From an uncultured Chloroflexota bacterium (GTDB taxonomy: Bacteria > Chloroflexota > Anaerolineae > Aggregatilineales > Phototrophicaceae): DNA of 64,000 bases. Every line of letters starts with the position of its first letter. Within the stretch, counting starts at the first letter, position 1. The translations under genes and the position numbers were made by a program. The notes beneath the pieces are model-generated. The model worked only from the letters and a program-made list of their open reading frames with translations. It did not search any database and was not told the origin of the DNA. Below, in pieces: positions 1-64,000 of the stretch. Location: assembly GCA_937974245.1 (NCBI GenBank), contig CALJKV010000064.1, forward strand, positions 23,543 to 87,542, given 5' to 3'.

Positions 1-92
1 ACCCCGTTCCGATATTGCCAAAAATGTAAAAAATGATTAATATGGAGTTGTAAAATCTATTCTGGGTCAATGCTTAATGCGGGGGTGTTAAC

Positions 93-851
93 ATGACGAT
101 TGCAGTCACACGCAGTCAACCAGTCACAGGGGAAGAGCTTATTTCTCGTGCGACGCAAACTGCTTATAATCAGCTTATTGAACTCCACCAGGTGCTTTAT
201 CCACGTATACGGAATCATAAGATTGATCTGCATACGCGCTGGCAAAAAACCAATGTTGTCACTTTTGATTCCGCTGCTACAACGGTTCAAGGAGAAGATA
301 CGGCTGCACTGGTCTATTTCCGTTCACGCGAGCAGGCCGTCCAGGTGGAGCGGTTGATGGGTAAAGATGGCGCGATGGTCAATAGTGTGATTGAAACTTA
401 CCGTCACCCATTGATCGAAGTGCGCCTGACACCGCAAAACCTGGTGGTTGAACTCATCGTTTCTCCTGGCGCCTGGTACGACCAGCAGAACCTGGCGGGC
501 AAGATGATGCTCCCCCAAAGCAATGATGAATTTCGGGCGCTGTTAAAAAAACTCGGTACCGGTTTTCACTTTGGTTTCTGGGATGGTCTCGAACTGGGGG
601 AGATGCAGATTGAGGTTGAGTATCTGCTGCGCGGGCGGGTTCTAAATGAGTGGATGGATACGTTTGCGGCAGGCTATGACTGGCTACGGATCGGCAAATG
701 GTATACACGCGATGAAGCGGTGCTGGATACCCCAAACCTCATCAATGATGTTTTCGCAGCTATTCAACATCTGCATGACATTTACGAGTTTTTGCGCTGG
801 ACAAGCAATAATAACTATCGCAGTTTCTTTGAGAAGCGTCGCCGGTCATAA
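93..851 (+). CDS. hypothetical protein (252 aa)
   Basis: Long ORF with an ATG start, the dominant frame in this interval. Overlapping ORFs are short shadow ORFs. No family recognised by eye. Confidence 0.55.
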   Translation: MTIAVTRSQPVTGEELISRATQTAYNQLIELHQVLYPRIRNHKIDLHTRWQKTNVVTFDSAATTVQGEDTAALVYFRSREQAVQVERLMGKDGAMVNSVIETYRHPLIEVRLTPQNLVVELIVSPGAWYDQQNLAGKMMLPQSNDEFRALLKKLGTGFHFGFWDGLELGEMQIEVEYLLRGRVLNEWMDTFAAGYDWLRIGKWYTRDEAVLDTPNLINDVFAAIQHLHDIYEFLRWTSNNNYRSFFEKRRRS

Positions 852-1012
852 CTTGGTGCGGCACCAAAGTACACATGAATTCAAACGACTGTAATCGTTC
901 AAGTGTGGTGTGTCATCAGTTGCCGACATAAACCCTGGAACTGATAATCCGTACCCGTTTCAGCGAAGGCATTTATTCTGTTGTTGTTTTCGACGCTGAG
1001 GTAAAACAGCCA

Positions 1013-1879
1013 TCAGATGGTCGTGAATGCAACGCCCTCTAGTCCTATGATAAGATCATCCACGGCGAATTCGTCAGCAATGACACGCATGGTCTCAATC
1101 ATGAGCGAACGCATTGCGGGCAGGAGGATTTCGGGATCATCTTTGGTCAGCAGAAGATCAATAGTCTGGATGAGGGTTAGCGGCTTCTGAGTCATTTCTT
1201 GAATACCTTCGTTATACCATTTCACGTCCGGTATCCACAGTCTGTTATAAGCGAACAGAATATTGAGAATGCTCTTGATATTCGTCATTTGGCGCGTGCG
1301 CAAATCAACAATCTGGTGGCGATATGCGGCGGCTTCTGCAAAAAAAACATCGGCAACCCCGATTTTCCAGCGCCACCACGCCAGTTGCTGTTCGATAATG
1401 TTACGGCGCAGGTCCTCGGGGTAATCCTGTATGCGCGTTCTGTATTTCTGCAGGCGGGGTGCATCGCCAATCGGTACAAGATGTGATACCATCCAGGGGC
1501 CGGAGGGATCCTGAGGTAGTTGGTTGGCATCAAGTGCGGTGAAGATTTCGTCTAACCGATTCCACGTCTGCCAGATGGTGCAGACTTTGACGCCATCCAT
1601 GACATACTCAAGATAAAGCGCTTTGTCCGGCTCTAACGATTCGCGCATGAGTTTTGCATCACGACTTAAAGACTCAATCCACGTTTTGTAGATAGGGACA
1701 TCCTGCAATTCACCCATCCAGAACGGGATTTCACAGTCGGAAAATTGGTCAGCGCGACCCCGTGCAACTGATCCCGATACAGCGGCTTCATCATATAAAG
1801 AGGTAGGGCAAGCCTCGATCAGCCTCATGGCGTAGGTAAACAGTATTTGACTATGTCGAGTTGCGTGGCTAGGGAGCAT
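1013..1879 (-). CDS. putative nucleotidyltransferase-domain protein
   Basis: The N-terminal motif VSGSVARGRADQFSDCEI resembles the GS-x(n)-D-x-D/E signature of the minimal nucleotidyltransferase fold. The remainder is helical, similar to KNTase or DUF4037 tails. By-eye call only. Confidence 0.5.
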   Translation of the reverse strand: MLPSHATRHSQILFTYAMRLIEACPTSLYDEAAVSGSVARGRADQFSDCEIPFWMGELQDVPIYKTWIESLSRDAKLMRESLEPDKALYLEYVMDGVKVCTIWQTWNRLDEIFTALDANQLPQDPSGPWMVSHLVPIGDAPRLQKYRTRIQDYPEDLRRNIIEQQLAWWRWKIGVADVFFAEAAAYRHQIVDLRTRQMTNIKSILNILFAYNRLWIPDVKWYNEGIQEMTQKPLTLIQTIDLLLTKDDPEILLPAMRSLMIETMRVIADEFAVDDLIIGLEGVAFTTI

Positions 1880-2013
1880 TGCGTCCCTTCTGTTCCTTCT
1901 ACTTGGAATAGACGGAGTATGGTAGTGATATGTTGGGTTGGAATGCCTGTCTGGCCGGGCAATCTTTCATCCAATCCTGCACGACCATCCCCTGTGATCG
2001 ACCGGATACGACC

Positions 2014-2244
2014 CTAAAACGATAAACCATCGTCCTCACGGATTATTTCGACTGTGCCATCATTCAGACCCCGCCGCAGCGCATCGGTATCCAGGTCAAC
2101 GATGCCTTTGCCGGCGATAGTGATGTATTGGCTGTCCGCGCTAATCACACTGCCTTTGGCGAGTAATTTGCCGTATTCCAGCACGGTGACATACTCTCCC
2201 AGGCGGGGGAGTCGGTGGCGTTCTAACCGGCGTAACAAACTCAT
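2014..2244 (-). CDS. small hypothetical protein (76 aa)
   Basis: ORF lies directly downstream of the FolC-like gene on the same strand. No recognisable family. Confidence 0.4.
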   Translation of the reverse strand: MSLLRRLERHRLPRLGEYVTVLEYGKLLAKGSVISADSQYITIAGKGIVDLDTDALRRGLNDGTVEIIREDDGLSF

Positions 2245-2301
2245 TTCGCACGCTTCCCGTCTTCAGTTACGTAAATCCCCTCAAGCATACCATAAACCCG
2301 C

Positions 2302-3663
2302 TCAGATTGTCTCATACGAGTGCCCCCACAGCGCCGCAGCGTCCGCCAGAATTGACTGTGTCCCGGCAATCAAAATCGTCCCCGTTGTGCCAACAAACTC
2401 CTTTGCCTGATCTACGGCTTCAACCAGGGTGGGCAGATAGCGGACATCCGGGTTATGTTCACGAGCGAGAGATGTCGCCGCCGACGAGTCCGGGAAGTGC
2501 AGAATCGGGTTGCGGGTGGTTTGTGTCAGGATGAGACGGTGACACGTTTTGCCCATAACGGCATACACACCGGGATAGTCTTTGTCATCCGGCACGGCCA
2601 CAATCCCGACGACTGGTGAGGCGAGATCATCCCGCACACTTTCGACAAATGCCGCTGCTGACTCAGCATTAATCGCGCCATCTATGAAAATGAGTGGTTT
2701 CTCCTGGAGTTTCTGGCAGCGCCCCGGCCAGGTGACATCGGCCAGCCCGGCGCGGATATGTTCCACATATTCCGGTGAACCGTGCGGAAGCCCTGCCAAC
2801 CGTCCGTGAATGTTGCCCGCCGCGATGACTGCCAGCGTAGCGTTTAACGCCTGATAACGCCCCCGCAGTGACAGCGTAACATCACCGTACCGACTCAAAT
2901 TAAGCCGGATTCCGTTATCCGCCGGGCCGGTGTATTGTGCGATTTCTCCCGGGGAAATCCAATTGAACTCGGCGTTTTGCATGTCCGCCTCGGTGCGCAG
3001 CATATCCAGCACTTCCTGCGGTTGCGACACACTATAGGCGTAACTGTAGGGCTTGATGATGCCTGCTTTATGCCAGGCAATACGGGCAAGCGTTGGCCCC
3101 AGATAGTCCGGGTGTTCCAGCATGATCGGCGTGAATAGTGAAAGTTTATTCGGCACCAGGGCGATATCATCAAAACGTCCGCCACGTCCGACTTCCACGA
3201 CTGCCACTGTGATTCCCTGCTCGTCAAACCATTGCAAGGCCACCGCCAGAAAAATCCCCTGTGGGCTGAAGTAGGTTATTTCCGGAAGCGATTCTTCAAT
3301 TTTGTCAATCTCAGGCGCGAGATGGGAGAGAATACGCAGGAAATCCGACTGGGGGATCATCTGGCCGTTGATGCGAATCCGTTCGCGCCAACTGACCAGG
3401 TGTGGGCTGGTCATCATCCCGACCCGATGGCCCAGGTGTTGCAGCAGCTTGGCGGTGATAACCGTCGTCGAACCCTTGCCTTTACTGCCGGTAACAACCG
3501 CGTACTCGCGGGGCGCTGCCAGCAGGTTATGTGCCAGCAGCAGGCGGGTCGTGGGGCTGGTGTTGCGACTGTGCTCGTCCAGCCCGCGATCCATACCGCG
3601 CAGTTTCCGCAGTGACCGGAAGATATAGGTGATGGCCTGTTCTTCTGTCGTAAAACGCAGCAT
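2302..3663 (-). CDS. Mur ligase family protein, folylpolyglutamate synthase (FolC)-like
   Basis: P-loop VTGSKGKGSTT followed by MTSPHL, and later VVEVGRGGRFD and HKAGIIKP. This order of motifs is typical of FolC/Mur ligases. Confidence 0.75.
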   Translation of the reverse strand: MLRFTTEEQAITYIFRSLRKLRGMDRGLDEHSRNTSPTTRLLLAHNLLAAPREYAVVTGSKGKGSTTVITAKLLQHLGHRVGMMTSPHLVSWRERIRINGQMIPQSDFLRILSHLAPEIDKIEESLPEITYFSPQGIFLAVALQWFDEQGITVAVVEVGRGGRFDDIALVPNKLSLFTPIMLEHPDYLGPTLARIAWHKAGIIKPYSYAYSVSQPQEVLDMLRTEADMQNAEFNWISPGEIAQYTGPADNGIRLNLSRYGDVTLSLRGRYQALNATLAVIAAGNIHGRLAGLPHGSPEYVEHIRAGLADVTWPGRCQKLQEKPLIFIDGAINAESAAAFVESVRDDLASPVVGIVAVPDDKDYPGVYAVMGKTCHRLILTQTTRNPILHFPDSSAATSLAREHNPDVRYLPTLVEAVDQAKEFVGTTGTILIAGTQSILADAAALWGHSYETI

Positions 3664-3692
3664 ATTTATGCCCCTTACGGTAGTAACACCGG

Positions 3693-5576
3693 CTAGCGCA
3701 GTTCGAGGTGGGCGGCGGCTAACTGCCCCCAGATCGAAGTCGGGTCGTCACTCCATAAGGTGAAATAGGCCTGACGCGCATCGTCACGGGTACCCATCAG
3801 ATCGTAGCTGAAGGCCTGTAAGAAACGCGCTGAAGAATCGAGCGGCACGCCGGGGTTTTCCTGCATCAGGTTGTCCAGCTGGCCCAGTACCGAGCCAGGG
3901 GCGTTCGTATCCAGCAGCATCGGCCATGAGCCTGGCGGTGGCATGAGTTTCACAGGGCGTTCGGACACCCGTTGGAAAGAGGACGGTGGGTCAATAGCTT
4001 CGGCTGTATAGGTCTCGCGGGAAAGTGGGGCGAACGCCCACCAGTAGTCGTAGCCATCGAATATCAGGCGAACCGCCTGCCGGTCAAACTGGCCGACTGC
4101 GGAGAGTGTCACCACATCACCTACAATGAAGCCTCGCATCTCCAACTGGTCACGGACCGGCAAATCGCGGCGCAGTGGGGCCTGTGTGAACTGGCGGGCC
4201 AGCACCTCATCTACCTTACAGACCCCGTACAGGGTTGCGTGTTGCAGGGCAGCACAGATTGTCAGTGGTGTTGTATTGGATTGGGCGGCGACTTCCTGGA
4301 AGGCGGCAACCTGCCCGGCCAACCATGACCCCGGTTCCGCCGTTCCCGCCAGTCGTTCAACCTGACCGAGCGCCAGGTCGGCCCGACCTTCCAGCACACG
4401 CAGCAGCGCGACCGTCATCGCGGCCCGGTCTATCGCGGCCCGGTCATTTACGGTAGCCGTTTGGATTAATTCTTCAATCGTGCTGACAGCGTCCTCAACC
4501 GGTAGTTCAAAAAATGGTTCGGCCTGATACAGCCGGCAGCCTGTTGAATCCTGTAAGCGAAACTCACCCGGTTCGGCGCTGGGACGGAAGAAGTTAAATG
4601 TCCACGCCCAGGTGACGTTTCGTTCTCCCAGGCAGCCCCACTCTGGTGATTCAATCTGGTATTCGAGTACGGTGAAACTGCTGCCCTCACGCGGCCATTC
4701 GACCAGTTCACCGACCCGGATCGTCTGCCCTGGCAGGACCAGGCTGGTGATGGCCTGACCGCGCCAGCCGAAAACCCGGTATTCCCGGTTGACGCTACCC
4801 GCATAGTTTACGGTCAGCACGAATTCTTCCAGGCGATCATCATCCACATCGCCCAATCGTTCGAGATTAATCTGTTCAATCGCGTTGAAAGGTGCCGCCG
4901 GAACCCCTTCCGCACCATTCAGGACAGTAAAGTTGGTTCCTTGCTGGCGGGCAGGCATGTAGTCATCGTACAGAACAGCATCGGCTGTTGTAGCATCTGC
5001 CGGGTAGCGGATATGCACCAGCGCGTCCCGCGTCTCCGTGCCTGCCAGATTGAAAGGCATTATTGTCAGGGAAAAATCGGCGGCGGTGACGGTGTTAAAG
5101 ACTTCAAACGACGCCCCGGATTCGCTTAACAGCGCGGCTATAAACGGGCGCACTACTCCACGCATATCTACCATTCCGCGCGGCGCGGCCAGCATCGCCC
5201 GGAGAAGTTGCTCGCGTTGTTCTGGTCGGCGCGGCGCATTCGGGAAACGCTCGGCCAGTTCAAGTTGTAACAGACGAATGACCCGTCCGCGTTCGCTTTC
5301 CCCGGCAGCCAACCGCCGCACTTGTTCCAGCAGCACGTTCACGAGAGCCATCTCGTCCCAGCGACGCAGCGCATAACGCTCCTGGGGGGCAGACGGCACG
5401 GCAATCACCGGGCTGAGCAGTGGCTGTGGCGTGTTGGTAGCAAAGGCCAGCGGCGGCGGTGGAGGTGTATTTGTCGTAAATCCAGGTGGGTTTTGCTGGG
5501 CCGTAATGGGCATGGCAGCGGCCAGCAGCAGAATGGCGACCAGGCATAACCATCCAAACAAATACCGGAAGCGCAT
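3693..5576 (-). CDS. secreted hypothetical protein (627 aa)
   Basis: N-terminal signal-like hydrophobic segment MRFRYLFGWLCLVAILLLAAAMPITAQ, followed by a Pro/Thr-rich stretch. No catalytic motif recognised. Confidence 0.6.
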   Translation of the reverse strand: MRFRYLFGWLCLVAILLLAAAMPITAQQNPPGFTTNTPPPPPLAFATNTPQPLLSPVIAVPSAPQERYALRRWDEMALVNVLLEQVRRLAAGESERGRVIRLLQLELAERFPNAPRRPEQREQLLRAMLAAPRGMVDMRGVVRPFIAALLSESGASFEVFNTVTAADFSLTIMPFNLAGTETRDALVHIRYPADATTADAVLYDDYMPARQQGTNFTVLNGAEGVPAAPFNAIEQINLERLGDVDDDRLEEFVLTVNYAGSVNREYRVFGWRGQAITSLVLPGQTIRVGELVEWPREGSSFTVLEYQIESPEWGCLGERNVTWAWTFNFFRPSAEPGEFRLQDSTGCRLYQAEPFFELPVEDAVSTIEELIQTATVNDRAAIDRAAMTVALLRVLEGRADLALGQVERLAGTAEPGSWLAGQVAAFQEVAAQSNTTPLTICAALQHATLYGVCKVDEVLARQFTQAPLRRDLPVRDQLEMRGFIVGDVVTLSAVGQFDRQAVRLIFDGYDYWWAFAPLSRETYTAEAIDPPSSFQRVSERPVKLMPPPGSWPMLLDTNAPGSVLGQLDNLMQENPGVPLDSSARFLQAFSYDLMGTRDDARQAYFTLWSDDPTSIWGQLAAAHLELR

Positions 5577-5747
5577 GATGTATTCTCCCCTTTGAACGGT
5601 AATGCCAGTAGTTTAGCACATTAGCAATCGGAAAACCGCCAGAAAGACGACTCAGGAGCAATGAGCATTGTCAGTGGTGATAATCGTCCTGTGGAAACAA
5701 AAAAGAGGCTGTCGCCCCTTTAAAAAACCCATTCCAGATGAATACAA

Positions 5748-6224
5748 TCATCCGCGAATGAAACTCACATGCAGTACAAGATGGCCCAGGCGCAGGTCAT
5801 CCCCGTCCCTCAGGATACGTGGTTGGTTTGGTACGAGCCGTTGCCCATTGAGGTACGAACCGTTATGGCTGCCCAGGTCAACGATGTTCAACGCACCATC
5901 CCGTTTGACAATGACGATGTGGCGGCGTGATACCCCTTTGTCCTGTGCATCATAGGGCTCCAGGTCAATATCGGGGATTTCGTTAGAATCCGGGTCACGG
6001 CGGCCAAGCACCAGCTCTTCAATCGAGTTGGCGTCGTAAACGAAGGCTTCTTTTGCCCCACGTACCTTCAGCACCAGGTTCGTGCGATCCCCAAAACGCG
6101 CCGAACCCCATCGCGGCTCGTTTTCTTCGGTATCGGTATCGCCCAATGCCCGTGTGGATACATTCCGCAAGGCAGCATCCTGTAAATCATCCTGGGGTTC
6201 TTGATTGTCGGTCACTTTGTTCAC
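5748..6224 (-). CDS. FHA domain-containing protein
   Basis: C-terminal FHA signature: VLGRRD...VSRRHIVI...LNIVDLGSHNGSYLNGQRL...LRDGDDLRLG. GTG start. Confidence 0.8.
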   Translation of the reverse strand: MNKVTDNQEPQDDLQDAALRNVSTRALGDTDTEENEPRWGSARFGDRTNLVLKVRGAKEAFVYDANSIEELVLGRRDPDSNEIPDIDLEPYDAQDKGVSRRHIVIVKRDGALNIVDLGSHNGSYLNGQRLVPNQPRILRDGDDLRLGHLVLHVSFIRG

Positions 6225-6882
6225 CCGTAAATCAATATTGGTATTTTGTTTGTCCGTCGTCTCCGCACCTGGAAATCCTTTAAGCGTGGTGCGAACATTA
6301 TCGCACGGAAGTGTTGTGGTGCAGGTTAATCATTACAATATACCTCAAAATTAGCAGAGATTGTTGAAGTTAGCTGACCACAAACTTCATTGTAGCAAAT
6401 TTTCCAGCAAGTGATGAGAGATAGTACCAATGATTAATATGTTCATTGTATCATTCTTTGGAGGACTAACCACAAAATCGGGCACAAAGTTAGAAAATAC
6501 AACCTTTCTCAGCCTGCTCCGTCACATTGATAGATGATACTAAAGATGTTTTACAGCTATGGATAGCGGGCTTCAAGCCCTGCGCTTCCCTCCAACAATC
6601 GGTGATTGTCGCTTCAAACGCTCCATTGGATTATGACCAGCGGGAACTGTTTTCTCATAGGGTGTTTATATTCATCTTATTGACCTCTGATGCTTTGCCC
6701 GTTATTATCGAATTGTGTCGTATTTAAGCAACAGTTACCTACCCCTGTTTTTCTCCTGAATCCTGTTTGTGGGAAAAGTAGTGTGTTTTGACGAGCGTGG
6801 ATTATAATCTGGGTATCGTAGAGCTACGATAGAAAGGAAAAAGGCGCATCTACCGGCAGACCGGTTTTGGCCGCCGTTTCTC

Positions 6883-8793
6883 GTGAATAACAAACCATCC
6901 AATGAATCTCCCAACAACAACTCCCCCCTGCCGAACCGGAACGCCCAGCGTTTCTGGTTGATTCTAGGCGCGGTGGTGTTGGTTCTGTTTCTGTTCGCTT
7001 TCGCCACACCCAGTAACTTTTCATCCGACAACCGCCTTACTTTAGATCGTTTCTCCCAGGATATCATTCAAGGCTCAGTAGCCGAAATCCAAGTCTATGG
7101 CGGACAGGATGTTGTCATCATCTATAAAGATGGCACCCGCGCGACCTATTACAAAGAGCGCGAAACCAACCTGTTCGATGCGCTCCAGACTTTCGGCGTA
7201 TCGAGGACCGATATTGCCGGGATCACCTATTCCGAAGAGCAGGGTGATAACACTTTCGGCATATTGTTCCAGGTGTTTGCCGCCATTATCCCCACACTGC
7301 TGATTATCTGGTTATTGTGGCGCATGATGCGTTCGGTACGTTCCGGACAGGATCAGGCACTGAGTTTTGGCCGCAGCCGCGCCCGTGTAACCCGTGACAT
7401 GGAACGCCCTCAGGTGACGTTTAGCGATGTGGCTGGGGCGGAAGAAGCCAAAGAAGAACTGAAAGAAATCGTTGAGTTTCTCAAAGAGCCGGAAAAGTTC
7501 ATCCGCCTGGGGGCGCGTATCCCCAAAGGTGTCCTGATGATTGGCCCGCCAGGAACCGGCAAGACGCTCATGGCACGGGCAGTGGCCGGGGAAGCCGCTG
7601 TACCGTTCTTCAGTATCTCTGGGTCGGAATTTGTGGAAATGTTTGTCGGCGTCGGCGCATCCCGCGTGCGTGATCTGTTTGAACGTGCCAAAGCCGAAGC
7701 TCCCGCCATCATCTTTGTGGACGAAATTGACGCTGTAGGGCGGCATCGTGGCGCGGGGTTGGGTGGCGGTCATGACGAACGTGAACAAACGCTCAACCAG
7801 ATTCTGGTCGAAATGGATGGGTTTGAGACCGGCACGAACCTGATTATCATGGCGGCCACCAATCGCCCGGACATCCTCGACCCGGCGCTGCTGCGTCCTG
7901 GCCGCTTTGACCGCAAAGTGGTGATGGATAACCCTGACGTGAAAGGCCGAGAGGAAATTCTCAAGGTGCATGTGAAGGGCAAGCCACTGGCGAATGATGC
8001 TGACCTGGAATCGATGGCGAAAATCACTGCTGGTTTTTCTGGCGCTGACCTGGAAAACCTGATTAACGAGGCGGCTATCCTGACTGCCCGGCGCAACAAA
8101 AAGGCCATCGGGATGAGCGAACTCCAGGAGAGTATGGAGCGCGTCATCATGGGGCCGGAGCGCAAGACTCGTGTGATTACCGACGACGAAAAGCTCAAGA
8201 CCGCCTACCATGAAGCGGGACATGCGATTTTAGGGCATCTGCTGGAAAACGCGGACGCCGTTCACAAGATTACCATCATCCCGCGGGGGCGTGCCGGGGG
8301 CTATGTCCTTTCGCTGCCGGAAGATGGCCTGTACCGCACTCGTGAATGGTTTGAAGACCGGATCGCGATGGGTATGGGGGGCCGGGCGGCGGAAGATATT
8401 GTCTTCAACCAGTTCACCACTGGCGCCAGCAGTGACTTGCAACAGGCAACCGGGATGGCGCGGGCGATGATTACGCAGTACGGTATGAGCGACGCGCTGG
8501 GGCCGCGCACCTTTGGCAGCGGCAGTGGGGCGGTGTTCCTGGGGCGTGAGATGTACGAGCAGCGCGACTATAGTGAACACGTCGCTGAAGAGATTGATAA
8601 GGAAGTCCTGCGTATCGTGCGGACCGCCTATGACCGGGCAAAGAACATCCTGTCAGAGAATCGCAACCGGCTGGATGAGCTGGCGCGGGTGTTGATCGAA
8701 CAGGAAACGCTGGATCGGACTGGCTTTGAGGCCATTATGAACACCGCGCTCAACGGCGCCCTCCCGGCACTTGAAGACCAATCCGAAGCATAA
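6883..8793 (+). CDS. ftsH: ATP-dependent zinc metalloprotease FtsH
   Basis: Two N-terminal TM segments, Walker A GPPGTGKT, Walker B IIFVDEID, second region of homology, and zinc motif HEAGHA. GTG start; no clear RBS seen. Confidence 0.95.
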
Positions 8794-8816
8794 CCTCAAC
8801 AGGCTGTGAAAATGAA

Positions 8817-8850
8817 GCGCCCCAGACCGGATAATCTGGGGCGTTTTCGT
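8817..8850. terminator. intrinsic terminator-like hairpin between convergent ftsH and the PRTase gene
   Basis: Stem GCGCCCCAGA / TCTGGGGCG with an 8-nt loop, followed by TTTTCGTTT on the plus strand. Confidence 0.6.
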
Positions 8851-8872
8851 TTGGCAGTGAACAGGATGCGGC

Positions 8873-9424
8873 CTATTCTATCCACACCGGCAGATGGCCG
8901 AGCGCAATTATGTTCGACCAGGTGGCGCGATCTCCTTCGGTGAAGATGGCTGCTTCGGCCACGATGTTCGCCCCTGCCTTCCCCAGGATCAGGCGCATTC
9001 CCTGAAGTGTGCTACCGGTGGAAATCACATCATCTATGAGGACGACCCGTTTGCCTTTGACCAGTACCCGGTCTTTTTCATCCAGGAACAGGGTTTGCGG
9101 TGTGCCGGTGGTAATGCTCAACGTTTCCGATTGCAGCGCGTCGCCCATATAGGGCTTGTATGACTTGCGCAAGACAACATAGGGGATCAGATTCATCTCT
9201 TCAGAAAGGGCATAAGCCAGTGGAATACTTTTGGCCTCGGCAGTCACCAGTGCATCTGGTTGGTATGCCATCAGCATCGGCGCGAGTTCCCGACTGGCCG
9301 CCTGTACCAGTTCGGTATCCCCTAAAATGTTCAGAATCGCGATTTTGACGCCCGGCTTAATCTCAAATAGACGCAGGTCACGTTTTACCCCAGCGACCTG
9401 TACGGGGTGTGTTTCGTAGGCCAT
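8873..9424 (-). CDS. phosphoribosyltransferase family protein (purine/adenine PRTase-like)
   Basis: PRPP-binding motif VVLIDDVISTGST. Start moved to the ATG at 9424 (MAYETHPV) because GAGGTG lies 5-6 nt upstream. Confidence 0.8.
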   Translation of the reverse strand: MAYETHPVQVAGVKRDLRLFEIKPGVKIAILNILGDTELVQAASRELAPMLMAYQPDALVTAEAKSIPLAYALSEEMNLIPYVVLRKSYKPYMGDALQSETLSITTGTPQTLFLDEKDRVLVKGKRVVLIDDVISTGSTLQGMRLILGKAGANIVAEAAIFTEGDRATWSNIIALGHLPVWIE

Positions 9425-9529
9425 GTGGCACCTCATTTAACAGAAAAAACAAACAGCATCCAGGAATTATAGCGGATGCTGTCTATTTTTCGAGCTTGTG
9501 CCGGGTCAAAAACGCACTTGTCGCCTACT

Positions 9530-10078
9530 TTATGCCGGGACTGCTTCCGCCACCCGAATCGCTTCCAGGTCAAGACTGATCCTGACATCTTTGCTCACCA
9601 GCCAACCGCCGGTTTCGAGAGCCATGTTCCAGGTCAGGCCGAAGTCCTCACGATTGATGGTGACACTGCCAGAGAACCCGGCGCGTTCGTCACCCCAGGG
9701 GCTTTTAGCCACGCCCAGCAGGTCAGCATCCAGCACCACCGGGCGCGTCACGTCACGGATTGTCAGGTTGCCGGTGATCTTAGCACTGTTTCCGTCAGCG
9801 CTGGGTTCGACTTTCGTACTCTTGAAGGTGATCGTCGGGTACTGCTCGACATTCAGGAAGTCGGGGCTTTTCAGGTGGTTGTCGCGGTCTGTTACGCCGG
9901 TTGTGGTCATCGAACGAGTGTCAATCACCGCTTCTACCGAAGCCGCCGCCGGGTTTTCCGGGTCGTATTCCAGTGTGCCAGTGACACTGGTAAAGCCGCC
10001 ACGCACGGTGGTAATCATCATGTGCCGGGCAGCGAAGGTCGCTGCGGTGTGGGTCGGGTCAAAATTCCAGGTTGCCAT
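9530..10078 (-). CDS. YceI family periplasmic/polyisoprenoid-binding-like protein
   Basis: N-terminus WNFDPTHTAATFAARHMMITTVRGGF and overall length match the YceI-like domain. GGAGG RBS upstream. Confidence 0.8.
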   Translation of the reverse strand: MATWNFDPTHTAATFAARHMMITTVRGGFTSVTGTLEYDPENPAAASVEAVIDTRSMTTTGVTDRDNHLKSPDFLNVEQYPTITFKSTKVEPSADGNSAKITGNLTIRDVTRPVVLDADLLGVAKSPWGDERAGFSGSVTINREDFGLTWNMALETGGWLVSKDVRISLDLEAIRVAEAVPA

Positions 10079-10115
10079 CAGGGATTATCCTCCATAGGTC
10101 AGGTACTTTGGCATT

Positions 10116-10135
10116 AAACGGACTACAGTCCGTTT
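10116..10135. promoter_or_regulatory. 20-nt palindromic operator-like site (copy 1), 38 nt upstream of the yceI start
   Basis: AAACGGACTACAGTCCGTTT has 8-bp inverted arms (AAACGGAC / GTCCGTTT) around TACA. An identical copy lies at 10192-10211. Confidence 0.45.
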
Positions 10136-10191
10136 GTTACTTCCAAAAAGATACCATAGTTATTCCCAAAAATCCATTAAAGGAGGATTAG

Positions 10192-10211
10192 AAACGGACT
10201 ACAGTCCGTTT
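10192..10211. promoter_or_regulatory. 20-nt palindromic operator-like site (copy 2), overlapping the TetR stop codon
   Basis: Exact repeat of AAACGGACTACAGTCCGTTT, 56 nt from copy 1. Confidence 0.45.
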
Positions 10212-10809
10212 ATGGGTATTGGCGTACCAATTGTGAAGCGAGGGTGACAATGCCTTCAATCACTTGGCCGAGCGAGTAACCCTGGCTGGCGCGTTGATAA
10301 TACACTACGTGCGCATCCAGCATGATATAGAGTGTATCGGTGGCATAATCGAGATCACCTACCGTTCCCAGGCGTTCGAGCAGACCGCGAATCGTTAGCC
10401 GCCACCAGATATGCGCCGGGTGCGTGAGCGTTGTCAGGCCGCTGGCCTGAACGCCGATACACAGCATCTCGGCGTATTCATCCACGAATTCGACCACCTG
10501 GGTCAGGAACCAGTGCAGGTTATCTGCGGGCTGTCCAGGGGTAGAGCGCAAGCGTTCCAGCGTGCGTTCCTGGAGTTCTCGCTGGTGCGAATCGAGGAGC
10601 ACCTGAGTGAGGACTCCCTTGTTCTCGAAGTGGCGGTAGAGCGTACCTTTGCCCACGCCGGCTGCCTCCGCGATGGCAGTCATCGAGACTGCTTCGACAC
10701 CGTGTTCGGCAAACAACCGCCGGGCGGTAGCGATTAAACGTTCTCGGTTTTTGATGGCATCGGCGCGATTCGGTTGGGGATCGGGCGTAATCAGGTTATC
10801 AGAGGACAT
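10210..10809 (-). CDS. TetR/AcrR family transcriptional regulator
   Basis: N-terminal HTH: LIATARRLFAEHGVEAVSMTAIAEAAGVGKGTLYRHFENK. Confidence 0.85.
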   Translation of the reverse strand: MSSDNLITPDPQPNRADAIKNRERLIATARRLFAEHGVEAVSMTAIAEAAGVGKGTLYRHFENKGVLTQVLLDSHQRELQERTLERLRSTPGQPADNLHWFLTQVVEFVDEYAEMLCIGVQASGLTTLTHPAHIWWRLTIRGLLERLGTVGDLDYATDTLYIMLDAHVVYYQRASQGYSLGQVIEGIVTLASQLVRQYP

Positions 10810-10949
10810 GGGAAAGCCTATCTGATTATGCAGGGATAGTGTTTATTATATACCAAATGGGACGTTGCGGTTGGGGCGCAGTGCAAACAACAGTAAGCCG
10901 GGAAAAATGCTGCTCACCCGGCTCGAAAATCGCGTTAGGGACTATCCAA

Positions 10950-11279
10950 CTATGCCGCGAACTGGGAGTTCCCGACCAGGCGGATGAGGTACACCAGGAT
11001 AACCGCACCGAACGTACCGACTATCAGGCCGCCGATGATGCCGCCGCCCAGGTGAATCCCCAACAGACCGAACAGCCAGCTTCCGACTACGCCGCCGAGC
11101 AAGCCCAGGACAATGTCCCCCAATGGCCCATAGCCGCGCCCGCGCATGATGCGTCCGGCGAACATCCCGGCCAGCATCCACAGCAGAAGTGGCAGGAGCA
11201 GTGTGAAGGCGACTCCCAGAAGCCCCGACAGCAGCCACAGCGCCAGCAGCGCCATGATAATGAATACAATTACGCCCAT
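10950..11279 (-). CDS. GlsB/YeaQ/YmgE family small membrane stress protein
   Basis: 109 aa with three or four Gly-rich TM helices and the motif GRIMRGRGYGPLGDIVLGLLGGVVG. Confidence 0.75.
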   Translation of the reverse strand: MGVIVFIIMALLALWLLSGLLGVAFTLLLPLLLWMLAGMFAGRIMRGRGYGPLGDIVLGLLGGVVGSWLFGLLGIHLGGGIIGGLIVGTFGAVILVYLIRLVGNSQFAA

Positions 11280-11437
11280 TTATGATACTCCTCTACCCGT
11301 TAAGATTACCTGTATTGCTGTTATATACGCAGGCGTAACGGGCGAAGTTGCAGGGGCAAAACAGCACTCACCAGAGATTCATGATCGAGCCGGGGATGTC
11401 CACCACAGGCCGCTTTTCGTGGCGAAAGCGAGCACAC

Positions 11438-12517
11438 CTACCCGCTGTGGCGGATGTGCACAATCTCGCCATCCTTGACGATGTACTCTTTTCCTTCCAG
11501 TCGCATTTTGCCTACTGCTTTGAGGGCGGCTTCGCTCCCGGCGGTGATGAGGTCATCGTAAGCCATCACCTCGGCGCGGATAAAGCCTTTTTGCAGGTCG
11601 GAGTGGATCGCCCCCGCGGCTTCCGGGGCAGTTGCGCCGATGTGGACGCGCCATGCCCGTACCTCATCCTCGCCGACTGTGAAGAACGACTGGATTGAGA
11701 GGAGTTCATAAGAGACGTGGATTACCTTCGAGGCGATCAGTTCGGTGATACCGTATTCTTCCATGAACAGCGCGGCGTCATCCGCGTCTAACTGCGCCAA
11801 TTCCGCCTCTAACGCCCCTTGCAGGCCGACAACCCGGCTCTGCTGATGGGAGTAGGTGAGGAGCGTGGCGGGGTCGGCGGCTTCGTCGCCCATATTGATA
11901 ACGATCAGCACCGGCTTGAGGGTGAGGAAGCCGAAGCCCTTCAACGGCTTGATTTCGGCTTCGGTCAGGTTGAGGTTGCGCAGGGGCTGGCCGTTTTCCA
12001 GGTGGGCTTTGAAGCCAAGCATCAATTCATGTTCGTCCAGCACGGCTTTGCCGACGTTCTTGCCCCGTACCCGCATATCGCTCGCCAGTTTTTCCAGGCG
12101 GTTTTCCACCGTCACCAGGTCAACCAGGAGAAATTCATTATCGAGCGCCTCAACATCGCGCTGGACATCCACCGTTTCATAGGGGTGGGGGACGGTATCG
12201 TTATGGAAGTGGCGCACCACATGGACGAAGCCATCCACCTGCGCCAGTTCGTTGCGGAACTGACCTTTGAGACCGCCTTCGCCCAGGCCTTTGTCGAGGC
12301 CGCCGATGTCGGTATAGGTCACGTTGGCGTATACCGTCTTCTTGGGGTTGTACATTGCACTGAGTTTATCCACACGGGGGTCAGGGACGTTGACTACAGC
12401 GGTATGGACTTCAAACTGGCCGCTGGTGGCAGCGCCAGTAGGCAGGTTCTGGCCGGTAAGGGCGTTAAAGATGGTTGTTTTGCCGCTGTTGGGCAGGCCG
12501 ATAATTCCAAGTCGCAT
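11438..12517 (-). CDS. ychF: redox-regulated ribosome-binding ATPase YchF
   Basis: MRLGIIGLPNSGKTTIFNALTG P-loop, a TGS-like C-terminus (GFIRAEV...) and length about 360 aa. Confidence 0.9.
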   Translation of the reverse strand: MRLGIIGLPNSGKTTIFNALTGQNLPTGAATSGQFEVHTAVVNVPDPRVDKLSAMYNPKKTVYANVTYTDIGGLDKGLGEGGLKGQFRNELAQVDGFVHVVRHFHNDTVPHPYETVDVQRDVEALDNEFLLVDLVTVENRLEKLASDMRVRGKNVGKAVLDEHELMLGFKAHLENGQPLRNLNLTEAEIKPLKGFGFLTLKPVLIVINMGDEAADPATLLTYSHQQSRVVGLQGALEAELAQLDADDAALFMEEYGITELIASKVIHVSYELLSIQSFFTVGEDEVRAWRVHIGATAPEAAGAIHSDLQKGFIRAEVMAYDDLITAGSEAALKAVGKMRLEGKEYIVKDGEIVHIRHSG

Positions 12518-12725
12518 GAAAAGTCCTTCTCATTGGTTGCAGGAATACCAGCAGTATACATGCGCCCTGGACACGCTTCAATGGGATGTGTGACCGGGTA
12601 TGGCGCAAATGAATGGGAAAGGGCTACACTGAGTATCGGCGCACCAGGCATTGGCATTCAAGCACCGACGATGTCCCTGCTTTTCGCGCCGCTATTCAGC
12701 CGAGATAATTGCCAGAGAAGTGTCT

Positions 12726-14522
12726 ATGCTTGCCCCGAACGAAATCCTGCTTATTATTATTATCGCCGTCACGCTTGCCCTCATCATATCGAACCGCCTG
12801 CTGCCTGATGTGGTGGCCGTCCTGGTGATGCTGGCATTGGGCATCACCGGGTTGGTGACACCCCAACAAACGCTGTCCGGTTTCAGCAACCCGGTGGTGA
12901 TAACACTCATCGGGCTGTTTATCATCACCCAGTCATTGGAAGATACCGGGGTGATCCAGTGGATTGCCCAGCAGATTAATAATATGGGCGGGGGTTCGGA
13001 AGTGCGGTTGGTGCTCTTGTTCATGGCGGCAGGCGCGCTGCTCTCGTTGGTGATGAACAATGTTGCTGCTGGGGCGGTGCTGCTCCCCGCCGCTGTTCGG
13101 GTGGGGCAAATCTCTAAAGTGCGACTGTCCAAACTGCTGATTCCGCTCTCGTTTGGCACGTTGGTAGGCGGTATGGCGACCTACCTGACTACTGCCAATA
13201 TCATCCTGAGCGGGTTATTGCACGAACAGGGATTAGACGGCCTGGGGATGGTGGATTTCATCCCGACTGGTGGCCTGATTGTGATCGCCGGGTTGGTCTA
13301 CATGCTGGTGATCGGGCGGCGCATTTTGCCGGAACGGGACACGCTCACCCAGAATGTGATGCTGACTGATTTACAGCAGACCTATCAGCTTGACGAACGT
13401 TTGTGGGAAGTGCGGGTGCTGCCAGAGTCAGAGTTGGCGCATACCCGCCTCAACCAGAGCCACATTGGGGAGCGGCTTGGGCTAACGGTGCTGGCGATCT
13501 GGCGGGGCAGACACGCGATTTTCTCCCCAGCGCCGAACCAAGACATTCTGCCGGATGATTACCTGCTGGTGCTGGGGCGTAGAGAACGGGTAGATCAGCT
13601 TCTGACGTGGGGCACTGTGTTAAGCCGGGAACAACCGCCGGACAACCATAAGCATGATTACAGCGTGGACTTTACCGAGGTGATTATCGCGCCGCGTTCG
13701 ATCGCGCTCGGCCAGACGCTGAGCGAGTTGAAGTACCGCGAGCGGTTCGGCCTGACTGCCGTCGCCCTGTGGCGCGAGGGACGCAGTTATCGTACTGACG
13801 TGGGCAAGATGCCGTTGCAGGTGGGTGATGCACTGCTGTTGATCGGTTCGCCGGAACGGGTCAAGACGCTGGCGAATGACCGGGACTATCTTGTGCCCAG
13901 TGTTGGCTATACATCTCGTCCACCACGTCCGCAGAAAGCGGCCTGGGCGCTGCTGATTACGGTGATTACGCTGGCGCTGGCGATCCTGGATGTGTTCCCT
14001 TTGCCCCAGGTAATGCTGGCCGGGGCGGTGGCGCTGGTGATTACCCGATGCCTGAGTATGGAGGAAGCCTACCAGGCAATTGAGTGGCGCGTCATCTTTC
14101 TGGTGGCGGGTATCCTGCCGCTGAGTACCGCCATGATCGGCACCGGGCTGGCGGCGCGAATCGGGGTGGCGGTGGTGAACCTGCTGGCCGGGTCAACGCC
14201 ATTGGTGCTAGTGGCGGGGATGTTCCTGCTCAGTATGCTGGTCACACAGATTATCGGGGGGCAGGTGGCCGGGTTGATCGTCGGCCCCATCGCAATAACG
14301 ACTGCTCTGCAGATCGGCACTAACCCGCAGGCGATGGCCGTGGCGGTGGCGATTGGTTGTTCGACTGCTTTTCTAACGCCGATTGCCCACCCCGTGAACA
14401 TCCTTATGATGGGGCCGGGCGGCTACCGATTCAGTGACTTTTTCCGCGTAGGACTGGGGATGACCGTTGTCACGCTAGTGACACTTATGCTGGGGATGAT
14501 GGTTATCTGGGGCGTAGGGTAG
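12726..14522 (+). CDS. SLC13/DASS-type permease with two internal TrkA-C (RCK_C) domains
   Basis: Many TM helices at both ends. The central soluble part shows two repeats of the RCK_C pattern (L..S.L.G.T.....I.ER.GL.V.AIWR.G; DYLLVLG and GDALLLIG). Start set to the ATG at 12726 (MLAPNEILL). Confidence 0.8.
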   Translation: MLAPNEILLIIIIAVTLALIISNRLLPDVVAVLVMLALGITGLVTPQQTLSGFSNPVVITLIGLFIITQSLEDTGVIQWIAQQINNMGGGSEVRLVLLFMAAGALLSLVMNNVAAGAVLLPAAVRVGQISKVRLSKLLIPLSFGTLVGGMATYLTTANIILSGLLHEQGLDGLGMVDFIPTGGLIVIAGLVYMLVIGRRILPERDTLTQNVMLTDLQQTYQLDERLWEVRVLPESELAHTRLNQSHIGERLGLTVLAIWRGRHAIFSPAPNQDILPDDYLLVLGRRERVDQLLTWGTVLSREQPPDNHKHDYSVDFTEVIIAPRSIALGQTLSELKYRERFGLTAVALWREGRSYRTDVGKMPLQVGDALLLIGSPERVKTLANDRDYLVPSVGYTSRPPRPQKAAWALLITVITLALAILDVFPLPQVMLAGAVALVITRCLSMEEAYQAIEWRVIFLVAGILPLSTAMIGTGLAARIGVAVVNLLAGSTPLVLVAGMFLLSMLVTQIIGGQVAGLIVGPIAITTALQIGTNPQAMAVAVAIGCSTAFLTPIAHPVNILMMGPGGYRFSDFFRVGLGMTVVTLVTLMLGMMVIWGVG

Positions 14523-14524
14523 CA

Positions 14525-14971
14525 TCACCCTGTCACGACCAGCACGCCAGCGACGACGGCCAGGGTGATCGCCACGCTCCACAGCGCCGCGCCAAGCGTC
14601 ATGGCAATCACTAACCGCAGCGGATTCGCCCCCAACGAAAGGCCGATCACTGCGCCCAACTGCGATCCTACTGTCATTGGGGCGAGCAGCGCCAGGCCGA
14701 CCAGCCCGTACCGCTTCCATGCCGCCTGTACTCGCGTCACCATGCGGTTGGGTTGTGCCGCTTGTGAGGAACGGTTCATACGCCGGGCAATCCGTGCCCG
14801 CAGAGAAGTGCCCGCCACTACAACCAGCGCCGCGCCACAGCCGTAGCTGACCGTCACGGTGAGCGCCACGCCCACCGGCGATACCTGGAGCGCGATGCCA
14901 GCCGGAATCGCCGACCAGAACGAGAGAAACGCCCAACCGAAAATTGTGCCAAAGGCGATGAATTGTGCCAT
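14525..14971 (-). CDS. small integral membrane protein (small multidrug-export-like)
   Basis: 148 aa with four hydrophobic helices. Family assignment is tentative. Confidence 0.5.
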   Translation of the reverse strand: MAQFIAFGTIFGWAFLSFWSAIPAGIALQVSPVGVALTVTVSYGCGAALVVVAGTSLRARIARRMNRSSQAAQPNRMVTRVQAAWKRYGLVGLALLAPMTVGSQLGAVIGLSLGANPLRLVIAMTLGAALWSVAITLAVVAGVLVVTG

Positions 14972-15502
14972 GCAATGTCCCGTGACCTTGTCTGTGTGCC
15001 GTGTGTATTATACGGGAAACGGAGTTTGCAAGAAAATGGACTCTGCTGCGACTGCTACGAGTGCAGCAAGATGGGCTATTTCTCGCGTGGTGGGGGTTTG
15101 AGGCTGTGCAGCAAAACAGCAGGTTTTGCAGCAAGAGGTGGTGAAAAGCAGCACTGAGTCTTGTGCGCTGAGTCTTGAGCAGAAAAGCTATCCACTGATG
15201 ATGAATCCCTGAAAACTGAAAAGGAACGTGGCACAGGACTACGATAACACAAAATGGCGGGGAAAGGGTGAATCTTTATTCAAACATTTGTTCAAAAATC
15301 GCCGTCCATAAAGATAACGGTGGGCATTCGCCATAGTGTGGTATGATGGCGACTGGTTAAATTGTAATTTTCGTAATATTTCCTGTTTTCTCCTGTTTTT
15401 CAGGCGTATGGATAACCTCTTCTCGCGCCTCTTAATCCACCCTGCCGGATTTCTTGGGTACAATAATGGCACACGATTATCCGGCAATGAGTATTTGTCA
15501 TC

Positions 15503-18500
15503 ATGGAAATGGAATTAGTTGCCAACCGTTACCAACTGCTGGAACAACTTGGTGCGGGCGGAATGGGCGTGGTCTACCGGGTCACTGACCGCCTGACCGG
15601 GGAAAATCTGGCCCTGAAGAAAGTCATCATCCCCACTCTGTCAGAGACTTCTACCGCCATCAGCGATAGTGTTGATGTGCGCCTGGCGCTCTCCCACGAG
15701 TTCCGCACCCTGGCATCGCTGCGCCACCCGAATATCGTCACTGTCCAGGATTACGGCTTTGACGCCGAACGCCAACCGTTTTTCACGATGAGTCTCGTCA
15801 ATGACCCTCTTACCATCCTCGAAGCCGGCAGAGCGCGTTCGCTGGAAGGGAAAGTCCGTCTGCTGCTGGATGTACTTGGTGCGCTCAGTTATCTGCATCG
15901 CCGTGACATCATTCACCGTGACCTCAAACCGGGCAACGTGCTGGTGGATGCCGACGGCACGGTCAAAGTGCTGGACTTCGGCCTGGCGACGACCCGAGCC
16001 CCGGAAGAAAGCCGTCAGGTGATTGGCACTGTCGCTTATATGGCACCAGAGCTCCTGATGGAAGGCCCGGCGTCGGTGGCATCCGACCTGTACGCGGTGG
16101 GGATTATAGCCTACCAGATGCTGGCCGGACGGCATCCGTTCAATGTGGGCAATGTTTCACTCCTGATTGCACAGATCATCAGTGGTCGTGTCGCCTTTGT
16201 CGGAATAGATGAGCGATTGGCGCCGGTTCTGGGGCGGCTGCTTGCCAAATCGCCCGCTGACCGTTACGCGCAGGCTGGAGACGCAACCCAGGCTTTGTGT
16301 GAAGCGGTGGGTCTGCCCCTGCCACAGGAAAGCGTCGCCGTGCGCGAGAGCTTCCTGCAAGCGTCCCGTTTCGTCGGGCGTGATGTGGAACTCAACCAAC
16401 TGCGCGGAGCACTGCGGGGGATTACAGCCTTTACCCAGGAGTCGCCCGAACCTGGCGAGATTGCGCCGGATATGCCAGCGGCGGGCGGCGGATTCTGGTT
16501 TATCGGCGGCGAAAGTGGCGTCGGGAAATCGCGCCTGACGGATGAAGTGCGGGTGCTGGCCCTGGTGGCCGGGGCGCGAGTCCTGCATGGGCAGGGCGTG
16601 GCTGATGGCGGGGCGCTCTACCAGCTGTGGCGTGAACCGCTGCGGCGTATGGCACTGTGGGCGGACATCAGCGATGCGGATGCGGCGGTACTGCAAGACC
16701 TTGTGCCGGATATCGCGGCGCTCCTGGGGCGAGAGATTCCCACCGCGCCGACCCTGGATGGGAGCGCGTATCATCAGCGGCTTGTCACGACGATTACGGC
16801 GGTTTTCCGGGCGCAAACCGACCCGATTATGCTGTTGATGGAGGATATGCAGTGGGCGACAGAGAGCCTGGAACCACTGCGAGCGCTGGCAGGGATGGCC
16901 GCCGAACTGCCATTGCTCATTATCGGCACGTACCGTGATGACGAAAAACCTGATCTGCCGCAAAGCTTCCCGGATGCCCATGTTCTTACACTGCCACGCC
17001 TTTCCGGGGGGGCGATTGCCAGCCTGAGCGAGTCAATGCTGGGTGAGGCCGGCACACGTCCCGAAGTGATAGACCTGCTCGAACGGGAAACTGAAGGCAA
17101 TGTTTTCTTTATCGTGGAAGTGGTGCGGGCGCTGGCAGAAGAAGCTGGACGTTTGAGCGATATCGGACAAGTGACTTTGCCACAACAGGTCTTTGCAGGC
17201 GGAATCCAGCGCGTTATCCAGCGCCGTCTCCACCGAGTTCCTACCGCAGACCGTCCGCTGCTGCGCCTGGCTGCGATTGTCGGGCGGCAGCTTGATCTGA
17301 CGGTCATGGACGCCCTTGCGAAGAAAGCACGACCGGGCAACGATCTGGACTCGTGGTTGACGACCTGTGCTAACGCCGCCGTACTGGATATGCAGGATGG
17401 TCACTGGCGTTTCGCCCATGATAAATTGCGTGAGGCTCTGTTGGCTGACATCCCAGCAGAGTCACGCCCCCGGTTGAGCCAGCAGGTGGCTGAGGCGCTC
17501 GAAGCCAGCTACACAGATCTTACCGACCATGCCTGGCATCTCACACAACTGTGGGCAACAGCGGGGAACACCGCGAAAGAAGGGCATTACGCCATTACCG
17601 CCGCGCACCAGGCCGCTAAAGCCAGTAACTACCAGGATGCTGTGAGTCTGTTCAACCGGGCTATTCAGCTTGAGGCCTATACCCAGGCCGATAACCCGCG
17701 CCAGGTCGAAGCGGATCTCTATCTGGAACTGGGGCGAACGCACTACAGCCTGAGTAACTATGAACCGGCCAACGAGGATGCCCGCCGGGCGCTTGACCGC
17801 TTCCGCGACCAGGACAACCTGCTTGGCACCGCCGATTCGATCTCGTTATTGGGGCAGATTGATATGCGTCTGGGTAACAGGGAGCAGGCTGCGGCGCAAA
17901 TTAATGAGAGCCTGGCAATGTACCGTGAAACGGGCAATCTGCTGTATATTGCGTTCGGGCTGATGAACCGGGGCATTATTGAAAATCAGCTCGGCCAGTA
18001 TGAAAAAGCGCACGATACCATGCTGGAATGCCTGCAATACATGCGCGACTCTGGCGACCGGGTGGGGCTGGGCCGTGCCCTGAATAACCTGGGTATTATC
18101 TGTGACATGCTGGGCGACTATGAACAGGCCACTGACTACTTCGAGCAAAGCATGGCCGTTCGCCGGGCCGTCAATGACCGGCACGGCATCGCCTACACGC
18201 TCTATAATATGGGCGCGATGCTGGATGACCAGGGGCAGCCAGAGTGGGCGCTAGAATTGTTTACCGAGTCGCTGAAACTGCTGCGGATTATCGGGGAACG
18301 CCGCTCGATTGGGGTGGCGCTGCTCAGCCTGGGGAGCTTAACCTATCGTGTGAAGGGGGATGCCCTGGTTGCAGTAAAGTATCTCCGAGAAAGCATGATT
18401 ATGCACCGGGCAACGGATAACCAGCACGGCACTTGCCAGACGATCAATATGCTGGGTGAGATTGCCGCGGGCGAGGGCGACTATGCTCTAGCACACACGC

Positions 18501-18811
18501 ATTACCAGCAGGCACTGCGGTTGGCAATTGACGAGCAATTCGAAGGACTTATCAAGGAGTCCGCGCTGTACGCGGGGGAACTGCGAGTCCGTCAGGGGCA
18601 GATTGAATCTGGCCTGGAACTTATCGGACTGGTGCAGGCGCAAAGCACGGGCAACACAGGGCTTCAGCGTGCTATCAGTCGTGTCCTGGATAAACTGCGC
18701 CCCGACATCCCGCCTGATGTGCTGGACAGTGCCTTGAAACGTGGTGCGGTATTTGACTGGGAGGGCATACTGCCGACTCTGGTGGAAAGTGATAGGGATA
18801 GCGGGGCGTAA
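15503..18811 (+). CDS. Ser/Thr protein kinase fused to a STAND/AAA ATPase and TPR repeats (1102 aa)
   Basis: Kinase motifs GAGGMGVVYRV, ALKK, HRDLKPGNVL, DFGLA and APE. Then P-loop GGESGVGKSRL. The C-terminal third has repeated TPR-like units (A...Y...AL.........G.A...LG). Confidence 0.9.
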   Translation: MEMELVANRYQLLEQLGAGGMGVVYRVTDRLTGENLALKKVIIPTLSETSTAISDSVDVRLALSHEFRTLASLRHPNIVTVQDYGFDAERQPFFTMSLVNDPLTILEAGRARSLEGKVRLLLDVLGALSYLHRRDIIHRDLKPGNVLVDADGTVKVLDFGLATTRAPEESRQVIGTVAYMAPELLMEGPASVASDLYAVGIIAYQMLAGRHPFNVGNVSLLIAQIISGRVAFVGIDERLAPVLGRLLAKSPADRYAQAGDATQALCEAVGLPLPQESVAVRESFLQASRFVGRDVELNQLRGALRGITAFTQESPEPGEIAPDMPAAGGGFWFIGGESGVGKSRLTDEVRVLALVAGARVLHGQGVADGGALYQLWREPLRRMALWADISDADAAVLQDLVPDIAALLGREIPTAPTLDGSAYHQRLVTTITAVFRAQTDPIMLLMEDMQWATESLEPLRALAGMAAELPLLIIGTYRDDEKPDLPQSFPDAHVLTLPRLSGGAIASLSESMLGEAGTRPEVIDLLERETEGNVFFIVEVVRALAEEAGRLSDIGQVTLPQQVFAGGIQRVIQRRLHRVPTADRPLLRLAAIVGRQLDLTVMDALAKKARPGNDLDSWLTTCANAAVLDMQDGHWRFAHDKLREALLADIPAESRPRLSQQVAEALEASYTDLTDHAWHLTQLWATAGNTAKEGHYAITAAHQAAKASNYQDAVSLFNRAIQLEAYTQADNPRQVEADLYLELGRTHYSLSNYEPANEDARRALDRFRDQDNLLGTADSISLLGQIDMRLGNREQAAAQINESLAMYRETGNLLYIAFGLMNRGIIENQLGQYEKAHDTMLECLQYMRDSGDRVGLGRALNNLGIICDMLGDYEQATDYFEQSMAVRRAVNDRHGIAYTLYNMGAMLDDQGQPEWALELFTESLKLLRIIGERRSIGVALLSLGSLTYRVKGDALVAVKYLRESMIMHRATDNQHGTCQTINMLGEIAAGEGDYALAHTHYQQALRLAIDEQFEGLIKESALYAGELRVRQGQIESGLELIGLVQAQSTGNTGLQRAISRVLDKLRPDIPPDVLDSALKRGAVFDWEGILPTLVESDRDSGA

Positions 18812-19036
18812 AAACACAGGAATTCATCCGGGAGACTGCCCCTGAATCTATGTGCGCAAAAATTGCTCGAAATTTGCCTTGCAAAAGAGTTGATTAAACG
18901 GCGCTTGCGATTTAATATCTATGCGATGATTTTCTGATGGACACAAGGGGCTGATGCCCCTTGTTCTCATGAACCTGAATCAAATTGCGGGTGTGCGCTG
19001 GGTTTTTCGGGTACGGTTGGGTACTGGAGGGAGAGC

Positions 19037-19900
19037 ATGGCTGCGGTCGAACGACGTAAACGCAGGGGAGAGAAACAAAGCGGTTTCCTGCTGGCGCTGC
19101 CGGCATTGTTGTGGCTGACCGTATTTTTCCTGCTGCCGGTGTTTATTGTACTGATTGTGAGTTTTATGTCACGCGGGCGGGGCGGACTGGCGGAAATGCC
19201 TTTCACGCTGGCGAACTATGAGCGCGTTTTTGATGTGTTCGTCATTGTTATCCAGAACTCGCTGTGGATTGCCTTGCTAACCACGATCATCTGCCTGGTG
19301 GTGGGCTACCCGCTGGCATTTTTCATCAGCACCCGCCAGAGTTCTCGCTCCCGCACCTTCGCCCTCTTCATGATTATGCTCCCCTTCTGGACGAACTTCC
19401 TGGTGCGGACGTATGCCATCCAGTCTATCCTGGGGCGGGAAGGCATCCTTAACACGTTTTTCCAGAGTATAGGCTTCATCATAGAACCGCTGCGGCTGCT
19501 GAATACGCCGGAAGCCGTGTTGATCGGCCTTGTGTATGGCTTCCTGCCATTCATGGTGCTGCCGATTTACGCTTCGGTAGAACGCTTTGACTTCCGTTTT
19601 GTGGAAGCCGCGCATGACCTGGGAGCAAACGACATTCGCGCTTTCCTACGGGTCGTCTTCCCGCTCACGCTGCCAGGTGTCATCGCCGGATGTATCCTGG
19701 TGTTTATCCCGGCAATTGGAGCGTTTGTCACCCCTGACCTGCTGGGGGGCACGAAAGGTATCATGATCGGTAACCTGATCCAGCAGCAGTTTCGCGGGTC
19801 AGGGAACCAACCGCTGGGTTCAGCACTGTCGATAGTACTGATGGCAATGGTGATGCTGGCGCTGCTCATTTATATCCGCTTTGGCGACCAGGAGGGGTAG
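19037..19900 (+). CDS. potB: spermidine/putrescine ABC transporter permease PotB-like
   Basis: Six TM helices and an EAA-type loop VEAAHDLGANDIRAFLRVVFPLTLPG. First gene of the pot-like operon. Confidence 0.8.
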   Translation: MAAVERRKRRGEKQSGFLLALPALLWLTVFFLLPVFIVLIVSFMSRGRGGLAEMPFTLANYERVFDVFVIVIQNSLWIALLTTIICLVVGYPLAFFISTRQSSRSRTFALFMIMLPFWTNFLVRTYAIQSILGREGILNTFFQSIGFIIEPLRLLNTPEAVLIGLVYGFLPFMVLPIYASVERFDFRFVEAAHDLGANDIRAFLRVVFPLTLPGVIAGCILVFIPAIGAFVTPDLLGGTKGIMIGNLIQQQFRGSGNQPLGSALSIVLMAMVMLALLIYIRFGDQEG

Positions 19901-19903
19901 GGG

Positions 19904-20833
19904 ATGGCAGGACAGACACTGGCGCAGCATGGCAAAATCCGGTACAACCAGGGTGCCATCCGGCGCGATATGTGGGTGCGTAAAATCGGCAAGTTCGGCC
20001 TGCTGTTCAACCCGGTTGTGGCCTACTTCTTCCTGTGGGCACCGATTCTCGTACTGATTATTTTTTCCTTCAACGCGGGTGAGTCGGTTTCCACCTGGGA
20101 AGGCTTTACGCTCAAGTGGTATGGCAATATTCTCGCCAATACACTGGCCGCCGGAACGGAAGCTGCCCGGTTTTCTACTGAGCTGATGCTTAGTTCTGTC
20201 AAGAACAGCCTCATCGTAAGTATCAGCGCCACCACGATTTCTACCATCATTGGCACAATGGTTGCTCTCAGCTTGGAGCGCGGCCACTTCCCAGGTAAAA
20301 AATTTCTGGACGCGGTGCTGTACCTGCCGGTCATCATCCCGGAGATAACGCAGGGTATCTCGCTGGCGCTGTTCTTCAAGGTGATTTTTGACTGGTTTTC
20401 GCTACAAAGCCCGGATTTACGCCCGACATCCGGCTTTGGCACGATTATCATCGCTCATGTGGCGTTTAGTGTTTCATATGTTACAATCGTTGTCCGGGCG
20501 CGGTTGTCCGATATGAATCCCCGCTATGAAGAAGCCGCCCGCGACCTGGGTGCTAACGAATGGCGCACATTCTGGCGTGTGACATTTCCGCTGATCCTGC
20601 CAGGGGTATTGGCCGGGGCGCTGTTAGCTTTTACGATCTCGTTGGACGATTTTGTTGTTACCTTCTTTAATTCTGGGGTGGGGACAACGACCCTGCCGAT
20701 TTTCGTTTACGGTTTGCTCAAGACCCGTGTGCCACCGGAGATTAACGCGATTTCAACACTGATGCTGATCGCTTCCACGATCCTGGTGGGATCGTCGCTT
20801 ATATTGCAGGGGCGCGGCGCCGATAAGCAATAG
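19904..20833 (+). CDS. potC: spermidine/putrescine ABC transporter permease PotC-like
   Basis: EAA loop EEAARDLGANEWRTFWRVTFPLILPG. The ATG lies 3 nt after the potB stop, with AGGAGG upstream. Confidence 0.8.
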   Translation: MAGQTLAQHGKIRYNQGAIRRDMWVRKIGKFGLLFNPVVAYFFLWAPILVLIIFSFNAGESVSTWEGFTLKWYGNILANTLAAGTEAARFSTELMLSSVKNSLIVSISATTISTIIGTMVALSLERGHFPGKKFLDAVLYLPVIIPEITQGISLALFFKVIFDWFSLQSPDLRPTSGFGTIIIAHVAFSVSYVTIVVRARLSDMNPRYEEAARDLGANEWRTFWRVTFPLILPGVLAGALLAFTISLDDFVVTFFNSGVGTTTLPIFVYGLLKTRVPPEINAISTLMLIASTILVGSSLILQGRGADKQ

Positions 20834-20994
20834 TCTGTTGGATTTACCGGCTGAAAACAGGTTATTCACCGCTGTTTTCGGCTTGTCATTGATATTACCA
20901 TTTCCCTTTGGATCGGAGGGCAAGTCTGGGGGACTGCCCGGTGATGGGATGCCGGTAAACATTCGTCGTTCAGTTATTTTCGAGGGAGAGCCAC

Positions 20995-22095
20995 ATGAAT
21001 AAGAAACTTTTCGGGTTATTCGTGATCGGGCTGCTGTTGGTTGGGCTGGTTGCCCCCGTAGCGGCACAGGACAATGAAATTGCCACCAGTTGGACCTGCC
21101 CGGAAGGTTTTGAGGGGCAGCAATTGAATATTTACAACTGGTCAACCTATATTGCGGAAGACACGATTGCGAACTTTCAGACATTGTGCGGTGTCACTGT
21201 CACGTATGACACCTTCGAGAGCAGCGAAGCCGCTATCGCCCGCCTGCGGGCAGGTAATCCGGGTTACGATATTGTCGTTCCGGCTGGCAGCGATATTCCC
21301 CGTCTGATTGAGGAAGAGCTGCTGGTGCCGCTCGATATGACCAAAATCCCGAACTTCGCTAATGTGACTCCTCAGCTTACCGGGACTCCCTTTGACCCCA
21401 ATAACGAGTATGCCATTGGTTACCAGTGGGGGACGATTGGCATCGGCTATAACGTGACCAAAGTGAGCGAAGAAATCACTTCCTGGGAACAGATGTTCAA
21501 TTACCCGGAACAGGCAGTGGCGTGGTTGGAAGACCGCCGGGCGATGCTGGCCGGCGCCGCGTTGATGCTGGGCTACGACCCCAATTCAGAAGACCCGGCG
21601 GAAATCGAAGCGATGGCGGATTACCTGATTGAACATGGCAGCAACGTCATCTATATCGCGGGGGACGATGGTCAGGAACTGCTGGCGCGCGGCGAGGCTG
21701 ATATGGTGGTTGAGTACAGCGGTGACATCTTCCAGATTATGGATGAATGTGAATGCGATGACTATGCCTACATTATCCCCAGCGAAGGCGCAAATATCTG
21801 GATGGATATGATGGCGATCCCAACCGGCGCACAGAATGTTGAACTGGCGCACGTCTTCCTGGATTATATCCTTGACCCGCAGGTGGGGGCGGACATCAGC
21901 AACTATACGGCTTATGCCAGCCCCAACCAGGCGGCAATTGATGGCGGCCTGATTGACCCCGAACTCCTGAATGATCCGGCCATTTACCCCGATGAAGAAC
22001 TGCTTCAGCGGCTGTACTGGACCCAGGCCAACATTGACAGCGAACAGCTTTACAACGATGCCTGGGACGAGATCAAAATTCGTATTGGACAGTAG
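20995..22095 (+). CDS. potD: polyamine ABC transporter substrate-binding protein (PotD/PotF-like), copy 1
   Basis: Signal peptide, then LNIYNWSTYIAEDT...GNPGYDIVVP...YQWGTIGIGYN, typical of PotD/PotF-type binding proteins. Confidence 0.85.
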   Translation: MNKKLFGLFVIGLLLVGLVAPVAAQDNEIATSWTCPEGFEGQQLNIYNWSTYIAEDTIANFQTLCGVTVTYDTFESSEAAIARLRAGNPGYDIVVPAGSDIPRLIEEELLVPLDMTKIPNFANVTPQLTGTPFDPNNEYAIGYQWGTIGIGYNVTKVSEEITSWEQMFNYPEQAVAWLEDRRAMLAGAALMLGYDPNSEDPAEIEAMADYLIEHGSNVIYIAGDDGQELLARGEADMVVEYSGDIFQIMDECECDDYAYIIPSEGANIWMDMMAIPTGAQNVELAHVFLDYILDPQVGADISNYTAYASPNQAAIDGGLIDPELLNDPAIYPDEELLQRLYWTQANIDSEQLYNDAWDEIKIRIGQ

Positions 22096-22368
22096 CTTTC
22101 TACTGTGAAAGATGGGTATGGTTTCGCCTACCTAAAACTGCTGACGATTGTGGTGGGCGGCCAGAAGGCCGTCCCTCCTATGTTGTCAGTTACGATTCAT
22201 TGTTAGGGGAAGCGATACAAGGGTAAGGTATGGTAACGGCGGGGAATAACGCGCCATGCGGCTCCTGTTCCCTGGATGCCTTTTCTGGGTCACCAGAATC
22301 AGTTTTCCAAACCAATCGAATGTATCAGGTGTCCTATGTATTACTGAGTACGAAAGAGAAAAAAGACG

Positions 22369-23463
22369 TTGAACAAGCTAACCACCTTCGTATGTATTGG
22401 TTTGTTCGCACTCCTCACGAGTGCCACAGTGTTCGCCCAGGAGTCCGGCATCAAAACCGGTTGGACTTGTCCAGAAGGCTTTTCAGGACAGCAGCTCAAT
22501 GTGTTTAACTGGTCAACCTATATTGCCGAAAACACAGTGTCCGACTTTGAAACCCTCTGTGGCGTGACAGTGGTCTACGATGTTTACGACTCCGATGATT
22601 CGCTGCTCGCGCGATTGCGCCAGGGTAATCCCGGCTACGATATCGTAGTACCCAGCGACTTCGCTGTGCCGACTATGATTGAGGAAGGGTTGTTTGAACT
22701 GCTCGACCTCAAGAACATTCCTAATTTCAGTAATCTCAGCCCCGACCTGCGTTCCGCACCCTATGACCCGGACAGTGAGTACACCGTGCCATATCTATGG
22801 GGAACGTTCGGTATTGGCTACAATGCTGCCCATGTGGGCGAAGCAGTGACCAGTTGGGAACAGTTCTTCAATTATGATGGCCCGGTGGCCTGGATAGATG
22901 ACTCGCGCATCATGATCGCTATTGGTCTGGTGATGGTCGGCTATGACCCGAACTCCACCAACGAAGAAGAAATCACCGCCGCCGGTCAGTACCTGATCGA
23001 ACACAGCAGCAACGTGGTTGCCATCGCAGAAGATGACGGCCAGGAAATGTTGGTACGAGGTGAGGTGGATATGGCGATTGAGTACAACGGTGACATCTTC
23101 CAACTCGCACTGGATTGCGAGTGCGAAGATTACGCTTACACCGTGCCGGTAGAAGGGACGGGTTTCTCATCCGGATATGTGGGTATTCCTACGGGGTCGC
23201 AGAATCATGCCCTGGCGGAAGTGTTCATTGATTACCTGCTAGACCCACAGGTGAGTGCCGACATCGCTAACTACACAGCCTATCCGACTCCCAACCAAAT
23301 TGCGATTGACGAGGGGCTGATTGACGAGGCATTGCTGAGTAATCCGGGTGTTTACCCCAGTGAGGAAGCGCGAAAGAACATCTTTTTCGTACTACCGAAT
23401 ATCAAAATGGAAGAACTCTACCTGTCTATCTGGGATGAAGTCAAAATCAGCCTGGGGAGCTAA
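22369..23463 (+). CDS. potD: polyamine ABC transporter substrate-binding protein (PotD/PotF-like), copy 2
   Basis: Paralog of the preceding gene and collinear over its full length (LNVFNWSTYIAENT...GNPGYDIVVP...YLWGTFGIGYN). TTG start. Confidence 0.85.
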   Translation: MNKLTTFVCIGLFALLTSATVFAQESGIKTGWTCPEGFSGQQLNVFNWSTYIAENTVSDFETLCGVTVVYDVYDSDDSLLARLRQGNPGYDIVVPSDFAVPTMIEEGLFELLDLKNIPNFSNLSPDLRSAPYDPDSEYTVPYLWGTFGIGYNAAHVGEAVTSWEQFFNYDGPVAWIDDSRIMIAIGLVMVGYDPNSTNEEEITAAGQYLIEHSSNVVAIAEDDGQEMLVRGEVDMAIEYNGDIFQLALDCECEDYAYTVPVEGTGFSSGYVGIPTGSQNHALAEVFIDYLLDPQVSADIANYTAYPTPNQIAIDEGLIDEALLSNPGVYPSEEARKNIFFVLPNIKMEELYLSIWDEVKISLGS

Positions 23464-23603
23464 AGACAAGTCACGAGACGAAAGTGAGAAATGCCGGGTA
23501 GAAATATGGCAAATTGGGGCAGTCGTGTGTGGCTGCCCCTCAAGTCACTATCTGTTCGCAGTGGGCGGCGGCGTCTCCCACAAGTTGGACATTGATTGGG
23601 CCT

Positions 23604-24779
23604 ATGACACAGTATGATGTTGAACTGATTGATGTAACGAAGGAATTTCCGGCCAGGCGGCAGGATGGCCTGGTGCGTGCAGTGGATAACGTGTCTCTGC
23701 AAATCGCTGCTGGAGAGTTTTTCGCGCTGCTGGGGCCAAGCGGGTGTGGTAAAACCACCACACTGCGGATGATCGCTGGATTTGAAGATACGACTTCCGG
23801 TCAGATTCTGATTCGCGGCAGTGCTGTCCAGCATATCCCGCCTTTCCACCGCCCGGTGAATACGGTGTTTCAGGATTACGCCCTGTTCCCCCACATGACG
23901 GTCATCCAGAACATTATGTTCGGACTGGAAATGGAAGGGGTGAACAAGCAGGAAGCCCGGAAACGGGCGCTGGAAGCCCTGGAACTGGTGCGACTGCCGC
24001 AGGTGGTCAACCGCAAACCCCGCCAGCTTTCTGGTGGGCAGCAGCAGCGTGTCGCGCTGGCACGGGCGCTGGTCAAAAGGCCGGCAGTTCTACTGCTGGA
24101 TGAACCGTTGGGTGCGCTGGACTTGAAGCTGCGTCAGGCAATGCAGTATGAACTCAAAACGATGCAAAAGAGCCTGGGCATCACTTTTATTTTCGTGACC
24201 CATGACCAGGAAGAAGCGATGACGATGGCGGATCGTATCGCGGTGATGGATCAGGGTAAGGTGCTGCAAGTAGGCAAGCCGGAAGAAATATACGAAACGC
24301 CCAGCACGAAGTTCGTGGCGGATTTCATCGGTGAAACCAACTTTATCAAAGGGCACATCGGGGAGATAGGCGAGCCGTTTTCTACCGTGCAAATGGATGG
24401 TAAATCGGCCTTCAAGGCGGTGGTGGGCGAAGACCTGCATGTGAGCGCCGGACAGGAAATCACTGTAGCACTGCGGCCTGAGAAGCTTAACCTCTTCCGG
24501 CTCAAAGGGACGATTGAATATGAAGAAGGCTCAACCGAATCGGCTGAATCTTACAAGGCGGCGCTGCTGCGCGATCCGAATATCAATCTGATTCGGGGCA
24601 CAGTCAAACAGGCTGTGTATATCGGCACCGATACCCGTTATGTGCTGCGTATCGCCGGTAATCAGGACATCGTTGCCCGTATCCAGAACTTTGGGCTGCG
24701 TTCAGACACAGTTTTTGAGCAAGATGAAACGGTGAATATTTTCTGGAATGCAGAAAATGGGCGCGTGCTGCTGCAATAG
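23604..24779 (+). CDS. potA: polyamine ABC transporter ATP-binding protein PotA-like
   Basis: Walker [10 protein letters not shown], signature [15 protein letters not shown] and Walker B LLLDEPL, with a C-terminal TOBE-like tail. Start set to the ATG at 23604 ([11 protein letters not shown]). Confidence 0.9.
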
Positions 24780-24797
24780 TGGCTCAGGAATGCGTGG

Positions 24798-25262
24798 TTA
24801 GAAATCAACACTCCCATCGCCATCATCATCCAGGAATCCGCCAAAAATCTCGTCTTCATTGTCCTCTGCCCGCCGCCTACGTTGTGAAGCGCCGCCGAGG
24901 GGGCGTTCAGTTGGCAGGCGGGTTCCTGATTGGCGCGGGGGTGTGTCGGCGGACAGGGCGGTTGGCGACGAGGGTTCCTCGGAATGACGGGCGACGGCGG
25001 AATCAAAATCGAGCGCCTGTGTCCGTGCACGTAAGTCCGCCCGTGAACGGCGATCCCGGCGGCCCGTTGAGCGGTTGGTGAGTTCTGGCTCGTCATCTTC
25101 TCCGCTGTTTAATACGCCAAACACGCCACCAATCCCGCTGAAGGCGTCCCACAGGCGCACGCCGGTTGTCCGCACAACAATAAACGCGACAACCACGAAT
25201 GTTCCTACACAGACTAACGACAGACCACAGACCGTCACTAGAATTAACCCGATATCCATCAC
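24798..25262 (-). CDS. small membrane-anchored hypothetical protein (paralog A)
   Basis: N-terminal TM helix containing VTVCGL, a charged tail and the motif LRARTQALDFDSAV. Paralogous to the next gene. Confidence 0.5.
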   Translation of the reverse strand: MMDIGLILVTVCGLSLVCVGTFVVVAFIVVRTTGVRLWDAFSGIGGVFGVLNSGEDDEPELTNRSTGRRDRRSRADLRARTQALDFDSAVARHSEEPSSPTALSADTPPRQSGTRLPTERPLGGASQRRRRAEDNEDEIFGGFLDDDGDGSVDF

Positions 25263-25282
25263 GCTACTCCCGAAAATTCGCG

Positions 25283-25615
25283 CTAATCATCTTCATCTTT
25301 CTCAGTGCCCGCCGCTTTTGTTTCTTCGGCACGATATTTTTGAACAGCAGCGTCGAAATCCAGCGCGGCGGCTTTGGCTCGCAGTTCTTCCGCCGAGTGT
25401 TCGTGCGCCTGGGCGTGTGCCTGTGCCTGGACAGCAGCGGCTGGTCTTTCTTCGTCTTCCTTCGGATCACTGAGCATTCGCAGTACTAGCATCCCAAACC
25501 CAAAGATGCTGCCCTTTGTAATTTGCAGCACCAGAAACGCCGCCAGCAGAATCGCAATAATGACGCCTAAAACCAACCCACACACGGTGATAACTTCCGG
25601 TGGTATATTGCCCAT
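25283..25615 (-). CDS. small membrane-anchored hypothetical protein (paralog B)
   Basis: N-terminal TM helix containing ITVCGL, and the motif LRAKAAALDFDAAV shared with 24798-25262. Confidence 0.5.
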   Translation of the reverse strand: MGNIPPEVITVCGLVLGVIIAILLAAFLVLQITKGSIFGFGMLVLRMLSDPKEDEERPAAAVQAQAHAQAHEHSAEELRAKAAALDFDAAVQKYRAEETKAAGTEKDEDD

Positions 25616-25653
25616 AATCGCACCTATAACAGAATAGTTGTCCCCAAGAGTCT

Positions 25654-26442
25654 TTACTTGCTGTTGATACTTGCCACCAACGGCGCAATTGCCCCATGAA
25701 TCGCGGCGAAGGTGCGCTCCAGGGTGCCTTCGATATCACTTTCCCCAATCAAGTCATCATAGTTCATGACAACACCCTTCCAGGGCGTGGTATTCCAGCG
25801 GGCCAGCGGCGGCAGTGCCACGTCCACCATGCCTTCCGGGACAGGGTAGGCATAGGCGTAAAAATAGGGACGGTTAAAGCCAGGGCTGGCGGGTGAAAAG
25901 CCAAAGTTCATGTGCGGGTCTGTCTGTTCGTCGTGCCCATTGGGGAACCACAGGAAGGCCAGGTCGAAGCCATGCGGCCACACACCTGCTGCCGATACCC
26001 AGCCATACAGCCCGGCATGAAACCGCGCCAGGCTGGAATATACACGGTGCAGTGCCCAGGCATAGTCCTCGGCTGTTTGCCCGTCTACATGCAGCGGGGT
26101 ATCCCCGGTGAGTTTGCTCCGGTCTGGCTTTATGGTTTGTCCGGCGTTTGCCAGTGTCGCCAGCACGGCATCGGTCAGTGTCGCCTGGGAGTGTCCGGCC
26201 AGGGGGATACTCGCTGCCGATTGGCCGGTGTAGATGATGGTTCGCTGGGCGAAATCGAGCATGAGTTCACCGCCACCGGGCAGCGGCCTGGTGATTAGTC
26301 CCTGCGGAATGACTCGTAATGTCAGATGCAACCAGTTGGGCAGCGGCGCGGCCATCGCCTGGTTGATCCCACCGATTACCTGGGCCGCCTGGTGCAGCCC
26401 GACTCGCGTTTCTTCCCAATTTGATAGTGCCGGGAGTGGCAT
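25654..26442 (-). CDS. DUF5996-like protein
   Basis: N-terminus LPALSNWEETRVGLHQAAQVIGGI...PLPNWLHLTLRV resembles my recollection of the DUF5996 consensus. Start set to the ATG at 26442 with AAGGAG upstream. Confidence 0.55.
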   Translation of the reverse strand: MPLPALSNWEETRVGLHQAAQVIGGINQAMAAPLPNWLHLTLRVIPQGLITRPLPGGGELMLDFAQRTIIYTGQSAASIPLAGHSQATLTDAVLATLANAGQTIKPDRSKLTGDTPLHVDGQTAEDYAWALHRVYSSLARFHAGLYGWVSAAGVWPHGFDLAFLWFPNGHDEQTDPHMNFGFSPASPGFNRPYFYAYAYPVPEGMVDVALPPLARWNTTPWKGVVMNYDDLIGESDIEGTLERTFAAIHGAIAPLVASINSK

Positions 26443-26613
26443 CGCGGTTCTCCTTGAAGCCTTGTGTATCATAGGTCGTCTTGAGACGAATCTCTTTTTA
26501 TTGTAGCATGGGGAGGCTTTTTACACATCTTGTCGGGCGGATGCGATACGCTTGCAGGCCGCCAGAGACTACACTAGAGTTAACCGTGTAAACGGTCAAG
26601 AGGATGGAAGAAC

Positions 26614-27030
26614 ATGATACCCGATACTCACAGAGACTTACTGGAAAAACCGATTCATGCGGTGCTAACGACATTGATGGCCGACGGCCAACCGCAGTCC
26701 AGTGTAATCTGGATCAGCTATGATAACGGCCTCATTCAATTGAGCAGCATTCTGGGGCGGCAGAAAGACCGCAATATGCGTCGCGATCCCCGTGTGACGC
26801 TGCTGCTGCTTGACCCTGAAGACTCATATCACTGGATGGAGATTCGTGGGGAAATAACCACTATCACGGAAGCGGGGGCGCTGGAGCACATTGACCGGCT
26901 CACCCGGCGATATACCGACCACGAACGATTCTACGGCGGGTATGCGGCGGCGGAACGTCAGCAGCGTGAAACGCGGGTCACGTATACCGTCACGCCGCGT
27001 AAGGTGATCGTCTACCCAAAGTCAAGTTAA
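26614..27030 (+). CDS. PPOX-class (pyridoxamine 5-phosphate oxidase-like) probable F420-dependent enzyme
   Basis: 138 aa. LLEKPIHAVLTTLMADGQPQSSVIW...MRRDPRVTLLLLDP...WMEIRG matches the split-barrel PPOX pattern. Confidence 0.75.
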   Translation: MIPDTHRDLLEKPIHAVLTTLMADGQPQSSVIWISYDNGLIQLSSILGRQKDRNMRRDPRVTLLLLDPEDSYHWMEIRGEITTITEAGALEHIDRLTRRYTDHERFYGGYAAAERQQRETRVTYTVTPRKVIVYPKSS

Positions 27031-27049
27031 GATACATAATAAATGAAAG

Positions 27050-27082
27050 AAGCCAGCAGCCGGAAAACCGCTGGCTTTTTTC
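27050..27082. terminator. intrinsic terminator between convergent genes
   Basis: Stem AGCCAGC / GCTGGCT with a 12-nt loop, followed by TTTTTT. Confidence 0.6.
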
Positions 27083-27139
27083 ATTTCCGCACTAGGTAAT
27101 GAGGAACACTCCCGGCGTTCTCGTGCTCTCTGCTTCAGC

Positions 27140-28267
27140 CTACGCCCCGGCGGTATTCACAACTGGCAGGATGGTGAAGGTGTTGAGCGCTTCGATTACG
27201 TCGGCATACATGCCGCTGGCATCTTCACTGTTCAGGTCAACCCCCGCCGCAGTCAGGCGCAGGTTGGCGGTATATAGTCTGTTGTCGTCACCATTGAGCA
27301 GGAGCGCCAGCCCGCTTTGCGTTTCACCGTCAGCGTCAGTGTAGCTGTAGGCTACTGAATAGCCGCTGTAATCCTGGCGTTCTATCGGGTTGGTACTCAC
27401 GATTGAAATGTTCGGGCGCGTGCTTTCCACCCAGGCCTGGGCGGAGTCGGCATCCTGGACTGCGGCATCCTGGATGTTTTCGAGGCGCAGCGTCAGGCCG
27501 TCAGCGTCAATGCTGGCCGGGCGTCCAGGGGCACTGTCGGCAATCGTCCAGGTTGCCGGGAAGCGCATGGCGAGGCCGGTTGTCTGGTCAATATAGGCGT
27601 TCCATTGGGCCGGGGTCCCGGCGAACTGCGTGATGGGTTTCAGAGTCGGCGCGAGCGTGTCCACCAGGTATTTCAGCATATCAGTGGCGTTTTCCGGTGC
27701 GACGACGCGCAGGTTGTAGATCCAGCTCCCATCCGTCCAGGCGGACTGGCGGGCGACATACGTCTGATCGCGCAGCGTCAACTCAAAGTCAGTGATGAGC
27801 CGGTCGCCTTCGCGGATACGTTCCGGGCTGGTTTCGCGCCAGTTGCTATATCGTGACCAGCTTTGTGCCAGCATCTCGGTTGACCAGTAGGCATCCACGC
27901 TGTCGAGCGTCAGGGGCGCCTCAGGAGCAACTGACGGGATGTAGACAATCGCCTGGACGACACTGCCCTGATTCGTGTTACTGAAGGCGATTTCCACTGT
28001 TTCGGTGTTATTGACGGGCTGGCCGGGCGTCCACCCGGTCGGGTCGGTTACGCTGAACAGGCCGCTGGGGTGGACGTAGGTTGTGTCCAGGCCAATGCTG
28101 CTCAGGTCGGCGATCGGCGGCGGCAGGGTGGGTGCAGGTGTCGCAGTTGCCTGGGTTGCGCTGGTTGGTGTGTTGACCCGCAGCAAGGGCAGGATGACGC
28201 TGCTGCCCATTGCAATCACCATAACCAGACCCAGAATGACGGTTACTCGTTTAGTCCCAGTATTCAT
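27140..28267 (-). CDS. membrane-anchored/secreted hypothetical protein (375 aa)
   Basis: N-terminal TM/signal anchor VTVILGLVMVIAMGSSVILPLL followed by a Thr/Pro/Ala-rich linker. No family recognised. Confidence 0.6.
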   Translation of the reverse strand: MNTGTKRVTVILGLVMVIAMGSSVILPLLRVNTPTSATQATATPAPTLPPPIADLSSIGLDTTYVHPSGLFSVTDPTGWTPGQPVNNTETVEIAFSNTNQGSVVQAIVYIPSVAPEAPLTLDSVDAYWSTEMLAQSWSRYSNWRETSPERIREGDRLITDFELTLRDQTYVARQSAWTDGSWIYNLRVVAPENATDMLKYLVDTLAPTLKPITQFAGTPAQWNAYIDQTTGLAMRFPATWTIADSAPGRPASIDADGLTLRLENIQDAAVQDADSAQAWVESTRPNISIVSTNPIERQDYSGYSVAYSYTDADGETQSGLALLLNGDDNRLYTANLRLTAAGVDLNSEDASGMYADVIEALNTFTILPVVNTAGA

Positions 28268-28577
28268 GACTTGTCTCCGGTAGTGATTCTAAAAACGGGC
28301 GAATCATACCGCAAAAGATGGCAGATGTTAAGCGGGTAACGGAACATGCGTTACCCAACAGGTAAAGAGTGTCTGGCATGAACCGAGTTATGCAACCCCC
28401 AGGGTTTGGGGAATTTGAATACCACAGCAAATAAGCTAAGATAAGCGGGTAATACACACAACGCGAATTAATATGCAAATCATTCGCGGTTGGCGAACTT
28501 GAGCATCGTCTTTTAATCACAACCTAAGAGTTCGTTTCTGATTCTCCCTTGATTGCGCTAATTGAATTTTAGAGGAG

Positions 28578-29441
28578 ATGGGACATATGGAAACCCAGAT
28601 TATTGTCGCGCTGATCTCGTCCTGCCTCGGCGGTGTAATTGTGGCAGTCGTGAATCATCTGCTCACCCGCAGACACGGCGAGGTGGAAGTCCAGAAAATA
28701 ATAGCGGAAACCAAGCATATTGAGACAATTACGAAAAACATGCTTGAGGAGGCTGAGCGCATACGAGAAGAAAGTTCAAAGGAACTGGAAAAGGTGCATG
28801 ATGAGATTTCCCTGGCGACACAAACAATCAGCCAGGTGACTACCTTCAAGAATTATAAAGACGCCTTTGGAGAGATGACGCAGTTTATCATCAACTATCT
28901 GGAAACCTGTAAAAAGAACAACGAACACGCCCCAACCGTTGATCTAAAACTCATTGCCGTTGCAATGACATTTTCCTGGGAGCATTTTATCAGCACCGAT
29001 CTAATCGAAATTATCAATGATTATCCAGCGGCATCTTTTAACATCAGCATCGCATTCGTTCATCATCATTATCTGCGGGTGCGCAATGTTGGGTCCACAA
29101 CCGGTATCAACTGGCCGGACATCTGCGAAAAACGCCTGAAGGATGTGCAGGAGTTTGAGAGAGACTGCAAGGAATCCTTTGGTAACCGTGTGACGTTTGA
29201 CTACAAGACGTTTCATAACCTGCCACACTGGCACGGCTGGCTGGTCAACAATTCCCAACTTTACCTGGGACGCACAGACTGGACATTCGAAAATCACACA
29301 CACAAACTGAGGGTCGGCCAGAACCTGTATCGAAGCTTTGACGATACAAATGAACAGGGTGAACAGCGAATCGAGCTATTCAAGAGCTGGCACCGGTACT
29401 ATTTTGAATACGAACCGTCATTTGAGGAGTATGCCGGTTAG
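28578..29441 (+). CDS. membrane-anchored hypothetical protein (287 aa), ORFan-like
   Basis: N-terminal TM helix, a coiled-coil-like charged segment, then a His/Trp-rich C-terminal domain. Visibly lower GC than its neighbours, and has its own terminator. Confidence 0.55.
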   Translation: MGHMETQIIVALISSCLGGVIVAVVNHLLTRRHGEVEVQKIIAETKHIETITKNMLEEAERIREESSKELEKVHDEISLATQTISQVTTFKNYKDAFGEMTQFIINYLETCKKNNEHAPTVDLKLIAVAMTFSWEHFISTDLIEIINDYPAASFNISIAFVHHHYLRVRNVGSTTGINWPDICEKRLKDVQEFERDCKESFGNRVTFDYKTFHNLPHWHGWLVNNSQLYLGRTDWTFENHTHKLRVGQNLYRSFDDTNEQGEQRIELFKSWHRYYFEYEPSFEEYAG

Positions 29442-29474
29442 CAATTGGCGGATGTCCCAACGCGAAGCATTACC

Positions 29475-29512
29475 CGCAGCGGTGAGCCGAGACCCACCGC
29501 TGCGAGTTTTTT
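29475..29512 (+). terminator. intrinsic terminator
   Basis: Perfect 10-bp stem CGCAGCGGTG / CACCGCTGCG with a 10-nt loop, followed by AGTTTTTT. Confidence 0.65.
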
Positions 29513-29515
29513 GCC

Positions 29516-31363
29516 TCACTCCACTGTGACGCTTTTGGCGAGGTTGCGCGGCTGGTCAACGTCCGCGCCCCGGAATGCGGCGATGTGGTAGGCCAGCAGT
29601 TGCAGGGGCAGTACCGAGATAATCGGGCCGAGCAGCGGCGGCACATCCGGCACGTACAGCACATGGTCGGCCTTCTCCGCCAATAGCGTATCGCCTTCGG
29701 TGGCGATGGCGATGACCCGGCCACCCCGCGCCCTGGCCTGCTCAATCTGGCTCAACATCTTATCGTAGAGCGCATCTTTGAGGGCGATCACCAGCACCGG
29801 CATGTGTTCGTCAATCAGCGCAATCGGGCCGTGCTTCATCTCGCCCGCCGGGTAGCCTTCGGCGTGGATGTAGCTGATTTCCTTGAGCTTGAGCGCCCCT
29901 TCCAGCGCAATCGGGTAATTGATGCCGCGCCCCAGGTAGAGGAAGTCGGTATAAGGGTAAAGCTGCTGCGCCAGGTCATGTACCGCCGCGTCATTTTCCA
30001 GTGTGCGGCCTACCAGGTCAGGCAGCCGGGCGAGGTCGTGGGTATGCACCCGACGCTGTTCCTGTGTCAGGACGCCGCGCAGTTGGCCTAAGTAGAGTGC
30101 CAGCAGGTACTGCGCGACGATGCTTGACGTAAAGGCTTTGGTGGAGGCGACACCGATTTCCGGCCCGGCATTCATGGTGAGATAGCCGTCACTGACGCGC
30201 ATGGCCTGACTGCCGATGGTATTCACGATGCTCCACAGGACGGCGTGCTTCTCGCGGGCTTCTTCCATCGCCGCCAGGGTATCCACCGTTTCGCCGCTCT
30301 GGGTGATTGCCAGCACCGCTGTGCGTTCGTCAATGATCGGATCGCGGTAGCGGTACTCGCTGCCGTAATCCACTTCCACATTCAACCGCGCCAGCTGTTC
30401 GATATAGAATTTGCCGACCAGTCCACTGTAGTAGCTGGTGCCGCAGGCTACCGTCACCATCCGGTTGATGCGCCGCGCCTGTTCCGCCGTCAGGTTGAGT
30501 TCTGGCAGCAGGACTTCACCATGCTCGAAGTCCACACGCCCGCGAATCGTATCGGTGATACTGCGGGCCTGCTCGAAAATCTCCTTCTGCATGAAGTGTT
30601 TGTACTCGCCCTTGGCGGCGTTCACCGGGTCCCAGGGGATGTCGTGGATTTCCGGCGTGATGGATGTGCCGTCCAGCGTTTGCACGGTAGCCTCTTGCGC
30701 GGTGATGGTCGCCATCTGGCGGCTTTCCAGGAAGATCATGCGCCGTGTGTGTTCCAGGATGGCCGGGATGTCGGAGGCGATGAAGTTTTCGCCAACGCCC
30801 AGCCCGACAGCCACGCCCCCGGCATTGCCGATCCGCACCGCCACCATCCGGTCAGGATGATGCTTGCTCATGACAACAATTGCATGAGCGCCAGTCAGCA
30901 GGCTGACGGCCTTCCGGGTCGCTTCGGCCAGGTCGCCGTTCGCGCCATTGTGGGCGAAACGTTCGATTAACTGCACAATCACTTCGGTATCTGTATCGGA
31001 CTGGAAGCTGATGCCTTCAGCCACCAGTTCCGCCCGCAGTTCGCGATAGTTTTCCACAATGCCATTATGGACGACGACAAAGTCGCCGCCCATGCTGATA
31101 TGGGGGTGAGCGTTACGTTCTGCCGGGACGCCGTGTGTCGCCCAACGGGTATGCCCGATGCCAATATGCCCGCTGACCGGACTTTCGTACAGACGTTGGC
31201 GCAGATTCGCCAGTTTGCCCACGTCGCGCCGAATATGGATTGCGCCGCGGTTGATGACGGCCACGCCAGCCGAATCGTAGCCCCGGTATTCGAGGCGCTG
31301 CAGGCCATCCACCACAATCGGCGCAGCATCCTGCGCCCCGATATATCCAACAATACCGCACAT
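29516..31363 (-). CDS. glmS: glutamine--fructose-6-phosphate aminotransferase GlmS
   Basis: Start set to MCGIVGYIG (the N-terminal nucleophile Cys must follow the initiator Met). Two SIS domains and a C-terminus ending ...NLAKSVTVE. Confidence 0.95.
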   Translation of the reverse strand: MCGIVGYIGAQDAAPIVVDGLQRLEYRGYDSAGVAVINRGAIHIRRDVGKLANLRQRLYESPVSGHIGIGHTRWATHGVPAERNAHPHISMGGDFVVVHNGIVENYRELRAELVAEGISFQSDTDTEVIVQLIERFAHNGANGDLAEATRKAVSLLTGAHAIVVMSKHHPDRMVAVRIGNAGGVAVGLGVGENFIASDIPAILEHTRRMIFLESRQMATITAQEATVQTLDGTSITPEIHDIPWDPVNAAKGEYKHFMQKEIFEQARSITDTIRGRVDFEHGEVLLPELNLTAEQARRINRMVTVACGTSYYSGLVGKFYIEQLARLNVEVDYGSEYRYRDPIIDERTAVLAITQSGETVDTLAAMEEAREKHAVLWSIVNTIGSQAMRVSDGYLTMNAGPEIGVASTKAFTSSIVAQYLLALYLGQLRGVLTQEQRRVHTHDLARLPDLVGRTLENDAAVHDLAQQLYPYTDFLYLGRGINYPIALEGALKLKEISYIHAEGYPAGEMKHGPIALIDEHMPVLVIALKDALYDKMLSQIEQARARGGRVIAIATEGDTLLAEKADHVLYVPDVPPLLGPIISVLPLQLLAYHIAAFRGADVDQPRNLAKSVTVE

Positions 31364-31469
31364 TATGAAGAGTCCTCCGTTTTGAATAGATGTAGACACA
31401 ATCCAGCCACACCGCGCCAGCGCAGCCAGACTGCCAGGAATCGCGCTTGAGCAGCCCTCAAGCCGATAC

Positions 31470-31685
31470 TCTGTCCACTTGCTTCCCGCCTGTCCCAGCA
31501 GTTACCCGCTGGATTTCCGGTTCGCTTTAGTTGTAGGAGGAATTGAGACCAGGGACGGTGGAAATGCCCCGGCGGCACCCGCTGATCTTTCGCTTTTCTC
31601 CCCGTGTCGGGGATTAGTCTCACCGTGAGGTGAGCAACCGCCACCGCGTCACCCTACACATAGAACATAGGGCCATGCGCTATCT
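31470..31685 (-). ncRNA. glmS ribozyme-like 5-prime leader
   Basis: The minus-strand leader reads AUAGCGCAUGG (cleavage-site-like A/GCGC), then a hairpin CCCUA...UAGGG. Next comes UGACGCGGUGGCGGUU (compare Bacillus UGACGAGGAUGGAGGUU), then GCGGGUGCCGCCGGGGC (compare GGCGGAUGCCUCCCGGC). GGCGG/CCGCC here replaces GGAGG/CCUCC, which is a compensatory change. The 3-prime boundary is approximate. Confidence 0.6.
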
Positions 31686-32119
31686 TTCCTCCGGTTGTGT
31701 GCGCGGCAGTTCTCCTTTATATAAATTGATATTAACGCCATTATAGATCGAAAAGATGCGTTTTGACCAGCCTGTTATGCGGGAATATAGTCGATTTCAG
31801 AAAGAATTTACGGATGTATCCATCTGGCATGGCTATCCGGGGTCGGGATTTTCGCTTGAGCGTTGAAAATGGCGTATCATATGAAGCATGGCAACGGGAA
31901 AGCCATAGGTCGAATTCCTGACCAGCATATCTGTGAATTTCACTCCCAGGGACCTGGCGCATCACCTGCAAGATGCGAGTCATGATTATGTTGTGGTCAC
32001 TGACTACGGGATGAGGACACGCAAGAAACTGACGGCACTGCATATTTGGGAACCATGACAAACTGTTTCCGCTCTGAAATTCATTTTCATTATTTCACAT
32101 ACGCTTATAGGGGGGAATT

Positions 32120-33679
32120 ATGCCAGAACCAGCCGCGATCCACGAGAAGCCCTTAGCAACACCACCGCCAGATCATAAACCGGAGACAATCCATATTTTG
32201 ATCACCCAATGCCTGCAAAACGCCTTTTTCCTGGCTGAAAAAGGCCGCTTGTGCTTACCGGAATTGACCGTTAAACAAATGCTCGTTGGTGCCAATTCCG
32301 ATACGGAAGATACATCCCCGGACCCGAATCGCCGCATCTATCCGAAAGACAAACTGCAAAAGGGTCCCTTGTATACATTTCTGGATACACTGATTAGCAA
32401 TGTTTCTAAGGATCGCGAACTATATGTGCTGCACTTACGGGATTGGCATACGCCCTCACCGCGCTATGATGCTGAACGGCGGCTCTATGGTGGACATTGT
32501 GAAGCGGGCACCTGGGAGGCCGAACCACTGGCCGGCTACGAAAAATTCCTGATGCCCTGGGGGAACGACAAAGACCAGGCACAGTTAGCACTATCCTTAA
32601 ATGGCTATCGCCAGACCAACGAAAATGGCGGAAAAATCATTTACTATGATGTACGTTCCGATTCGGTGTTTGATTTCAAGGAGCCGGTTGCTTCCGAACT
32701 TTACGAAGTCTATCAGAGGGCTTTGGCGCAGCGTAAGGAACAAGGGAACAGAGCGGCTAAAATTGATGTGGACGAACAGTGCGGCGATTATTATGCCGAT
32801 ACTTTTCTGGAAGCTATTCTGGATCAGGTGATTAAGGATAAACAACGGAAAAACAGACGCGCAGGCCGCGAAACTTTAGTCTATGTTACGGTGATTGGTG
32901 TTTATACCGACATTAAAATAAGGACGTTAATCAACGGCCTTCGCGCCCGTTATGAAACTGATGGGTTGTTGGTTTCCGATGTGTTGACCGCTTCACCGGA
33001 TATTGAGCGTTCGCTGGCGGCTTATGACTTTTTCGATAAGGTTCTGAACGTTGAAGTGGTTCACAGTCTGACGGAACTACTGCGCCCAATGTTGCCTAAT
33101 CAAGATGTGATGGTTGATGAAAGTATCATCAAGGGGCTGCCAAATTTCCGAGATTACAAGACCTTTTTCCTGGATAAACAGACGGTCCTGGCCTCGCAAG
33201 ATAACAAACTGCTGGATTACCTGGAATTGACCCAAAAACGCAGCAGTGAAGTCTATACGCAGATTTACAAAGCAAACTGGTGGTTATTATGGATGGGGCG
33301 TCTCTTTCTGTTTGTCGCATTGCTCCTGGTGATTCTTCAGGTGGGCGTGAAAGAAGTTGTGATACCAACCGAGGTTTGGGTGCTGACAGGCGGTTTGTCC
33401 ATTGCCCAATTGCTGACGAGTTTCTTTCTGATCCCCATGGCGCAAATGCGGAATAATGTCAATGCACTGGTACGGCTGCAAAACTACCTGGAAACCTACA
33501 GCACTATATCGTCGCTACTGCGCTTCCATATGACACGCGCCAATCAGTTGAATCCGCAGGATACTGCGCGGTCTACCGAGGAGTTGACCTTAGTCGAAAA
33601 GCAAATGACCATCATCCAAAACGCGGCTCAGAAAATGTCGGATACCTTTAGCGATATTCCGGTCAAAGATCCGAATTAA
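32120..33679 (+). CDS. isochorismatase/nicotinamidase-fold protein with two C-terminal TM helices (519 aa)
   Basis: By-eye alignment to PncA gives three matches: IHILITQCLQNAFF (compare LLLVDLQNDF), RDWHTPSP...GGHCEAGTWEAEPL (compare QDWHP...WPDHCV...GA) and VIGVYTDIKI (compare MGLATDYCV). The catalytic Asp and Cys positions appear to be Cys and Lys. TM helices lie at about residues 386-409 and 419-441. GGGGGA RBS. Confidence 0.6.
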   Translation: MPEPAAIHEKPLATPPPDHKPETIHILITQCLQNAFFLAEKGRLCLPELTVKQMLVGANSDTEDTSPDPNRRIYPKDKLQKGPLYTFLDTLISNVSKDRELYVLHLRDWHTPSPRYDAERRLYGGHCEAGTWEAEPLAGYEKFLMPWGNDKDQAQLALSLNGYRQTNENGGKIIYYDVRSDSVFDFKEPVASELYEVYQRALAQRKEQGNRAAKIDVDEQCGDYYADTFLEAILDQVIKDKQRKNRRAGRETLVYVTVIGVYTDIKIRTLINGLRARYETDGLLVSDVLTASPDIERSLAAYDFFDKVLNVEVVHSLTELLRPMLPNQDVMVDESIIKGLPNFRDYKTFFLDKQTVLASQDNKLLDYLELTQKRSSEVYTQIYKANWWLLWMGRLFLFVALLLVILQVGVKEVVIPTEVWVLTGGLSIAQLLTSFFLIPMAQMRNNVNALVRLQNYLETYSTISSLLRFHMTRANQLNPQDTARSTEELTLVEKQMTIIQNAAQKMSDTFSDIPVKDPN

Positions 33680-33744
33680 CCGATCAGATTGCTATAATCT
33701 GGCCTGAACTATGAGCAGGGAACACAGTGAGAGGGAAGCAGCCT

Positions 33745-34866
33745 ATGGCTAACTATCGTATCGTCGTTCGACGCGGCCCCCAACCGAATGCGACCTACGA
33801 TCTGGATCAGGACGTCATCACGCTGGGACGTGACATCACCAATGAAATCCTCATCAATGACGTAGAGGTTTCGCGCCACCACATGCGTTTTTCGCGCAGC
33901 CTCAACGGCTATATGGTGGAAGACCTGGGCAGCACCAACGGCACATTCATTAATGGGCGGCGGCTGACGGGCGCTCAGGAAATCCATTCGGGCGATATGA
34001 TCGGGTTGGGTGAGACGGTGACGTTGCAGGTGGAAGTTCTGGAATATGCTCGGCCAACCACGCCGGTGCGCCGGATGGCAGCGGATTCACCGGAACTTTC
34101 GCAGGAGACGCTTTCGGCGGATGCGATATCACAGGCAGGGTATACGCCTGCCCCCAGCATCCCTCCGGCAAGAGCCTCCGGGGAGGCGCTGCGTATCTTC
34201 ATCAGCTACCGGAAAACGAACCGGAACCGGGTGGATGCTATTGCCCAGGTGTTGCATGACATGGGGCATACTGTCACGTTTGATCAGGATATTCTTCAGG
34301 GGCAGCACTGGTGGAACGTGATTATTGAGCAGATTCACCAGGCCGACCTGATTATCGCCATGCTTTCCCCGGCGTATCTCCAGTCTGAGCCTTGCCACCT
34401 GGAATACACTTACGCAGCGGCGTTGAACAAGCGGGTGCTGCCGGTACAGATTGAACCGATCAATTACCGCCAGATGCCGGTGGAATTGCAGAAAATTCAG
34501 TTGGTGGATTTTAAGCAGCAGAACAATGGCGCGATTGACCGCCTCAGCACGGCCCTATCGATTCTGCCACCGGCCATGCCGCTGCCCGCTGTGATGCCGC
34601 GTGTGCCAGAAGCGCCTATCCCGGAGATCAGCAAACTCAAGGATGAGATTATCAACCTGACGATTCAGATCAGCGCTGACCGGCAGCGGTTGATTGCGAT
34701 GCGGCTTTACGAGATGATGCGCGGCCAGAACGCTGAAGATGCGACGATGGCGCGGGAACTGCTGGGGGCTATGCTCAAACGCCCGGACATTACATTTTCA
34801 ACCGGGCAGATGATCCAGGACTGGCTGAATGCCGGACGCCCCTGGTGGAAGCGCCTGGGTGGGTAA
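33745..34866 (+). CDS. FHA-TIR fusion protein
   Basis: N-terminal FHA domain (ITLGRD...VSRHHMRF...VEDLGSTNGTFINGRRL...GDMIGLG). Central TIR-like domain (RIFISYRKTN...GHTVTFDQD...ADLIIAMLSPAYLQSEPCHLEY). Start set to the ATG at 33745 with GAGGGAAG upstream. Lies 65 nt after the preceding gene. Confidence 0.8.
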   Translation: MANYRIVVRRGPQPNATYDLDQDVITLGRDITNEILINDVEVSRHHMRFSRSLNGYMVEDLGSTNGTFINGRRLTGAQEIHSGDMIGLGETVTLQVEVLEYARPTTPVRRMAADSPELSQETLSADAISQAGYTPAPSIPPARASGEALRIFISYRKTNRNRVDAIAQVLHDMGHTVTFDQDILQGQHWWNVIIEQIHQADLIIAMLSPAYLQSEPCHLEYTYAAALNKRVLPVQIEPINYRQMPVELQKIQLVDFKQQNNGAIDRLSTALSILPPAMPLPAVMPRVPEAPIPEISKLKDEIINLTIQISADRQRLIAMRLYEMMRGQNAEDATMARELLGAMLKRPDITFSTGQMIQDWLNAGRPWWKRLGG

Positions 34867-35200
34867 GGAAGTCGCCGCCGTATAAATGCTCCCGCCGCAG
34901 CGATCAATCTTCCGGCCAGGAAACCAGGGAAACAGTGGACATACTGAACAGGTGTGTTCAGTTAGTTATAGGCACTGGTTCTTCAATACCAGCACCGCGT
35001 CATATTCATCCGGCTCACTATCGAGTCGTGGCGTTGGCTAGGAGATTTTAAGAGATTGAGATAAAATACAATTCTAGATTATGCAATCTATTAGTATTTT
35101 CTTCGAAGGCATACTTCTTTTCCTTGTACGAAAAGTACGCAAGTTGAGTTGCGTAAGTCTTGATAGTATTCGTAAAAATTTATGAAAGGGAGATTATTTG

Positions 35201-35590
35201 ATGCCTACCTGTGATATTTGCGGCGCAGAAGTCACTTTGAAAGATTACTGCAAGATAGGAATTATGCCTAATCCGATCCAACCCAAAGGCTGGTTTCTAC
35301 TTGTAAGTAATGAATCTGGAGAGAGCGAAAAAGTATCCGATACAAAACCCGCTGCCACCGAGATTGCCAAAAAACTAGGTGAGATATTTTCTAGGCAGGC
35401 AAGTATACGTGAAAGTAAAACCGAGACAGGAGGTCCAGCAAACCTTCCAGGTATGTTTGTCTCCTTGCACGGAAAACTCTATTTCTGCCACGACTGCGTT
35501 GCAGCGAATGGGGGGAAAATAACAAAGACAGGTGTTGCTTTTGTTAAGGGGAAAGCGAAGAAAAAAGGCAAGTCATGGTGGCCTTTTTAG
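35201..35590 (+). CDS. small Cys-pair (zinc-ribbon-like) protein with a Lys-rich tail
   Basis: CDIC near the N-terminus and CHDC near residue 98, with a KGKAKKKGKSWW tail. AAAGGGAG RBS. Embedded in an AT-rich islet. Confidence 0.5.
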   Translation: MPTCDICGAEVTLKDYCKIGIMPNPIQPKGWFLLVSNESGESEKVSDTKPAATEIAKKLGEIFSRQASIRESKTETGGPANLPGMFVSLHGKLYFCHDCVAANGGKITKTGVAFVKGKAKKKGKSWWPF

Positions 35591-35823
35591 TTTGCAGAAT
35601 AGCTTGATCTATCTGCATCGGACTCATACCATTTTAAAGGTCTACTGATCGCTGTCGAGTAGCACATTTATTGTGTTCATTTTAGACGAGATGGTAACGA
35701 GTGAATTATATTAGAGGCGCTCACAACTGATAGTTTCATAGACTATCTGACAAATCAGGCCCTGGCTACAAGATGATTGGTCGAATATTTGCATTTCGCA
35801 ATGTTGATAATAGGATTCCCCCC

Positions 35824-36708
35824 ATGCAATCCATCCGAGTCGCGTTGATACAACTCTCCTGGTTAGGCAGCATCGCCGCCATGCAAGCAAAGTACTCCAC
35901 AATGGTCGCAGAGGCGGCAGAACGGGGCGCGGCGCTCGTCTGCCTGCCGGAACTCTCACTCAACCCGTATTTCCCTGGCACGCGGGACAAGAGCGGTTTC
36001 CAGTGGGCTGAACGGCTTCCGGGAGGTGTATCGGATCGTTTCTTCAGCCAACTGGCGCAGCAGCATGGCGTGACGCTCGTGGGCAGCCTCTTCGAGTGGG
36101 CGGCGGATGGTCACTATTACGACACGGCGACGGTTCACGGCCCGGATGGTCGCTTAATTGGGGCGACGCGCAAAGTGCATATCCCGTCCGGCGTAGGCTA
36201 CCATGAAACCGACTTCTTCGAGGGCTGGCACGAGTACCCGGTGCTGGATGCCGGAGCGCTGCGGCTGGCCGTACCCACCTGTTACGACCAATGGTTCCCC
36301 GAACTGGCGCGGATTTACGCCCTCAATGGTGCGGAGTTCATCTTCTACCCTACCGCTATCGGGAGTGAACCCAACGCCCCGGAAGTTGATTCTCAGCCCG
36401 CCTGGGAGACAGTCATGCGCGGCCACGCTATCGCCAACGCCGTGTTCATCGCGGCAGCCAACAGGGTAGGTGAGGAAAACGGTGTGCGCTTCTATGGCAG
36501 CAGTTTTGTCTGTGATCCCACCGGGAAAATCCTGGCACAGGCCGGGCGCGACACCACCGAAGTCATCACCGCCGACCTGGATGCGGCTGTATTCAACCAG
36601 TGGCGCGACCTGTTCCCGCTGCTGCACCAGCGTCGCCCGGCCACCTACGAGCGTATCGGGGAAACGTGGGACGGCGCACGCCCGGCGTGGCTGGGACATG
36701 GCGAATAA
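35824..36708 (+). CDS. aguB: carbon-nitrogen hydrolase, N-carbamoylputrescine amidase-like
   Basis: IRVALIQL..., LPEL (catalytic Glu region), RKVHIP, and CYDQWFPELAR...YPTAIGSEP (catalytic Cys context typical of CPA). Start set to the ATG at 35824. Confidence 0.8.
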   Translation: MQSIRVALIQLSWLGSIAAMQAKYSTMVAEAAERGAALVCLPELSLNPYFPGTRDKSGFQWAERLPGGVSDRFFSQLAQQHGVTLVGSLFEWAADGHYYDTATVHGPDGRLIGATRKVHIPSGVGYHETDFFEGWHEYPVLDAGALRLAVPTCYDQWFPELARIYALNGAEFIFYPTAIGSEPNAPEVDSQPAWETVMRGHAIANAVFIAAANRVGEENGVRFYGSSFVCDPTGKILAQAGRDTTEVITADLDAAVFNQWRDLFPLLHQRRPATYERIGETWDGARPAWLGHGE

Positions 36709-36811
36709 CCCGACCTGCTCACGCGGCCTGCCCTGGCCTGAATGCAATCCTGGTTTGAATAGGTTATAATTTCATCATAATTGTAGTTGAAGCAAGTGAC
36801 CAGGAGGCTCC

Positions 36812-37315
36812 ATGCCTGCGATATTGACGAATGACCGCTTTCGTATGGAAGTATCCGTCGCCGGGTACGAATTTCCTGATGAAGGCGCGGATATTTACGA
36901 TGCGAACTGGCTGCTGATCCGGGTGCGCTTAAAGCTGGTTTATGGCGCATGGACATGGCAGGTCGAGGATGCCGGGGCGCTCACCTGGGAATTGGCTGAT
37001 GCCGTGCGGTGGTTGCGGGCGCTGGCAGCGGATGAGCATGTCGAACAGGAATGGTGCGGGTTCTCCGAGCCGGACATCCGTTTTGAGACGATTCGGAATA
37101 CAGAAGGGGAACTGGTAGGGCTCACCATTCAGTTAATGGATGAATTCCAGCCGCCGACTAAAGTGTTGATGCCGCGAGAGAACAACATCGTCACGCTGCG
37201 TTTCCACACGCCGCCCGATGTGCTGTTGGCGCTGGCGGATCGACTGGAAAAACAGCTCGTGAAATTCCCGCAGCGCGGCGAACGCCCGGCAATATCCCAG
37301 GCACAGCACCCGTAA
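36812..37315 (+). CDS. hypothetical protein (167 aa)
   Basis: Clean ORF with AGGAGG upstream. The N-terminal pattern F.MEV..YEFP......YDANWLLIRV faintly recalls immunity-protein-like families, but I cannot assign it. Confidence 0.55.
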   Translation: MPAILTNDRFRMEVSVAGYEFPDEGADIYDANWLLIRVRLKLVYGAWTWQVEDAGALTWELADAVRWLRALAADEHVEQEWCGFSEPDIRFETIRNTEGELVGLTIQLMDEFQPPTKVLMPRENNIVTLRFHTPPDVLLALADRLEKQLVKFPQRGERPAISQAQHP

Positions 37316-37345
37316 TCCGTCGAATTCTGTACAAGGTAGAACGCT

Positions 37346-39706
37346 ATGCGCCTGGTGACCATCGCGCTCGGCTGGACGGCGGGCATTTTGCTGGCGGCGA
37401 ATTCCACCAACCGCCCCACATTGATCTGGTTCGGACTGGTGATTCTGGCAGGCACTGCCCTGTGGTTGGCGTGGCCGGATGTCCCCTGGCGGCGCGGGAC
37501 GCTGGCGCTGCTGGCTTTTACGCTGGGTGGCCTGCGCTTTTCGTTTGTCCCCGTGACCAGTGATATTGCCAACTATAACAACCTGGGCGGCCTGACAATT
37601 GAAGGTGTTGTTGCCGCTGAACCGGATACCCGCGATGATCGGATTCAATTCCAGCTTGCTGCTGAAATGATCACACGGGGTGGGCAGACCGTCCCAACAG
37701 ATGGCCTGGTGCTGGTGCAAGCGCCCCGCGTGACAGCGGTGCGCTATGGAGATCGGGTAACGGCCACGGGACTCCTGAGTCTCCCCGCTGAGTTTGATAC
37801 ATTTTCGTATGCCGACTACCTGGGGCGAAGCGGCGTCTTCAGCATCATGCGGAATGCGGCGGTGGAGACTGTCTCCGGCGGTCATGGCAATCCAATCACC
37901 ATGGCGCTGCTTGACCTGAAAACGCAGGCCGCCGGTTTGATCGCCCATAGTCTGCCGGAACCAGGGGCTGGACTGCTCACCGGCATTCTTCTGGGGGACG
38001 AAAGTGGTATCGCGCCGGAGGTGGCCGATTCCTTCAGCAAAGTGGGCGCGTCGCACATCATTGCCATCAGCGGGTTTAATATGGCGGTCGTCAGCGGCGT
38101 GCTGCTGGGTATGCTGGAACGCTTCCGCGCCTCGCGCCGATGGAGCGCGATCATTGCCGTGAGCGTGCTGGTCGCGTATACGCTGTTTGTGGGGGCGAAC
38201 GCCGCGGTGGTGCGAGCGGCCATTATGAGCAGTATGCTGGTGATCGGCAGCCTGCTACGCCGCAAGACCTATGTTCCGGCGTCGCTGGCCTTCGTCGCCA
38301 TCCTTATGTCGCTGCAAAACCCTACAGTCCTCTGGGACATCAGTTTTCAGTTGAGTTTTTTCGCTACCTTAGGGCTGGCGTTGTTTGTAGACCCGATTTC
38401 GCGTTGGTTTAATGGCCTGTTGGTGCGGGGGTTGGGTCGCGGCGCGGCGACCCGCGTGGGTGATTTTCTGGCTGAACCGCTGGTGGTTACATTGGCGGCT
38501 CAGGTAACAACCCTGCCGCTAATTGTGCTGTACTTCGGACGGCTGTCGCTGGTATCGCTGATCGTGAACCTGCTGGTCATCCCAGCACAGTCTTACTTAT
38601 TCATCTTGGGACTGTTGGCGACCCTTATCGCTTTTCTCGTGCCGCCGCTGGCGCAAATCCTGTACTGGATGACGCTGGTATTGCTGGCATGGACCATTGG
38701 CGTCGTGCGCCTTTTCGCTCAGATGCCTTTTGCTGATGTGGAATTTCATGTTGACCCGCGATTGATCGCGCTATTTTTTCTGATAATGATAGGAGGGGCG
38801 CTGATGCACGCCACGAAACCAACCAGGGCGCGGCGACTGGCCCGGATGCTGCGCCAGCGGGCTGTTGTGACAACGGCGGCGCTGGTATCGCTGGCAATCG
38901 CGCTGCTGATGGTGGTGGCAGCACTTAGCCGACCGGATGGTCAATTGCATGTCTGGTTGCTGGATATGGGACACAGTAACGCCGTGCTGGTACAGACCCC
39001 CGGTGGGGCGCATCTACTGATTGATGGCGGGCATTTTCCTTCGCGGTTGCTCACGGCGCTGGGTGACCGTCTGCCATTCAACGACCTGGAAATTGACGTG
39101 ATGGTTGTCACCCAGCCCGATGAGGCCGATTACGGCGCTCTCCCGGCGGTGCTGGCGCGCTACGATGTGGGCGTTGTGCTGACGAATGGGCAGCCGAATC
39201 TCAGCCCAGCGTTCCAGGAGTTGGAGGCAAAACTCGCCACTCGTGAGGTTGTGACGGTTCGTGCCGGGTATACGCTGGAAACCAGTGATGGCGTGCTGCT
39301 GGAAGTCCTGCATCCGCAGACGCAGCCCGAACTGGGGGACAGCCTAGATGATTCGGCACTGGTGCTGCGCTTGATATATGGGGATGTGTCGTTCCTCATC
39401 CCGGGCGATCTGAGCCGGGAGGGGCAGGCGGTGCTGCTCGAATCCGGGGAGTGGCCGCTGGCGACGGTCTTGCAGCTTCCCCGGCATGGCGCGGTTCGTT
39501 CATTGGATGAAGCCTTTCTCAGTGCAGTACAGCCGCAGGTCGTTGTGCTGCAAAATGACCCGGCTAACCGGCGCGGTGACCCGGACGGCGACACGCTCGC
39601 CCTGCTGGGGGATACGCTGCTGTTCCGTACCGACGATGAGCGTAACAGATCACACACATTGCATCTGTATACAGACGGCAGCGAACTGTGGGTGGTGAAC
39701 GAGTGA
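37346..39706 (+). CDS. comEC: DNA internalization-related competence protein ComEC/Rec2 (with C-terminal metallo-beta-lactamase domain)
   Basis: N-terminal OB-like region, a competence-domain polytopic membrane core (GASHIIAISGFNMAVV) and a C-terminal MBL-like domain (LLDMGHSNAVLVQTPGG...LIDGG). Confidence 0.85.
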   Translation: MRLVTIALGWTAGILLAANSTNRPTLIWFGLVILAGTALWLAWPDVPWRRGTLALLAFTLGGLRFSFVPVTSDIANYNNLGGLTIEGVVAAEPDTRDDRIQFQLAAEMITRGGQTVPTDGLVLVQAPRVTAVRYGDRVTATGLLSLPAEFDTFSYADYLGRSGVFSIMRNAAVETVSGGHGNPITMALLDLKTQAAGLIAHSLPEPGAGLLTGILLGDESGIAPEVADSFSKVGASHIIAISGFNMAVVSGVLLGMLERFRASRRWSAIIAVSVLVAYTLFVGANAAVVRAAIMSSMLVIGSLLRRKTYVPASLAFVAILMSLQNPTVLWDISFQLSFFATLGLALFVDPISRWFNGLLVRGLGRGAATRVGDFLAEPLVVTLAAQVTTLPLIVLYFGRLSLVSLIVNLLVIPAQSYLFILGLLATLIAFLVPPLAQILYWMTLVLLAWTIGVVRLFAQMPFADVEFHVDPRLIALFFLIMIGGALMHATKPTRARRLARMLRQRAVVTTAALVSLAIALLMVVAALSRPDGQLHVWLLDMGHSNAVLVQTPGGAHLLIDGGHFPSRLLTALGDRLPFNDLEIDVMVVTQPDEADYGALPAVLARYDVGVVLTNGQPNLSPAFQELEAKLATREVVTVRAGYTLETSDGVLLEVLHPQTQPELGDSLDDSALVLRLIYGDVSFLIPGDLSREGQAVLLESGEWPLATVLQLPRHGAVRSLDEAFLSAVQPQVVVLQNDPANRRGDPDGDTLALLGDTLLFRTDDERNRSHTLHLYTDGSELWVVNE

Positions 39707-40869
39707 CCCCACGATTGTTTATCGCTTCCGGCATTTTTCACCCGGAATCGGGCGGCCCGGCGACATATCTCTATGAACTGCTGCCGCAACTCCAACAGCG
39801 AGGCTGGGACATTCAGGCGCTCTCGTATGGTTCTGGCGTGGTGGATGCCTACCCGTACCCACTGCACCGCATCCCGCGCCGGGCGCTTCCGCTGCGCCAG
39901 CTGGATTATGCTATGGCTGCCCGCCCGCTGCTGGCGTGGGCTGATGTAGCATATATCCATACATTAGGGCTGCCGCTAATTGGTCGCCGGGCGCCACGTA
40001 TTCTCAAAATCGTCGGAGATCAGGCCTGGGAGCGTTCGGTGCGTAGAGGTTGGATAGCGCCCACTACTGACATTGACGCATTCCAGACGACCCGCTATGG
40101 TCTGATTGTCAGCACCCAGCAGTCCGCCCGTTCCCGTGAAGTGCGTGGCATGGATGGTGTGGTGGTCCCTAGTGCATACCTCAAGCAGATGGTGGTGGGG
40201 TGGGGCGTTGCGCCGGAAAAAGTGCATGTCATCTATAATGCGCTACCACCGGAAGAGAGAGCGAGAGATTCAAACCCCTTATCCGCAACTACTCAATCTA
40301 CTATTTCGCAGGCTGCTGCCCGCGCCGAATTTGGGTTGGGCGATACGCCTCTACTGCTGACAGCTGCCCGACTGACTCACTGGAAAGGTATCAACCACTT
40401 GATTACCGCTCTCTCACGGCTGCCGGATGCCCATCTGCTGGTGGCGGGGGATGGCGAGATGCGCCCGGCGCTTGAAGCCCAGGCGGGGCGGTTGGGCGTA
40501 GCAGAGAGAGTGACATTCCTGGGGCGTGTGCCGCGTGACCGGATGCCGCTCTATATGAAAGCCGCCGATTACCTGACACTGTATTCCGGCTACGAAGGGT
40601 TATCCCACACATTGCTAGAAAGTCTGCGGGCGGGGACTCCGGTCATCGCCAGCGATAAGGGCGGTAATCCCGAAGTGGTACAACACGGCGTCAACGGCTT
40701 GCTCGTGCCGTATGTGGATGTAGACGCGCTGACCGAGGTACTGCGGGAGGCATTCCAGCCGGGTAAACGGGCGGCACTGGCGGCCAACACCGAGGTGGGT
40801 ATGGAACGTTTCGATTTTGCCACTATGGTCGCGCAGGTGGACGCGCTGCTGCAGGGGTACTTAGCCTGA
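39703..40869 (+). CDS. glycosyltransferase family 4 (GT-B)
   Basis: PESGGPATY near the N-terminus and a C-terminal EGLSHTLLESLRAGTPVIASDKGGNPEVV motif (E-x7-E type). The start is ambiguous: GTG at 39703 overlaps the comEC stop as GTGA, and GTG at 39688 is the alternative. Confidence 0.8.
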   Translation: MTPRLFIASGIFHPESGGPATYLYELLPQLQQRGWDIQALSYGSGVVDAYPYPLHRIPRRALPLRQLDYAMAARPLLAWADVAYIHTLGLPLIGRRAPRILKIVGDQAWERSVRRGWIAPTTDIDAFQTTRYGLIVSTQQSARSREVRGMDGVVVPSAYLKQMVVGWGVAPEKVHVIYNALPPEERARDSNPLSATTQSTISQAAARAEFGLGDTPLLLTAARLTHWKGINHLITALSRLPDAHLLVAGDGEMRPALEAQAGRLGVAERVTFLGRVPRDRMPLYMKAADYLTLYSGYEGLSHTLLESLRAGTPVIASDKGGNPEVVQHGVNGLLVPYVDVDALTEVLREAFQPGKRAALAANTEVGMERFDFATMVAQVDALLQGYLA

Positions 40870-42969
40870 TAGATCGCCGGGTCTCAGTCTTAACAGGAAC
40901 GGGTCATCGGGGTGCGGGTCAGCGTCAGGCACTTCCTGTACTTCGCCGGTGGTGGTGTTATCCGGGAGGTTTTCGTAGAGCGGTTGCGCCCCGGTGACTG
41001 CGACAGAGCGGCTTTGCCCGGTGGCGTGGATATAGGTATGTACCTGAATCGCGTGGTTGGCGTCAATATCAAAGGTAACATCCACCAGTTGTTTGCCAGG
41101 CGCATCTGGCGGAATGCCATCTACCACGAATTGACCTAGCGACGTATTGCCGCTTACGGTTTGCGATTCACCCTGGAGCACATGCAGGCGGGCGTGAGTC
41201 TGCTGATTCGCCATCGTGGTAAACACTTGCGTGCTCCGAAATGGAATGGTGGTGTTTTTCTCCAGAATGACGGCGATTTTGCCTTCAGCGGTTTCTATGC
41301 CCAGGCCATGCCCCATACCATCTAGCAACAGTATGTCTTTGAGCTGACCTTCCAGCACGGCGGCCTGGCGCGCCGCGCCCTGCGCTACAACGGTATCGGG
41401 GTCTACATCGCGCAGCGGCGTTTTCTTGAAGAATGCTGTCACTTTTTCGGTAACTCTGGGGGTGCGGGTTGCCAGGCCGACCAGCGCCAGATGAGTGATT
41501 CGATCAACTGACATTGTCCCTGATATAGAGGAAATGTATAGGGCGTCCTGGCAGCAGGCAATCGTCCTTTCGGTCAGGTGCGCGGTGAGTTCATCAAACT
41601 TCTCTCGTGTGAGTGGGACGCTCAGATGATAGGCACTGCTGCCATCCCCCGCGATAAACGGTACGTCTACACTGGTATGTTTCGCGGTTGAGAGTACTAT
41701 CTTGGCACGTTCGGCGGCCTCTCGCAGCCGCATCTGTGCCACCAGGTCGCCGCTCAGGTCTACGCCGGTCTGTGCATAGAACTCGGCGATACAGTAGTTG
41801 ACGATGGCCTCATCGTAGTCTAGTCCGCCCAGTTGGGTATCCCCGTTAACCGAGCGTACTTCATATACGCCATCTCCGATTTCCAGGATCGAAATATCGA
41901 ATGTGCCGCCGCCTAGATCGTAAACCGCGACCATGCCTTCTTTGATGCCGTAGCCAAAGCAGGCCGCCGTCGGTTCCGCCACGATCCTCAGTACTTCCAA
42001 CCCGGCCAGTTCGGCGGCCTTTGCCAGCACGTCATGCTGTGCTTCGTCAAAATAGGCAGGAGCAGTGAGTACGACGCCACTTACGGTCTCTCCCAGGTAG
42101 GCTTCAGCGTCATCCTTAAGGCTCTTGATGATGTAGGAAGCCAGGAGTGCCGGGTCATATAACTTGCCATCAACCGGCAGTGCTACGTCATAGCCAAACA
42201 GGCGCTTGACTTGCAGCACGCACCGTTCCGGGTATTGCAGCGCGAACTTCATGGCAGCTTCGCCCACCAGGATAGACCCATCCAGGCCGATGCCAACGGC
42301 GGAAGGAGTAGATGGATAACCGAGGCGGTTGTGGATCACAATTGGTTCGCCCTTTTCAAAAACGGCGCATAATGAATTCGTCGTGCCGAAATCCACACCA
42401 AAAAATCTCCCGGATGCCTGAGGAGTGACGTGCTGGTTACGAAGAACAGTCCGCCGCCGCTGTCTCCCGCCAGAGAGCGTTTTCATATAGCTGGCGGCCA
42501 AAGTCTTGCGGTGTTCCGTCCAGGCCATCTGTGCCGGCAGCCCATTGGGATTGGCCGGGGCGGCGTAGGCGTGAGATATCGGAATTAATACCGCGATAGC
42601 GTTCAGGCCGCGCTTGAGCCTGTCTTTTACAGCAGGAGTTGGTCCCCAACTGAAATCGGCGTACTGGTAACGGCTGATGTTATCAGGAATCTGCGTTTCT
42701 CGATCCAGCAGCACTGGAATAATCGGCTTGCTGGCCGTAATCGCCTCGGCAAATTCCCACTGGCACCACTCGGATGCCACTGACTTCGGGGAAAGGGCGT
42801 ACACAAAGGCATCGCACCCGCGTATCTCCTTGAGCAGGATGGCCTTCCAATCCTGGCCGGGGAGCAGTTCCATATCAAACCAGGGCACATGCTGCTCCGA
42901 GCGAAAAATATCAGCCAGAATGTCGATTTTATCGAGGTCGGCATGGGCGTAGCTAATGAAGAGTTTCAT
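40861..42969 (-). CDS. TIR domain - Hsp70 (DnaK-like) fusion protein (702 aa)
   Basis: Residues 1-110 are TIR-like: KLFISYAHAD...GCDAFVYALSPKSVASEWCQWEF...IIPVLL. From about residue 188 there is an Hsp70 nucleotide-binding domain: GVDFGTTNS, VLTAPAYFD, DLGGGTFDISIL, DTQLGG. A beta-sandwich SBD-like part follows: LGIETAEG...TIP...VLQGE...G.F...GIPP...VTFDIDAN. Confidence 0.8.
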   Translation of the reverse strand: MKLFISYAHADLDKIDILADIFRSEQHVPWFDMELLPGQDWKAILLKEIRGCDAFVYALSPKSVASEWCQWEFAEAITASKPIIPVLLDRETQIPDNISRYQYADFSWGPTPAVKDRLKRGLNAIAVLIPISHAYAAPANPNGLPAQMAWTEHRKTLAASYMKTLSGGRQRRRTVLRNQHVTPQASGRFFGVDFGTTNSLCAVFEKGEPIVIHNRLGYPSTPSAVGIGLDGSILVGEAAMKFALQYPERCVLQVKRLFGYDVALPVDGKLYDPALLASYIIKSLKDDAEAYLGETVSGVVLTAPAYFDEAQHDVLAKAAELAGLEVLRIVAEPTAACFGYGIKEGMVAVYDLGGGTFDISILEIGDGVYEVRSVNGDTQLGGLDYDEAIVNYCIAEFYAQTGVDLSGDLVAQMRLREAAERAKIVLSTAKHTSVDVPFIAGDGSSAYHLSVPLTREKFDELTAHLTERTIACCQDALYISSISGTMSVDRITHLALVGLATRTPRVTEKVTAFFKKTPLRDVDPDTVVAQGAARQAAVLEGQLKDILLLDGMGHGLGIETAEGKIAVILEKNTTIPFRSTQVFTTMANQQTHARLHVLQGESQTVSGNTSLGQFVVDGIPPDAPGKQLVDVTFDIDANHAIQVHTYIHATGQSRSVAVTGAQPLYENLPDNTTTGEVQEVPDADPHPDDPFLLRLRPGDLSG

Positions 42970-43029
42970 AACCCACTGTACGCTATTTTCCAGCGATTTT
43001 TACACTATAACGATTCCCATGGGTTTTGT

Positions 43030-43530
43030 CTACCAGCCTTGCGTACCGGGTTCGCCCTTGAACGGGCCAACAATCTCCGATGTGATCCACCCGCCATAGA
43101 AGTTCCCGGCCTGGGGCTGCACCCGCTCATCATCCAGATAACAGGCCTCGACCCGCCCCGGATAAAACGCCACGTAATCTTTGATGGCTTCATATCCGGG
43201 TGATGGGTTGGCATACGTCCAGGCGACATTGGCTGACTTCTGCCCGTTGACCCTCAGTGACCAGTAGTGGGCGACGCCCTTGAACTCGCAATAGCTGGTG
43301 TGTTGGGTGCGGTCCAGCCATTCTATACGAATGTCTTCTGACGGGATGTAATACGCCGGAGGATGGCTGGTTTCCAATATCCGAACGGCGTGGGTTGTTT
43401 CAGCCACAATCTCGCCATTGAAGATGACACGCACACGTCGGGTGGATGGTTCGATTCGCGGTGGGCGCGGGTAATCCCAGACGGATTCCTGGCCGGAGCC
43501 AGGTTGGATGGATCGTATGTTCCAAGACAT
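43030..43530 (-). CDS. DUF427 domain protein
   Basis: FNGEIVAETTHAVRILETSHPPAYYIP...YCEFKGVAHYW...VAFYP matches the DUF427 pattern. Confidence 0.75.
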   Translation of the reverse strand: MSWNIRSIQPGSGQESVWDYPRPPRIEPSTRRVRVIFNGEIVAETTHAVRILETSHPPAYYIPSEDIRIEWLDRTQHTSYCEFKGVAHYWSLRVNGQKSANVAWTYANPSPGYEAIKDYVAFYPGRVEACYLDDERVQPQAGNFYGGWITSEIVGPFKGEPGTQGW

Positions 43531-43579
43531 AGCTAAACCTCATACACTTCAAAAAATGGCAGCTATTGGTCTTTCACGC

Positions 43580-44761
43580 CTATAACAGGCCTTCGGGCAG
43601 GCGTCCAGCTTTGAAGGCTGTTACCTGTGAGGCTGTAAAGGGCGGGTCAAACAACTCGGGCGATTCATGGTAGCAGCGAAACAGGTCAGCGATGTAGTGC
43701 AGCCTATCCGACAGACGCGACCAATCCACCGCGCCCGTATCTCGTGTGCTGTCGGGTGTAGTGTCTATCTGGTCAAGCAGAGCACGCAGGTCAGGCAGTG
43801 TAATCTGCTGGAGTGACGCGGGAAACTCACCCGGCACATCATCCCCCAACCGCAGCAGGATACCGGGAAAACTGATCGTCATCATATACTCGGTAATCAC
43901 CAGATGCGCCCGCCGCCGCGCCTCAATCACGAGTGCATCCAGCACCTGGTCAAATGGATTGGGCCGGCGGAATAGTCGCAGCAAGAACAGCCGAATCCGC
44001 GCCCTCCAGCCCCGATTTGGAAAGAGCGCCTTGACAACCCGCAGCCGGAATGCCTGTTGATCTACGAATGCGGCATCCATTGCTCCCAGGATTTCGGGCT
44101 GCAAGCGAGTTTGCTCATGAAAACCGATCTCGATGTTAGCGAACAACAGCAGTTCTGACTGTGTTTTAGGATCGGTTTCAAATAAGGCTCGGTAGTAACT
44201 GGCGAAAGCCTGCCGGAGATAGTCTTGCCCACTGGGTGGGTCGCCAGGGCGTAGCTGGTCGCAGAAGTGCGCGATTTTTGCGGAGTCAAACGTCGCGTCA
44301 TGCAGACAGACCGCACAGAAACCGGCAAATACACGGGCGATTTCCTCATACACTTTCTTATTGCCACGCCCTACCGCGTCACTGGCGCGATCAAACGCTG
44401 CCAACGGATTCAACACTTCCGCCAGTGTTTCCTGAATCTCATCCTCCGGGAGAGGAGAGCCGAAAGCCCGGGTTGCTTCTGCGGCGTCCGGTAACGATTG
44501 TACTGACGGTGCGGCGCGGAGCAGATTTTCCAGAGTGCGGGCCAGGTCTTCTTTACGGATCGTTTGCCCAGCCTGTTTGGAAGCCCAGGTCGCGAACGTA
44601 CACCAATTAGCCTGGATACCCGTGCGGGCGGCTATGGCTGCGGCCAATTCGTGGTAACACTGGGTGATCTGCAAATTTCGGATTACCGGGTCAGTAATTG
44701 CGGTAATCTGGTCAACTTCGGCAACAGTGGGAACACGGTAAATTTCCGGAAGAGCAGTCAT
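43580..44761 (-). CDS. hypothetical protein (393 aa)
   Basis: Long clean ORF, helical, with an N-terminal motif [13 protein letters not shown]. Family not recognised with confidence. Confidence 0.6.
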
Positions 44762-44803
44762 GATTCGTTCGCTTCCACATCATCTGGTACGGATAGCCGG
44801 GGT

Positions 44804-45355
44804 TTACAACCGGGGTGGCAGCCGCCCGACATTATAGCCGAGGTGTGCCAGCGCTTTAGCCGCCGCTTCTGCGATAGTCGTATCGCCTTCGAAACGCCGG
44901 GCGTGGTCATCCTGTAAGGGGAGCAGGTATTCTACCGCCCGCCTGTCGCCCAGCTGTTCCAGTGCCAGAATCGCACTGCGCCGTACCAGCACATCTTTTG
45001 ACCTCAGTGCCTCGACAATCAGGTCAAAGCGGTCGTGTCCGAGCTTTGTCAGCGCATAGGCGGCCCATACTTTGAGCTGGGGGTTATTTTCTTTGAGTAA
45101 CGGCAGAATGTACGGTACAGCACTGTTATCGCCAATCGCCCCCAGCGCATTCGCCGCCGCCCCACGCACGCCTACATGTTCATCACGCAGGGCATCTATC
45201 AGCGGTTCAATTGCCCGTGAGTCCCCCACCCGTCCCAGCAAGTAGGCGATAAACTGGCGCAGTTGCACATCATCACTTTGCAGTAAGCGTATCGCTCCTT
45301 CGATGTCGGGTGTTCCGTTTTCTGGGGTGTCATTTGGGGGCAGGGGAGTCGTCAT
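44804..45355 (-). CDS. HEAT-repeat (PBS-lyase-type) protein
   Basis: Repeated about 30-aa units: R..AA.ALG.IGD..A...L...L.D....VR. The start overlaps the stop of the upstream gene by 4 nt. Confidence 0.75.
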   Translation of the reverse strand: MTTPLPPNDTPENGTPDIEGAIRLLQSDDVQLRQFIAYLLGRVGDSRAIEPLIDALRDEHVGVRGAAANALGAIGDNSAVPYILPLLKENNPQLKVWAAYALTKLGHDRFDLIVEALRSKDVLVRRSAILALEQLGDRRAVEYLLPLQDDHARRFEGDTTIAEAAAKALAHLGYNVGRLPPRL

Positions 45356-46173
45356 TCGGGGCTATCCCCGTGTCTATTTGTGCTGACCATCGCTCGTAGC
45401 CGCGCCGCCGCCGTCGGTTCAGCCAGCACCTGTTCGCAGATCAACATTGCGTGGACATCCAACGCCAGTATAGTTGCCACATCATCCAGGGTTTTGAGGC
45501 CGTCGGTGACCATCACCCGGATATGGGAGGGGATCATGGCCCGCAGCCGCGCGATGAGGGTCGGGTCGTAGGTGTCGGTATGGGGGTTGTAGCTGCTCAG
45601 GCCGATGACATACGGACTGAGTGATAGGGCGTGCTTGAGTTCATCTTCGTCATGTACCTGGACAATTGCCGTCATTCGGTTGCGGTGTGTAGCGGAAACC
45701 AGTGCCCGAAGCTGTCCTGGTTCGAGTATCGTAGCGGAAAGCAGCAGCGCAGAAACCCCGGCGGCGCGTACTTCGACAATCTGGTATTCATCCAGAATAT
45801 AATCCTCACTGATGACCGGGATGTTTACCGCTCGCGAGACAAGGACGAGATCATCTAGTCCGCCCTCGTAAATTGTCGCATCGGTGAAGAGCGCCACCGC
45901 ATCCAACCCGGCCTGGGCATAACGCAGTGCCAACCCAACCGGGTCGTAGTTTTCTCCCAACCTGTCAGTTTGTGGGAGCTTGTATCTGATTTGCCCAATC
46001 ATCATCACGGGTGAATCCTGGCTGACATTACTCAAGACTGGATGAGGCCGTTTTTGCATACTTGCTAACGCCCGCACCGCCTCAATAGGCGTTTTTGCCA
46101 TCCGTTCCTTTAAGTACTGTCGCTTGGCCGCGATAATTGTTTCGACCTGAGGTTCAAGTTCCTTTGTTGCCAT
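45352..46173 (-). CDS. indole-3-glycerol-phosphate synthase (TrpC)-fold protein with non-canonical active-site positions
   Basis: Collinear with IGPS: ...AKRQ...GLDAVALFTD...GGLDDL...IPVISEDYILDEYQIVE.RAAG..ALLL...AIVQVHDEDEL...IGLSS... The positions aligned to catalytic E/K/K/E/N read Q/R/E/Q/S (by-eye alignment). Confidence 0.6.
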   Translation of the reverse strand: MATKELEPQVETIIAAKRQYLKERMAKTPIEAVRALASMQKRPHPVLSNVSQDSPVMMIGQIRYKLPQTDRLGENYDPVGLALRYAQAGLDAVALFTDATIYEGGLDDLVLVSRAVNIPVISEDYILDEYQIVEVRAAGVSALLLSATILEPGQLRALVSATHRNRMTAIVQVHDEDELKHALSLSPYVIGLSSYNPHTDTYDPTLIARLRAMIPSHIRVMVTDGLKTLDDVATILALDVHAMLICEQVLAEPTAAARLRAMVSTNRHGDSPE

Positions 46174-46526
46174 ACATCGTCCGCAGCCGACCCCTTACCG
46201 GGGAGGGCTGCCGTCCGCTCCTTTACCGTGTTTTGTGTGCAAATGATGGCCTACCACACTATGCTACCACATGCCATCATCCTTAATATGATAACGCGCG
46301 TTTTTTAACCTTTCTTATTCTAATGCTTTTCCCGGCTTTTGTGTGGATTTTTGCGCTGGTATCTGGTTTGTCTTTCGTTTAATTGCGGGTCTTGTGCTAA
46401 ACTAATATCGGTTATTGGGGCTTTCGGGCCGGTGTAATACCCAATTGCAGCCCTTATAATAATGCAGTTGGCCGGATGTGGGCATAAGGCGCATCTCGCT
46501 CCAACCGCGTAATCCTTAAGGATATC

Positions 46527-46853
46527 ATGCAGACCAACCCATTAAAGGATAGACCTATTTTGGAACTCTCACACGACCAGGTACGCGATATTGCCGAACT
46601 CGCAAAATTGGACTTGACTGAGGTTGAGGTGGCATTATACGCCAAACAGCTTTCCCACATTTTGCAGTACTTCGAGCGTTTGCAGGCCCTGGATACATCC
46701 GAGATCGAACCCACTGCTTCGGTACTTCCGCTGAGAAATGTCTTTCGCCTGGATGAGGCCGGTGTGCCACTACCGCCGGAAGCGGTAATCGCCAATGCTG
46801 CCGATACTGAGGATAACCAGTTTCGTGTCAGCGCGGTTCTGGGAGATGCCTGA
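46527..46853 (+). CDS. gatC: Asp/Glu-tRNA amidotransferase subunit C
   Basis: LSHDQVRDIAELAKLDLTEVEV..YAKQLSHILQYFERLQALDTS.IEPT is the typical GatC pattern, and the size (108 aa) fits. Confidence 0.85.
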   Translation: MQTNPLKDRPILELSHDQVRDIAELAKLDLTEVEVALYAKQLSHILQYFERLQALDTSEIEPTASVLPLRNVFRLDEAGVPLPPEAVIANAADTEDNQFRVSAVLGDA

Positions 46854-46912
46854 CCGCTGGACTTGAGCCACATCTTGTTTTCAGTGTATCGTTGTATCTG
46901 ATAGGTGAATTG

Positions 46913-47731
46913 ATGGCAAACAAACGCTTATTGATAATCGAAGATGATTATGATGTCGCCGAAATGCTGGTGATGTACTTTATGTCGCATCAGTATGAAG
47001 TCCACCACGCGGATTCCGGGGAACTGGGCGTGGAGTTGGCGCGGATGAAATTCCCACAGCTTATCCTGCTGGATGTAATGATGCCGGATATTGATGGTTA
47101 CGAAACCTGTTTGCGTATCCGCAATATGGCACTCACCAAATACATTCCGATCATCTTTTTGACTCAGCGTGACGAGCGGGCTAACAAGGTGAAAGGGTTG
47201 GAACTAGGAGCGGACGACTATGTAACCAAGCCGTTTGATATTGACGAGCTGCGCCTGCGGGTGCAAGCCGCCATCCGCCGCGCTACCCGCGAGAGTCTTC
47301 ACGAACCGCGTACTGGCCTGCCCACCGGCCCGCTGGTGCAGGAAGAAATCGCCCGCCATCAACTGGTAGATAAACCGTTTCATCTGGTCAACCTGGGATT
47401 GAACAACTTTTCGGCCTACAGTGACGTGTATGGTTTTGTCGCGGCGAATGAGGTGTTCGGGTTTGCTGCGCATACGATCCAACAAACCCTGGCCCGGCAA
47501 GGTTCGGCCAACGATTTTGTGGGGGTGGTGGACGATCATTTTGTGTTGATAACCTATTCAAGTGATCTTGATAAACTGATTGACACGATCAATGCGCAGT
47601 TTACCGAGGGTGTGAAGCCGTTCTACTCGTTTGCGGATATTGAACGCGGCGGCTTGCTGCTGAACGCGGATACCAGCGAGGAACAGTTTTACACACTTAT
47701 GACGTTGGCACCGCTGGACGCGTTGGTTTAG
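46913..47731 (+). CDS. response regulator: canonical REC domain plus degenerate GGDEF-like output domain
   Basis: REC motifs LLIIEDDYD, LILLDVMMPDIDG, IIFLT and GADDYVTKPF. The output domain is collinear with GGDEF, but the GGDEF position reads VVDDHF and the upstream GD position is altered. Start at ATG 46913 with AGGTG upstream. Confidence 0.75.
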   Translation: MANKRLLIIEDDYDVAEMLVMYFMSHQYEVHHADSGELGVELARMKFPQLILLDVMMPDIDGYETCLRIRNMALTKYIPIIFLTQRDERANKVKGLELGADDYVTKPFDIDELRLRVQAAIRRATRESLHEPRTGLPTGPLVQEEIARHQLVDKPFHLVNLGLNNFSAYSDVYGFVAANEVFGFAAHTIQQTLARQGSANDFVGVVDDHFVLITYSSDLDKLIDTINAQFTEGVKPFYSFADIERGGLLLNADTSEEQFYTLMTLAPLDALV

Positions 47732-47749
47732 CCGGCAAGGACAGCCCGT

Positions 47750-48544
47750 ATGGCAATTCGCAAGCCGCGCCTACTGTTTCATGTGACGATTAGTCGCCGG
47801 TTGTATCTTCGCCATTTTGTTTGGTCGCTGCTGGCGTCCGTTGCGGCGTTGGCGGCCTTCTTCATTCTGGATTCCCCGGCGGGGCGTAGCGTTGCTGATG
47901 CTCAGTTGGGCGACATCGGGCGTGTTGTGAGCCTGATTGGGGCCATGATTTTCGGGCTGCGGGCATTGGTCAACTTGTGGTATGGCCTGCGCCGTGCGAC
48001 GGAAAGCCTGCGTTTTTATGATCGGGGCTTTATTTGGCGGCGAGGACAAGCGGAACATAAATACAAGTGGTCGCACCTGAACAACTACCGGGAGCGTGGC
48101 GGTGGGGTGTATTTGGGCAAAAAGCCGCTGGTTCAGTGGGGTGGCTGCCGCTTCACGATGCTGGATAAGCAGGTTTTTGCTGTAACCGGCAGGTATGGCA
48201 ACCTGCGCGAGTTCAAGCGGATTATCCGCCGTTACCCGGCGCATGTCACCGGGATTCGAATGGGGCAGGCGCTGCGCCAGGAAGAATCCGTTCGGCTGCA
48301 TCCCCGGCTGACGATCTGGCCGGGCGGGATTGAAGTGGGTAAGCACGAGGTTCCCTGGTCGGAAGTCGAAGTGAGCCTCAAACGGGGTCGTCTGGTGATT
48401 TTCCAGAAGAATGCGAAAGGGCAGTTCAAACGGCTGAAGAGTTACCGTGCCAGCCGGGTTGATAACGTAGGCGGTTTCCTGGAAGTTGCCCGCGCCACGA
48501 TCCCAACTCACCAGCGCGGACGGTTTTCCAAACGTAAATCATAG
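47750..48544 (+). CDS. membrane protein, hypothetical (2 TM plus basic soluble domain)
   Basis: Two TM helices near the N-terminus followed by an Arg/Lys-rich domain. Starts 18 nt after the response-regulator gene. Confidence 0.55.
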   Translation: MAIRKPRLLFHVTISRRLYLRHFVWSLLASVAALAAFFILDSPAGRSVADAQLGDIGRVVSLIGAMIFGLRALVNLWYGLRRATESLRFYDRGFIWRRGQAEHKYKWSHLNNYRERGGGVYLGKKPLVQWGGCRFTMLDKQVFAVTGRYGNLREFKRIIRRYPAHVTGIRMGQALRQEESVRLHPRLTIWPGGIEVGKHEVPWSEVEVSLKRGRLVIFQKNAKGQFKRLKSYRASRVDNVGGFLEVARATIPTHQRGRFSKRKS

Positions 48545-48722
48545 TTAGATTATTACCTGTAGGATTTATGATAATATACTGTAAAGTTAATAGTTATAGT
48601 GTGGTGTTTTGATATTACTTGCTGTAAGTTGTTCCTTTCCCCGCGTAACCAGGTCGGATTGTGCGGAAACGTCTCTGAAAAGCCGCGTCGAAACTGGTAT
48701 GGTTTGGGCGGAAAATTAGCCG

Positions 48723-48751
48723 TAGACACACGTAGCCGATATTGGTATACT
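48723..48751 (+). promoter_or_regulatory. sigma-70-like promoter candidate upstream of rpmJ
   Basis: TAGACA, a 17-nt spacer, then TATACT, located 37 nt upstream of the rpmJ ATG. Confidence 0.3.
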
Positions 48752-48787
48752 ATTCACTCTTAGGCAAAACATAAGGGTAATTTAATC

Positions 48788-48901
48788 ATGCGTGTTTCAG
48801 CATCTGTCAAACCACGCTGCCCGAAATGTCGTGTCATTAAGCGGCATGGGCGCGTGATGGTCATCTGTGAAAACCCGAAACACAAACAGCGTCAGGGCTA
48901 A
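48788..48901 (+). CDS. rpmJ: 50S ribosomal protein L36
   Basis: Not in the ORF track (37 aa). My translation is [37 protein letters not shown], the classic L36 zinc-ribbon sequence. Confidence 0.9.
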
Positions 48902-48922
48902 TGCGGCACCTGGAGGATATTC

Positions 48923-49309
48923 ATGGCGCGTATTGAAGGGGTAGATTTACCCCGTGACAAACGAGTAGAAGTGGCTCTGACCTACATCTATGGTATTGGT
49001 CGCTCGACAAGCCGGAAAATACTGGATGTATCGGGGGTAAACCCGGATACCCGTGTACGCAATCTCTCGGAAGATGAAGTGCAGCGTCTGCGTGACGCGA
49101 TTGGCGCTTATACGACCGAAGGTGATTTGCGCCGGACGATTCAGTTAAATATCAAACGGCTTTCGGAAATCGGCAGTTACCGGGGACTGCGGCATCGTCG
49201 CAGTTTGCCGGCTCGCGGTCAGCGCACCCGTACCAATGCACGTACCCGGCGCGGCCCGCGTAAGACGGTGCCAGGGCGTGGCCGTCGGCGCGGCGCGACC
49301 AAGAAGTAG
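48923..49309 (+). CDS. rpsM: 30S ribosomal protein S13
   Basis: [26 protein letters not shown]...[23 protein letters not shown]. Confidence 0.95.
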
Positions 49310-49362
49310 TGTCGTCCGCCAACAGGCATTGTGGGTTAATCGTATAGTTTCGTACTGAGGAT

Positions 49363-49393
49363 GCGCCCTGTTGAGTTTGGCAGGGCGCGTTTT
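49363..49393 (+). terminator. terminator/attenuator-like hairpin inside the rpsM-rpsK spacer
   Basis: Stem GCGCCCTG / CAGGGCGC with a 10-nt loop, followed by GTTTTCCC (short T-run). Confidence 0.4.
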
Positions 49394-49444
49394 CCCGCAA
49401 GAACACCGCTACCGGTGAAGCATAACTAGGTATAAAGAGGGACT

Positions 49445-49849
49445 ATGGCACGTCAAAAGAAAGCTGCCGGTGGCCGCCGTGCAGCCAAGAAAGTTGTCAA
49501 GAACATTCCCTACGGGCAGGCGCATATCCACGCCACCTTTAACAATACAATTGTGTCTATGACCGACCAGTTGGGGAATGTGGTGGCCTGGGCCAGCGCC
49601 GGGACATCGGGCTTCAAGGGCAGTCGTAAAAGCACGCCCTACGCAGCTCGTATGGCCGCTCAAACGGCGTCGGAGCAGGCGCAGACGCACGGGATGCAAG
49701 AGGTGGACATTTTTGTGAAGGGCCCCGGCCCTGGGCGTGAGGCGGCAATCCGCGCCATTCAGTCCAGCGGCGTGAAAGTGCGTTCGATCACCGATGTGAC
49801 TCCTGTTCCCCATAACGGGGTGCGTCCCCGCAAGCGCCGTCGTGTTTAA
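49445..49849 (+). CDS. rpsK: 30S ribosomal protein S11
   Basis: [20 protein letters not shown]...[20 protein letters not shown]...[15 protein letters not shown]. Confidence 0.95.
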
Positions 49850-49912
49850 GCGTTCGTTTGGCTGGGCTTGCCTGGCTTATCCATCACGACAGTAGACCCG
49901 GAGGATTGAGCA

Positions 49913-50923
49913 TTGGTTCTGAATAATATGGTGCTGCCGCATCGAGTCGAAGGTGAAGCGACCTCGCGTAATTATGGGCGTTTTATCCTGAGTCCGCTAG
50001 AAAGTGGCTATGGGTTGACGCTTGGTACGGCCTTGCGTCGTGTACTGCTCTCGTCTCTGCCGGGCACGGCGATCACGAGTATGCGTGTTTCCGATGTTCA
50101 TCACGAATTTTCCTCGATCCCAGGTGTGCGCGAGGATATGACCCAGCTGATTTTGCAGGTGAAGCAGATTTGCCTGGAAATGGTGGGGAGCGGTGACTTC
50201 GCGACACCCCGGCTGCGGCTTGAACACCGCGGTGAAGGGACGGTGACTGCGGCGGACATTATTTGCCCGCCAGAAGTCAATATTGTGAATACCGACCTCT
50301 ATTTGTTCACGGCGGATTCGCCCGATACGCATTTAGAGATCGAATTTGAGGTGCAGATGGGACGCGGCTACAGCCCGGCGGAAGAGCGCGGGCGCTTGCC
50401 GATTGGCGAACTGCCAATTGATGCGATCTTCAGCCCGATTCGCCGGGTGAACTTTGAGGTCGAGAGCGCACGTGTTCACCAGCGCACCAATTACGACAAG
50501 TTGATTCTCGAAATCTGGACAGACGGCACAATCCGCCCGGAAGACGCGCTGGCACAGGCGGCCCAGATTCTGATGAAGCATCTCCAGCCGATTGCCGGGG
50601 TGCAGGACATTTTCTCAATGCCGATGGAACCATCACCAGTTGAGGAAGAAACACTGCGTCCCCATGCCAATGAGCTGCACGTGCGGCCTATTGAAGAACT
50701 TGACCTGAGCGTGCGCGTGTTTAACTCGCTCAAGCGTACTGGCATCACCACTGTTGGCGATGTTCTTGATATGCTTGACCGAGGACCGGATGCGATGCTA
50801 GCGATACGCAACTTTGGCGAAAAATCGCTGGACGAGCTGGTTGAGCGGCTGCGCGAAAAAGGCTACATGCCGCAAGAAAATGAAGATGACATAAACAAGG
50901 CTGACACCATCAGCACCCAGTAG
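49913..50923 (+). CDS. rpoA: DNA-directed RNA polymerase subunit alpha
   Basis: YGRFILSPLESGYGLTLGTALRRVLLSSLPG, and a C-terminal domain IEELDLSVRVFNSLKRTGITTVGDV. TTG start with GGAGGA 7 nt upstream. Confidence 0.95.
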   Translation: MVLNNMVLPHRVEGEATSRNYGRFILSPLESGYGLTLGTALRRVLLSSLPGTAITSMRVSDVHHEFSSIPGVREDMTQLILQVKQICLEMVGSGDFATPRLRLEHRGEGTVTAADIICPPEVNIVNTDLYLFTADSPDTHLEIEFEVQMGRGYSPAEERGRLPIGELPIDAIFSPIRRVNFEVESARVHQRTNYDKLILEIWTDGTIRPEDALAQAAQILMKHLQPIAGVQDIFSMPMEPSPVEEETLRPHANELHVRPIEELDLSVRVFNSLKRTGITTVGDVLDMLDRGPDAMLAIRNFGEKSLDELVERLREKGYMPQENEDDINKADTISTQ

Positions 50924-50933
50924 AGGATGTATC

Positions 50934-51323
50934 ATGCGACATCGTGTGGTTGGTAAAAAATTAGGGCGTGACGGCGCACAGCGCAAGGCACTTCGCCTGA
51001 GCCTGACGCTGGCCCTGCTGGAACATGAACGGATTGAGACCACCCGTGCCAAAGCCGATTTTGTGCGTGGTCATGTGGAAAAGCTGATTACGCTGGCGAA
51101 GCGTGGGCTGGCTCATGAAGACCCGGCGCGGACAGTTCATGCCCGTCGTATTGCCGCGAGCCGTTTGAACAATGACCGTGAAGTGGTGCAGAAGCTGTTC
51201 GATACTCTTGCGCCGCGTTATGAAGAACGGGCCGGTGGCTATACGCGCATCATCAAGGTGGGGCCGCGTAAAGGTGACAACGCCGAAATGGTGCTGCTGG
51301 AACTGGTTGACCGCGAAGCCTGA
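50934..51323 (+). CDS. rplQ: 50S ribosomal protein L17
   Basis: MRHRVVGKKLGRDGAQRKALRLSL...ETT..KA......EKLITLAK...GGYTRI.K...R.GD.A. Confidence 0.95.
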   Translation: MRHRVVGKKLGRDGAQRKALRLSLTLALLEHERIETTRAKADFVRGHVEKLITLAKRGLAHEDPARTVHARRIAASRLNNDREVVQKLFDTLAPRYEERAGGYTRIIKVGPRKGDNAEMVLLELVDREA

Positions 51324-51331
51324 GCCTGAGT

Positions 51332-52114
51332 ATGGCGGTTCGCTGCCGGGCGACACTGGCTTACGATGGCAGCGCCTACCAGGGGTTCCAACGGCAGGCC
51401 GGAGATACCCCGACTATTCAAGGGGCGGTTGAGCAGGCGGTTACAGCCGTTACAGGCCAGCGAGTCACAGTTATCGGGGCTGGGCGGACGGACACCGGTG
51501 TTCATGCCAGCGGACAAGTGATAGCTTTTACAGTAGATTGGGCACATAGTCTGCCTGATTTGCTAAGAGCGATTAACAGCCAGCTTCCTCCCGATATTGC
51601 CTTGCAGGATATTCGGGAGCAGCCGGGATTTCATCCCCGGTATGATGCCATCTCGCGGGAATACCAGTACACTCTGGTACAATGCAAAGAACGTCAGCCG
51701 CTTTTGCGCTATCGTGCCTGGCATATCTGGAGCGAACTGGATGCGGAAGCGATGGGGGCGGCAGCTGCACTCTTAGTCGGATGGCATGATTTTGCGGGGT
51801 TCGGCCTCGCGCCACAGGGCAGTAAGACGACGACCCGCAACCTGACACGTTCTGAGTGGTCACACTGGGATAATGCACAAGGTGAAGGCGTCATCTGGAA
51901 GTACACGGTTGAGGCGAACGCTTTTTTAAAACACATGGTACGGCGCATAGTCGGGTTATTGGTGCAGGTGGGTTTGGGTAAACTGAGCGCCACCGAGCTG
52001 AAAACGATTTTAGAGCGGGCGGTATTGTGGGAAGGGCCGGTGGCCCCGCCCCAGGGGTTAGTGCTGACCGCTGTGCGCTACCCGAACGATACAACAAGTA
52101 ACACCGGGTCTTGA
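51332..52114 (+). CDS. truA: tRNA pseudouridine(38-40) synthase TruA
   Basis: LAYDGSAYQGFQRQ...GAGRTDTGVHASGQV (catalytic Asp context) and the usual position after rplQ. Confidence 0.9.
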   Translation: MAVRCRATLAYDGSAYQGFQRQAGDTPTIQGAVEQAVTAVTGQRVTVIGAGRTDTGVHASGQVIAFTVDWAHSLPDLLRAINSQLPPDIALQDIREQPGFHPRYDAISREYQYTLVQCKERQPLLRYRAWHIWSELDAEAMGAAAALLVGWHDFAGFGLAPQGSKTTTRNLTRSEWSHWDNAQGEGVIWKYTVEANAFLKHMVRRIVGLLVQVGLGKLSATELKTILERAVLWEGPVAPPQGLVLTAVRYPNDTTSNTGS

Positions 52115-52207
52115 GGCCACATCCATACCGATGGATACCCAAGACTCCGTACTCAAGACTCAGTACTCGTATGAGGTGGGTGAGACGCCCGCCGGAGGAT
52201 ATGAATT

Positions 52208-52642
52208 GTGGAACAGAAAACTTTCGTAACCAAGCCACTCGAAGTTGAACGCAAATGGTGGATTGTGGACGCGAAGGGGCAGAACCTGGGGCGTCTCGCC
52301 ACTCAGATCGCGCCAATTTTGCGTGGTAAACACAAGCCGGTTTTTGCACCTAATCAGGATGTGGGTGACTATGTCATCGTCATCAACTGTGCCGAGATCA
52401 CCGTGACCGGCAATAAGATGGAAGATAAGCACTATTACCGGCATTCGGGCTATCCCGGCGGCCTCAAGTCAATCTCGCTGCGTGATCAGCTTGCCAAACA
52501 CCCGGAGCGAGTGATTGAAGCGGCGGTAAAAGGGATGCTGCCCAGTAATGCGCTGGGCCGGAATATGCTGAAGAAACTCAAGGTTTACGCCGGAAGCGAC
52601 CACCCGCACGCGGCACAAAAGCCCGAAGTCTTAAAGGGTTAG
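52208..52642 (+). CDS. rplM: 50S ribosomal protein L13
   Basis: [50 protein letters not shown] start with GGAGGA upstream. Confidence 0.95.
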
Positions 52643-52656
52643 GAAGGGTCTGATTC

Positions 52657-53052
52657 ATGTCTGCACAATATTACGAAGGCATTGGCCGCCGTAAGGCCGC
52701 TACCGCCCGTGTACGTATTTTCCCAGGTGGCACCGGGCATCTCATGATTAACGATAAAGAAGGTAGTGACTATCTGCCGCGCTCCGGTGATGTGGATATT
52801 CTGCTGCAACCGTTGACCGTGCTGGGGCAGGACAAGCATTTCGATGTCTCGGTGCATGTGAACGGTGGTGGTATCTCCGGTCAACGGGATGCGATTCTGC
52901 TGGGGCTGGCGCGGGCGCTAATCAAGCTTGACCCGGAAGTGAAACCCCAGTTGAAGGAATTCAAATTCCTCACGCGCGATCCACGTGTGAAGGAACGGAA
53001 AAAGCCAGGTCTCAAACGCGCCCGCAAAGCGCCGACCTACACCAAACGTTAA
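52657..53052 (+). CDS. rpsI: 30S ribosomal protein S9
   Basis: YEGIGRRKAATARVRI.PG.G...IN......Y...GGG.SGQ..A...G.ARAL...RDPR.KERKK.G...ARK..TY.KR. Confidence 0.95.
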   Translation: MSAQYYEGIGRRKAATARVRIFPGGTGHLMINDKEGSDYLPRSGDVDILLQPLTVLGQDKHFDVSVHVNGGGISGQRDAILLGLARALIKLDPEVKPQLKEFKFLTRDPRVKERKKPGLKRARKAPTYTKR

Positions 53053-53076
53053 TCACGCTTTTTCGATAACACGCAA

Positions 53077-53102
53077 ACAAGGGGCTGTACAACGCCCCTT
53101 GT
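53077..53102. terminator. hairpin between convergent rpsI and the TetR gene
   Basis: Stem ACAAGGGGC / GCCCCTTGT with an 8-nt loop. The downstream T-run is weak (TGTGATT). Confidence 0.4.
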
Positions 53103-53116
53103 TGTGATTCTGCTCG

Positions 53117-53677
53117 TTACTTTCCCCACCCAGCCAGGTAAGCGCGGATGGACTGCGTATAGGCAGCATCCAGGTCGCCACCGCGCTGTAACTGCCCGGC
53201 CAATTCCAGCATGACAAAGCCATGTATCAGCGCCAGCAGTCCACGCAGAGCGGGCAGGCTGTCTGCTTCTCCGCAAATTTCCGCCATCAACGCCTGAAAG
53301 GGTATAACTGCTCTTTCTTGTTCGGCGGGATCTGGTCGTAATTCGGCAATCGTATTGGTGTATGCCAGGCCGTATGTGACCGGATGCTGGTGGGCATACG
53401 CCCGGTAGGCATTGGCAATCCCCATGATGCGCAGCGGCGCATCACCCGGGGTATCCAGCAGCGGTGTAATCGCCGCGAAGAGTCCTTTGAAAGTCGTTTC
53501 ATTGACCGCCCGCAACAGCGCGGTTTTGCTATCCATATAGCGGTATAGCGAAGGAGTTTTGACTCCCAGGATTTTCGCCAACTGGTTGAGAGAAAGGTGT
53601 GCCATTCCCTCTGATTCGATCAGTTCGCAGGCGGCGGTCAATATCACCTCACGGTTAATCTGGGCGGGGTAGGGCAT
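53117..53677 (-). CDS. TetR/AcrR family transcriptional regulator
   Basis: HTH region ILTAACELIESEGMAHLSLNQLAKILGVKTPSLYRYMDSK. Confidence 0.8.
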   Translation of the reverse strand: MPYPAQINREVILTAACELIESEGMAHLSLNQLAKILGVKTPSLYRYMDSKTALLRAVNETTFKGLFAAITPLLDTPGDAPLRIMGIANAYRAYAHQHPVTYGLAYTNTIAELRPDPAEQERAVIPFQALMAEICGEADSLPALRGLLALIHGFVMLELAGQLQRGGDLDAAYTQSIRAYLAGWGK

Positions 53678-53686
53678 GGGGAACTC

Positions 53687-54091
53687 CTATACATGGTTGA
53701 GATGGGTATCTTTGAAGGCTGTAGGGTACTTTAATCCATAACCCAGTACTCGATCCAGCCCGATGTGCGCCAGCCAGACGAGAGCAACCAGTGTGAGGCC
53801 GGTTGCTTCCGGTGATGTCACGCCTAACGCCAGCAGGGCAGCGGGGATGATATACGTGTGTACAAGGTTGTATGTGTGGCTGCCCAGACGCGGGTTGGCA
53901 AGATAGCCCAGCATCCCCAGATCAGGCGTGAACAGAAGGATAGCGAACAGCAGGCCGTCATAACGCAGGTGGGCATATATCCCGACAGCGCCCAGGAAAA
54001 CGACCAGACCTTCCAGCCGCAGCAGCAGGGCAGGCAGGCTGGGCAACCGTTGACTGGATGAACCGGATAAGGTGGTGGTAACTTGTGTCAT
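53687..54091 (-). CDS. DUF4260-like small membrane protein
   Basis: LLRLEGLVVF...PDLGMLGYL...YNLVHTY...WLAHIGLDRVLGYGLKY...THL matches my recollection of the DUF4260 pattern. Lies upstream of, and probably co-transcribed with, the TetR gene. Confidence 0.55.
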   Translation of the reverse strand: MTQVTTTLSGSSSQRLPSLPALLLRLEGLVVFLGAVGIYAHLRYDGLLFAILLFTPDLGMLGYLANPRLGSHTYNLVHTYIIPAALLALGVTSPEATGLTLVALVWLAHIGLDRVLGYGLKYPTAFKDTHLNHV

Positions 54092-54117
54092 GGGTATACT
54101 CCTTAAAGACTAACAGA

Positions 54118-54144
54118 ATTAGCGTTCAAAGCTAATGATATTAG
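54118..54144. promoter_or_regulatory. overlapping short inverted repeats upstream of the DUF4260-TetR pair (possible operator)
   Basis: ATTAGC-N7-GCTAAT, immediately followed by CTAAT-GAT-ATTAG. Located 27-53 nt upstream of the DUF4260 start. Confidence 0.25.
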
Positions 54145-54283
54145 TTTTTGGAGTTTTGTCAAGCCCTGTAGAGATTTCATCTATGCTTGAACTGATTCAC
54201 ATGAAATTTTTATCAATATACGTTAAACTTGATGCGGATTTAGGAAATTCGTAAGAATCTATATATTCTCAAGGGAAGTGTCT

Positions 54284-54613
54284 ATGGAACAAAAGAATTT
54301 GGTTAACCTACATTATGCTTATATGACGATGGTGCGACATTGGCACGCCCAATCAGAGCCATATACGGGCGCGGATGCGCTGTTTACGGCATTGGACAAT
54401 GGGTGGGATATGGATAATGTTGTGACGTATAAGGAATTCTGGCAGGCCGGAATGCGCCGGATCGTTGTTTGCTATTTCACGCTCCAGCGCGATGGTGAAG
54501 CCCTCACCATGCCAGTGATCTATAATCCGTACGTCAGTCGTTTGATCCGCACAATGCATGTCGAGACCGTGCGCGTTGAGAACATGGAGAGCAATCGAGC
54601 CGACGTTGGCTAA
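54284..54613 (+). CDS. hypothetical protein (109 aa)
   Basis: ORF with AAGGGAAG upstream of the ATG at 54284. No family recognised. Confidence 0.45.
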   Translation: MEQKNLVNLHYAYMTMVRHWHAQSEPYTGADALFTALDNGWDMDNVVTYKEFWQAGMRRIVVCYFTLQRDGEALTMPVIYNPYVSRLIRTMHVETVRVENMESNRADVG

Positions 54614-54807
54614 CCCGTTTTCCCCTCTTCGGCTGGCACGTTTCCTCGCCACCGCTCAATCAACAACCGACATTTATCTATAGCTGTGTTTGTTTTCCCT
54701 GGCGTGATTGGCAGGGGCAAATACTTAGCCACAATAATATTTCAGGACTTATTTCATTTCCCGCAAAGTGCCCCTCTCTCTGACATCTGCCTGACGGATG
54801 CCACGAT

Positions 54808-54837
54808 CATAAAAAAGGGGCTTCGATACACCCCTTG
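54808..54837 (-). terminator. intrinsic terminator downstream of the pfkB-family gene
   Basis: The minus strand reads AAGGGGTGTATCGAAGCCCCTT followed by TTTTTTAT. Confidence 0.6.
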
Positions 54838-54871
54838 TCCAGGTTCTCCATAATTTTTAGAATTATCACGT

Positions 54872-55846
54872 CTATGGAGTAACATCCAGTGCTGAAACGG
54901 TGACTTGCGGCAGAATGGCCTGGGCGTCATCGAGTGTGGCGAACTCGCTGCCAAGCTGTGTGGCAGTGTACATAGCGGCGGCTCCCCCGAGTTCGAGTGC
55001 TTTAGCTGACGAATACCGCTTCGACCATGCTGTGAGGAAGCCGGCCAAGAGAGCATCCTCAACGCCATCTTGTGTGCCATTTTCGCCTTCAGCAATATCC
55101 ACACGCCAAGCGCCTTCCGCTGTGACTAATACCGCTGCCAGCGGGGTCGTCATATCCTGCAAAGTTGTTGTGATAACCTGTTGCACTCCGTCTTCACGGA
55201 GTTTCTGGCTGCAAAAGAGGATATCTTCCGGCGTGCGAATAGGGTGGTTGAACAGGGCTTCCATCTCATTCTGAGTCAGGGCTACCACATCCGGCCCGGC
55301 TTCCAACGCTTGCGAAGTCCGATCAGTATTGCGCCCGCCCAGCACGACCACTGCCCCGGCCTCGTGTGCAGACTGGGAAAGCATAGCGTAGGTATTGGTG
55401 GGAGCATCGGCAGGCAGACTGCCCGCCAGCATGAGGACATCATCCGGCTGGATCACTTCAAGTAGCTTGGCGCGGATTGCCTGAATGTTCTCAGCAGTAC
55501 AACCCTCACCTTCTTCAATGAGGTGGGTTTCGGTCTTATTGCCTGTATCCACGATTGTGACATTGCTGCGGGTGCGTCCCGCTTTAGTGACGATCTCCAC
55601 CGGGAAGCCTTCTTCGGTAATCAGAGCTTGGTAAGCCTTGCCGGTAGGGTCATCCCCCAGCATAATCACGGCTGTTGTGCTGCAACCCAGTCGGCGAAGC
55701 GCCCGCGTGATGTTCACGCCACGTCCTGCCGGGTCCAGGCGCGTTGTCTCTGTTGTGCGGTTATGATACCCTATGGAGAGGTAGTGCGTGAGCAGTGTGC
55801 GATCCAATGATGGATTTAAAGTCAGGGTGATAATCTTGATTCCCAT
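54872..55846 (-). CDS. PfkB-family carbohydrate kinase (1-phosphofructokinase/tagatose-6-P kinase-like)
   Basis: IITLTLNPSLDRT...AGRGVNITRAL..LG... N-terminus, and a C-terminal G..D....GF......A...G.AAA anion-hole region. Start set to the ATG at 55846 with AGGAGG upstream. Confidence 0.85.
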   Translation of the reverse strand: MGIKIITLTLNPSLDRTLLTHYLSIGYHNRTTETTRLDPAGRGVNITRALRRLGCSTTAVIMLGDDPTGKAYQALITEEGFPVEIVTKAGRTRSNVTIVDTGNKTETHLIEEGEGCTAENIQAIRAKLLEVIQPDDVLMLAGSLPADAPTNTYAMLSQSAHEAGAVVVLGGRNTDRTSQALEAGPDVVALTQNEMEALFNHPIRTPEDILFCSQKLREDGVQQVITTTLQDMTTPLAAVLVTAEGAWRVDIAEGENGTQDGVEDALLAGFLTAWSKRYSSAKALELGGAAAMYTATQLGSEFATLDDAQAILPQVTVSALDVTP

Positions 55847-55900
55847 TTGGTCTGCCTCCTGAAAACTTCTCTGTTCGTTCGTCTCTATGAAAGGTTGCTG

Positions 55901-56704
55901 ATGTATTGGCACGAAGCCACTGAAACGCTGTTGAAAACGCTCGTTGAACAACCTCGCCTTGGGTTAATTACAGATATGGACGGCACAATCAGCCCGATTG
56001 TCCCTGTCCCAGATGCCGCCCAGGTTACGCCATACAGCAGAGCGATGCTTCAGGCGTTACAGCCGCACTTGGCACTCGTCGCGGTGGTTTCTGGCCGGGC
56101 GGTAGCCGATGTGCGCCAGCGTGTCGGGCTGCCGGACCTGGTATACGCCGGTAATCACGGGCTGGAACGCTGGGCTGATAACCAGGTCGTGCCGGTGCTG
56201 GAAGCCACCCAATTTCGTCCGGCACTGGAGGCGTCATTAGCGGCCATCACGCCACACCTGCTGCCGGGAATGCGCCTGGAAGACAAAGGTGTTACTCTCT
56301 CAATTCATTACCGCCAGACCACCGACCCTCAGGCCGCAGCAACTGTTTTCAGGCCCTTGCTGGAAGCCACCGCCGCTCAACATGGTCTCAAACTGTTTCA
56401 GGGGCGGATGGTATTTGAACTGCGCCCGCCGCTGCATATCCACAAAGGTACGATTTTGCGCCAGTTCGTCACCGAATACCGCCTTTCCGCCGCCGTCTAC
56501 CTGGGCGATGACACTACCGACGTCGATGCCCTGCAAATGGCCCGTGAGTTACGCGAACAAAATGCGTGTTATGCGCTCGGCGTGGGCGTGGAGTCCGATG
56601 GAGTCCCCACCGCCGTGCTGGAAACCGCCGACTTGCTGGCCGCCGGTGTGCCGGGCATCGAAGCCTTTTTGTCCTGGCTGGTGAACGCATCCAGGGCATC
56701 CTGA
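55901..56704 (+). CDS. otsB: trehalose-phosphatase (HAD superfamily) OtsB-like
   Basis: HAD motif I LITDMDGTISPIV, motif II VVSGR and motif IV YLGDDTTD. Adjacent to the otsA-like gene. Start set to the ATG at 55901. Confidence 0.8.
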   Translation: MYWHEATETLLKTLVEQPRLGLITDMDGTISPIVPVPDAAQVTPYSRAMLQALQPHLALVAVVSGRAVADVRQRVGLPDLVYAGNHGLERWADNQVVPVLEATQFRPALEASLAAITPHLLPGMRLEDKGVTLSIHYRQTTDPQAAATVFRPLLEATAAQHGLKLFQGRMVFELRPPLHIHKGTILRQFVTEYRLSAAVYLGDDTTDVDALQMARELREQNACYALGVGVESDGVPTAVLETADLLAAGVPGIEAFLSWLVNASRAS

Positions 56705-58176
56705 ACCTGATTGGCGAACCACTGTTTCGTGCCACCCATCTCTACATGCTGACGCATCGCTTCGCTGCGCCCCCGCCGTTCATCAGTAGGCATCATGAGC
56801 GCGTTGTGCAGCGCCTCCGCCGTGCTGTGAATATCGAAGGGAGACACGACCAGGGCATGTTCTCCTAACTCGTAGTACACTCCTGCATATTCCGAAAGCA
56901 CCAGCACCCCATCATGCTGGTTGACTAATGCGCCTTCTTTGGCTACCAGGTTCATGCCATCCGCAATCGGGTTGACAAGCAGCACGTCATAGAGCTGTAA
57001 TGCGGCCAGCGCCCGCCGGTAGTTGTCGCCAATGATAATCCGTACAGGCTCCCAGAAACCGCTGCCGTAGTCGGCATTTATCATGCCTGCTTCGGCCATA
57101 ATTTCGCGCAGGTAATTCTGGTATTCATCCACCTCCATGCGCGAAGGGACGAGCAGCGCCAGCATTTGCACCTGTCCCCGGTGCTCCGGGTAACGTTCCA
57201 GCAGGGCGCGGTAGGCCAGCAGCCCACGCAGAATGTTCTTGCTCGGTTCGACCCGGTCCGTCCGCAGGATAAGCTGGCGGTTATCGGCAAAGTTCACGAT
57301 TTGCGATTTGAACATGCGGGTTTCCGGGTCTTCCAGCAGTTCGCGTACCCGGTCAACTTCAATCGAAATCGGATAGGTTTTGGCCTCGACCACACGCCCC
57401 TGATAGTCAATCGAATCACGACTGCCGCGCGAATGGGCGTGCTGGATATAGAAGCGGCAGGTTTGCACAAAGTTGAAGGCATCGCTGCGCGTCTGGAAGC
57501 CGACCCGGTCAGCGGCCAGCAGACTGGTGAGAATCGTCGTCCGCATCAGTTCAGGCAGCATCCGCCAGGCATCTGGCCCCGGCCAGGGGATATGGATGAA
57601 CGGCTGGATCTGCACCTGCTCGCCCAGACGTTCTCGCAGAAAATGTGGTACCAGGTACAGGTGGTAATCCTGCGGAAAGACGATTACGGGGCGGTCTGAC
57701 CCTTCAACCGTATCGGCGATAGTATCTGCGAACTGCCGGTTGATGGCGAGATAACCGTTTTCCCAGGCATCCCAGGTGTCCTGCGTAATGACCGGATTAC
57801 GCGGCGTATCCCATAGTTGGTGCTGAATAAACCAGAGCAGCGGGTTGCTGATGGTGTTGTAGTATTGTTCGTAGCTGTCGGCGGCGGGTTGGATGAGTCG
57901 TAGCTTCATATCCTGTACGGTCTGTACCGTATCACCTTGCCGCTGCGCCCAATGATGATCGTCCGGGGTGAGCGCCGCCGCCACCCACAGGACATCATGG
58001 TTCTGTGCTAAGGCACTGAGGGCCGTCACCAACCCACCTGCGCCGCGTTTAATAGAAAAGGTACTGTCGGCCTGCTCAGTAAAAGTGAATGGGCCGCGAT
58101 TAGAGGCGATGACAATCAACGGTGTGGATGGATCATTCGAGGGATGTATGCTGGATACACCGGTCTGCGGGATCAT
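56569..58176 (-). CDS. otsA: alpha,alpha-trehalose-phosphate synthase (GT20) OtsA-like
   Basis: IVIASNRGP...GGLVTAL...NPLLWFIQH...FPQDYHLYLVP...RTDRVEPSKNILRGLLAYRALLERYPEHRGQV...LVNPIADGMNLVAKE. The Ser/Thr/Pro-rich C-terminal tail overlaps the otsB 3-prime end. Confidence 0.85.
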   Translation of the reverse strand: MIPQTGVSSIHPSNDPSTPLIVIASNRGPFTFTEQADSTFSIKRGAGGLVTALSALAQNHDVLWVAAALTPDDHHWAQRQGDTVQTVQDMKLRLIQPAADSYEQYYNTISNPLLWFIQHQLWDTPRNPVITQDTWDAWENGYLAINRQFADTIADTVEGSDRPVIVFPQDYHLYLVPHFLRERLGEQVQIQPFIHIPWPGPDAWRMLPELMRTTILTSLLAADRVGFQTRSDAFNFVQTCRFYIQHAHSRGSRDSIDYQGRVVEAKTYPISIEVDRVRELLEDPETRMFKSQIVNFADNRQLILRTDRVEPSKNILRGLLAYRALLERYPEHRGQVQMLALLVPSRMEVDEYQNYLREIMAEAGMINADYGSGFWEPVRIIIGDNYRRALAALQLYDVLLVNPIADGMNLVAKEGALVNQHDGVLVLSEYAGVYYELGEHALVVSPFDIHSTAEALHNALMMPTDERRGRSEAMRQHVEMGGTKQWFANQVQDALDAFTSQDKKASMPGTPAASKSAVSSTAVGTPSDSTPTPSA

Positions 58177-58405
58177 ATGTGTCTCCCCTTGCTTTTTTGC
58201 TTGCTGGTGATGTGTTACGGTGATGATAATTACTTTCTGTTAATTTCAGGCGGATATGGTTCTGCACGAGTGCTAAAGCAGTAAAGCAAAGCCATCTGCT
58301 CCCCAACATCGCTATTATAACAGACAATGCTGGGTGCAGATTTAGAGAGTATTATATCTATATAAGAAACATGGTTGGCGATGGGTGATACACGCCCCAG
58401 TACAG

Positions 58406-58939
58406 TTAGCGCGTATATGACCCGTCATTGAAGATGCCGGTGGGGTGGCAGCCCCGGTTGGCGGCGCGGGCTTCATCTTCCAGCCGTTTGAAGTTGTCAA
58501 ACTGGGCGGTATCGGGTGGATACGAGACGACTTCGGCGTATCCCTGTTCGACCAGTGCCCTGTTCACGAACAAATCCCCCACATATACATAGCGCAACAG
58601 CCGCCCGTACTGGTCGGTTTCGCTGACATCCTTGACCAGCCGCACCGTTTGCCCCTGCACGAACAGGGTGTTGGCCTGCCGTGCCTCGCTGTAACAGGCC
58701 TCGTCGCGTTCTGGCGTGTTCATGCCGATGTAGCGCACGCGGTAGGTCTGGCCGTTCATGCTGATATCAATCGTGTCGCCGTCAATGATCTGTGTGACGG
58801 TGGCTGTCTCGCCGCCGCTGGGTACGTCGCCTCCGGTTGTGACGCCGGGCAGGGGGGTGGCGGATGGGTCAAAGCCAAAGGTACAGGCCGCCAGAGATGC
58901 GACCAGGAACAGGAATAGCGCCAGGTGTGCGGGTTTCAT
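58406..58939 (-). CDS. secreted thermonuclease (SNase-like) lipoprotein
   Basis: Lipobox LVASLAAC, then IDGDTIDI...YRVRYIGMNTPE...DQYGRLLRYVY..., the staphylococcal-nuclease pattern. Confidence 0.8.
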   Translation of the reverse strand: MKPAHLALFLFLVASLAACTFGFDPSATPLPGVTTGGDVPSGGETATVTQIIDGDTIDISMNGQTYRVRYIGMNTPERDEACYSEARQANTLFVQGQTVRLVKDVSETDQYGRLLRYVYVGDLFVNRALVEQGYAEVVSYPPDTAQFDNFKRLEDEARAANRGCHPTGIFNDGSYTR

Positions 58940-59081
58940 GGATGTCGGTTTCCTTGGGGCTGATGTCTTATTCTATATGTGCCGGAACAGGCACTACTAT
59001 ACCAGCGGGAAGGGTGGTTGTCAGCTACTGACTGTCTGTGTTGTCGGGGGTACGTATCGTAGCTATAAAAACGGCAGGTCG

Positions 59082-59594
59082 CTACGAATCCCCCGGCGTG
59101 GGGACTCCAATAGTCTGCACAGCCCCGGTCACCATATCAAAAAGGACATAGATAATAGTGTAATTTCCCTCTATAGGTAGGATAAAGTGACACTCATAAA
59201 AAGTTGCTTCTTCACAGAATCGCGGGGCGGGGCAATTGTTGAGTGCTTCCTCTAAATCTCTGCCGCAATCCCCGGCACTCCAGTTTGACTCCAAGCCGCC
59301 TAGCTGCGCTATAACGTCCGTGTATGTCGTTTGGTCTTCTGGAAACAACTCTCCGATGATTTTGTTCAGAGCTATAGCGTTTTGCCCTGAAGCCTGAGTA
59401 CAGAAGTCATGGGCGGACAGGATGGGGACCGTTTCGCAGACGTTACTCACTTCCTGTGGTGTATACGTCGGCCATACTGGGGGCTTGATAACTTCTCGGC
59501 TGATCCAGATGCTTATCAGGGGTGGAGCTACACATAAGATTAAAATGAATACAAACAAGATTAGCCATGATGATGGACGGGGTTTTGTTTTCAT
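59082..59594 (-). CDS. membrane-anchored Cys-rich hypothetical protein (170 aa)
   Basis: N-terminal TM helix WLILFVFILILCVAPPLISIW and about 8 Cys in the ectodomain. Low-GC cassette. Confidence 0.45.
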   Translation of the reverse strand: MKTKPRPSSWLILFVFILILCVAPPLISIWISREVIKPPVWPTYTPQEVSNVCETVPILSAHDFCTQASGQNAIALNKIIGELFPEDQTTYTDVIAQLGGLESNWSAGDCGRDLEEALNNCPAPRFCEEATFYECHFILPIEGNYTIIYVLFDMVTGAVQTIGVPTPGDS

Positions 59595-59633
59595 TCTGTC
59601 CTCTACATATTAGCTGTGTATCCCTGCTACCGT

Positions 59634-60074
59634 CTACCAGCTGTCGGATTCATGCAATTCTTGCTCGGTCTTAAATCGATAACAAAATATGTTCCCTTCA
59701 AGATGCTGAGTGTGATATCGATGGTCAAGCGGTTCGCCGTTGGTTGGAATGTTTGGGGTATAAATGTAGCCTCTTGCTCCGTAAGGTTCTTGCCGGGCTG
59801 GTTCTATTTGGACAATGAACATATCCGGCATATTGCCCCATGCTCTGTAAGCGATATGCGGTTCACCATCAGTTGTCGTAAAACCGACTACAGGAGATTG
59901 ATCTGAGAATTGCCTCAACCAGGTCTCATGCTGGCTCTCTATACTTTGGTAAACCGTGTCATCGGTTGTACAGAAACGATCCTGCGACCTGAGGGCAATC
60001 CATCCGAGATAGCAACCAAGTGTGATAGCAACGACTACCAATAAAGACTTGATTATGCGCCGCACTATCCTCAT
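59634..60074 (-). CDS. membrane-anchored hypothetical protein (146 aa)
   Basis: N-terminal TM helix LLVVVAITLGCYLGWIAL. The start overlaps the upstream gene stop (ATGA). Confidence 0.45.
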   Translation of the reverse strand: MRIVRRIIKSLLVVVAITLGCYLGWIALRSQDRFCTTDDTVYQSIESQHETWLRQFSDQSPVVGFTTTDGEPHIAYRAWGNMPDMFIVQIEPARQEPYGARGYIYTPNIPTNGEPLDHRYHTQHLEGNIFCYRFKTEQELHESDSW

Positions 60075-60736
60075 ATGCGTCCCGCTTGAAGCACTTTTTC
60101 ATCTATTGTCGTTAGGATTGTCCTGATATTTTCGATAGAGACATAGGCCTCTGAATCCGATTCATCCATCATGTTGATAAATATGATGGTGTCATCATAT
60201 CGTAAAAGAATCTTGCAATTTTCTCCCCAGTCTAGCGTTTGGCACGCTATATGAGCATTATCAGCATTTGGTGCTGATGGGAGAGTATCTATGGTCTGCC
60301 AATTGGATGAAGCGTTATCCCAAAATGCCCATATTTCATGACCGGGGTACCTTTCGGAGGCTATTTGCTCGGATGCAAATCTTATAACATCCTGTTGGAC
60401 AAATTCATCACGGTTGCCAATATTTCGGATTATCCTACCTATGGAACCTCTGACCCCATCCGATTCTCTCCGCAAATCAGAGATAGTCCTCCGATCAGGT
60501 TCGTGAGGGCTACCCTGCCATTCCTCTCCGAGCAAGCTCGAAAAGTCCAACAAATATGAATCGCTTATATCGGGTATAGGGGCATTTATGATGGCTGGCA
60601 ATCGGATAGCGTATACGCCTATAAGAACCAAGATAGGACATAGAATATTCAGCCAAATGAGAACAGCAAGCGTTTTTGCCGTTTTGGATGACAGTGTGGA
60701 CAGAAGATACTTGGCCATGTGTTTCAGTTTGCCCAT
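60071..60736 (-). CDS. membrane-anchored hypothetical protein (221 aa)
   Basis: N-terminal TM helix LAVLIWLNILCPILVLIGVYAI. First gene of the three-gene low-GC cassette. Confidence 0.45.
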   Translation of the reverse strand: MGKLKHMAKYLLSTLSSKTAKTLAVLIWLNILCPILVLIGVYAIRLPAIINAPIPDISDSYLLDFSSLLGEEWQGSPHEPDRRTISDLRRESDGVRGSIGRIIRNIGNRDEFVQQDVIRFASEQIASERYPGHEIWAFWDNASSNWQTIDTLPSAPNADNAHIACQTLDWGENCKILLRYDDTIIFINMMDESDSEAYVSIENIRTILTTIDEKVLQAGRI

Positions 60737-60897
60737 AACCGTTTATACACGCACGTACCCCTAAATTGCTTAAAGCAAGTTGAGTGCTGGCTATACTCCT
60801 CTTCACCGCCTGCCAGCCGTTGGGGTTGCGCATAGTATAGCGCGGGCGGTTTGTGGTATGCTCGTACTTCGATAGTTTGCTGGAGTGGGGTTGAGCT

Positions 60898-62442
60898 ATG
60901 CTGCGCCGTTTCCTTTACCTGTTACTGCTATTCAGCGCGTCTTGCGGGGCATTGAGCGCCCCCTCACCGACGCCGACAGACACACCGACGCATACGCCAA
61001 CGGTGACACTGACTCCGAGTCCGACACTTTCCCCGACTCCATTGCCACCGACGGACACGCCGACGGTGACGCCCACCGCTACTGACACGCCGACGAACAC
61101 GCCACCACCGACGATTACGCCGACGCCGTTCAATACGCCGGAGCCAACTGTCGGCTTCGTGTTCGACAACTGGCAGCTTTCTGACGTGCCATCTGATATG
61201 GCGCAGCGGTTAGCAGGGGCGTCGTATATCGCCTTCATCAACCAGAATGACCGCGACGGGGTTGGCGACGTACGCACGCCGCAGCCCGCCACCAACGTCG
61301 AAACACTGTACTACATGCCACCGACCAATTCTGCCGGGCGTGTCGCTATTTTGCAGTTGCCGTCCTCTACCGAAAATGAGGTGTATATCTCCGATTCTGG
61401 CACATCTATCGCCTACTTTTTGCGTGATTCGGGCGGTCAGAAGACCGGGTTGTATGTGCTTGACCTGATAACCGGGATCAGTGGCCGGATTCTGCCAGTG
61501 AACTCGCTGATACAGCGCGGGCGGGTGAGCGAACCGGCCTGGTCGCCTGACGGGGCACGGATGGCGATGGCGCTGGCAACCGGCTACGACATGGATATCT
61601 TCCTGGCAGGGAAGGATGGCACTGGGTTGAGCAACCTCACCCAGAGTGGCGCCTATGAGTTCTGGCCGTCATGGTCGCCGGATGGGCGCTTCATCGCCTT
61701 TGTCTCTGACCGGCTGCGCTGCCCAAGCTGGATTCCGGGGGATGCAGATGCCTGCGACGGCAACACCCAGCCACCGCCCAATGGAGGGAACGTGTACGTT
61801 GTGGAAGTCGCTACCGGGCAGACGACGCTGCTTTCTGACCAGTGGGTGACAGAGCCGCCGCGCTGGTTGAATAACGCGGTGGTCACGTTCGCCAGCGGAG
61901 ACCCAACCCTGGGTGACCCGGAACGCACCATCTGGTTTGCCGATGCCACGACGGGACAGGCGCGGCAGGTACGCCTAACGGATGGTTCGGACGGGCCGAT
62001 TCGTCTCTCGGAAGCCTGGCTGCCGGATGGGAGCGCGGTGCTGTACCAAAGTGCGGGGACGACCAGTGAGTTGATCCTGGCGAACGCTAACGGCGCGGCA
62101 CTGGCGGTGAATACTGACCTGCTGTTCCCACGTTTCGGTATGGCAGCGGCCTGGTCGCCGGACGGTTCACGGGTGGCGATTGGCGGAGTGAACGGCCAGT
62201 GCCCTTACGGCATCACTGTGCTGGACATCAATCTGAATTTTGTCGCCAGGGGGACACCACCGCCCAGCATGTGCGACCCATCATATTCACCGGATGGCCG
62301 TTTCCTGGTCTTTACCGGCGTGAACCCCAGCATAGATGGACGAGTAGACGTGTATGTCGCTGGGGCGAATGGCTTCGGCGCGGTCAACATGACCGGCGGA
62401 TTACGCGGCACAATCACACTGCTAGGCTGGATTGGCGGGTAA
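60898..62442 (+). CDS. secreted/lipoprotein with Pro/Thr-rich linker and TolB-like (PD40/WD40-like) beta-propeller repeats
   Basis: Signal with LFSASC, about 60 aa of (P/T)-rich linker, then repeated WSPDG motifs (WSPDGARMA, WSPDGRFIAFVSD, WLPDGSAVLY, WSPDGSRVA, YSPDGRFLVF). Confidence 0.75.
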   Translation: MLRRFLYLLLLFSASCGALSAPSPTPTDTPTHTPTVTLTPSPTLSPTPLPPTDTPTVTPTATDTPTNTPPPTITPTPFNTPEPTVGFVFDNWQLSDVPSDMAQRLAGASYIAFINQNDRDGVGDVRTPQPATNVETLYYMPPTNSAGRVAILQLPSSTENEVYISDSGTSIAYFLRDSGGQKTGLYVLDLITGISGRILPVNSLIQRGRVSEPAWSPDGARMAMALATGYDMDIFLAGKDGTGLSNLTQSGAYEFWPSWSPDGRFIAFVSDRLRCPSWIPGDADACDGNTQPPPNGGNVYVVEVATGQTTLLSDQWVTEPPRWLNNAVVTFASGDPTLGDPERTIWFADATTGQARQVRLTDGSDGPIRLSEAWLPDGSAVLYQSAGTTSELILANANGAALAVNTDLLFPRFGMAAAWSPDGSRVAIGGVNGQCPYGITVLDINLNFVARGTPPPSMCDPSYSPDGRFLVFTGVNPSIDGRVDVYVAGANGFGAVNMTGGLRGTITLLGWIGG

Positions 62443-62444
62443 GC

Positions 62445-64000
62445 TTACCCTGAACGGAAAACGTACCCTACGCCCGGCTGCGTGTGAATGTAACGCGGGC
62501 TATCGGGCGTGGGTTCGAGCTTCTTGCGTAAACGGCTGACATTTACCCACAGGTACTGTGTTTCGCCCTGGTATTCCGGCCCCCAGACCTTTTCAAGGAG
62601 CTGCTTATGCGTCAAGACCTGCCCCTGGTTGACAGCCAGGGTATGCAGCAGGTCGTACTCGATGCGCGTGAGTTCCAACGGAGCATTATTCAGGTAGACC
62701 TCGCGCCGGGCGAAATCCACAAATAAGTTGCCCAGGTCAAGTGGTTCGCGGGTGCGGTCGGGGATACGCCGCCGCTTGAAGATGACATTAACTCGTGCCA
62801 TAAGTTCGTCGTCACCCACCGAATCATCTATATAGTCATCGGCGCCGAGCAGCAGCGCCCGTACCTTTTCCGGGTCTGATGGATCATCGGCCAGCAGAAT
62901 GATCGGTACTTCAGTACGCTTGCACAGCCGTTCGCAAATATCCAGGCCATTCGCATCCGGTAAGTTGACATCCAGCAGAATCAGGTCAAGGCGCACGGTG
63001 TTCACGTCACGCAGGGCTTCTTCACCGGATTCAAAGGGAATCAGTTCATACCCCTGGTCGTCCAACTGATCCACCAGGCGGTTGAGCAAGCTTGATTGTT
63101 TGCCCACTACCATGATCGTTTGTGGTTGGCGGTCTGTCACGCGCCGTCCGCCTGTGACGCGTTCCGGCGTGCGCGGCTGTGCATCAGGCACCGCCGGAGC
63201 AGCTACCGGCACTGGCGGAGTCATTTGAGCAGGGACTGGACGCGGTGAATGAACAAAGACAGGCTCCCCGGCCACCACTGGCAATGACAGGGTAAATGTC
63301 GTGCCTTTGCCGAGTTCACTTTCCACCCAGATATTGCCCCCATGCCGCCGGATAATCTGGCGTGTCAGATAGAGACCCAGCCCCGCGCCCTCCTCCGTGG
63401 CATTGTTACTGGCCTGATAAAACGGCTCAAAAATCCTTTCCAGTTCTTCGGTGGGAATCCCCATGCCCTGGTCACGAATAATGATGCGTACTTCGTCGCT
63501 GCCCTGTCTTTCAATGTTCAAATGTATCGGGGCGCCACTGGACGAAAACTTGAAGGCATTATGCAGGATGTTCGCCAGAGCCTGTTCCAGCCGCAGGTCA
63601 TCGAACTCGACGAGCGGCAGCCGTGCCGGGGCTTCTACATGTACCTGGCGGCGCTGGTCTCCAAACAGGCGCGACTCCAGTACGTGCTGTACCAGGTCGT
63701 ACAGGTCGGCCTCTTCGCGGCTGAGGGATAACCCGGCGATTTCCAGGTGATACATTTCGAGGAAGTTATCCCACAGCCGGCCCAAGTCTTCCACACTTTC
63801 TTCGATCTGGCGTAAAAAGCGCGAACGTTCGCGGTGCGTGAAGCGGCTGTGCTGCTCATTGAGAGTTGTAATCAGGCCGCGCACCTGGGCATACGGCACG
63901 CGAATCCGCTCCGACATTTTATCCAAGAGGAGCGCCTGCATACTGAACATGCTCTTGAAGCGGGTATTGCTCCGAATAATGCCGGCCCAGGCCGATGCTG
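62445..64000 (-). CDS. fused histidine-kinase-like (DHp+HATPase) / REC-like / OmpR-type winged-helix protein; N-terminus beyond the window edge
   Basis: HATPase_c N, G1 and G2 boxes (LANILHNAFKF, IRDQGMGIP, GAGLGLYL). A Pro-rich linker, then a REC-like domain (LILLDVNLPDANG). A C-terminal Trans_reg_C domain (LELTRIEYDLL...VWG......YLWVNVSRLRKKLE...IHTQPGVGY). The reading frame stays open to position 64000. Confidence 0.75.
   Translation of the reverse strand, partial: ASAWAGIIRSNTRFKSMFSMQALLLDKMSERIRVPYAQVRGLITTLNEQHSRFTHRERSRFLRQIEESVEDLGRLWDNFLEMYHLEIAGLSLSREEADLYDLVQHVLESRLFGDQRRQVHVEAPARLPLVEFDDLRLEQALANILHNAFKFSSSGAPIHLNIERQGSDEVRIIIRDQGMGIPTEELERIFEPFYQASNNATEEGAGLGLYLTRQIIRRHGGNIWVESELGKGTTFTLSLPVVAGEPVFVHSPRPVPAQMTPPVPVAAPAVPDAQPRTPERVTGGRRVTDRQPQTIMVVGKQSSLLNRLVDQLDDQGYELIPFESGEEALRDVNTVRLDLILLDVNLPDANGLDICERLCKRTEVPIILLADDPSDPEKVRALLLGADDYIDDSVGDDELMARVNVIFKRRRIPDRTREPLDLGNLFVDFARREVYLNNAPLELTRIEYDLLHTLAVNQGQVLTHKQLLEKVWGPEYQGETQYLWVNVSRLRKKLEPTPDSPRYIHTQPGVGYVFRSG

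What the first reader, a model, noticed from the sequence alone, without database searches (positions are those of the whole stretch)
32120..34866. Candidate two-gene TIR module: nicotinamidase-fold protein with 2 TM helices followed by an FHA-TIR fusion
Seen in the sequence:
- Two same-strand genes lie 65 nt apart, flanked by AT-rich non-coding DNA on both sides (31740-32119 and 34867-35200).
- Gene 1 is collinear by eye with PncA/isochorismatase-fold enzymes. The matching blocks are ILITQCLQNAFF, RDWHTPSP..GGHCEAGTWEAEPL and VIGVYTDIKI.
- The positions that align with the catalytic Asp and catalytic Cys read Cys and Lys.
- Gene 1 ends in two strongly hydrophobic helices (residues about 386-441) plus a coiled tail.
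- Gene 2 has an N-terminal FHA (phosphothreonine-reader) domain and a TIR domain. The TIR domain retains the Glu context (SEPCHLEY) that corresponds to the NADase catalytic Glu in other TIRs.

Established knowledge:
- Bacterial TIR domains are NAD+ glycohydrolases/cyclases that release nicotinamide and make ADPR-derived second messengers.
- In Thoeris, a TIR protein (ThsB) signals to a ligand-sensing effector (ThsA). In type II Thoeris, that effector carries TM helices.

Inference:
- This pair has the same logic, with a TIR producer and a small-molecule-binding fold fused to a membrane effector.
- The sensor fold (a nicotinamidase fold that probably no longer hydrolyses) and the FHA gate on the TIR are, to my knowledge, not part of described Thoeris types.
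- FHA gating would tie activation to Ser/Thr kinase signalling, for example the STK-STAND protein at 15503.
Basis: partly seen in the sequence, partly recalled or inferred. Interest (0 to 1): 0.8.

Follow-up and report, generated by a model that had tools for sequence, protein, structure and literature searches.

The report
Nicotinamidase-like membrane protein beside FHA-TIR
Two real neighbouring genes, a membrane-anchored nicotinamidase-like protein with a rewired active site and an FHA-TIR protein, are paired only in this one species, so they are not a conserved Thoeris-like module; elsewhere, though, the first gene's family repeatedly sits next to another NAD-cleaving enzyme type, SIR2.

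Summary
Every sequence observation holds.

- **Gene 1** (32120-33679, 519 aa) folds as a PncA/isochorismatase domain. The metal triad D108/H110/H126 is kept. The catalytic Asp and Cys positions read C31 and K266, both essentially invariant in the family. A two-helix membrane hairpin and conserved C-terminal helices follow.
- **Gene 2** (33745-34866, 373 aa) is FHA - linker - TIR_2 - helical domain, with the candidate catalytic Glu at E220.

- The pair occurs only in conspecific genomes (94-100% identity).
- Gene 1 orthologs at 77% identity have unrelated downstream genes.
- FHA-TIR orthologs at 81%, 66% and about 30% identity have no gene 1.
- A sister genome carries the TIR gene at the same glmS-proximal site without gene 1.
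- The block sits between strain-variable cassettes.

Gene 1 belongs to a small, undescribed family (380 representatives in 1.84 billion). In 18 of 60 non-redundant loci it lies beside a defence-type SIR2_2 NADase, usually with an nSTAND1 (WD40 where checked) protein, in at least five gene orders. Soluble relatives are fused to TCAD9 kinase-like and phosphatase domains.

Best reading: a facultative juxtaposition of two NAD-centred conflict genes. Gene 1 probably handles a pyridine product of NADases. That mechanism is inferred, not shown.

The parts
32120..33679 (+). Gene 1: 519-aa member of an uncharacterised PncA-like, membrane-hairpin protein family
   Evidence: ORF. At least 142 homologs found, E <= 0.001. 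380 representatives in 1.84 billion proteins. AF2 pLDDT 84.6. GC 0.48 against 0.55 for the window.
32183..33082 (+). Cytoplasmic nicotinamidase/isochorismatase-fold domain (residues about 22-321). Key residues: C31 (32210-32212), D108, H110, H126 (32441-32497), K266 (32915-32917).
   Evidence: Foldseek top hits are nicotinamidases 3o93, 5zn8 and 1ilw. hhalign mapping to PncA. Invariance across the family. Distant relatives with the same signature hit Pfam PF00857.
33275..33439 (+). Two hydrophobic helices forming a membrane hairpin (residues about 386-440), joined by a loop of about 6 residues
   Evidence: Kyte-Doolittle 19-residue peaks of 2.45 and 1.65. They lie within long helices 349-409 and 417-471 of the model.
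33440..33676 (+). Conserved juxtamembrane and C-terminal helices (motif NxxxLVRLxNYLETYS; E458, S461 and R468 invariant) and a helical tail
   Evidence: Alignment A1 and residue counts. Helix 482-511.
33680..33744 (+). 65-nt spacer. Contains TGcTATAAT (33690-33698, an extended -10-like motif) and a GAGGGAAG ribosome-binding site. No terminator-like hairpin.
   Evidence: Sequence read directly. The terminator scan found none in the spacer. The -10 motif was not called by the promoter scan because it lacks a -35.
33745..34866 (+). Gene 2: 373-aa FHA - linker - TIR_2 - helical C-terminal domain protein
   Evidence: Pfam. P0121 is 100% identical. AF2 model.
33745..34044 (+). FHA domain (residues 1-100). 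Carries the canonical FHA phosphothreonine-binding motifs (assigned by eye from general knowledge): G28-R29, S43/H46, N65-G66.
   Evidence: Pfam FHA 7.5e-18. Foldseek OdhI/GarA, TM 0.86-0.93 on the target, rmsd about 1 A. 54-72% identical to the FHA domains of the roughly 215-300-aa FHA-only proteins that make up 112 of the 120 listed hits, mostly Chloroflexi where named.
34189..34560 (+). TIR_2 domain (residues about 149-272). Candidate catalytic Glu E220 at 34402-34404.
   Evidence: Pfam TIR_2 9.8e-24. Alignment A5. Only weak ThsB/TIR hits in PADLOC.
34627..34863 (+). Helical C-terminal domain (residues about 295-373), shared with the FHA-less paralog P0125
   Evidence: 79% identity over residues 149-362 with P0125. 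Helices in the AF2 model.
34936..34960 (+). Terminator-like hairpin about 70 nt after the gene 2 stop codon
   Evidence: Consensus scan only; the number of such sites found is no higher than in shuffled sequence.
31770..32183 (.). Left variable junction. Synteny with relatives stops here. Conspecifics L152 and L153 and the 77% ortholog locus L068 carry a PIN gene plus a 75-aa ORF (no Pfam hit; read here as its antitoxin) at this position.
   Evidence: blastn block boundaries. Gene lists.
34875..35819 (.). Right variable junction. Holds a 130-aa ORF in this window, and a remnant of the 75-aa antitoxin-like ORF on the - strand at 34871-35034.
   Evidence: blastn and tblastn. The 130-aa ORF has no family hit.

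Best explanation
The locus holds two genuine genes of NAD+-centred conflict systems. They have been brought together in a strain-variable spot upstream of glmS. They are not an obligate, co-inherited sensor-effector pair.

**Gene 2.** It is a self-contained FHA-TIR protein.
- The FHA domain is closely related to the FHA domains of the short FHA-only proteins common in Chloroflexi, which suggests recent capture. It should dock the protein onto a phosphothreonine ligand.
- The TIR domain has its catalytic Glu and should cleave NAD+.

**Gene 1.** It belongs to a small, undescribed family.
- A cytoplasmic PncA-like domain keeps the metal site that in nicotinamidases coordinates the pyridine nitrogen.
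- The Asp and Cys of the catalytic triad are replaced by an invariant Cys and an invariant Lys.
- The domain is fused to a membrane hairpin and conserved helices.
- Elsewhere the family is recurrently linked to SIR2_2 NADases, usually with nSTAND1 sensors. Its soluble relatives are fused to TCAD9 kinase-like domains.

**Proposed mechanism for the family.** The PncA-like pocket binds, and possibly transforms, a pyridine product of NADase action: nicotinamide, nicotinate or a nucleotide carrying one. This controls the membrane module. NADase activation would thereby be converted into a membrane-level response. In this genome the adjacent FHA-TIR could supply that product, as a facultative partner.

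**Shown:** the folds, motifs, residue conservation, lack of conserved pairing, SIR2 linkage and variable flanks.
**Inferred:** ligand identity, membrane action, and any coupling between gene 1 and gene 2.
For: **Folds and motifs:**

**The pair is confined to conspecifics.**
- L001, L152 and L153 carry gene 1 at 96-98% identity, followed by FHA-TIR.

**Each gene occurs without the other.**
- L068 and L069 (77% gene 1 orthologs) lack a TIR neighbour.
- L065, L063, L150 and L151 carry FHA-TIR without gene 1.
- The sister MAG locus L066 has glmS followed directly by a TIR paralog. DNA homology to the window resumes only at 34192, inside gene 2.

**Variable flanks and composition.**
- Variable cassettes flank the gene 1-gene 2 block.
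- GC is 0.48 for gene 1 and 0.56-0.59 for gene 2.

**SIR2 linkage of the family.**
- SIR2_2 occurs in 7 of 103 downstream neighbours by Pfam.
- 18 of 60 non-redundant loci carry SIR2-like genes and 14 carry nSTAND.
- Gene orders seen: SIR2-nSTAND-gene 1 with a 4-nt overlap (L088), convergent (L015, L021, L038), gene 1-SIR2-nSTAND with a 4-nt gap (L017), SIR2-gene 1 (L104), and divergent (L111).
- The SIR2 genes are confirmed as SIR2_2 and resemble ThsA, Dsr and PDC-S25.
- Other neighbours include CBASS-type patatin, DpdF, BrxH and mad1.

**Soluble relatives.** Isochorismatase-TCAD9-phosphatase or kinase fusions carry the same C...K signature.
Against: - About half of the loci with good flanks show no NADase neighbour.
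- The most conserved operon of the family, in Streptomyces plus L050, contains a lipoprotein-like protein and a coiled-coil membrane protein but no NADase.
- In Anaerolineae the recurrent neighbour is NurA plus a 208-aa unknown protein.
- In the strict subset with at least 9 kb on both sides, SIR2 proximity is only weakly significant: 6 hits near against 1 far, p = 0.125.
- SIR2-linked members cluster mostly in one Actinomycetota-type clade of the family tree, so part of the signal is shared ancestry.
- Nothing shows that the pocket binds nicotinamide or that the hairpin perturbs membranes.
- The tight 65-nt same-strand spacing with no terminator between the genes would equally fit a true operon.
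Confidence: 0.45

Rival explanations
1. This is a Thoeris-like two-gene system. FHA-TIR, once released by a phosphothreonine signal, makes an ADPR-derived second messenger. The PncA-like domain of gene 1 senses that messenger and its TM hairpin kills the cell.
For: - The genes are on the same strand, 65 nt apart, with no terminator-like hairpin between them and one after gene 2.
- A TIR with its catalytic Glu lies next to a small-molecule-binding fold fused to TM helices. This is formally like type II Thoeris.
- Many new Thoeris effectors are TM proteins.
- The pair is retained in at least three conspecific assemblies.
Against: - The pairing is not conserved beyond 94-98% identity. Both genes occur alone in the nearest relatives, even at the same chromosomal site.
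- TIR is not an enriched neighbour of the family: 1 adjacent locus among 60.
- PADLOC gives gene 2 only weak hits to ThsB/TIR-type models and gives gene 1 none.
- Stand-alone TIRs are usually treated as NAD+ depleters rather than signal producers.
- TIR genes are dense here, two in 64 kb, so a chance adjacency is plausible.
Confidence: 0.15
2. Gene 1 is an accessory enzyme rather than a sensor. It would be a membrane-tethered amidase with a permuted active site (C31, metal, K266) that destroys nicotinamide or a related pyridine amide. This would relieve product inhibition of SIR2/TIR NADases and deny phages the nicotinamide they need to rebuild NAD+.
For: - About 20 polar pocket residues are invariant, including the full metal triad, a Cys and a Lys. 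That degree of conservation is typical of catalysis.
- Nicotinamide inhibits the bacterial sirtuin CobB, and a nicotinamidase deletion behaved similarly to the cobB deletion (PMC5734772).
- Phage NARP1 rebuilds NAD+ from ADPR and nicotinamide and overcomes Thoeris, DSR1, DSR2, SIR2-HerA and SEFIR (bioRxiv 10.1101/2024.02.11.579819).
- The family is linked to SIR2 genes.
Against: - The canonical nucleophile Cys is replaced by Lys and the general base Asp by Cys. No precedent for this arrangement was found.
- A soluble scavenging enzyme needs neither a conserved TM hairpin nor conserved juxtamembrane helices.
- The Streptomyces operon contains no NADase.
Confidence: 0.2
3. Pure coincidence. Gene 1 is a membrane protein with a role unrelated to NADases, for example in an envelope-associated complex as in the Streptomyces operon. 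Its SIR2 and TIR neighbours merely reflect residence in variable, defence-rich genome regions.
For: - Roughly half of the loci have no NADase neighbour.
- There is a conserved Streptomyces operon with a lipoprotein-like and a multi-TM coiled-coil protein.
- The flanks here are hypervariable.
- SIR2 linkage is concentrated in one clade of the family tree, and the distance test is weak.
Against: - SIR2 adjacency survives at least five rearrangements. These include overlapping or 4-nt-spaced same-strand junctions in two phyla (L088, L017, L012, L146).
- A fold whose only well-characterised close structural matches act on nicotinamide, the NADase product, is a specific coincidence.
- Sister-clade fusions to TCAD9 place the domain in conflict systems.
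Confidence: 0.2

Closest known systems
Type II Thoeris (TIR ThsB plus Macro-domain/TM effector) and the expanded Thoeris types V-XI
   Same: A TIR gene lies next to a gene that fuses a small-molecule-binding fold to TM helices, and the TIR keeps its catalytic Glu. Many predicted Thoeris effectors are TM proteins.
   Different: - The binding fold is PncA-like, not Macro, SLOG or another described effector domain.
- PADLOC has no model matching gene 1.
- The 29-type survey does not mention isochorismatase, nicotinamidase or FHA in its text or supplements.
- TIR-effector co-occurrence, the defining feature, was tested and not met.
Nicotinamidase/pyrazinamidase PncA (isochorismatase superfamily, PF00857)
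   Same: The same fold, with the best Foldseek hits. The motifs are collinear: xQN(D/A)F after strand 1, DWH...HC metal site, and GxxTDxx(C/K).
   Different: - The catalytic Asp is Cys and the catalytic Cys is Lys, and there is no mappable catalytic Lys.
- There are large insertions, a C-terminal TM hairpin and helices.
- Gene 1 itself falls below every Pfam and NCBIfam threshold.
SIR2 plus STAND NTPase conflict/defence modules (nSTAND1-WD40 systems; Avs5-type SIR2-STAND)
   Same: Gene 1 homologs abut SIR2_2 plus nSTAND1 gene pairs in 14 to 18 of 60 loci, sometimes with overlapping stop and start codons. WD40 repeats were confirmed in the three nSTAND1 proteins scanned. The SIR2 proteins resemble the ThsA, Dsr and PDC-S25 NADases.
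   Different: - The window has no SIR2 or nSTAND1 gene near gene 1.
- No PncA-like third component was found in the literature searched.
Isochorismatase-TCAD9 (Pfam 'ternary complex associated domain 9') proteins, some with DSP phosphatase or Ser/Thr kinase domains
   Same: They share the same divergent PncA-like domain with the LITQCLQNxF, IRDWH, GxHC and GV(Y/W)T(D/E)xK signature.
   Different: They are soluble. The domain is fused to kinase-like or phosphatase modules instead of a TM hairpin. The genome-derived examples are from Myxococcota.
OdhI/GarA/FhaB-type bacterial FHA proteins
   Same: The gene 2 FHA domain superposes at about 1 A rmsd with 32-37% identity, and it has all the canonical phosphothreonine-binding residues by eye.
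   Different: Here the FHA domain is fused to a TIR domain. That architecture was found only in a handful of Chloroflexi-type sequences.

Membership tests
Thoeris (TIR signalling defence system) | A TIR-domain (ThsB-like) gene with the catalytic Glu | tested here: met
   Pfam TIR_2 9.8e-24. E220 sits in the S-x2-Y-x2-S-x2-C-x2-E motif. PADLOC gives only weak ThsB hits, 5e-6 to 2e-4.
Thoeris (TIR signalling defence system) | An adjacent effector gene that recurrently co-occurs with the TIR gene across genomes | tested here: not met
   The pair occurs only in conspecifics. Gene 1 orthologs at 77% identity and FHA-TIR orthologs at 81%, 66% and about 30% identity lack the partner. A TIR is adjacent in 1 of 60 non-redundant loci.
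Thoeris (TIR signalling defence system) | The effector carries a known signal-binding domain (SLOG, Macro or another described type) | tested here: not met
   Gene 1 has no PADLOC, Pfam or NCBIfam hit. The fold is PncA-like. It is not among the effectors named in the 2025 survey.
Thoeris (TIR signalling defence system) | Production of an ADPR-derived signal and protection from phage | not testable with these tools
   Needs expression, LC-MS of lysates and plaque assays.
Isochorismatase/nicotinamidase superfamily (PF00857; PncA) | Three-layer alpha/beta isochorismatase fold | tested here: met
   AF2 pLDDT 84.6. Foldseek nicotinamidase hits at E 5e-7 to 1e-5, TM on the target 0.65-0.78.
Isochorismatase/nicotinamidase superfamily (PF00857; PncA) | Sequence match to the family profile above threshold | tested here: inconclusive
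   Gene 1 itself has no hit. Distant relatives with the same signature hit PF00857: L055 at 41 bits against a cut-off of 27, and 20 of 22 fusion proteins with a best E-value of 2e-11.
Isochorismatase/nicotinamidase superfamily (PF00857; PncA) | Asp-Lys-Cys catalytic triad | tested here: not met
   D8 maps to C31 and C138 to K266. Both are essentially invariant. The Lys position cannot be mapped, and residue 177 is D, E or H.
Isochorismatase/nicotinamidase superfamily (PF00857; PncA) | Asp/His/His metal site of nicotinamidases | tested here: met
They are kept in 85-86 of 87 members. Metal binding itself was not tested.
FHA phosphothreonine-binding domains | FHA fold with the conserved Arg, Ser, His and Asn of the phosphothreonine pocket | tested here: met
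   Pfam 7.5e-18. Foldseek OdhI/GarA at rmsd about 1 A. R29, S43, H46 and N65 are read from the sequence.
SIR2 / nSTAND1-WD40 conflict modules with a PncA-like third gene (proposed here, not a described system) | SIR2_2 and nSTAND1 genes adjacent to the PncA-like membrane gene | tested here: not met
   True for 14 to 18 of 60 family loci. The window has no SIR2-like ORF, and no nSTAND1 hit from the window appeared among the ORFs searched. Its neighbour is a TIR instead.

The most novel reading that the evidence does not exclude
PncA-like membrane-hairpin proteins are a new class of 'product-sensing' effectors. Their rewired, metal-containing nicotinamidase pocket would detect the nicotinamide-type leaving group released when any NADase fires, whether SIR2_2 with nSTAND1 or, here, a phosphothreonine-gated FHA-TIR. 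The pocket would then trigger a membrane hairpin. NAD+ cleavage would thus be coupled to membrane collapse without a dedicated cyclic-ADPR messenger. In this reading, the window shows the TIR-partnered version of a system that elsewhere uses SIR2.
Probability: 0.15. Interest if true: 0.8.

Novelty: new variant of a known kind. Interest (0 to 1): 0.5.

Why it matters
**If the family-level link holds.** The PncA-like membrane protein would be an undescribed component of NAD+-depleting immunity in filamentous and multicellular bacteria (Anaerolineae, Gaiellales-type Actinomycetota, Streptomyces, and Myxococcota for the soluble relatives). It would give a testable handle on a neglected question: what cells do with the nicotinamide half of cleaved NAD+. 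The options are sensing it, destroying it, or denying it to phage NAD+-rebuilding pathways.

**The permuted active site.** Cys at the Asp position and Lys at the Cys position, with the metal site kept, is a clean enzymological puzzle in a well-studied fold.

**The specific claim.** The result is sobering. The gene 1 plus FHA-TIR pair is a single-lineage arrangement in a variable hotspot. It should not be catalogued as a new Thoeris type without experiments.

**The FHA-TIR fusion.** It is rare, and it would tie a TIR NADase to Ser/Thr-kinase signalling.

Tried and rejected
- **Direct profile searches of gene 1.** Pfam, NCBIfam and PADLOC returned nothing. PDB sequence and profile searches gave only noise.
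- **hhalign to PncA.** In global mode it failed. Local mode gave a collinear but low-probability alignment. I use it only together with the fold match and the motif invariance.
- **TIR search near gene 1 homologs.** I searched with single-sequence phmmer and with a locally built 8-sequence TIR HMM. This found only L001, L061 (three TIR genes 3.8-6.5 kb away), L098 (5.4 kb away) and a weak hit in L017. The local HMM may miss very divergent TIRs. The Pfam census of 216 immediate neighbours did not list TIR among the 25 most frequent families, but that list was cut at 6 members downstream and 2 upstream, so it is a weak check.
- **L063 upstream ORF.** I considered that the cut ORF upstream of the FHA-TIR gene might be a gene 1 fragment. 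It is not.
- **P0126 and P0015.** I considered that they shared a contig because the lengths are similar (9840 and 9841). L150 has no gene 1-like sequence.
- **Streptomyces operon partners.** The 330-aa and 510-aa proteins have no Pfam, PADLOC or PDB match. I read them only as lipoprotein-like and coiled-coil/multi-TM from the sequence. They could not be folded because structure jobs are restricted.
- **Low GC of gene 1 as evidence of recent transfer.** I rejected this as a specific argument. Homologs are 2-7 points below their loci in every genome checked.
- **Literature searches.** I found no description of a nicotinamidase-like or isochorismatase-like partner of TIR, SIR2 or STAND systems. 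De Souza and Aravind 2012 on NAD-utilising systems is not held, so prior mention there cannot be excluded.

Full report
**1. What is in the sequence**

Two + strand ORFs occupy 32120-33679 (519 aa) and 33745-34866 (373 aa).
- An alternative GTG start at 33727 is not used by the orthologs.
- The 65-nt spacer and both Shine-Dalgarno-like sites were read directly.
- The flanks are AT-rich (GC 0.36-0.48) against about 0.60 in neighbouring genes.
- The window matches an Anaerolineaceae MAG (JACKCG010000004.1; gene 1 is 98% identical).

**2. Gene 1**

No Pfam, NCBIfam or PADLOC model matches, and no PDB sequence matches.

*Fold.* With a 44-sequence alignment (A1) AlphaFold2 gives a confident model (pLDDT 84.6, pTM 0.77).
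- Residues about 22-321 form an alpha/beta domain.
- Helices follow at 349-409, 417-471 and 482-511.
- Foldseek against the PDB returns nicotinamidases first. Hits include S. pneumoniae 3o93 (E 5e-7), B. subtilis 5zn8/6a8l (TM 0.73-0.78 on the target) and P. horikoshii 1ilw. Other isochorismatase-fold hydrolases follow.

Together with the strand and motif pattern, it maps:
- the catalytic Asp to C31;
- the metal ligands D49, H51 and H71 to D108, H110 and H126;
- the catalytic Cys to K266.

Across 87 non-redundant family members, C31 is kept in 81, K266 in 87, and D108, H110 and H126 in 85-86. About fifteen further polar residues are also invariant. The catalytic-Lys position cannot be mapped reliably.

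The site is rewired rather than decayed.

*Membrane segment.* Hydropathy confirms two hydrophobic segments, centred on 394-410 (peak 2.45) and on 428-430 (1.65). They are joined by a loop of about 6 residues. With no N-terminal hydrophobic segment, both the PncA-like domain and the conserved C-terminal helices (NYLETYS motif; E458, S461 and R468 invariant) should be cytoplasmic. That topology is an inference.

**3. Gene 2**

- Pfam finds FHA (residues 25-89, 7.5e-18) and TIR_2 (151-267, 9.8e-24).
- The AF2 model shows a confident FHA domain, a disordered linker at 101-146, a TIR domain and a helical C-terminal domain.
- The FHA part superposes on OdhI/GarA at about 1 A rmsd.
- The canonical FHA residues R29, S43, H46 and N65, and the TIR motif ending in E220, are present.
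- Full-length FHA-TIR relatives are few: P0121-P0124 at 66-100% identity and P0126-P0128 at about 30%.
- The FHA domain alone is 54-72% identical to the FHA-only proteins of about 215-300 aa that make up most of the listed hits, mostly Chloroflexi where named. That suggests a recently captured domain.

**4. Is the pair a module?**

*Conspecific assemblies keep the pair.* L001, L152 and L153 carry gene 1 at 96-98% identity, followed by FHA-TIR.

*Beyond that level it dissolves.*
- Gene 1 orthologs at 77% identity are followed by a lipoprotein-like gene (L068, which is also next to glmS) or a rhodanese-like gene by eye (L069).
- FHA-TIR orthologs at 81% (L065), 66% (L063, L064) and about 30% (L150, L151) have unrelated neighbours and no gene 1-like sequence.

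*The sister MAG is the most telling case.*
- In L066 (JACKCH), glmS is followed directly by a TIR paralog, P0125. It has no FHA domain and is 79% identical over the TIR and C-terminal domains.
- DNA homology with the window runs through glmS to 31765. It resumes only at 34192, inside gene 2.
- So gene 1 plus the FHA-coding part form an indel relative to that genome.

*The block sits between variable cassettes.* Between conspecifics, the gene 1-gene 2 block is bounded by variable segments at 31770-32183 and 34875-35819.
- The left segment holds a PIN gene plus a 75-aa antitoxin-like ORF in L152, L153 and L068.
- The right segment holds a remnant of that 75-aa ORF in the window.

*Composition.* GC differs by about 9 points between gene 1 (0.48) and gene 2 (0.56-0.59). 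However, gene 1 homologs are low in GC everywhere checked.

*Transcription signals.* The spacer holds a TGcTATAAT motif and no terminator-like hairpin. Co-transcription and independent transcription are both possible.

**5. What accompanies the gene 1 family elsewhere**

The genome scan gave 57 loci and the metagenome scan 80. After dereplication at 90% identity there are 97 loci, 60 of them with at least 6 kb of flank.

| Neighbour within the flanks | Loci (of 60) |
|---|---|
| SIR2-like | 18 |
| nSTAND1 | 14 |
| TIR (adjacent only in L001) | 4 |
| NurA plus 208-aa unknown | 4 |
| Streptomyces-type operon partners | 3-4 (17 loci before dereplication) |

*The SIR2 neighbours.*
- They are Pfam SIR2_2.
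- They resemble the ThsA, Dsr and PDC-S25 NADases.
- Their usual partner is an nSTAND1 protein of about 1200 aa; the three scanned by Pfam also carry WD40 repeats.

*Linkage persists through different gene orders.*
- SIR2-nSTAND-gene 1 on one strand, with a 4-nt overlap in L088.
- Convergent: L015, L020, L021, L038, L045, L097, L098.
- Gene 1-SIR2-nSTAND: L017 (4-nt gap), L146, and L012 in Chloroflexota.
- SIR2-gene 1: L104.
- Divergent: L111.

*Caveats.*
- SIR2-linked members are concentrated in one Actinomycetota-type clade of an NJ tree.
- The near-versus-far distance test on 26 fully flanked loci is weak, at 6 against 1, p = 0.125.
- The Streptomyces operon has a lipoprotein-like and a coiled-coil multi-TM protein but no NADase.

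*Other defence-type neighbours.* These include CBASS-type patatin, DpdF, BrxH and mad1.

**6. Wider family**

An exhaustive profile search finds only 380 representatives (E <= 0.001) in 1.84 billion proteins. Below the full-length family lies a soluble sister clade that keeps the LITQCLQNDF, IRDWH, GxHC and GVWTEAKV signature. Within it:
- 20 of 22 members hit Pfam Isochorismatase;
- 18 of 22 carry TCAD9, a kinase-like 'ternary complex associated domain';
- 8 of 22 carry a DSP phosphatase;
- one locus (L055) fuses the domain to a Ser/Thr kinase.

This ties gene 1 to the isochorismatase superfamily by transitive sequence evidence. It also places the domain in conflict-system architectures.

**7. 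Literature**

- The searches found no nicotinamidase-like or isochorismatase-like partner of TIR, SIR2 or STAND systems.
- The 2025 survey that defines 29 putative Thoeris types does not mention isochorismatase, nicotinamidase or FHA in its text or supplements. It explicitly sets aside stand-alone TIRs.
- Two background facts bear on mechanism. Nicotinamide inhibits bacterial sirtuins, and a nicotinamidase deletion behaved similarly to the cobB deletion (PMC5734772). Phages rebuild NAD+ from ADPR and nicotinamide.

**8. Interpretation**

*Shown.*
- The domain calls are correct.
- The pairing is a single-lineage arrangement in a variable hotspot.
- The gene 1 family is small and undescribed.
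- The family is recurrently, though not universally, linked to SIR2-type NADases.

*Inferred.* The retained metal site and invariant pocket bind a pyridine product of NAD+ cleavage and control, or are anchored by, the membrane module. In this genome the FHA-TIR could be a facultative source of that product.

*Rivals.*
- A true Thoeris-like signal-effector pair. The lack of conservation argues against it.
- A nicotinamide-destroying accessory enzyme. Pocket invariance favours it; the lost nucleophile and the conserved hairpin argue against it.
- Coincidence, with an unrelated envelope function. The Streptomyces operon favours it.

*Verdict.*
- Novelty is at the level of a new variant within NADase-centred conflict systems.
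- The kinase-FHA link to the gene at 15503 is untested.

Noticed in passing
window 31471-31692 (-): A glmS ribozyme-like element lies upstream of glmS (RF00234, full-length model match, 33.6 bits, just under the gathering score of 37, E 2.6e-5). It accounts for the 370 nt conserved at 86% with the sister MAG and marks where synteny ends.
   Followed up: partly
window 40861-42969 (-); indel 40861-43581: An ORF fuses an N-terminal TIR_2 domain to an Hsp70/DnaK-like ATPase (TIR_2 3e-22, HSP70 4e-137). The 2.7-kb segment that carries it is absent from the conspecific assembly L001, so it is strain-variable.
   Followed up: partly
window 31770-32183 and 34871-35034 (-); L152 6226-6892; L068 1363-2029: A PIN gene plus a 75-aa ORF (no Pfam hit; read as its antitoxin) sits between glmS and gene 1 in close relatives but not in the window. 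A remnant of the 75-aa ORF lies just downstream of gene 2 on the opposite strand.
   Followed up: partly
window 28343-29473: The segment just past the glmS stop codon differs between conspecific assemblies: a 287-aa ORF with no family hit here, against 156-aa and 258-aa ORFs in L152. This is the position used by Tn7-like elements in other bacteria (from general knowledge). I did not examine it further.
   Followed up: no
window 35773-39706 and 15503-18811: Downstream genes are a CN_hydrolase, a WapI-like immunity protein (PF24716, 2e-21) and ComEC. A Ser/Thr kinase - AAA_16 - TPR STAND-like protein lies about 13 kb upstream of gene 1.
   Followed up: partly
L058 9604-13398; L061 9648-17548; also L007, L054: In several Anaerolineae the gene 1 homolog is followed by NurA, a conserved 208-aa protein with no family hit and, in L058 and L061, a HerA-like ATPase. 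In L061 three TIR_2 genes, an acetyltransferase and an AP-endonuclease-fold gene sit between the 208-aa gene and the HerA-like gene.
   Followed up: partly
L028-L050 (for example L031 6559-11392; L028 2-3962): Streptomyces (violaceusniger-group species) and one Actinomycetota MAG share a tight three-gene operon. It comprises a lipoprotein-like protein of about 330 aa, a coiled-coil protein of about 510 aa with 3-4 TM segments, and the gene 1 homolog. The first two have no Pfam, PADLOC or PDB match.
   Followed up: partly
L055 8369-10645; L056 9845-11815; L057 5593-7803; P0322-P0369: A soluble sister clade has the same Cys/Lys-rewired isochorismatase-like domain fused to TCAD9 kinase-like domains. 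Members often also carry DSP-type phosphatases, or a Ser/Thr kinase in L055.
   Followed up: partly
P0317 (188 aa), P0330 (197 aa): Short proteins that start with Met consist only of the TM hairpin plus the conserved C-terminal helices of the family. They may be stand-alone versions of the membrane module or miscalled fragments.
   Followed up: no
L053 3710-4627; A2 census: Other immediate neighbours of gene 1 homologs include a CBASS-type patatin phospholipase effector (PADLOC 6e-64) and DpdF-, BrxH-, PsyrT- and mad1-like proteins. This suggests defence-island-like surroundings in several lineages.
   Followed up: partly

What the first reader, a model, noticed from the sequence alone, without database searches (positions are those of the whole stretch)
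40861..42969. TIR domain fused in one polypeptide to a full Hsp70 (nucleotide-binding domain plus beta-sandwich substrate-binding domain)
Seen in the sequence:
- Residues 1-110 carry a TIR signature: LFISYAHAD, DAFVYALSPKSVASEWCQWEF with the conserved Glu, and IIPVLL.
- After a basic linker comes a complete actin-like Hsp70 ATPase: DFGTTNS, APAYFD, DLGGGTFD, DTQLGG.
- A substrate-binding beta domain follows, without the usual helical lid or EEVD-type tail.

Established knowledge:
- TIR domains act as NAD+-consuming effectors or signal generators in bacterial immunity.
- Hsp70 modules bind unfolded or extended peptide segments in an ATP-regulated way.

Inference:
- The Hsp70 part could act as a sensor, for example of foreign or misfolded proteins, that controls TIR oligomerisation and activation.
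- This would be a conflict-system architecture rather than a housekeeping chaperone.
- It is the second TIR gene within about 9 kb.
Basis: partly seen in the sequence, partly recalled or inferred. Interest (0 to 1): 0.7.

Follow-up and report, generated by a model that had tools for sequence, protein, structure and literature searches.

The report
TIR death-domain fused to lidless Hsp70
A strain-variable gene in an Anaerolineae bacterium joins an NAD-cleaving TIR "suicide" domain to a stripped-down, fast-evolving Hsp70, most likely an immune sensor built on a chaperone chassis, a design not described in the papers I could search.

Summary
Window 40861-42969, on the minus strand, is one 702-aa ORF. 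It reads TIR_2 (aa 1-125), a basic linker, an Hsp70 ATPase domain (189-545), the DILLLD interdomain linker, the SBD-beta (552-660) and a 42-aa tail. There is no helical lid.

- **Not an artefact:** more than 20 homologues from independent assemblies share the architecture. dN/dS against a second allele is 0.09.
- **Active-site residues kept:** the TIR catalytic Glu (E72) and all Hsp70 ATPase residues are invariant in the family.
- **Hsp70 changes:** the peptide-binding cleft is hypervariable, several J-protein and allosteric contact residues are replaced, and the protein fails the NCBIfam DnaK cut-off.
- **Accessory cassette:** three assemblies about 90% identical in DNA lack exactly this gene plus its 60-bp upstream region. 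A fourth also lacks DUF427. DUF427 and the 393-aa protein are therefore not partners.
- **Wider class:** the same lidless Hsp70 type (signature VGL[AS]T[RK]) also occurs behind caspase, HD, PNP-kinase and SIR2-STAND domains. Other TIR-DnaK fusions arose independently.

Best reading (about 0.5): a single-protein, NLR-like sensor-effector. I found no description of it in the literature I could search.

The parts
40861..42969 (-). Complete TIR-Hsp70 ORF, 702 aa plus stop
   Evidence: ORF list and translation. Pfam TIR_2 + HSP70. An identical protein, P0001, is in public data.
42595..42969 (-). TIR domain (aa 1-125)
   Evidence: Pfam TIR_2, E 3e-22. The AF2 model shows the alternating strand-helix pattern of a TIR, with pLDDT above 90 over most of it. 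Foldseek matches SPARTA, SARM1 and MyD88 TIRs.
42754..42756 (-). Codon of Glu72 in SEWCQWE (WxxxE motif), the predicted catalytic glutamate
   Evidence: Invariant in all 15 aligned fusions and in 21 members of the TIR module family. It aligns with the Glu of 'DWVHKE' in C. elegans TIR-1/SARM1 and of 'WCWDE' in Cat1.
42406..42594 (-). End of the TIR module plus the basic linker (aa 126-188). Contains the conserved PxxPxGxP[AS][QR] motif (aa 138-147), an [SA]Q.Y[LM]-type hydrophobic patch (ASYMKTL, aa 159-165) and RQRRR (aa 169-173).
   Evidence: Alignments A2 and A3. The first ~148 aa form a module that also occurs alone and fused to other domains. Partly ordered in AF2, pLDDT 43-77. Motif positions.
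41335..42405 (-). Hsp70 nucleotide-binding domain (aa 189-545). All catalytic residues are kept: D193, K255, E332, D351, T356, D358.
   Evidence: Alignment to DnaK. These positions are invariant across the family. Column entropy at catalytic positions is 0.15 bits.
41458..41484 (-). LVGLATRTP: derived signature in the adenosine-binding motif (DnaK 'VGGQTR', G342 replaced by Leu)
   Evidence: Shared by the core TIR clade and by Hsp70s fused to caspase, HD-CE, PNP-kinase and SIR2-STAND. Absent from canonical DnaKs and from the independent TIR-DnaK fusions.
41320..41337 (-). Interdomain linker DILLLD (equivalent to DnaK 388-393, DVLLLD)
   Evidence: LLLD is conserved in 15 of 16 fusions. Position.
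40990..41316 (-). Substrate-binding beta-sandwich (aa 552-660). The NBD-docking residues are conserved; the peptide cleft is hypervariable.
   Evidence: Mean pairwise identity is 25% here against 46% in the NBD, whereas canonical DnaKs show 63% and 62%. Entropy at substrate contacts is 2.41 bits against 0.66 in DnaKs; at interface positions it is 1.26 bits.
40864..40989 (-). Tail that replaces the lid (aa 661-702), with the clade-specific motif P[ILV][FY]E.[LP]P (PLYENLP, aa 663-669)
   Evidence: Alignment A2. The motif region has pLDDT about 82-85 with short strand assignments. The rest is disordered. The motif is absent from non-TIR members of the wider Hsp70 group.
42970..43029 (-). 60-bp upstream region that travels with the gene. 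A sigma-70-like site (TAGACA-17-TATAGT) spans 43032-43004.
   Evidence: Promoter scan, 10 of 12 matches; the number of sites in the region is not above chance. This stretch is part of the indel.
40862..43029 (.). 2,168-bp single-gene accessory cassette (the ORF plus its upstream 60 bp). It sits between the stop codons of the convergent GT4 gene and of DUF427.
   Evidence: Replaced by 9 bp in L016 and L017, which are 89-92% identical in the flanks; L018 shows the same gene order. In L015, window 40862-43580 (this gene plus DUF427) is replaced by 93 bp. No flanking repeats. GC 55.6% against a window mean of 55.2%.

Best explanation
This is a stand-alone, single-protein conflict or immunity device. 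Its logic resembles an NLR/Avs receptor, but it is built on an Hsp70 rather than a STAND ATPase.

**Roles of the parts**
- The N-terminal TIR is the effector, an NAD+-cleaving enzyme that needs self-association to be active.
- The Hsp70 nucleotide-binding domain is the ATP-driven switch.
- The lidless, fast-evolving SBD-beta is the ligand sensor.

**Proposed cycle**
1. At rest the protein is ATP-bound, with SBD-beta docked on the NBD. This docked state is what AF2 predicts, and the docking interface and linker are conserved (predicted and shown).
2. An extended peptide segment binds the open, lidless cleft. It could come from a phage protein, or from the flood of unfolded or nascent foreign protein during infection (inferred).
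3. Binding triggers ATP hydrolysis without a J-protein. The usual J and allosteric contacts R151, K155 and N170 are replaced (loss shown; independence inferred).
4. The domains undock. The protein then clusters, either on a multivalent ligand or through linker-into-cleft self-association of the kind lid-truncated Hsp70s show. This brings TIR domains together (inferred).
5. The assembled TIRs consume NAD+ and arrest the infected cell. No ThsA-like signal receiver is ever adjacent, so depletion is more likely than signalling (inferred).

Two conserved short motifs are candidate intramolecular pseudo-substrates that could keep the cleft occupied at rest: ASYMKTL in the TIR-NBD linker and PLYENLP just after SBD-beta. 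This is speculative.
For: **Architecture and folds.**

**Competence of both enzymes.**
- TIR Glu72 is invariant and aligns with the SARM1/TIR-1 and Cat1 catalytic Glu.
- The equivalents of Hsp70 D8, K70, E171, D194, T199 and D201 are invariant.
- dN/dS is 0.09 overall, and 0.05-0.09 in each folded domain, against a second allele.

**Sensor-like evolution.**
- SBD-beta is 25% identical on average against 46% for the NBD. Canonical DnaKs show 63% and 62%.
- Cleft positions are hypervariable, while the 'NTTIP' and 'DIDA' docking elements and LLLD are kept.
- Four of the six SBD-beta differences between the two alleles fall in aa 584-594, the arch region.

**Not DnaK.** It scores below the NCBIfam equivalog cut-off. 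R151, K155 and N170 are replaced and G342 is Leu. There is no lid.

**No partners.**
- Seven further neighbourhoods share no gene with this one, six of them core-clade loci and one an independent fusion, P0192. tblastn of the window's neighbour proteins against the loci matched nothing but TIR and FHA domains.
- No J-domain, GrpE or second DnaK is present in the window or in any of the loci held (L001-L011).

**Accessory status.** A precise single-gene indel separates this genome from relatives about 90% identical in DNA.

**Effector swapping on the same chassis.**
- Hsp70s with the same VGL[AS]T[RK] signature and no lid carry a caspase (P0233, P0260), HD-CE (P0259), PNP+kinase (P0238) or another TIR (P0269).
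- The same type forms the C-terminal module of a SIR2-nSTAND1 protein (P0175), in the position where NLR-like proteins carry their sensor.

**Convergence.** At least six further TIR-DnaK fusions use unrelated TIRs and canonical-type DnaKs.

**Defence-type neighbours in some loci.** A JetC remnant, a CBASS-type TIR effector, PIN7 with TIR-TPR, BrnT and PemK.
Against: - There is no experimental evidence for NADase activity, ATPase activity, ligand binding or phage protection.
- Most neighbourhoods, including this window, are housekeeping genes rather than defence islands.
- PADLOC has no model covering the protein beyond weak TIR hits.
- No mobile-element scars flank the indel, and the GC content is native. 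Deletion in the relatives is therefore as possible as insertion here.
- The allele comparison shows purifying, not positive, selection. Even the arch region has dN/dS of only 0.30, based on eight changes.
- The NJ bootstrap for the effector-associated Hsp70 superclade is only 50%, so the shared chassis rests mainly on the sequence signature.
- The TIR module also occurs with signalling-type domains (REC, FHA, GRAM, KTSC). That fits a non-immune signalling role equally well.
- AF2 commonly returns the docked Hsp70 state, so the docked model is weak evidence.
- I could not inspect model coordinates or PAE, so the pseudo-substrate idea is untested.
Confidence: 0.5

Rival explanations
1. It is a proteotoxic-stress or energy-state sensor rather than an anti-phage device. 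The Hsp70 module reports accumulation of unfolded protein or a fall in ATP/ADP. The TIR then lowers NAD+ or makes a nucleotide signal that drives dormancy or altruistic death in a filamentous, multicellular bacterium. The mechanics are those of the best explanation, with a physiological trigger.
For: - The Hsp70 ATPase, linker and docking interface are intact.
- The SIR2-STAND-Hsp70 relative keeps an almost canonical DnaK-like SBD, suited to generic unfolded-protein sensing.
- The hosts are Anaerolineae/Chloroflexota. Kaur et al. (PMC7159879) link such regulated death systems to multicellular prokaryotes.
- The genomic context is mostly housekeeping.
Against: - A generic unfolded-protein sensor should keep the DnaK cleft, yet in the TIR clade the cleft is hypervariable.
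- Strain-level presence/absence is unusual for a core stress pathway.
- The effector repertoire on this chassis (TIR, caspase, SIR2-STAND, HD, PNP) is that of immune systems.
Confidence: 0.17
2. The TIR acts as a protein-protein adaptor, not as an effector. It docks a dedicated Hsp70 onto other proteins that carry the same TIR module (FHA-TIR, TIR-TPR, stand-alone 149-aa TIRs). The Hsp70 then assembles, holds inactive or dismantles TIR signalosomes, so the protein is a chaperone or regulator of a TIR network.
For: - The N-terminal ~148-aa TIR module is shared by many architectures in the same lineages.
- A second TIR gene lies about 6 kb away.
- TIR-TPR and tandem TIR genes sit next to relatives.
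- Remodelling oligomers is what Hsp70s do (established knowledge).
Against: - The catalytic Glu and the WxxxE motif are invariant, which points to enzymatic activity.
- FHA-TIR is retained in genomes that lack TIR-Hsp70, so the supposed client does not need it.
- There is no lid, no J-protein and no GrpE.
- The same Hsp70 type is fused to caspase, HD or SIR2-STAND domains instead of TIR. That fits 'interchangeable effector' better than 'TIR-specific adaptor'.
Confidence: 0.13
3. It is a non-functional or artefactual fusion: a chimeric assembly, a frameshifted pair of genes or a decaying pseudogene.
For: - All sources are metagenome assemblies.
- One relative (P0178 in L012) does carry a frameshift near the start of its TIR part.
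Against: - More than 20 independent assemblies give the same uninterrupted architecture.
- A second allele at the same locus has dN/dS of 0.09.
- Catalytic residues of both enzymes are invariant across sequences as low as about 38% identical.
- The AF2 model is confident.
Confidence: 0.02

Closest known systems
DnaK / canonical bacterial Hsp70 (e.g. Geobacillus kaustophilus DnaK, PDB 2v7y; E. coli DnaK 4b9q)
   Same: - 41-48% identity over NBD plus SBD-beta.
- All ATPase residues, the hydrophobic LLLD linker and the NBD-SBD docking elements are kept.
- The model superposes on ATP-state DnaK at 2.3-3.3 A rmsd.
   Different: - An N-terminal TIR is present.
- There is no helical lid or C-terminal tail.
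- The score is below the DnaK equivalog cut-off.
- R151, K155 and N170 are replaced and G342 is Leu.
- The substrate cleft is hypervariable.
- There is no dnaJ or grpE context.
- It is an accessory gene, not a core gene.
Bacterial TIR NADase effectors fused or coupled to a sensor: SPARTA TIR-APAZ, Cat1 (CRISPR-associated TIR), TIR-STING, Thoeris ThsB
   Same: - TIR fold. The best structural matches are SPARTA TIRs at 26-27% identity. The best sequence-profile match is Cat1.
- The catalytic Glu sits in WxxxE.
- The logic of an oligomerisation-gated NADase joined to a ligand-sensing part (established knowledge for these systems).
   Different: - The sensing or regulating partner is an Hsp70, not an Argonaute/APAZ, CARF/SAVED, STING or a separate ThsA.
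- No partner gene is conserved.
STAND/NLR-like immune ATPases (Avs, bNACHT, nSTAND families) with N-terminal TIR, SIR2 or caspase effectors
   Same: - Tripartite order: effector, NTP-driven switch, ligand-binding domain.
- The same interchangeable effector set (TIR, caspase, SIR2, HD, PNP).
- One relative literally combines SIR2, nSTAND1 and Hsp70 (P0175).
   Different: - The switch is an actin-fold Hsp70 ATPase, not a P-loop STAND NTPase.
- The sensor is a beta-sandwich peptide clamp, not TPR, WD40 or LRR repeats.
HSP70 components of GTPase-centred conflict systems (DO-GTPase/tubulin/HSP70 and GAP1-N2 systems; Kaur, Burroughs, Iyer, Aravind 2020, PMC7159879)
   Same: - Precedent for Hsp70 family proteins recruited into predicted conflict systems of multicellular prokaryotes.
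- The same idea that NTP-dependent multimerisation sets an activation threshold for effectors.
   Different: - Those are multi-gene systems with GTPases, tubulin, GrpE and DnaJ-fused proteins.
- Here there is a single gene, a direct covalent fusion to the effector, and no GTPase, tubulin, GrpE or J-domain nearby.
Oyster TRADD-N/DED proteins with C-terminal HSP70 domains (Kaur et al. 2021, PMC8195603)
   Same: A death or immunity adaptor domain fused to an Hsp70 domain in a lineage-specific expansion. This is an animal parallel to effector-Hsp70 fusion.
   Different: The proteins are eukaryotic, the N-terminal domains are adaptors rather than a TIR enzyme, and no relationship by descent was tested.
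Lid-truncated Hsp70 oligomers (e.g. lid-truncated BiP, PDB 7a4u and 7a4v)
   Same: - An Hsp70 without SBD-alpha, and a structural match to the model (ranks 25 and 27).
- The depositors describe these entries as an 'oligomeric state'. That the linker of one protomer sits in the cleft of the next is from my own knowledge, not from a tool result. It is the self-association route proposed here for bringing TIRs together.
   Different: Those are engineered truncations of a chaperone. Whether the natural lidless protein oligomerises is untested.

Membership tests
Hsp70 superfamily (Pfam PF00012) | Actin-fold nucleotide-binding domain with the catalytic set D8, K70, E171, D194, T199, D201 (E. coli DnaK numbering) | tested here: met
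   All are present (target D193, K255, E332, D351, T356, D358) and invariant in 16 of 16 fusions. Pfam E 4e-137.
Hsp70 superfamily (Pfam PF00012) | Hydrophobic interdomain linker and beta-sandwich substrate-binding domain | tested here: met
   DILLLD is present, and SBD-beta aligns to DnaK 394-507. The model matches full two-domain DnaK structures.
Hsp70 superfamily (Pfam PF00012) | Alpha-helical lid (SBD-alpha) and C-terminal tail | tested here: not met
   The Pfam match ends at profile position 502 of 599. Only about 40 mostly disordered residues follow SBD-beta.
DnaK orthologue (NCBIfam NF001413 / TIGR02350 equivalogs) | Score above the curated equivalog cut-off | tested here: not met
   499.9 bits against a cut-off of 648, and 493.2 against 822.55. 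The HscA models are also below cut-off.
DnaK orthologue (NCBIfam NF001413 / TIGR02350 equivalogs) | Works with DnaJ and GrpE: conserved J and allosteric contacts (R151, K155, R167, N170, T173) and usually a dnaJ/grpE neighbourhood | tested here: not met
   In the target R151 is His, K155 is Ala and N170 is Ala. N170 is lost in every fusion, while R167 and T173 are mostly kept. No J-domain or GrpE appears in the window or the eleven related loci searched. Functional independence from J-proteins cannot be tested here.
Catalytic (NADase-type) TIR domains | TIR (flavodoxin-like) fold | tested here: met
   AF2 N-terminal model with pLDDT 84.9. Foldseek probability 1.00 to SPARTA, SARM1 and MyD88 TIRs. 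Pfam TIR_2 above cut-off.
Catalytic (NADase-type) TIR domains | Conserved catalytic glutamate in the WxxxE motif of helix alpha-C | tested here: met
   W68-C-Q-W-E72. E72 is invariant and aligns with the Glu of DWVHKE in TIR-1/SARM1 and of WCWDE in Cat1.
Catalytic (NADase-type) TIR domains | NAD+ cleavage activity that depends on self-association | not testable with these tools
   Needs a biochemical assay.
Thoeris (ThsB TIR sensor + ThsA effector) | An adjacent ThsA-type gene (SIR2 or Macro/TM with SLOG) that receives the TIR signal | tested here: not met
   Only weak ThsB-like TIR hits. No SIR2, SLOG or Macro gene lies among the neighbours in the window or in seven related loci.
STAND / NLR-like immune receptors (Avs, bNACHT) | Central P-loop STAND NTPase (NACHT/NB-ARC type) | tested here: not met
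   No such domain in the protein. The resemblance is in domain order and effector repertoire only. A relative (P0175) has nSTAND1 in addition to Hsp70.
GTPase/tubulin/HSP70 conflict systems (Kaur et al. 2020) | Linked genes for TRAFAC GTPase(s), a tubulin homologue, or GAP1-N2 with GrpE and DnaJ-fused partners | tested here: not met
   None among the 20 neighbouring ORFs scanned in the window or in related loci. System definition taken from PMC7159879.

The most novel reading that the evidence does not exclude
TIR-Hsp70 is the most numerous branch recovered here of an unrecognised family of bacterial innate-immune receptors. The family would be built on a dedicated lidless Hsp70 lineage that no longer depends on J-proteins, marked by VGL[AS]T[RK] and loss of N170. 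It would carry interchangeable N-terminal death effectors (TIR, caspase, HD, PNP-kinase, SIR2-STAND). In this reading the peptide clamp of a chaperone has been repurposed as a pathogen or danger sensor, and the Hsp70 ATPase cycle, rather than a STAND NTPase, gates effector oligomerisation.
Probability: 0.35. Interest if true: 0.9.

Novelty: new variant of a known kind. Interest (0 to 1): 0.78.

Why it matters
If confirmed, it would show that the Hsp70 machine can be turned from a protein-folding helper into an immune switch that decides on cell suicide. Its parts would be an ATP-driven clamp for extended peptides, coupled directly to an NAD+-destroying TIR.

- **A new sensing principle.** Bacterial immunity would gain recognition of unfolded or extended foreign polypeptide by a chaperone clamp. 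It would also gain a second NTPase chassis, besides STAND ATPases, for NLR-like receptors.
- **A link to eukaryotes.** Eukaryotic TIR-NLRs depend on Hsp70/Hsp90 chaperones, and oysters carry death-domain-Hsp70 fusions.
- **Direct testability.** The mechanism can be probed with the mature toolbox of DnaK biochemistry: ATPase, linker and cleft mutants, and model peptides.
- **An entry point.** At least one relative sits in a named isolate, Allocatelliglobosispora scoriae (WP_184831786.1).

Tried and rejected
- **Conserved partners rejected.** Seven neighbourhoods of relatives share no gene with this one. The L016-L018 assemblies keep DUF427 without TIR-Hsp70, and L015 lacks both.
- **Chaperone operon rejected.** tblastn with a J-domain, GrpE and DnaK found nothing except the fusion genes themselves. 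The DnaK one was checked only at a few landmark residues.
- **Mobile-element insertion unsupported.** There are no direct or inverted repeats at the borders, and GC content is native.
- **Phage origin unsupported.** No phage record covers 80% or more of the protein. The one IMG/VR hit is a distant TIR only.
- **Positive selection not seen.** Between the two alleles dN/dS is 0.09 overall, and 0.30 in the arch stretch.
- **Long Hsp70 hits discarded.** Several of the long Hsp70 hits first scanned from the representative search are tandem or duplicated Hsp70 gene calls and were ignored.
- **Apparently TIR-less clade members.** P0178 has the TIR upstream with a frameshift.
- **Literature.** Eight full-text searches found no paper describing a TIR-Hsp70 or effector-Hsp70 fusion. 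Targeted reads of four papers found none either. Subscription journals are not covered.
- **Technical limits.**
  - The identical protein P0001 was not on record for a contig look-up.
  - Model coordinates and PAE are not exposed. I could not see where the TIR, the linker motif or the tail motif dock.
  - A first bootstrap script timed out.

Full report
**What is there**

Window 40861-42969 holds one uninterrupted ORF on the minus strand. It starts at the ATG at 42969 and encodes 702 aa. Pfam finds TIR_2 at aa 4-108 (E 3e-22). It also finds HSP70 (E 4e-137), matched only to profile position 502 of 599.

The Hsp70 part aligns in one piece with Geobacillus DnaK (2v7y residues 3-480, E 2e-119). 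Mapping to E. coli DnaK numbering and to window coordinates gives this anatomy:

| Part | aa | Note |
|---|---|---|
| TIR | 1-125 | predicted effector |
| End of TIR module + basic linker | 126-188 | includes RQRRR |
| NBD | 189-545 | ATPase |
| Interdomain linker | 545-550 | DILLLD |
| SBD-beta | 552-660 | peptide clamp |
| Tail | 661-702 | 42 aa, no helical lid |

AF2 with a 90-sequence alignment gives pLDDT 89.9 and pTM 0.80. The model superposes on ATP-state, domain-docked DnaK structures (4b9q, 7ko2, 7kzu) at 2.3-3.3 A rmsd. It does not superpose on undocked ADP-state structures, where rmsd is about 24 A. A separate model of aa 1-189 (pLDDT 84.9) matches TIR domains. The best hits are the NADase TIRs of SPARTA (26-27% identity) and SARM1. 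The strand was simply not stated.

**It is a real gene under selection**

An identical protein is in public data, and the search returned 14 further TIR+Hsp70 proteins at 39-55% identity. A profile search of 1.84 billion representatives added more.

A second allele from another sample (L020) sits in what appears to be the same locus. It differs at 36 residues. Nei-Gojobori dN/dS is 0.09 overall, 0.09 for the TIR, 0.05 for the NBD and 0.07 for SBD-beta. Assembly chimera, frameshift and pseudogene readings are excluded for this gene. One relative (L012) does carry a frameshift in its TIR part.

**State of the two enzymes**

*TIR.*
- The residues Y7, W30, D32, G38, W41, S66, W68, C69, W71 and E72 are invariant in the fusion family. 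S66, C69 and E72 are also invariant across the wider TIR module family, and W68 and W71 nearly so.
- E72 aligns with the catalytic Glu of C. elegans TIR-1/SARM1 (DWVHKE) and of Cat1.

*Hsp70, conserved features.*
- The equivalents of D8, K70, E171, D194, T199 and D201 are invariant in all 16 fusions examined.
- The LLLD linker is kept.
- The NBD-SBD docking elements (NTTIP, L454, DIDA) stay comparatively conserved.

*Hsp70, departures from DnaK.*
- R151, K155 and N170 are replaced. These are allosteric and J-domain contact positions in DnaK (established knowledge). N170 is replaced in every member.
- K55 and R56 differ from DnaK.
- The adenosine motif VGGQTR reads VGLATR.
- The peptide-contacting positions (DnaK 401-405, 426-429, 433-438) are hypervariable. 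Their entropy is 2.41 bits against 0.66 in canonical DnaKs. Catalytic positions show 0.15 bits.
- Mean pairwise identity in the clade is 46% in the NBD but 25% in SBD-beta. Canonical DnaKs show 62% and 63%.
- Four of the six SBD-beta differences between the two close alleles fall in aa 584-594, the arch region. This includes the equivalent of arch residue A429.
- The protein scores below the NCBIfam DnaK and HscA cut-offs.

**Two short conserved motifs lie outside the folded domains**

1. The TIR module ends with PxxPxGxP[AS][QR] (aa 138-147). Downstream, the close relatives share an [SA]Q.Y[LM] patch flanked by basic residues (ASYMKTL, aa 159-165).
2. Directly after SBD-beta, the TIR clade shares P[ILV][FY]E.[LP]P (PLYENLP, aa 663-669). 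It is modelled at pLDDT about 82-85 with short strand assignments.

Either could occupy the open cleft as an intramolecular pseudo-substrate. I could not test this because model coordinates are not exposed.

**Context: a stand-alone accessory cassette**

The window comes from an Anaerolineae bacterium, labelled Anaerolineaceae by NCBI and Aggregatilineales in the ENA bin names. A MAG of the same lineage (L015, GCA_020634135.1) is collinear over about 25 kb at 91-94% nucleotide identity. It lacks window 40862-43580, that is TIR-Hsp70 plus DUF427, and has 93 bp in its place.

Three further assemblies (L016-L018) keep DUF427 but lack TIR-Hsp70. In L016 and L017, window 40862-43029 is replaced by 9 bp between the stop codons of the convergent glycosyltransferase and DUF427 genes. 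That stretch is the ORF plus its 60-bp upstream region, which holds a sigma-70-like site.

There are no flanking repeats, and GC content equals the window mean. The direction of the event, gain or loss, is therefore open.

Neighbourhoods of seven relatives share no gene with this one. No J-domain, GrpE or second DnaK is present in any of the loci searched. DUF427 and the 393-aa protein are therefore not partners.

The nearby FHA-TIR gene (33727-34866) is conserved in L015, which lacks TIR-Hsp70. It is not an obligate partner either.

Some relatives do sit beside defence-type genes: a JetC remnant, a CBASS-type TIR effector, PIN7 with TIR-TPR, BrnT and PemK. Most of the context is housekeeping.

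**The wider pattern, which I regard as the main result**

1. *A monophyletic core clade.* In a neighbour-joining tree of the Hsp70 part, the core TIR-Hsp70 clade is monophyletic. Bootstrap support was 100% in one taxon set and 69-71% in a larger one.
2. *Independent TIR fusions.* Six further TIR-Hsp70 proteins use unrelated TIRs and canonical-type DnaKs scattered through the tree: P0171, P0183, P0186, P0187, P0192 and P0218. They are independent fusions.
   - P0192 even keeps the lid.
   - Three have lost ATPase catalytic residues (P0171, P0186, P0192).
   - P0183 is from a named isolate, Allocatelliglobosispora scoriae.
3. *Other effectors on the same chassis.* Among the best 150 Hsp70 representatives, many carry other N-terminal domains:
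   - caspase (P0233, P0260, P0289, P0297, P0299)
   - HD-CE (P0259)
   - PNP plus kinase (P0238)
   - Ser/Thr kinases
   - SIR2-nSTAND1-Hsp70 (P0175), where the Hsp70 occupies the C-terminal position at which NLR-like proteins carry their sensor
4. *A shared signature.* The core TIR clade shares the derived signature VGL[AS]T[RK], loss of N170 and lack of a lid with P0269 (TIR), P0233 and P0260 (caspase), P0259 (HD-CE), P0238 (PNP-kinase), and P0175 and P0173 (SIR2-STAND). NJ support for this superclade is only 50%, so common descent rests mainly on the signature.

Interchangeable death-type effectors on a constant ATPase-plus-binding module is the pattern seen in NLR/Avs-type immune proteins (established knowledge).

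**Mechanism proposed**

*Shown or predicted here:*
- a catalytically equipped TIR
- an ATPase-equipped Hsp70 with an intact linker and docking interface, and a docked resting model
- an open, lidless, rapidly diverging cleft
- absence of co-chaperones and partners
- accessory status

*Inferred:*
- An extended foreign or unfolded peptide binds the cleft and triggers J-independent ATP hydrolysis and domain undocking.
- Undocked molecules cluster, on a multivalent ligand or by linker-into-cleft self-association as in lid-truncated BiP (7a4u is among the structural matches).
- The clustered TIRs form active NADase assemblies that deplete NAD+ and stop the infected cell.

I put about 0.5 on this sensor-effector reading as a whole, and less on each individual step.

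*Rivals:*

| Reading | Probability |
|---|---|
| Same machine responding to proteotoxic or energy stress rather than phage | about 0.17 |
| TIR used as an adaptor that recruits a dedicated Hsp70 to other TIR-module proteins | about 0.13 |
| Artefact or pseudogene | about 0.02 |

**Comparison with known systems and novelty**

The protein belongs to the Hsp70 superfamily and to the catalytic-type TIRs by sequence and fold. It fails the tests for a DnaK orthologue, for Thoeris, for STAND/NLR proteins and for the GTPase/tubulin/HSP70 systems of Kaur et al. 2020 (PMC7159879).

That paper, and the oyster TRADD-N-HSP70 fusions noted in PMC8195603, are the nearest precedents for Hsp70 domains in conflict or death proteins. 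Neither describes a TIR-Hsp70 fusion, or any other effector-Hsp70 fusion, in bacteria.

Eight full-text searches found no such description. PADLOC-DB 2.0 has no model for it beyond weak TIR hits.

I rate it a new variant of a known kind. It is an effector-switch-sensor immune protein in which the switch and the sensor are an Hsp70. The caveat is that subscription literature and domain-architecture databases could not be searched.

**Limits**

- Everything functional is inference from sequence, models and comparative genomics.
- The trees are distance-based.
- The docking of the TIR and of the two short motifs on the Hsp70 body could not be inspected.

Noticed in passing
window 33727-34866 (+), with 32120-33679 (+) upstream: A second TIR gene encodes FHA + TIR_2 (379 aa). 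Its TIR is about 25-28% identical to the target's TIR. A 519-aa ORF with no Pfam or NCBIfam match lies directly upstream. Both genes are conserved in the sister MAG L015, which lacks TIR-Hsp70.
   Followed up: partly
window 28343-29474: Another window-specific insertion relative to L015: 1.1 kb against 11 bp. It carries a 287-aa ORF (28578-29441) with only a faint YvbH_ext hit. This is a second strain-variable spot, about 12 kb from the first.
   Followed up: no
window 34876-35818: This stretch does not align with L015 (944 bp against 550 bp). It holds a 130-aa ORF (35198-35590) with no family match, where L015 has an 81-aa ORF.
   Followed up: no
window 36812-37315 (+): A WapI-like immunity protein gene (PF24716, E 2e-21) lies immediately upstream of comEC. 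No cognate toxin was seen in the genes scanned. It is conserved in L015 and L016.
   Followed up: no
P0175 (1297 aa, metagenomic); P0173 is a fragment of a close relative: A SIR2_2 - nSTAND1 - HEAT-like - Hsp70 protein: an NLR-like architecture in which a lidless Hsp70 with a nearly canonical DnaK-type SBD takes the C-terminal sensor position.
   Followed up: partly
P0233, P0260, P0289, P0297, P0299 (caspase); P0259 (HD-CE); P0238 (PNP+kinase); P0222, P0240, P0252, P0255, P0287 (Ser/Thr kinase): Many Hsp70s carry N-terminal caspase, HD, phosphorylase or kinase domains. A subset shares the VGL[AS]T[RK] signature and lid loss with the TIR clade.
   Followed up: partly
P0171, P0186, P0192 (independent TIR-DnaK fusions): These TIR fusions to canonical-type DnaKs have lost ATPase catalytic residues: E171A in P0171; K70P, E171A and T199V in P0186; E171D and T199A in P0192. 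P0192 keeps the full lid. In these lineages the Hsp70 may act as a nucleotide-independent binding module.
   Followed up: no
L011 3382-4236 and 6488-6751 (Aggregatilineales MAG): Three copies of the same TIR module lie within 3.4 kb, two of them in tandem. This shows local expansion of the TIR family in Anaerolineae genomes.
   Followed up: no
First ~148 aa of the target and the proteins P0121-P0156: The TIR plus its PxxPxGxP[AS][QR] end-motif is a mobile module. It occurs as 149-aa stand-alone proteins and fused to TPR, UvrD-like helicase, FGE-sulfatase, GRAM, KTSC, REC and FHA domains. The function of the proline-rich end-motif is unknown.
   Followed up: partly
window 40861-40869: The 3' ends of the convergent glycosyltransferase gene (39688-40869, +) and the TIR-Hsp70 gene overlap by 9 bp. 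No terminator-like hairpin lies between them.
   Followed up: no
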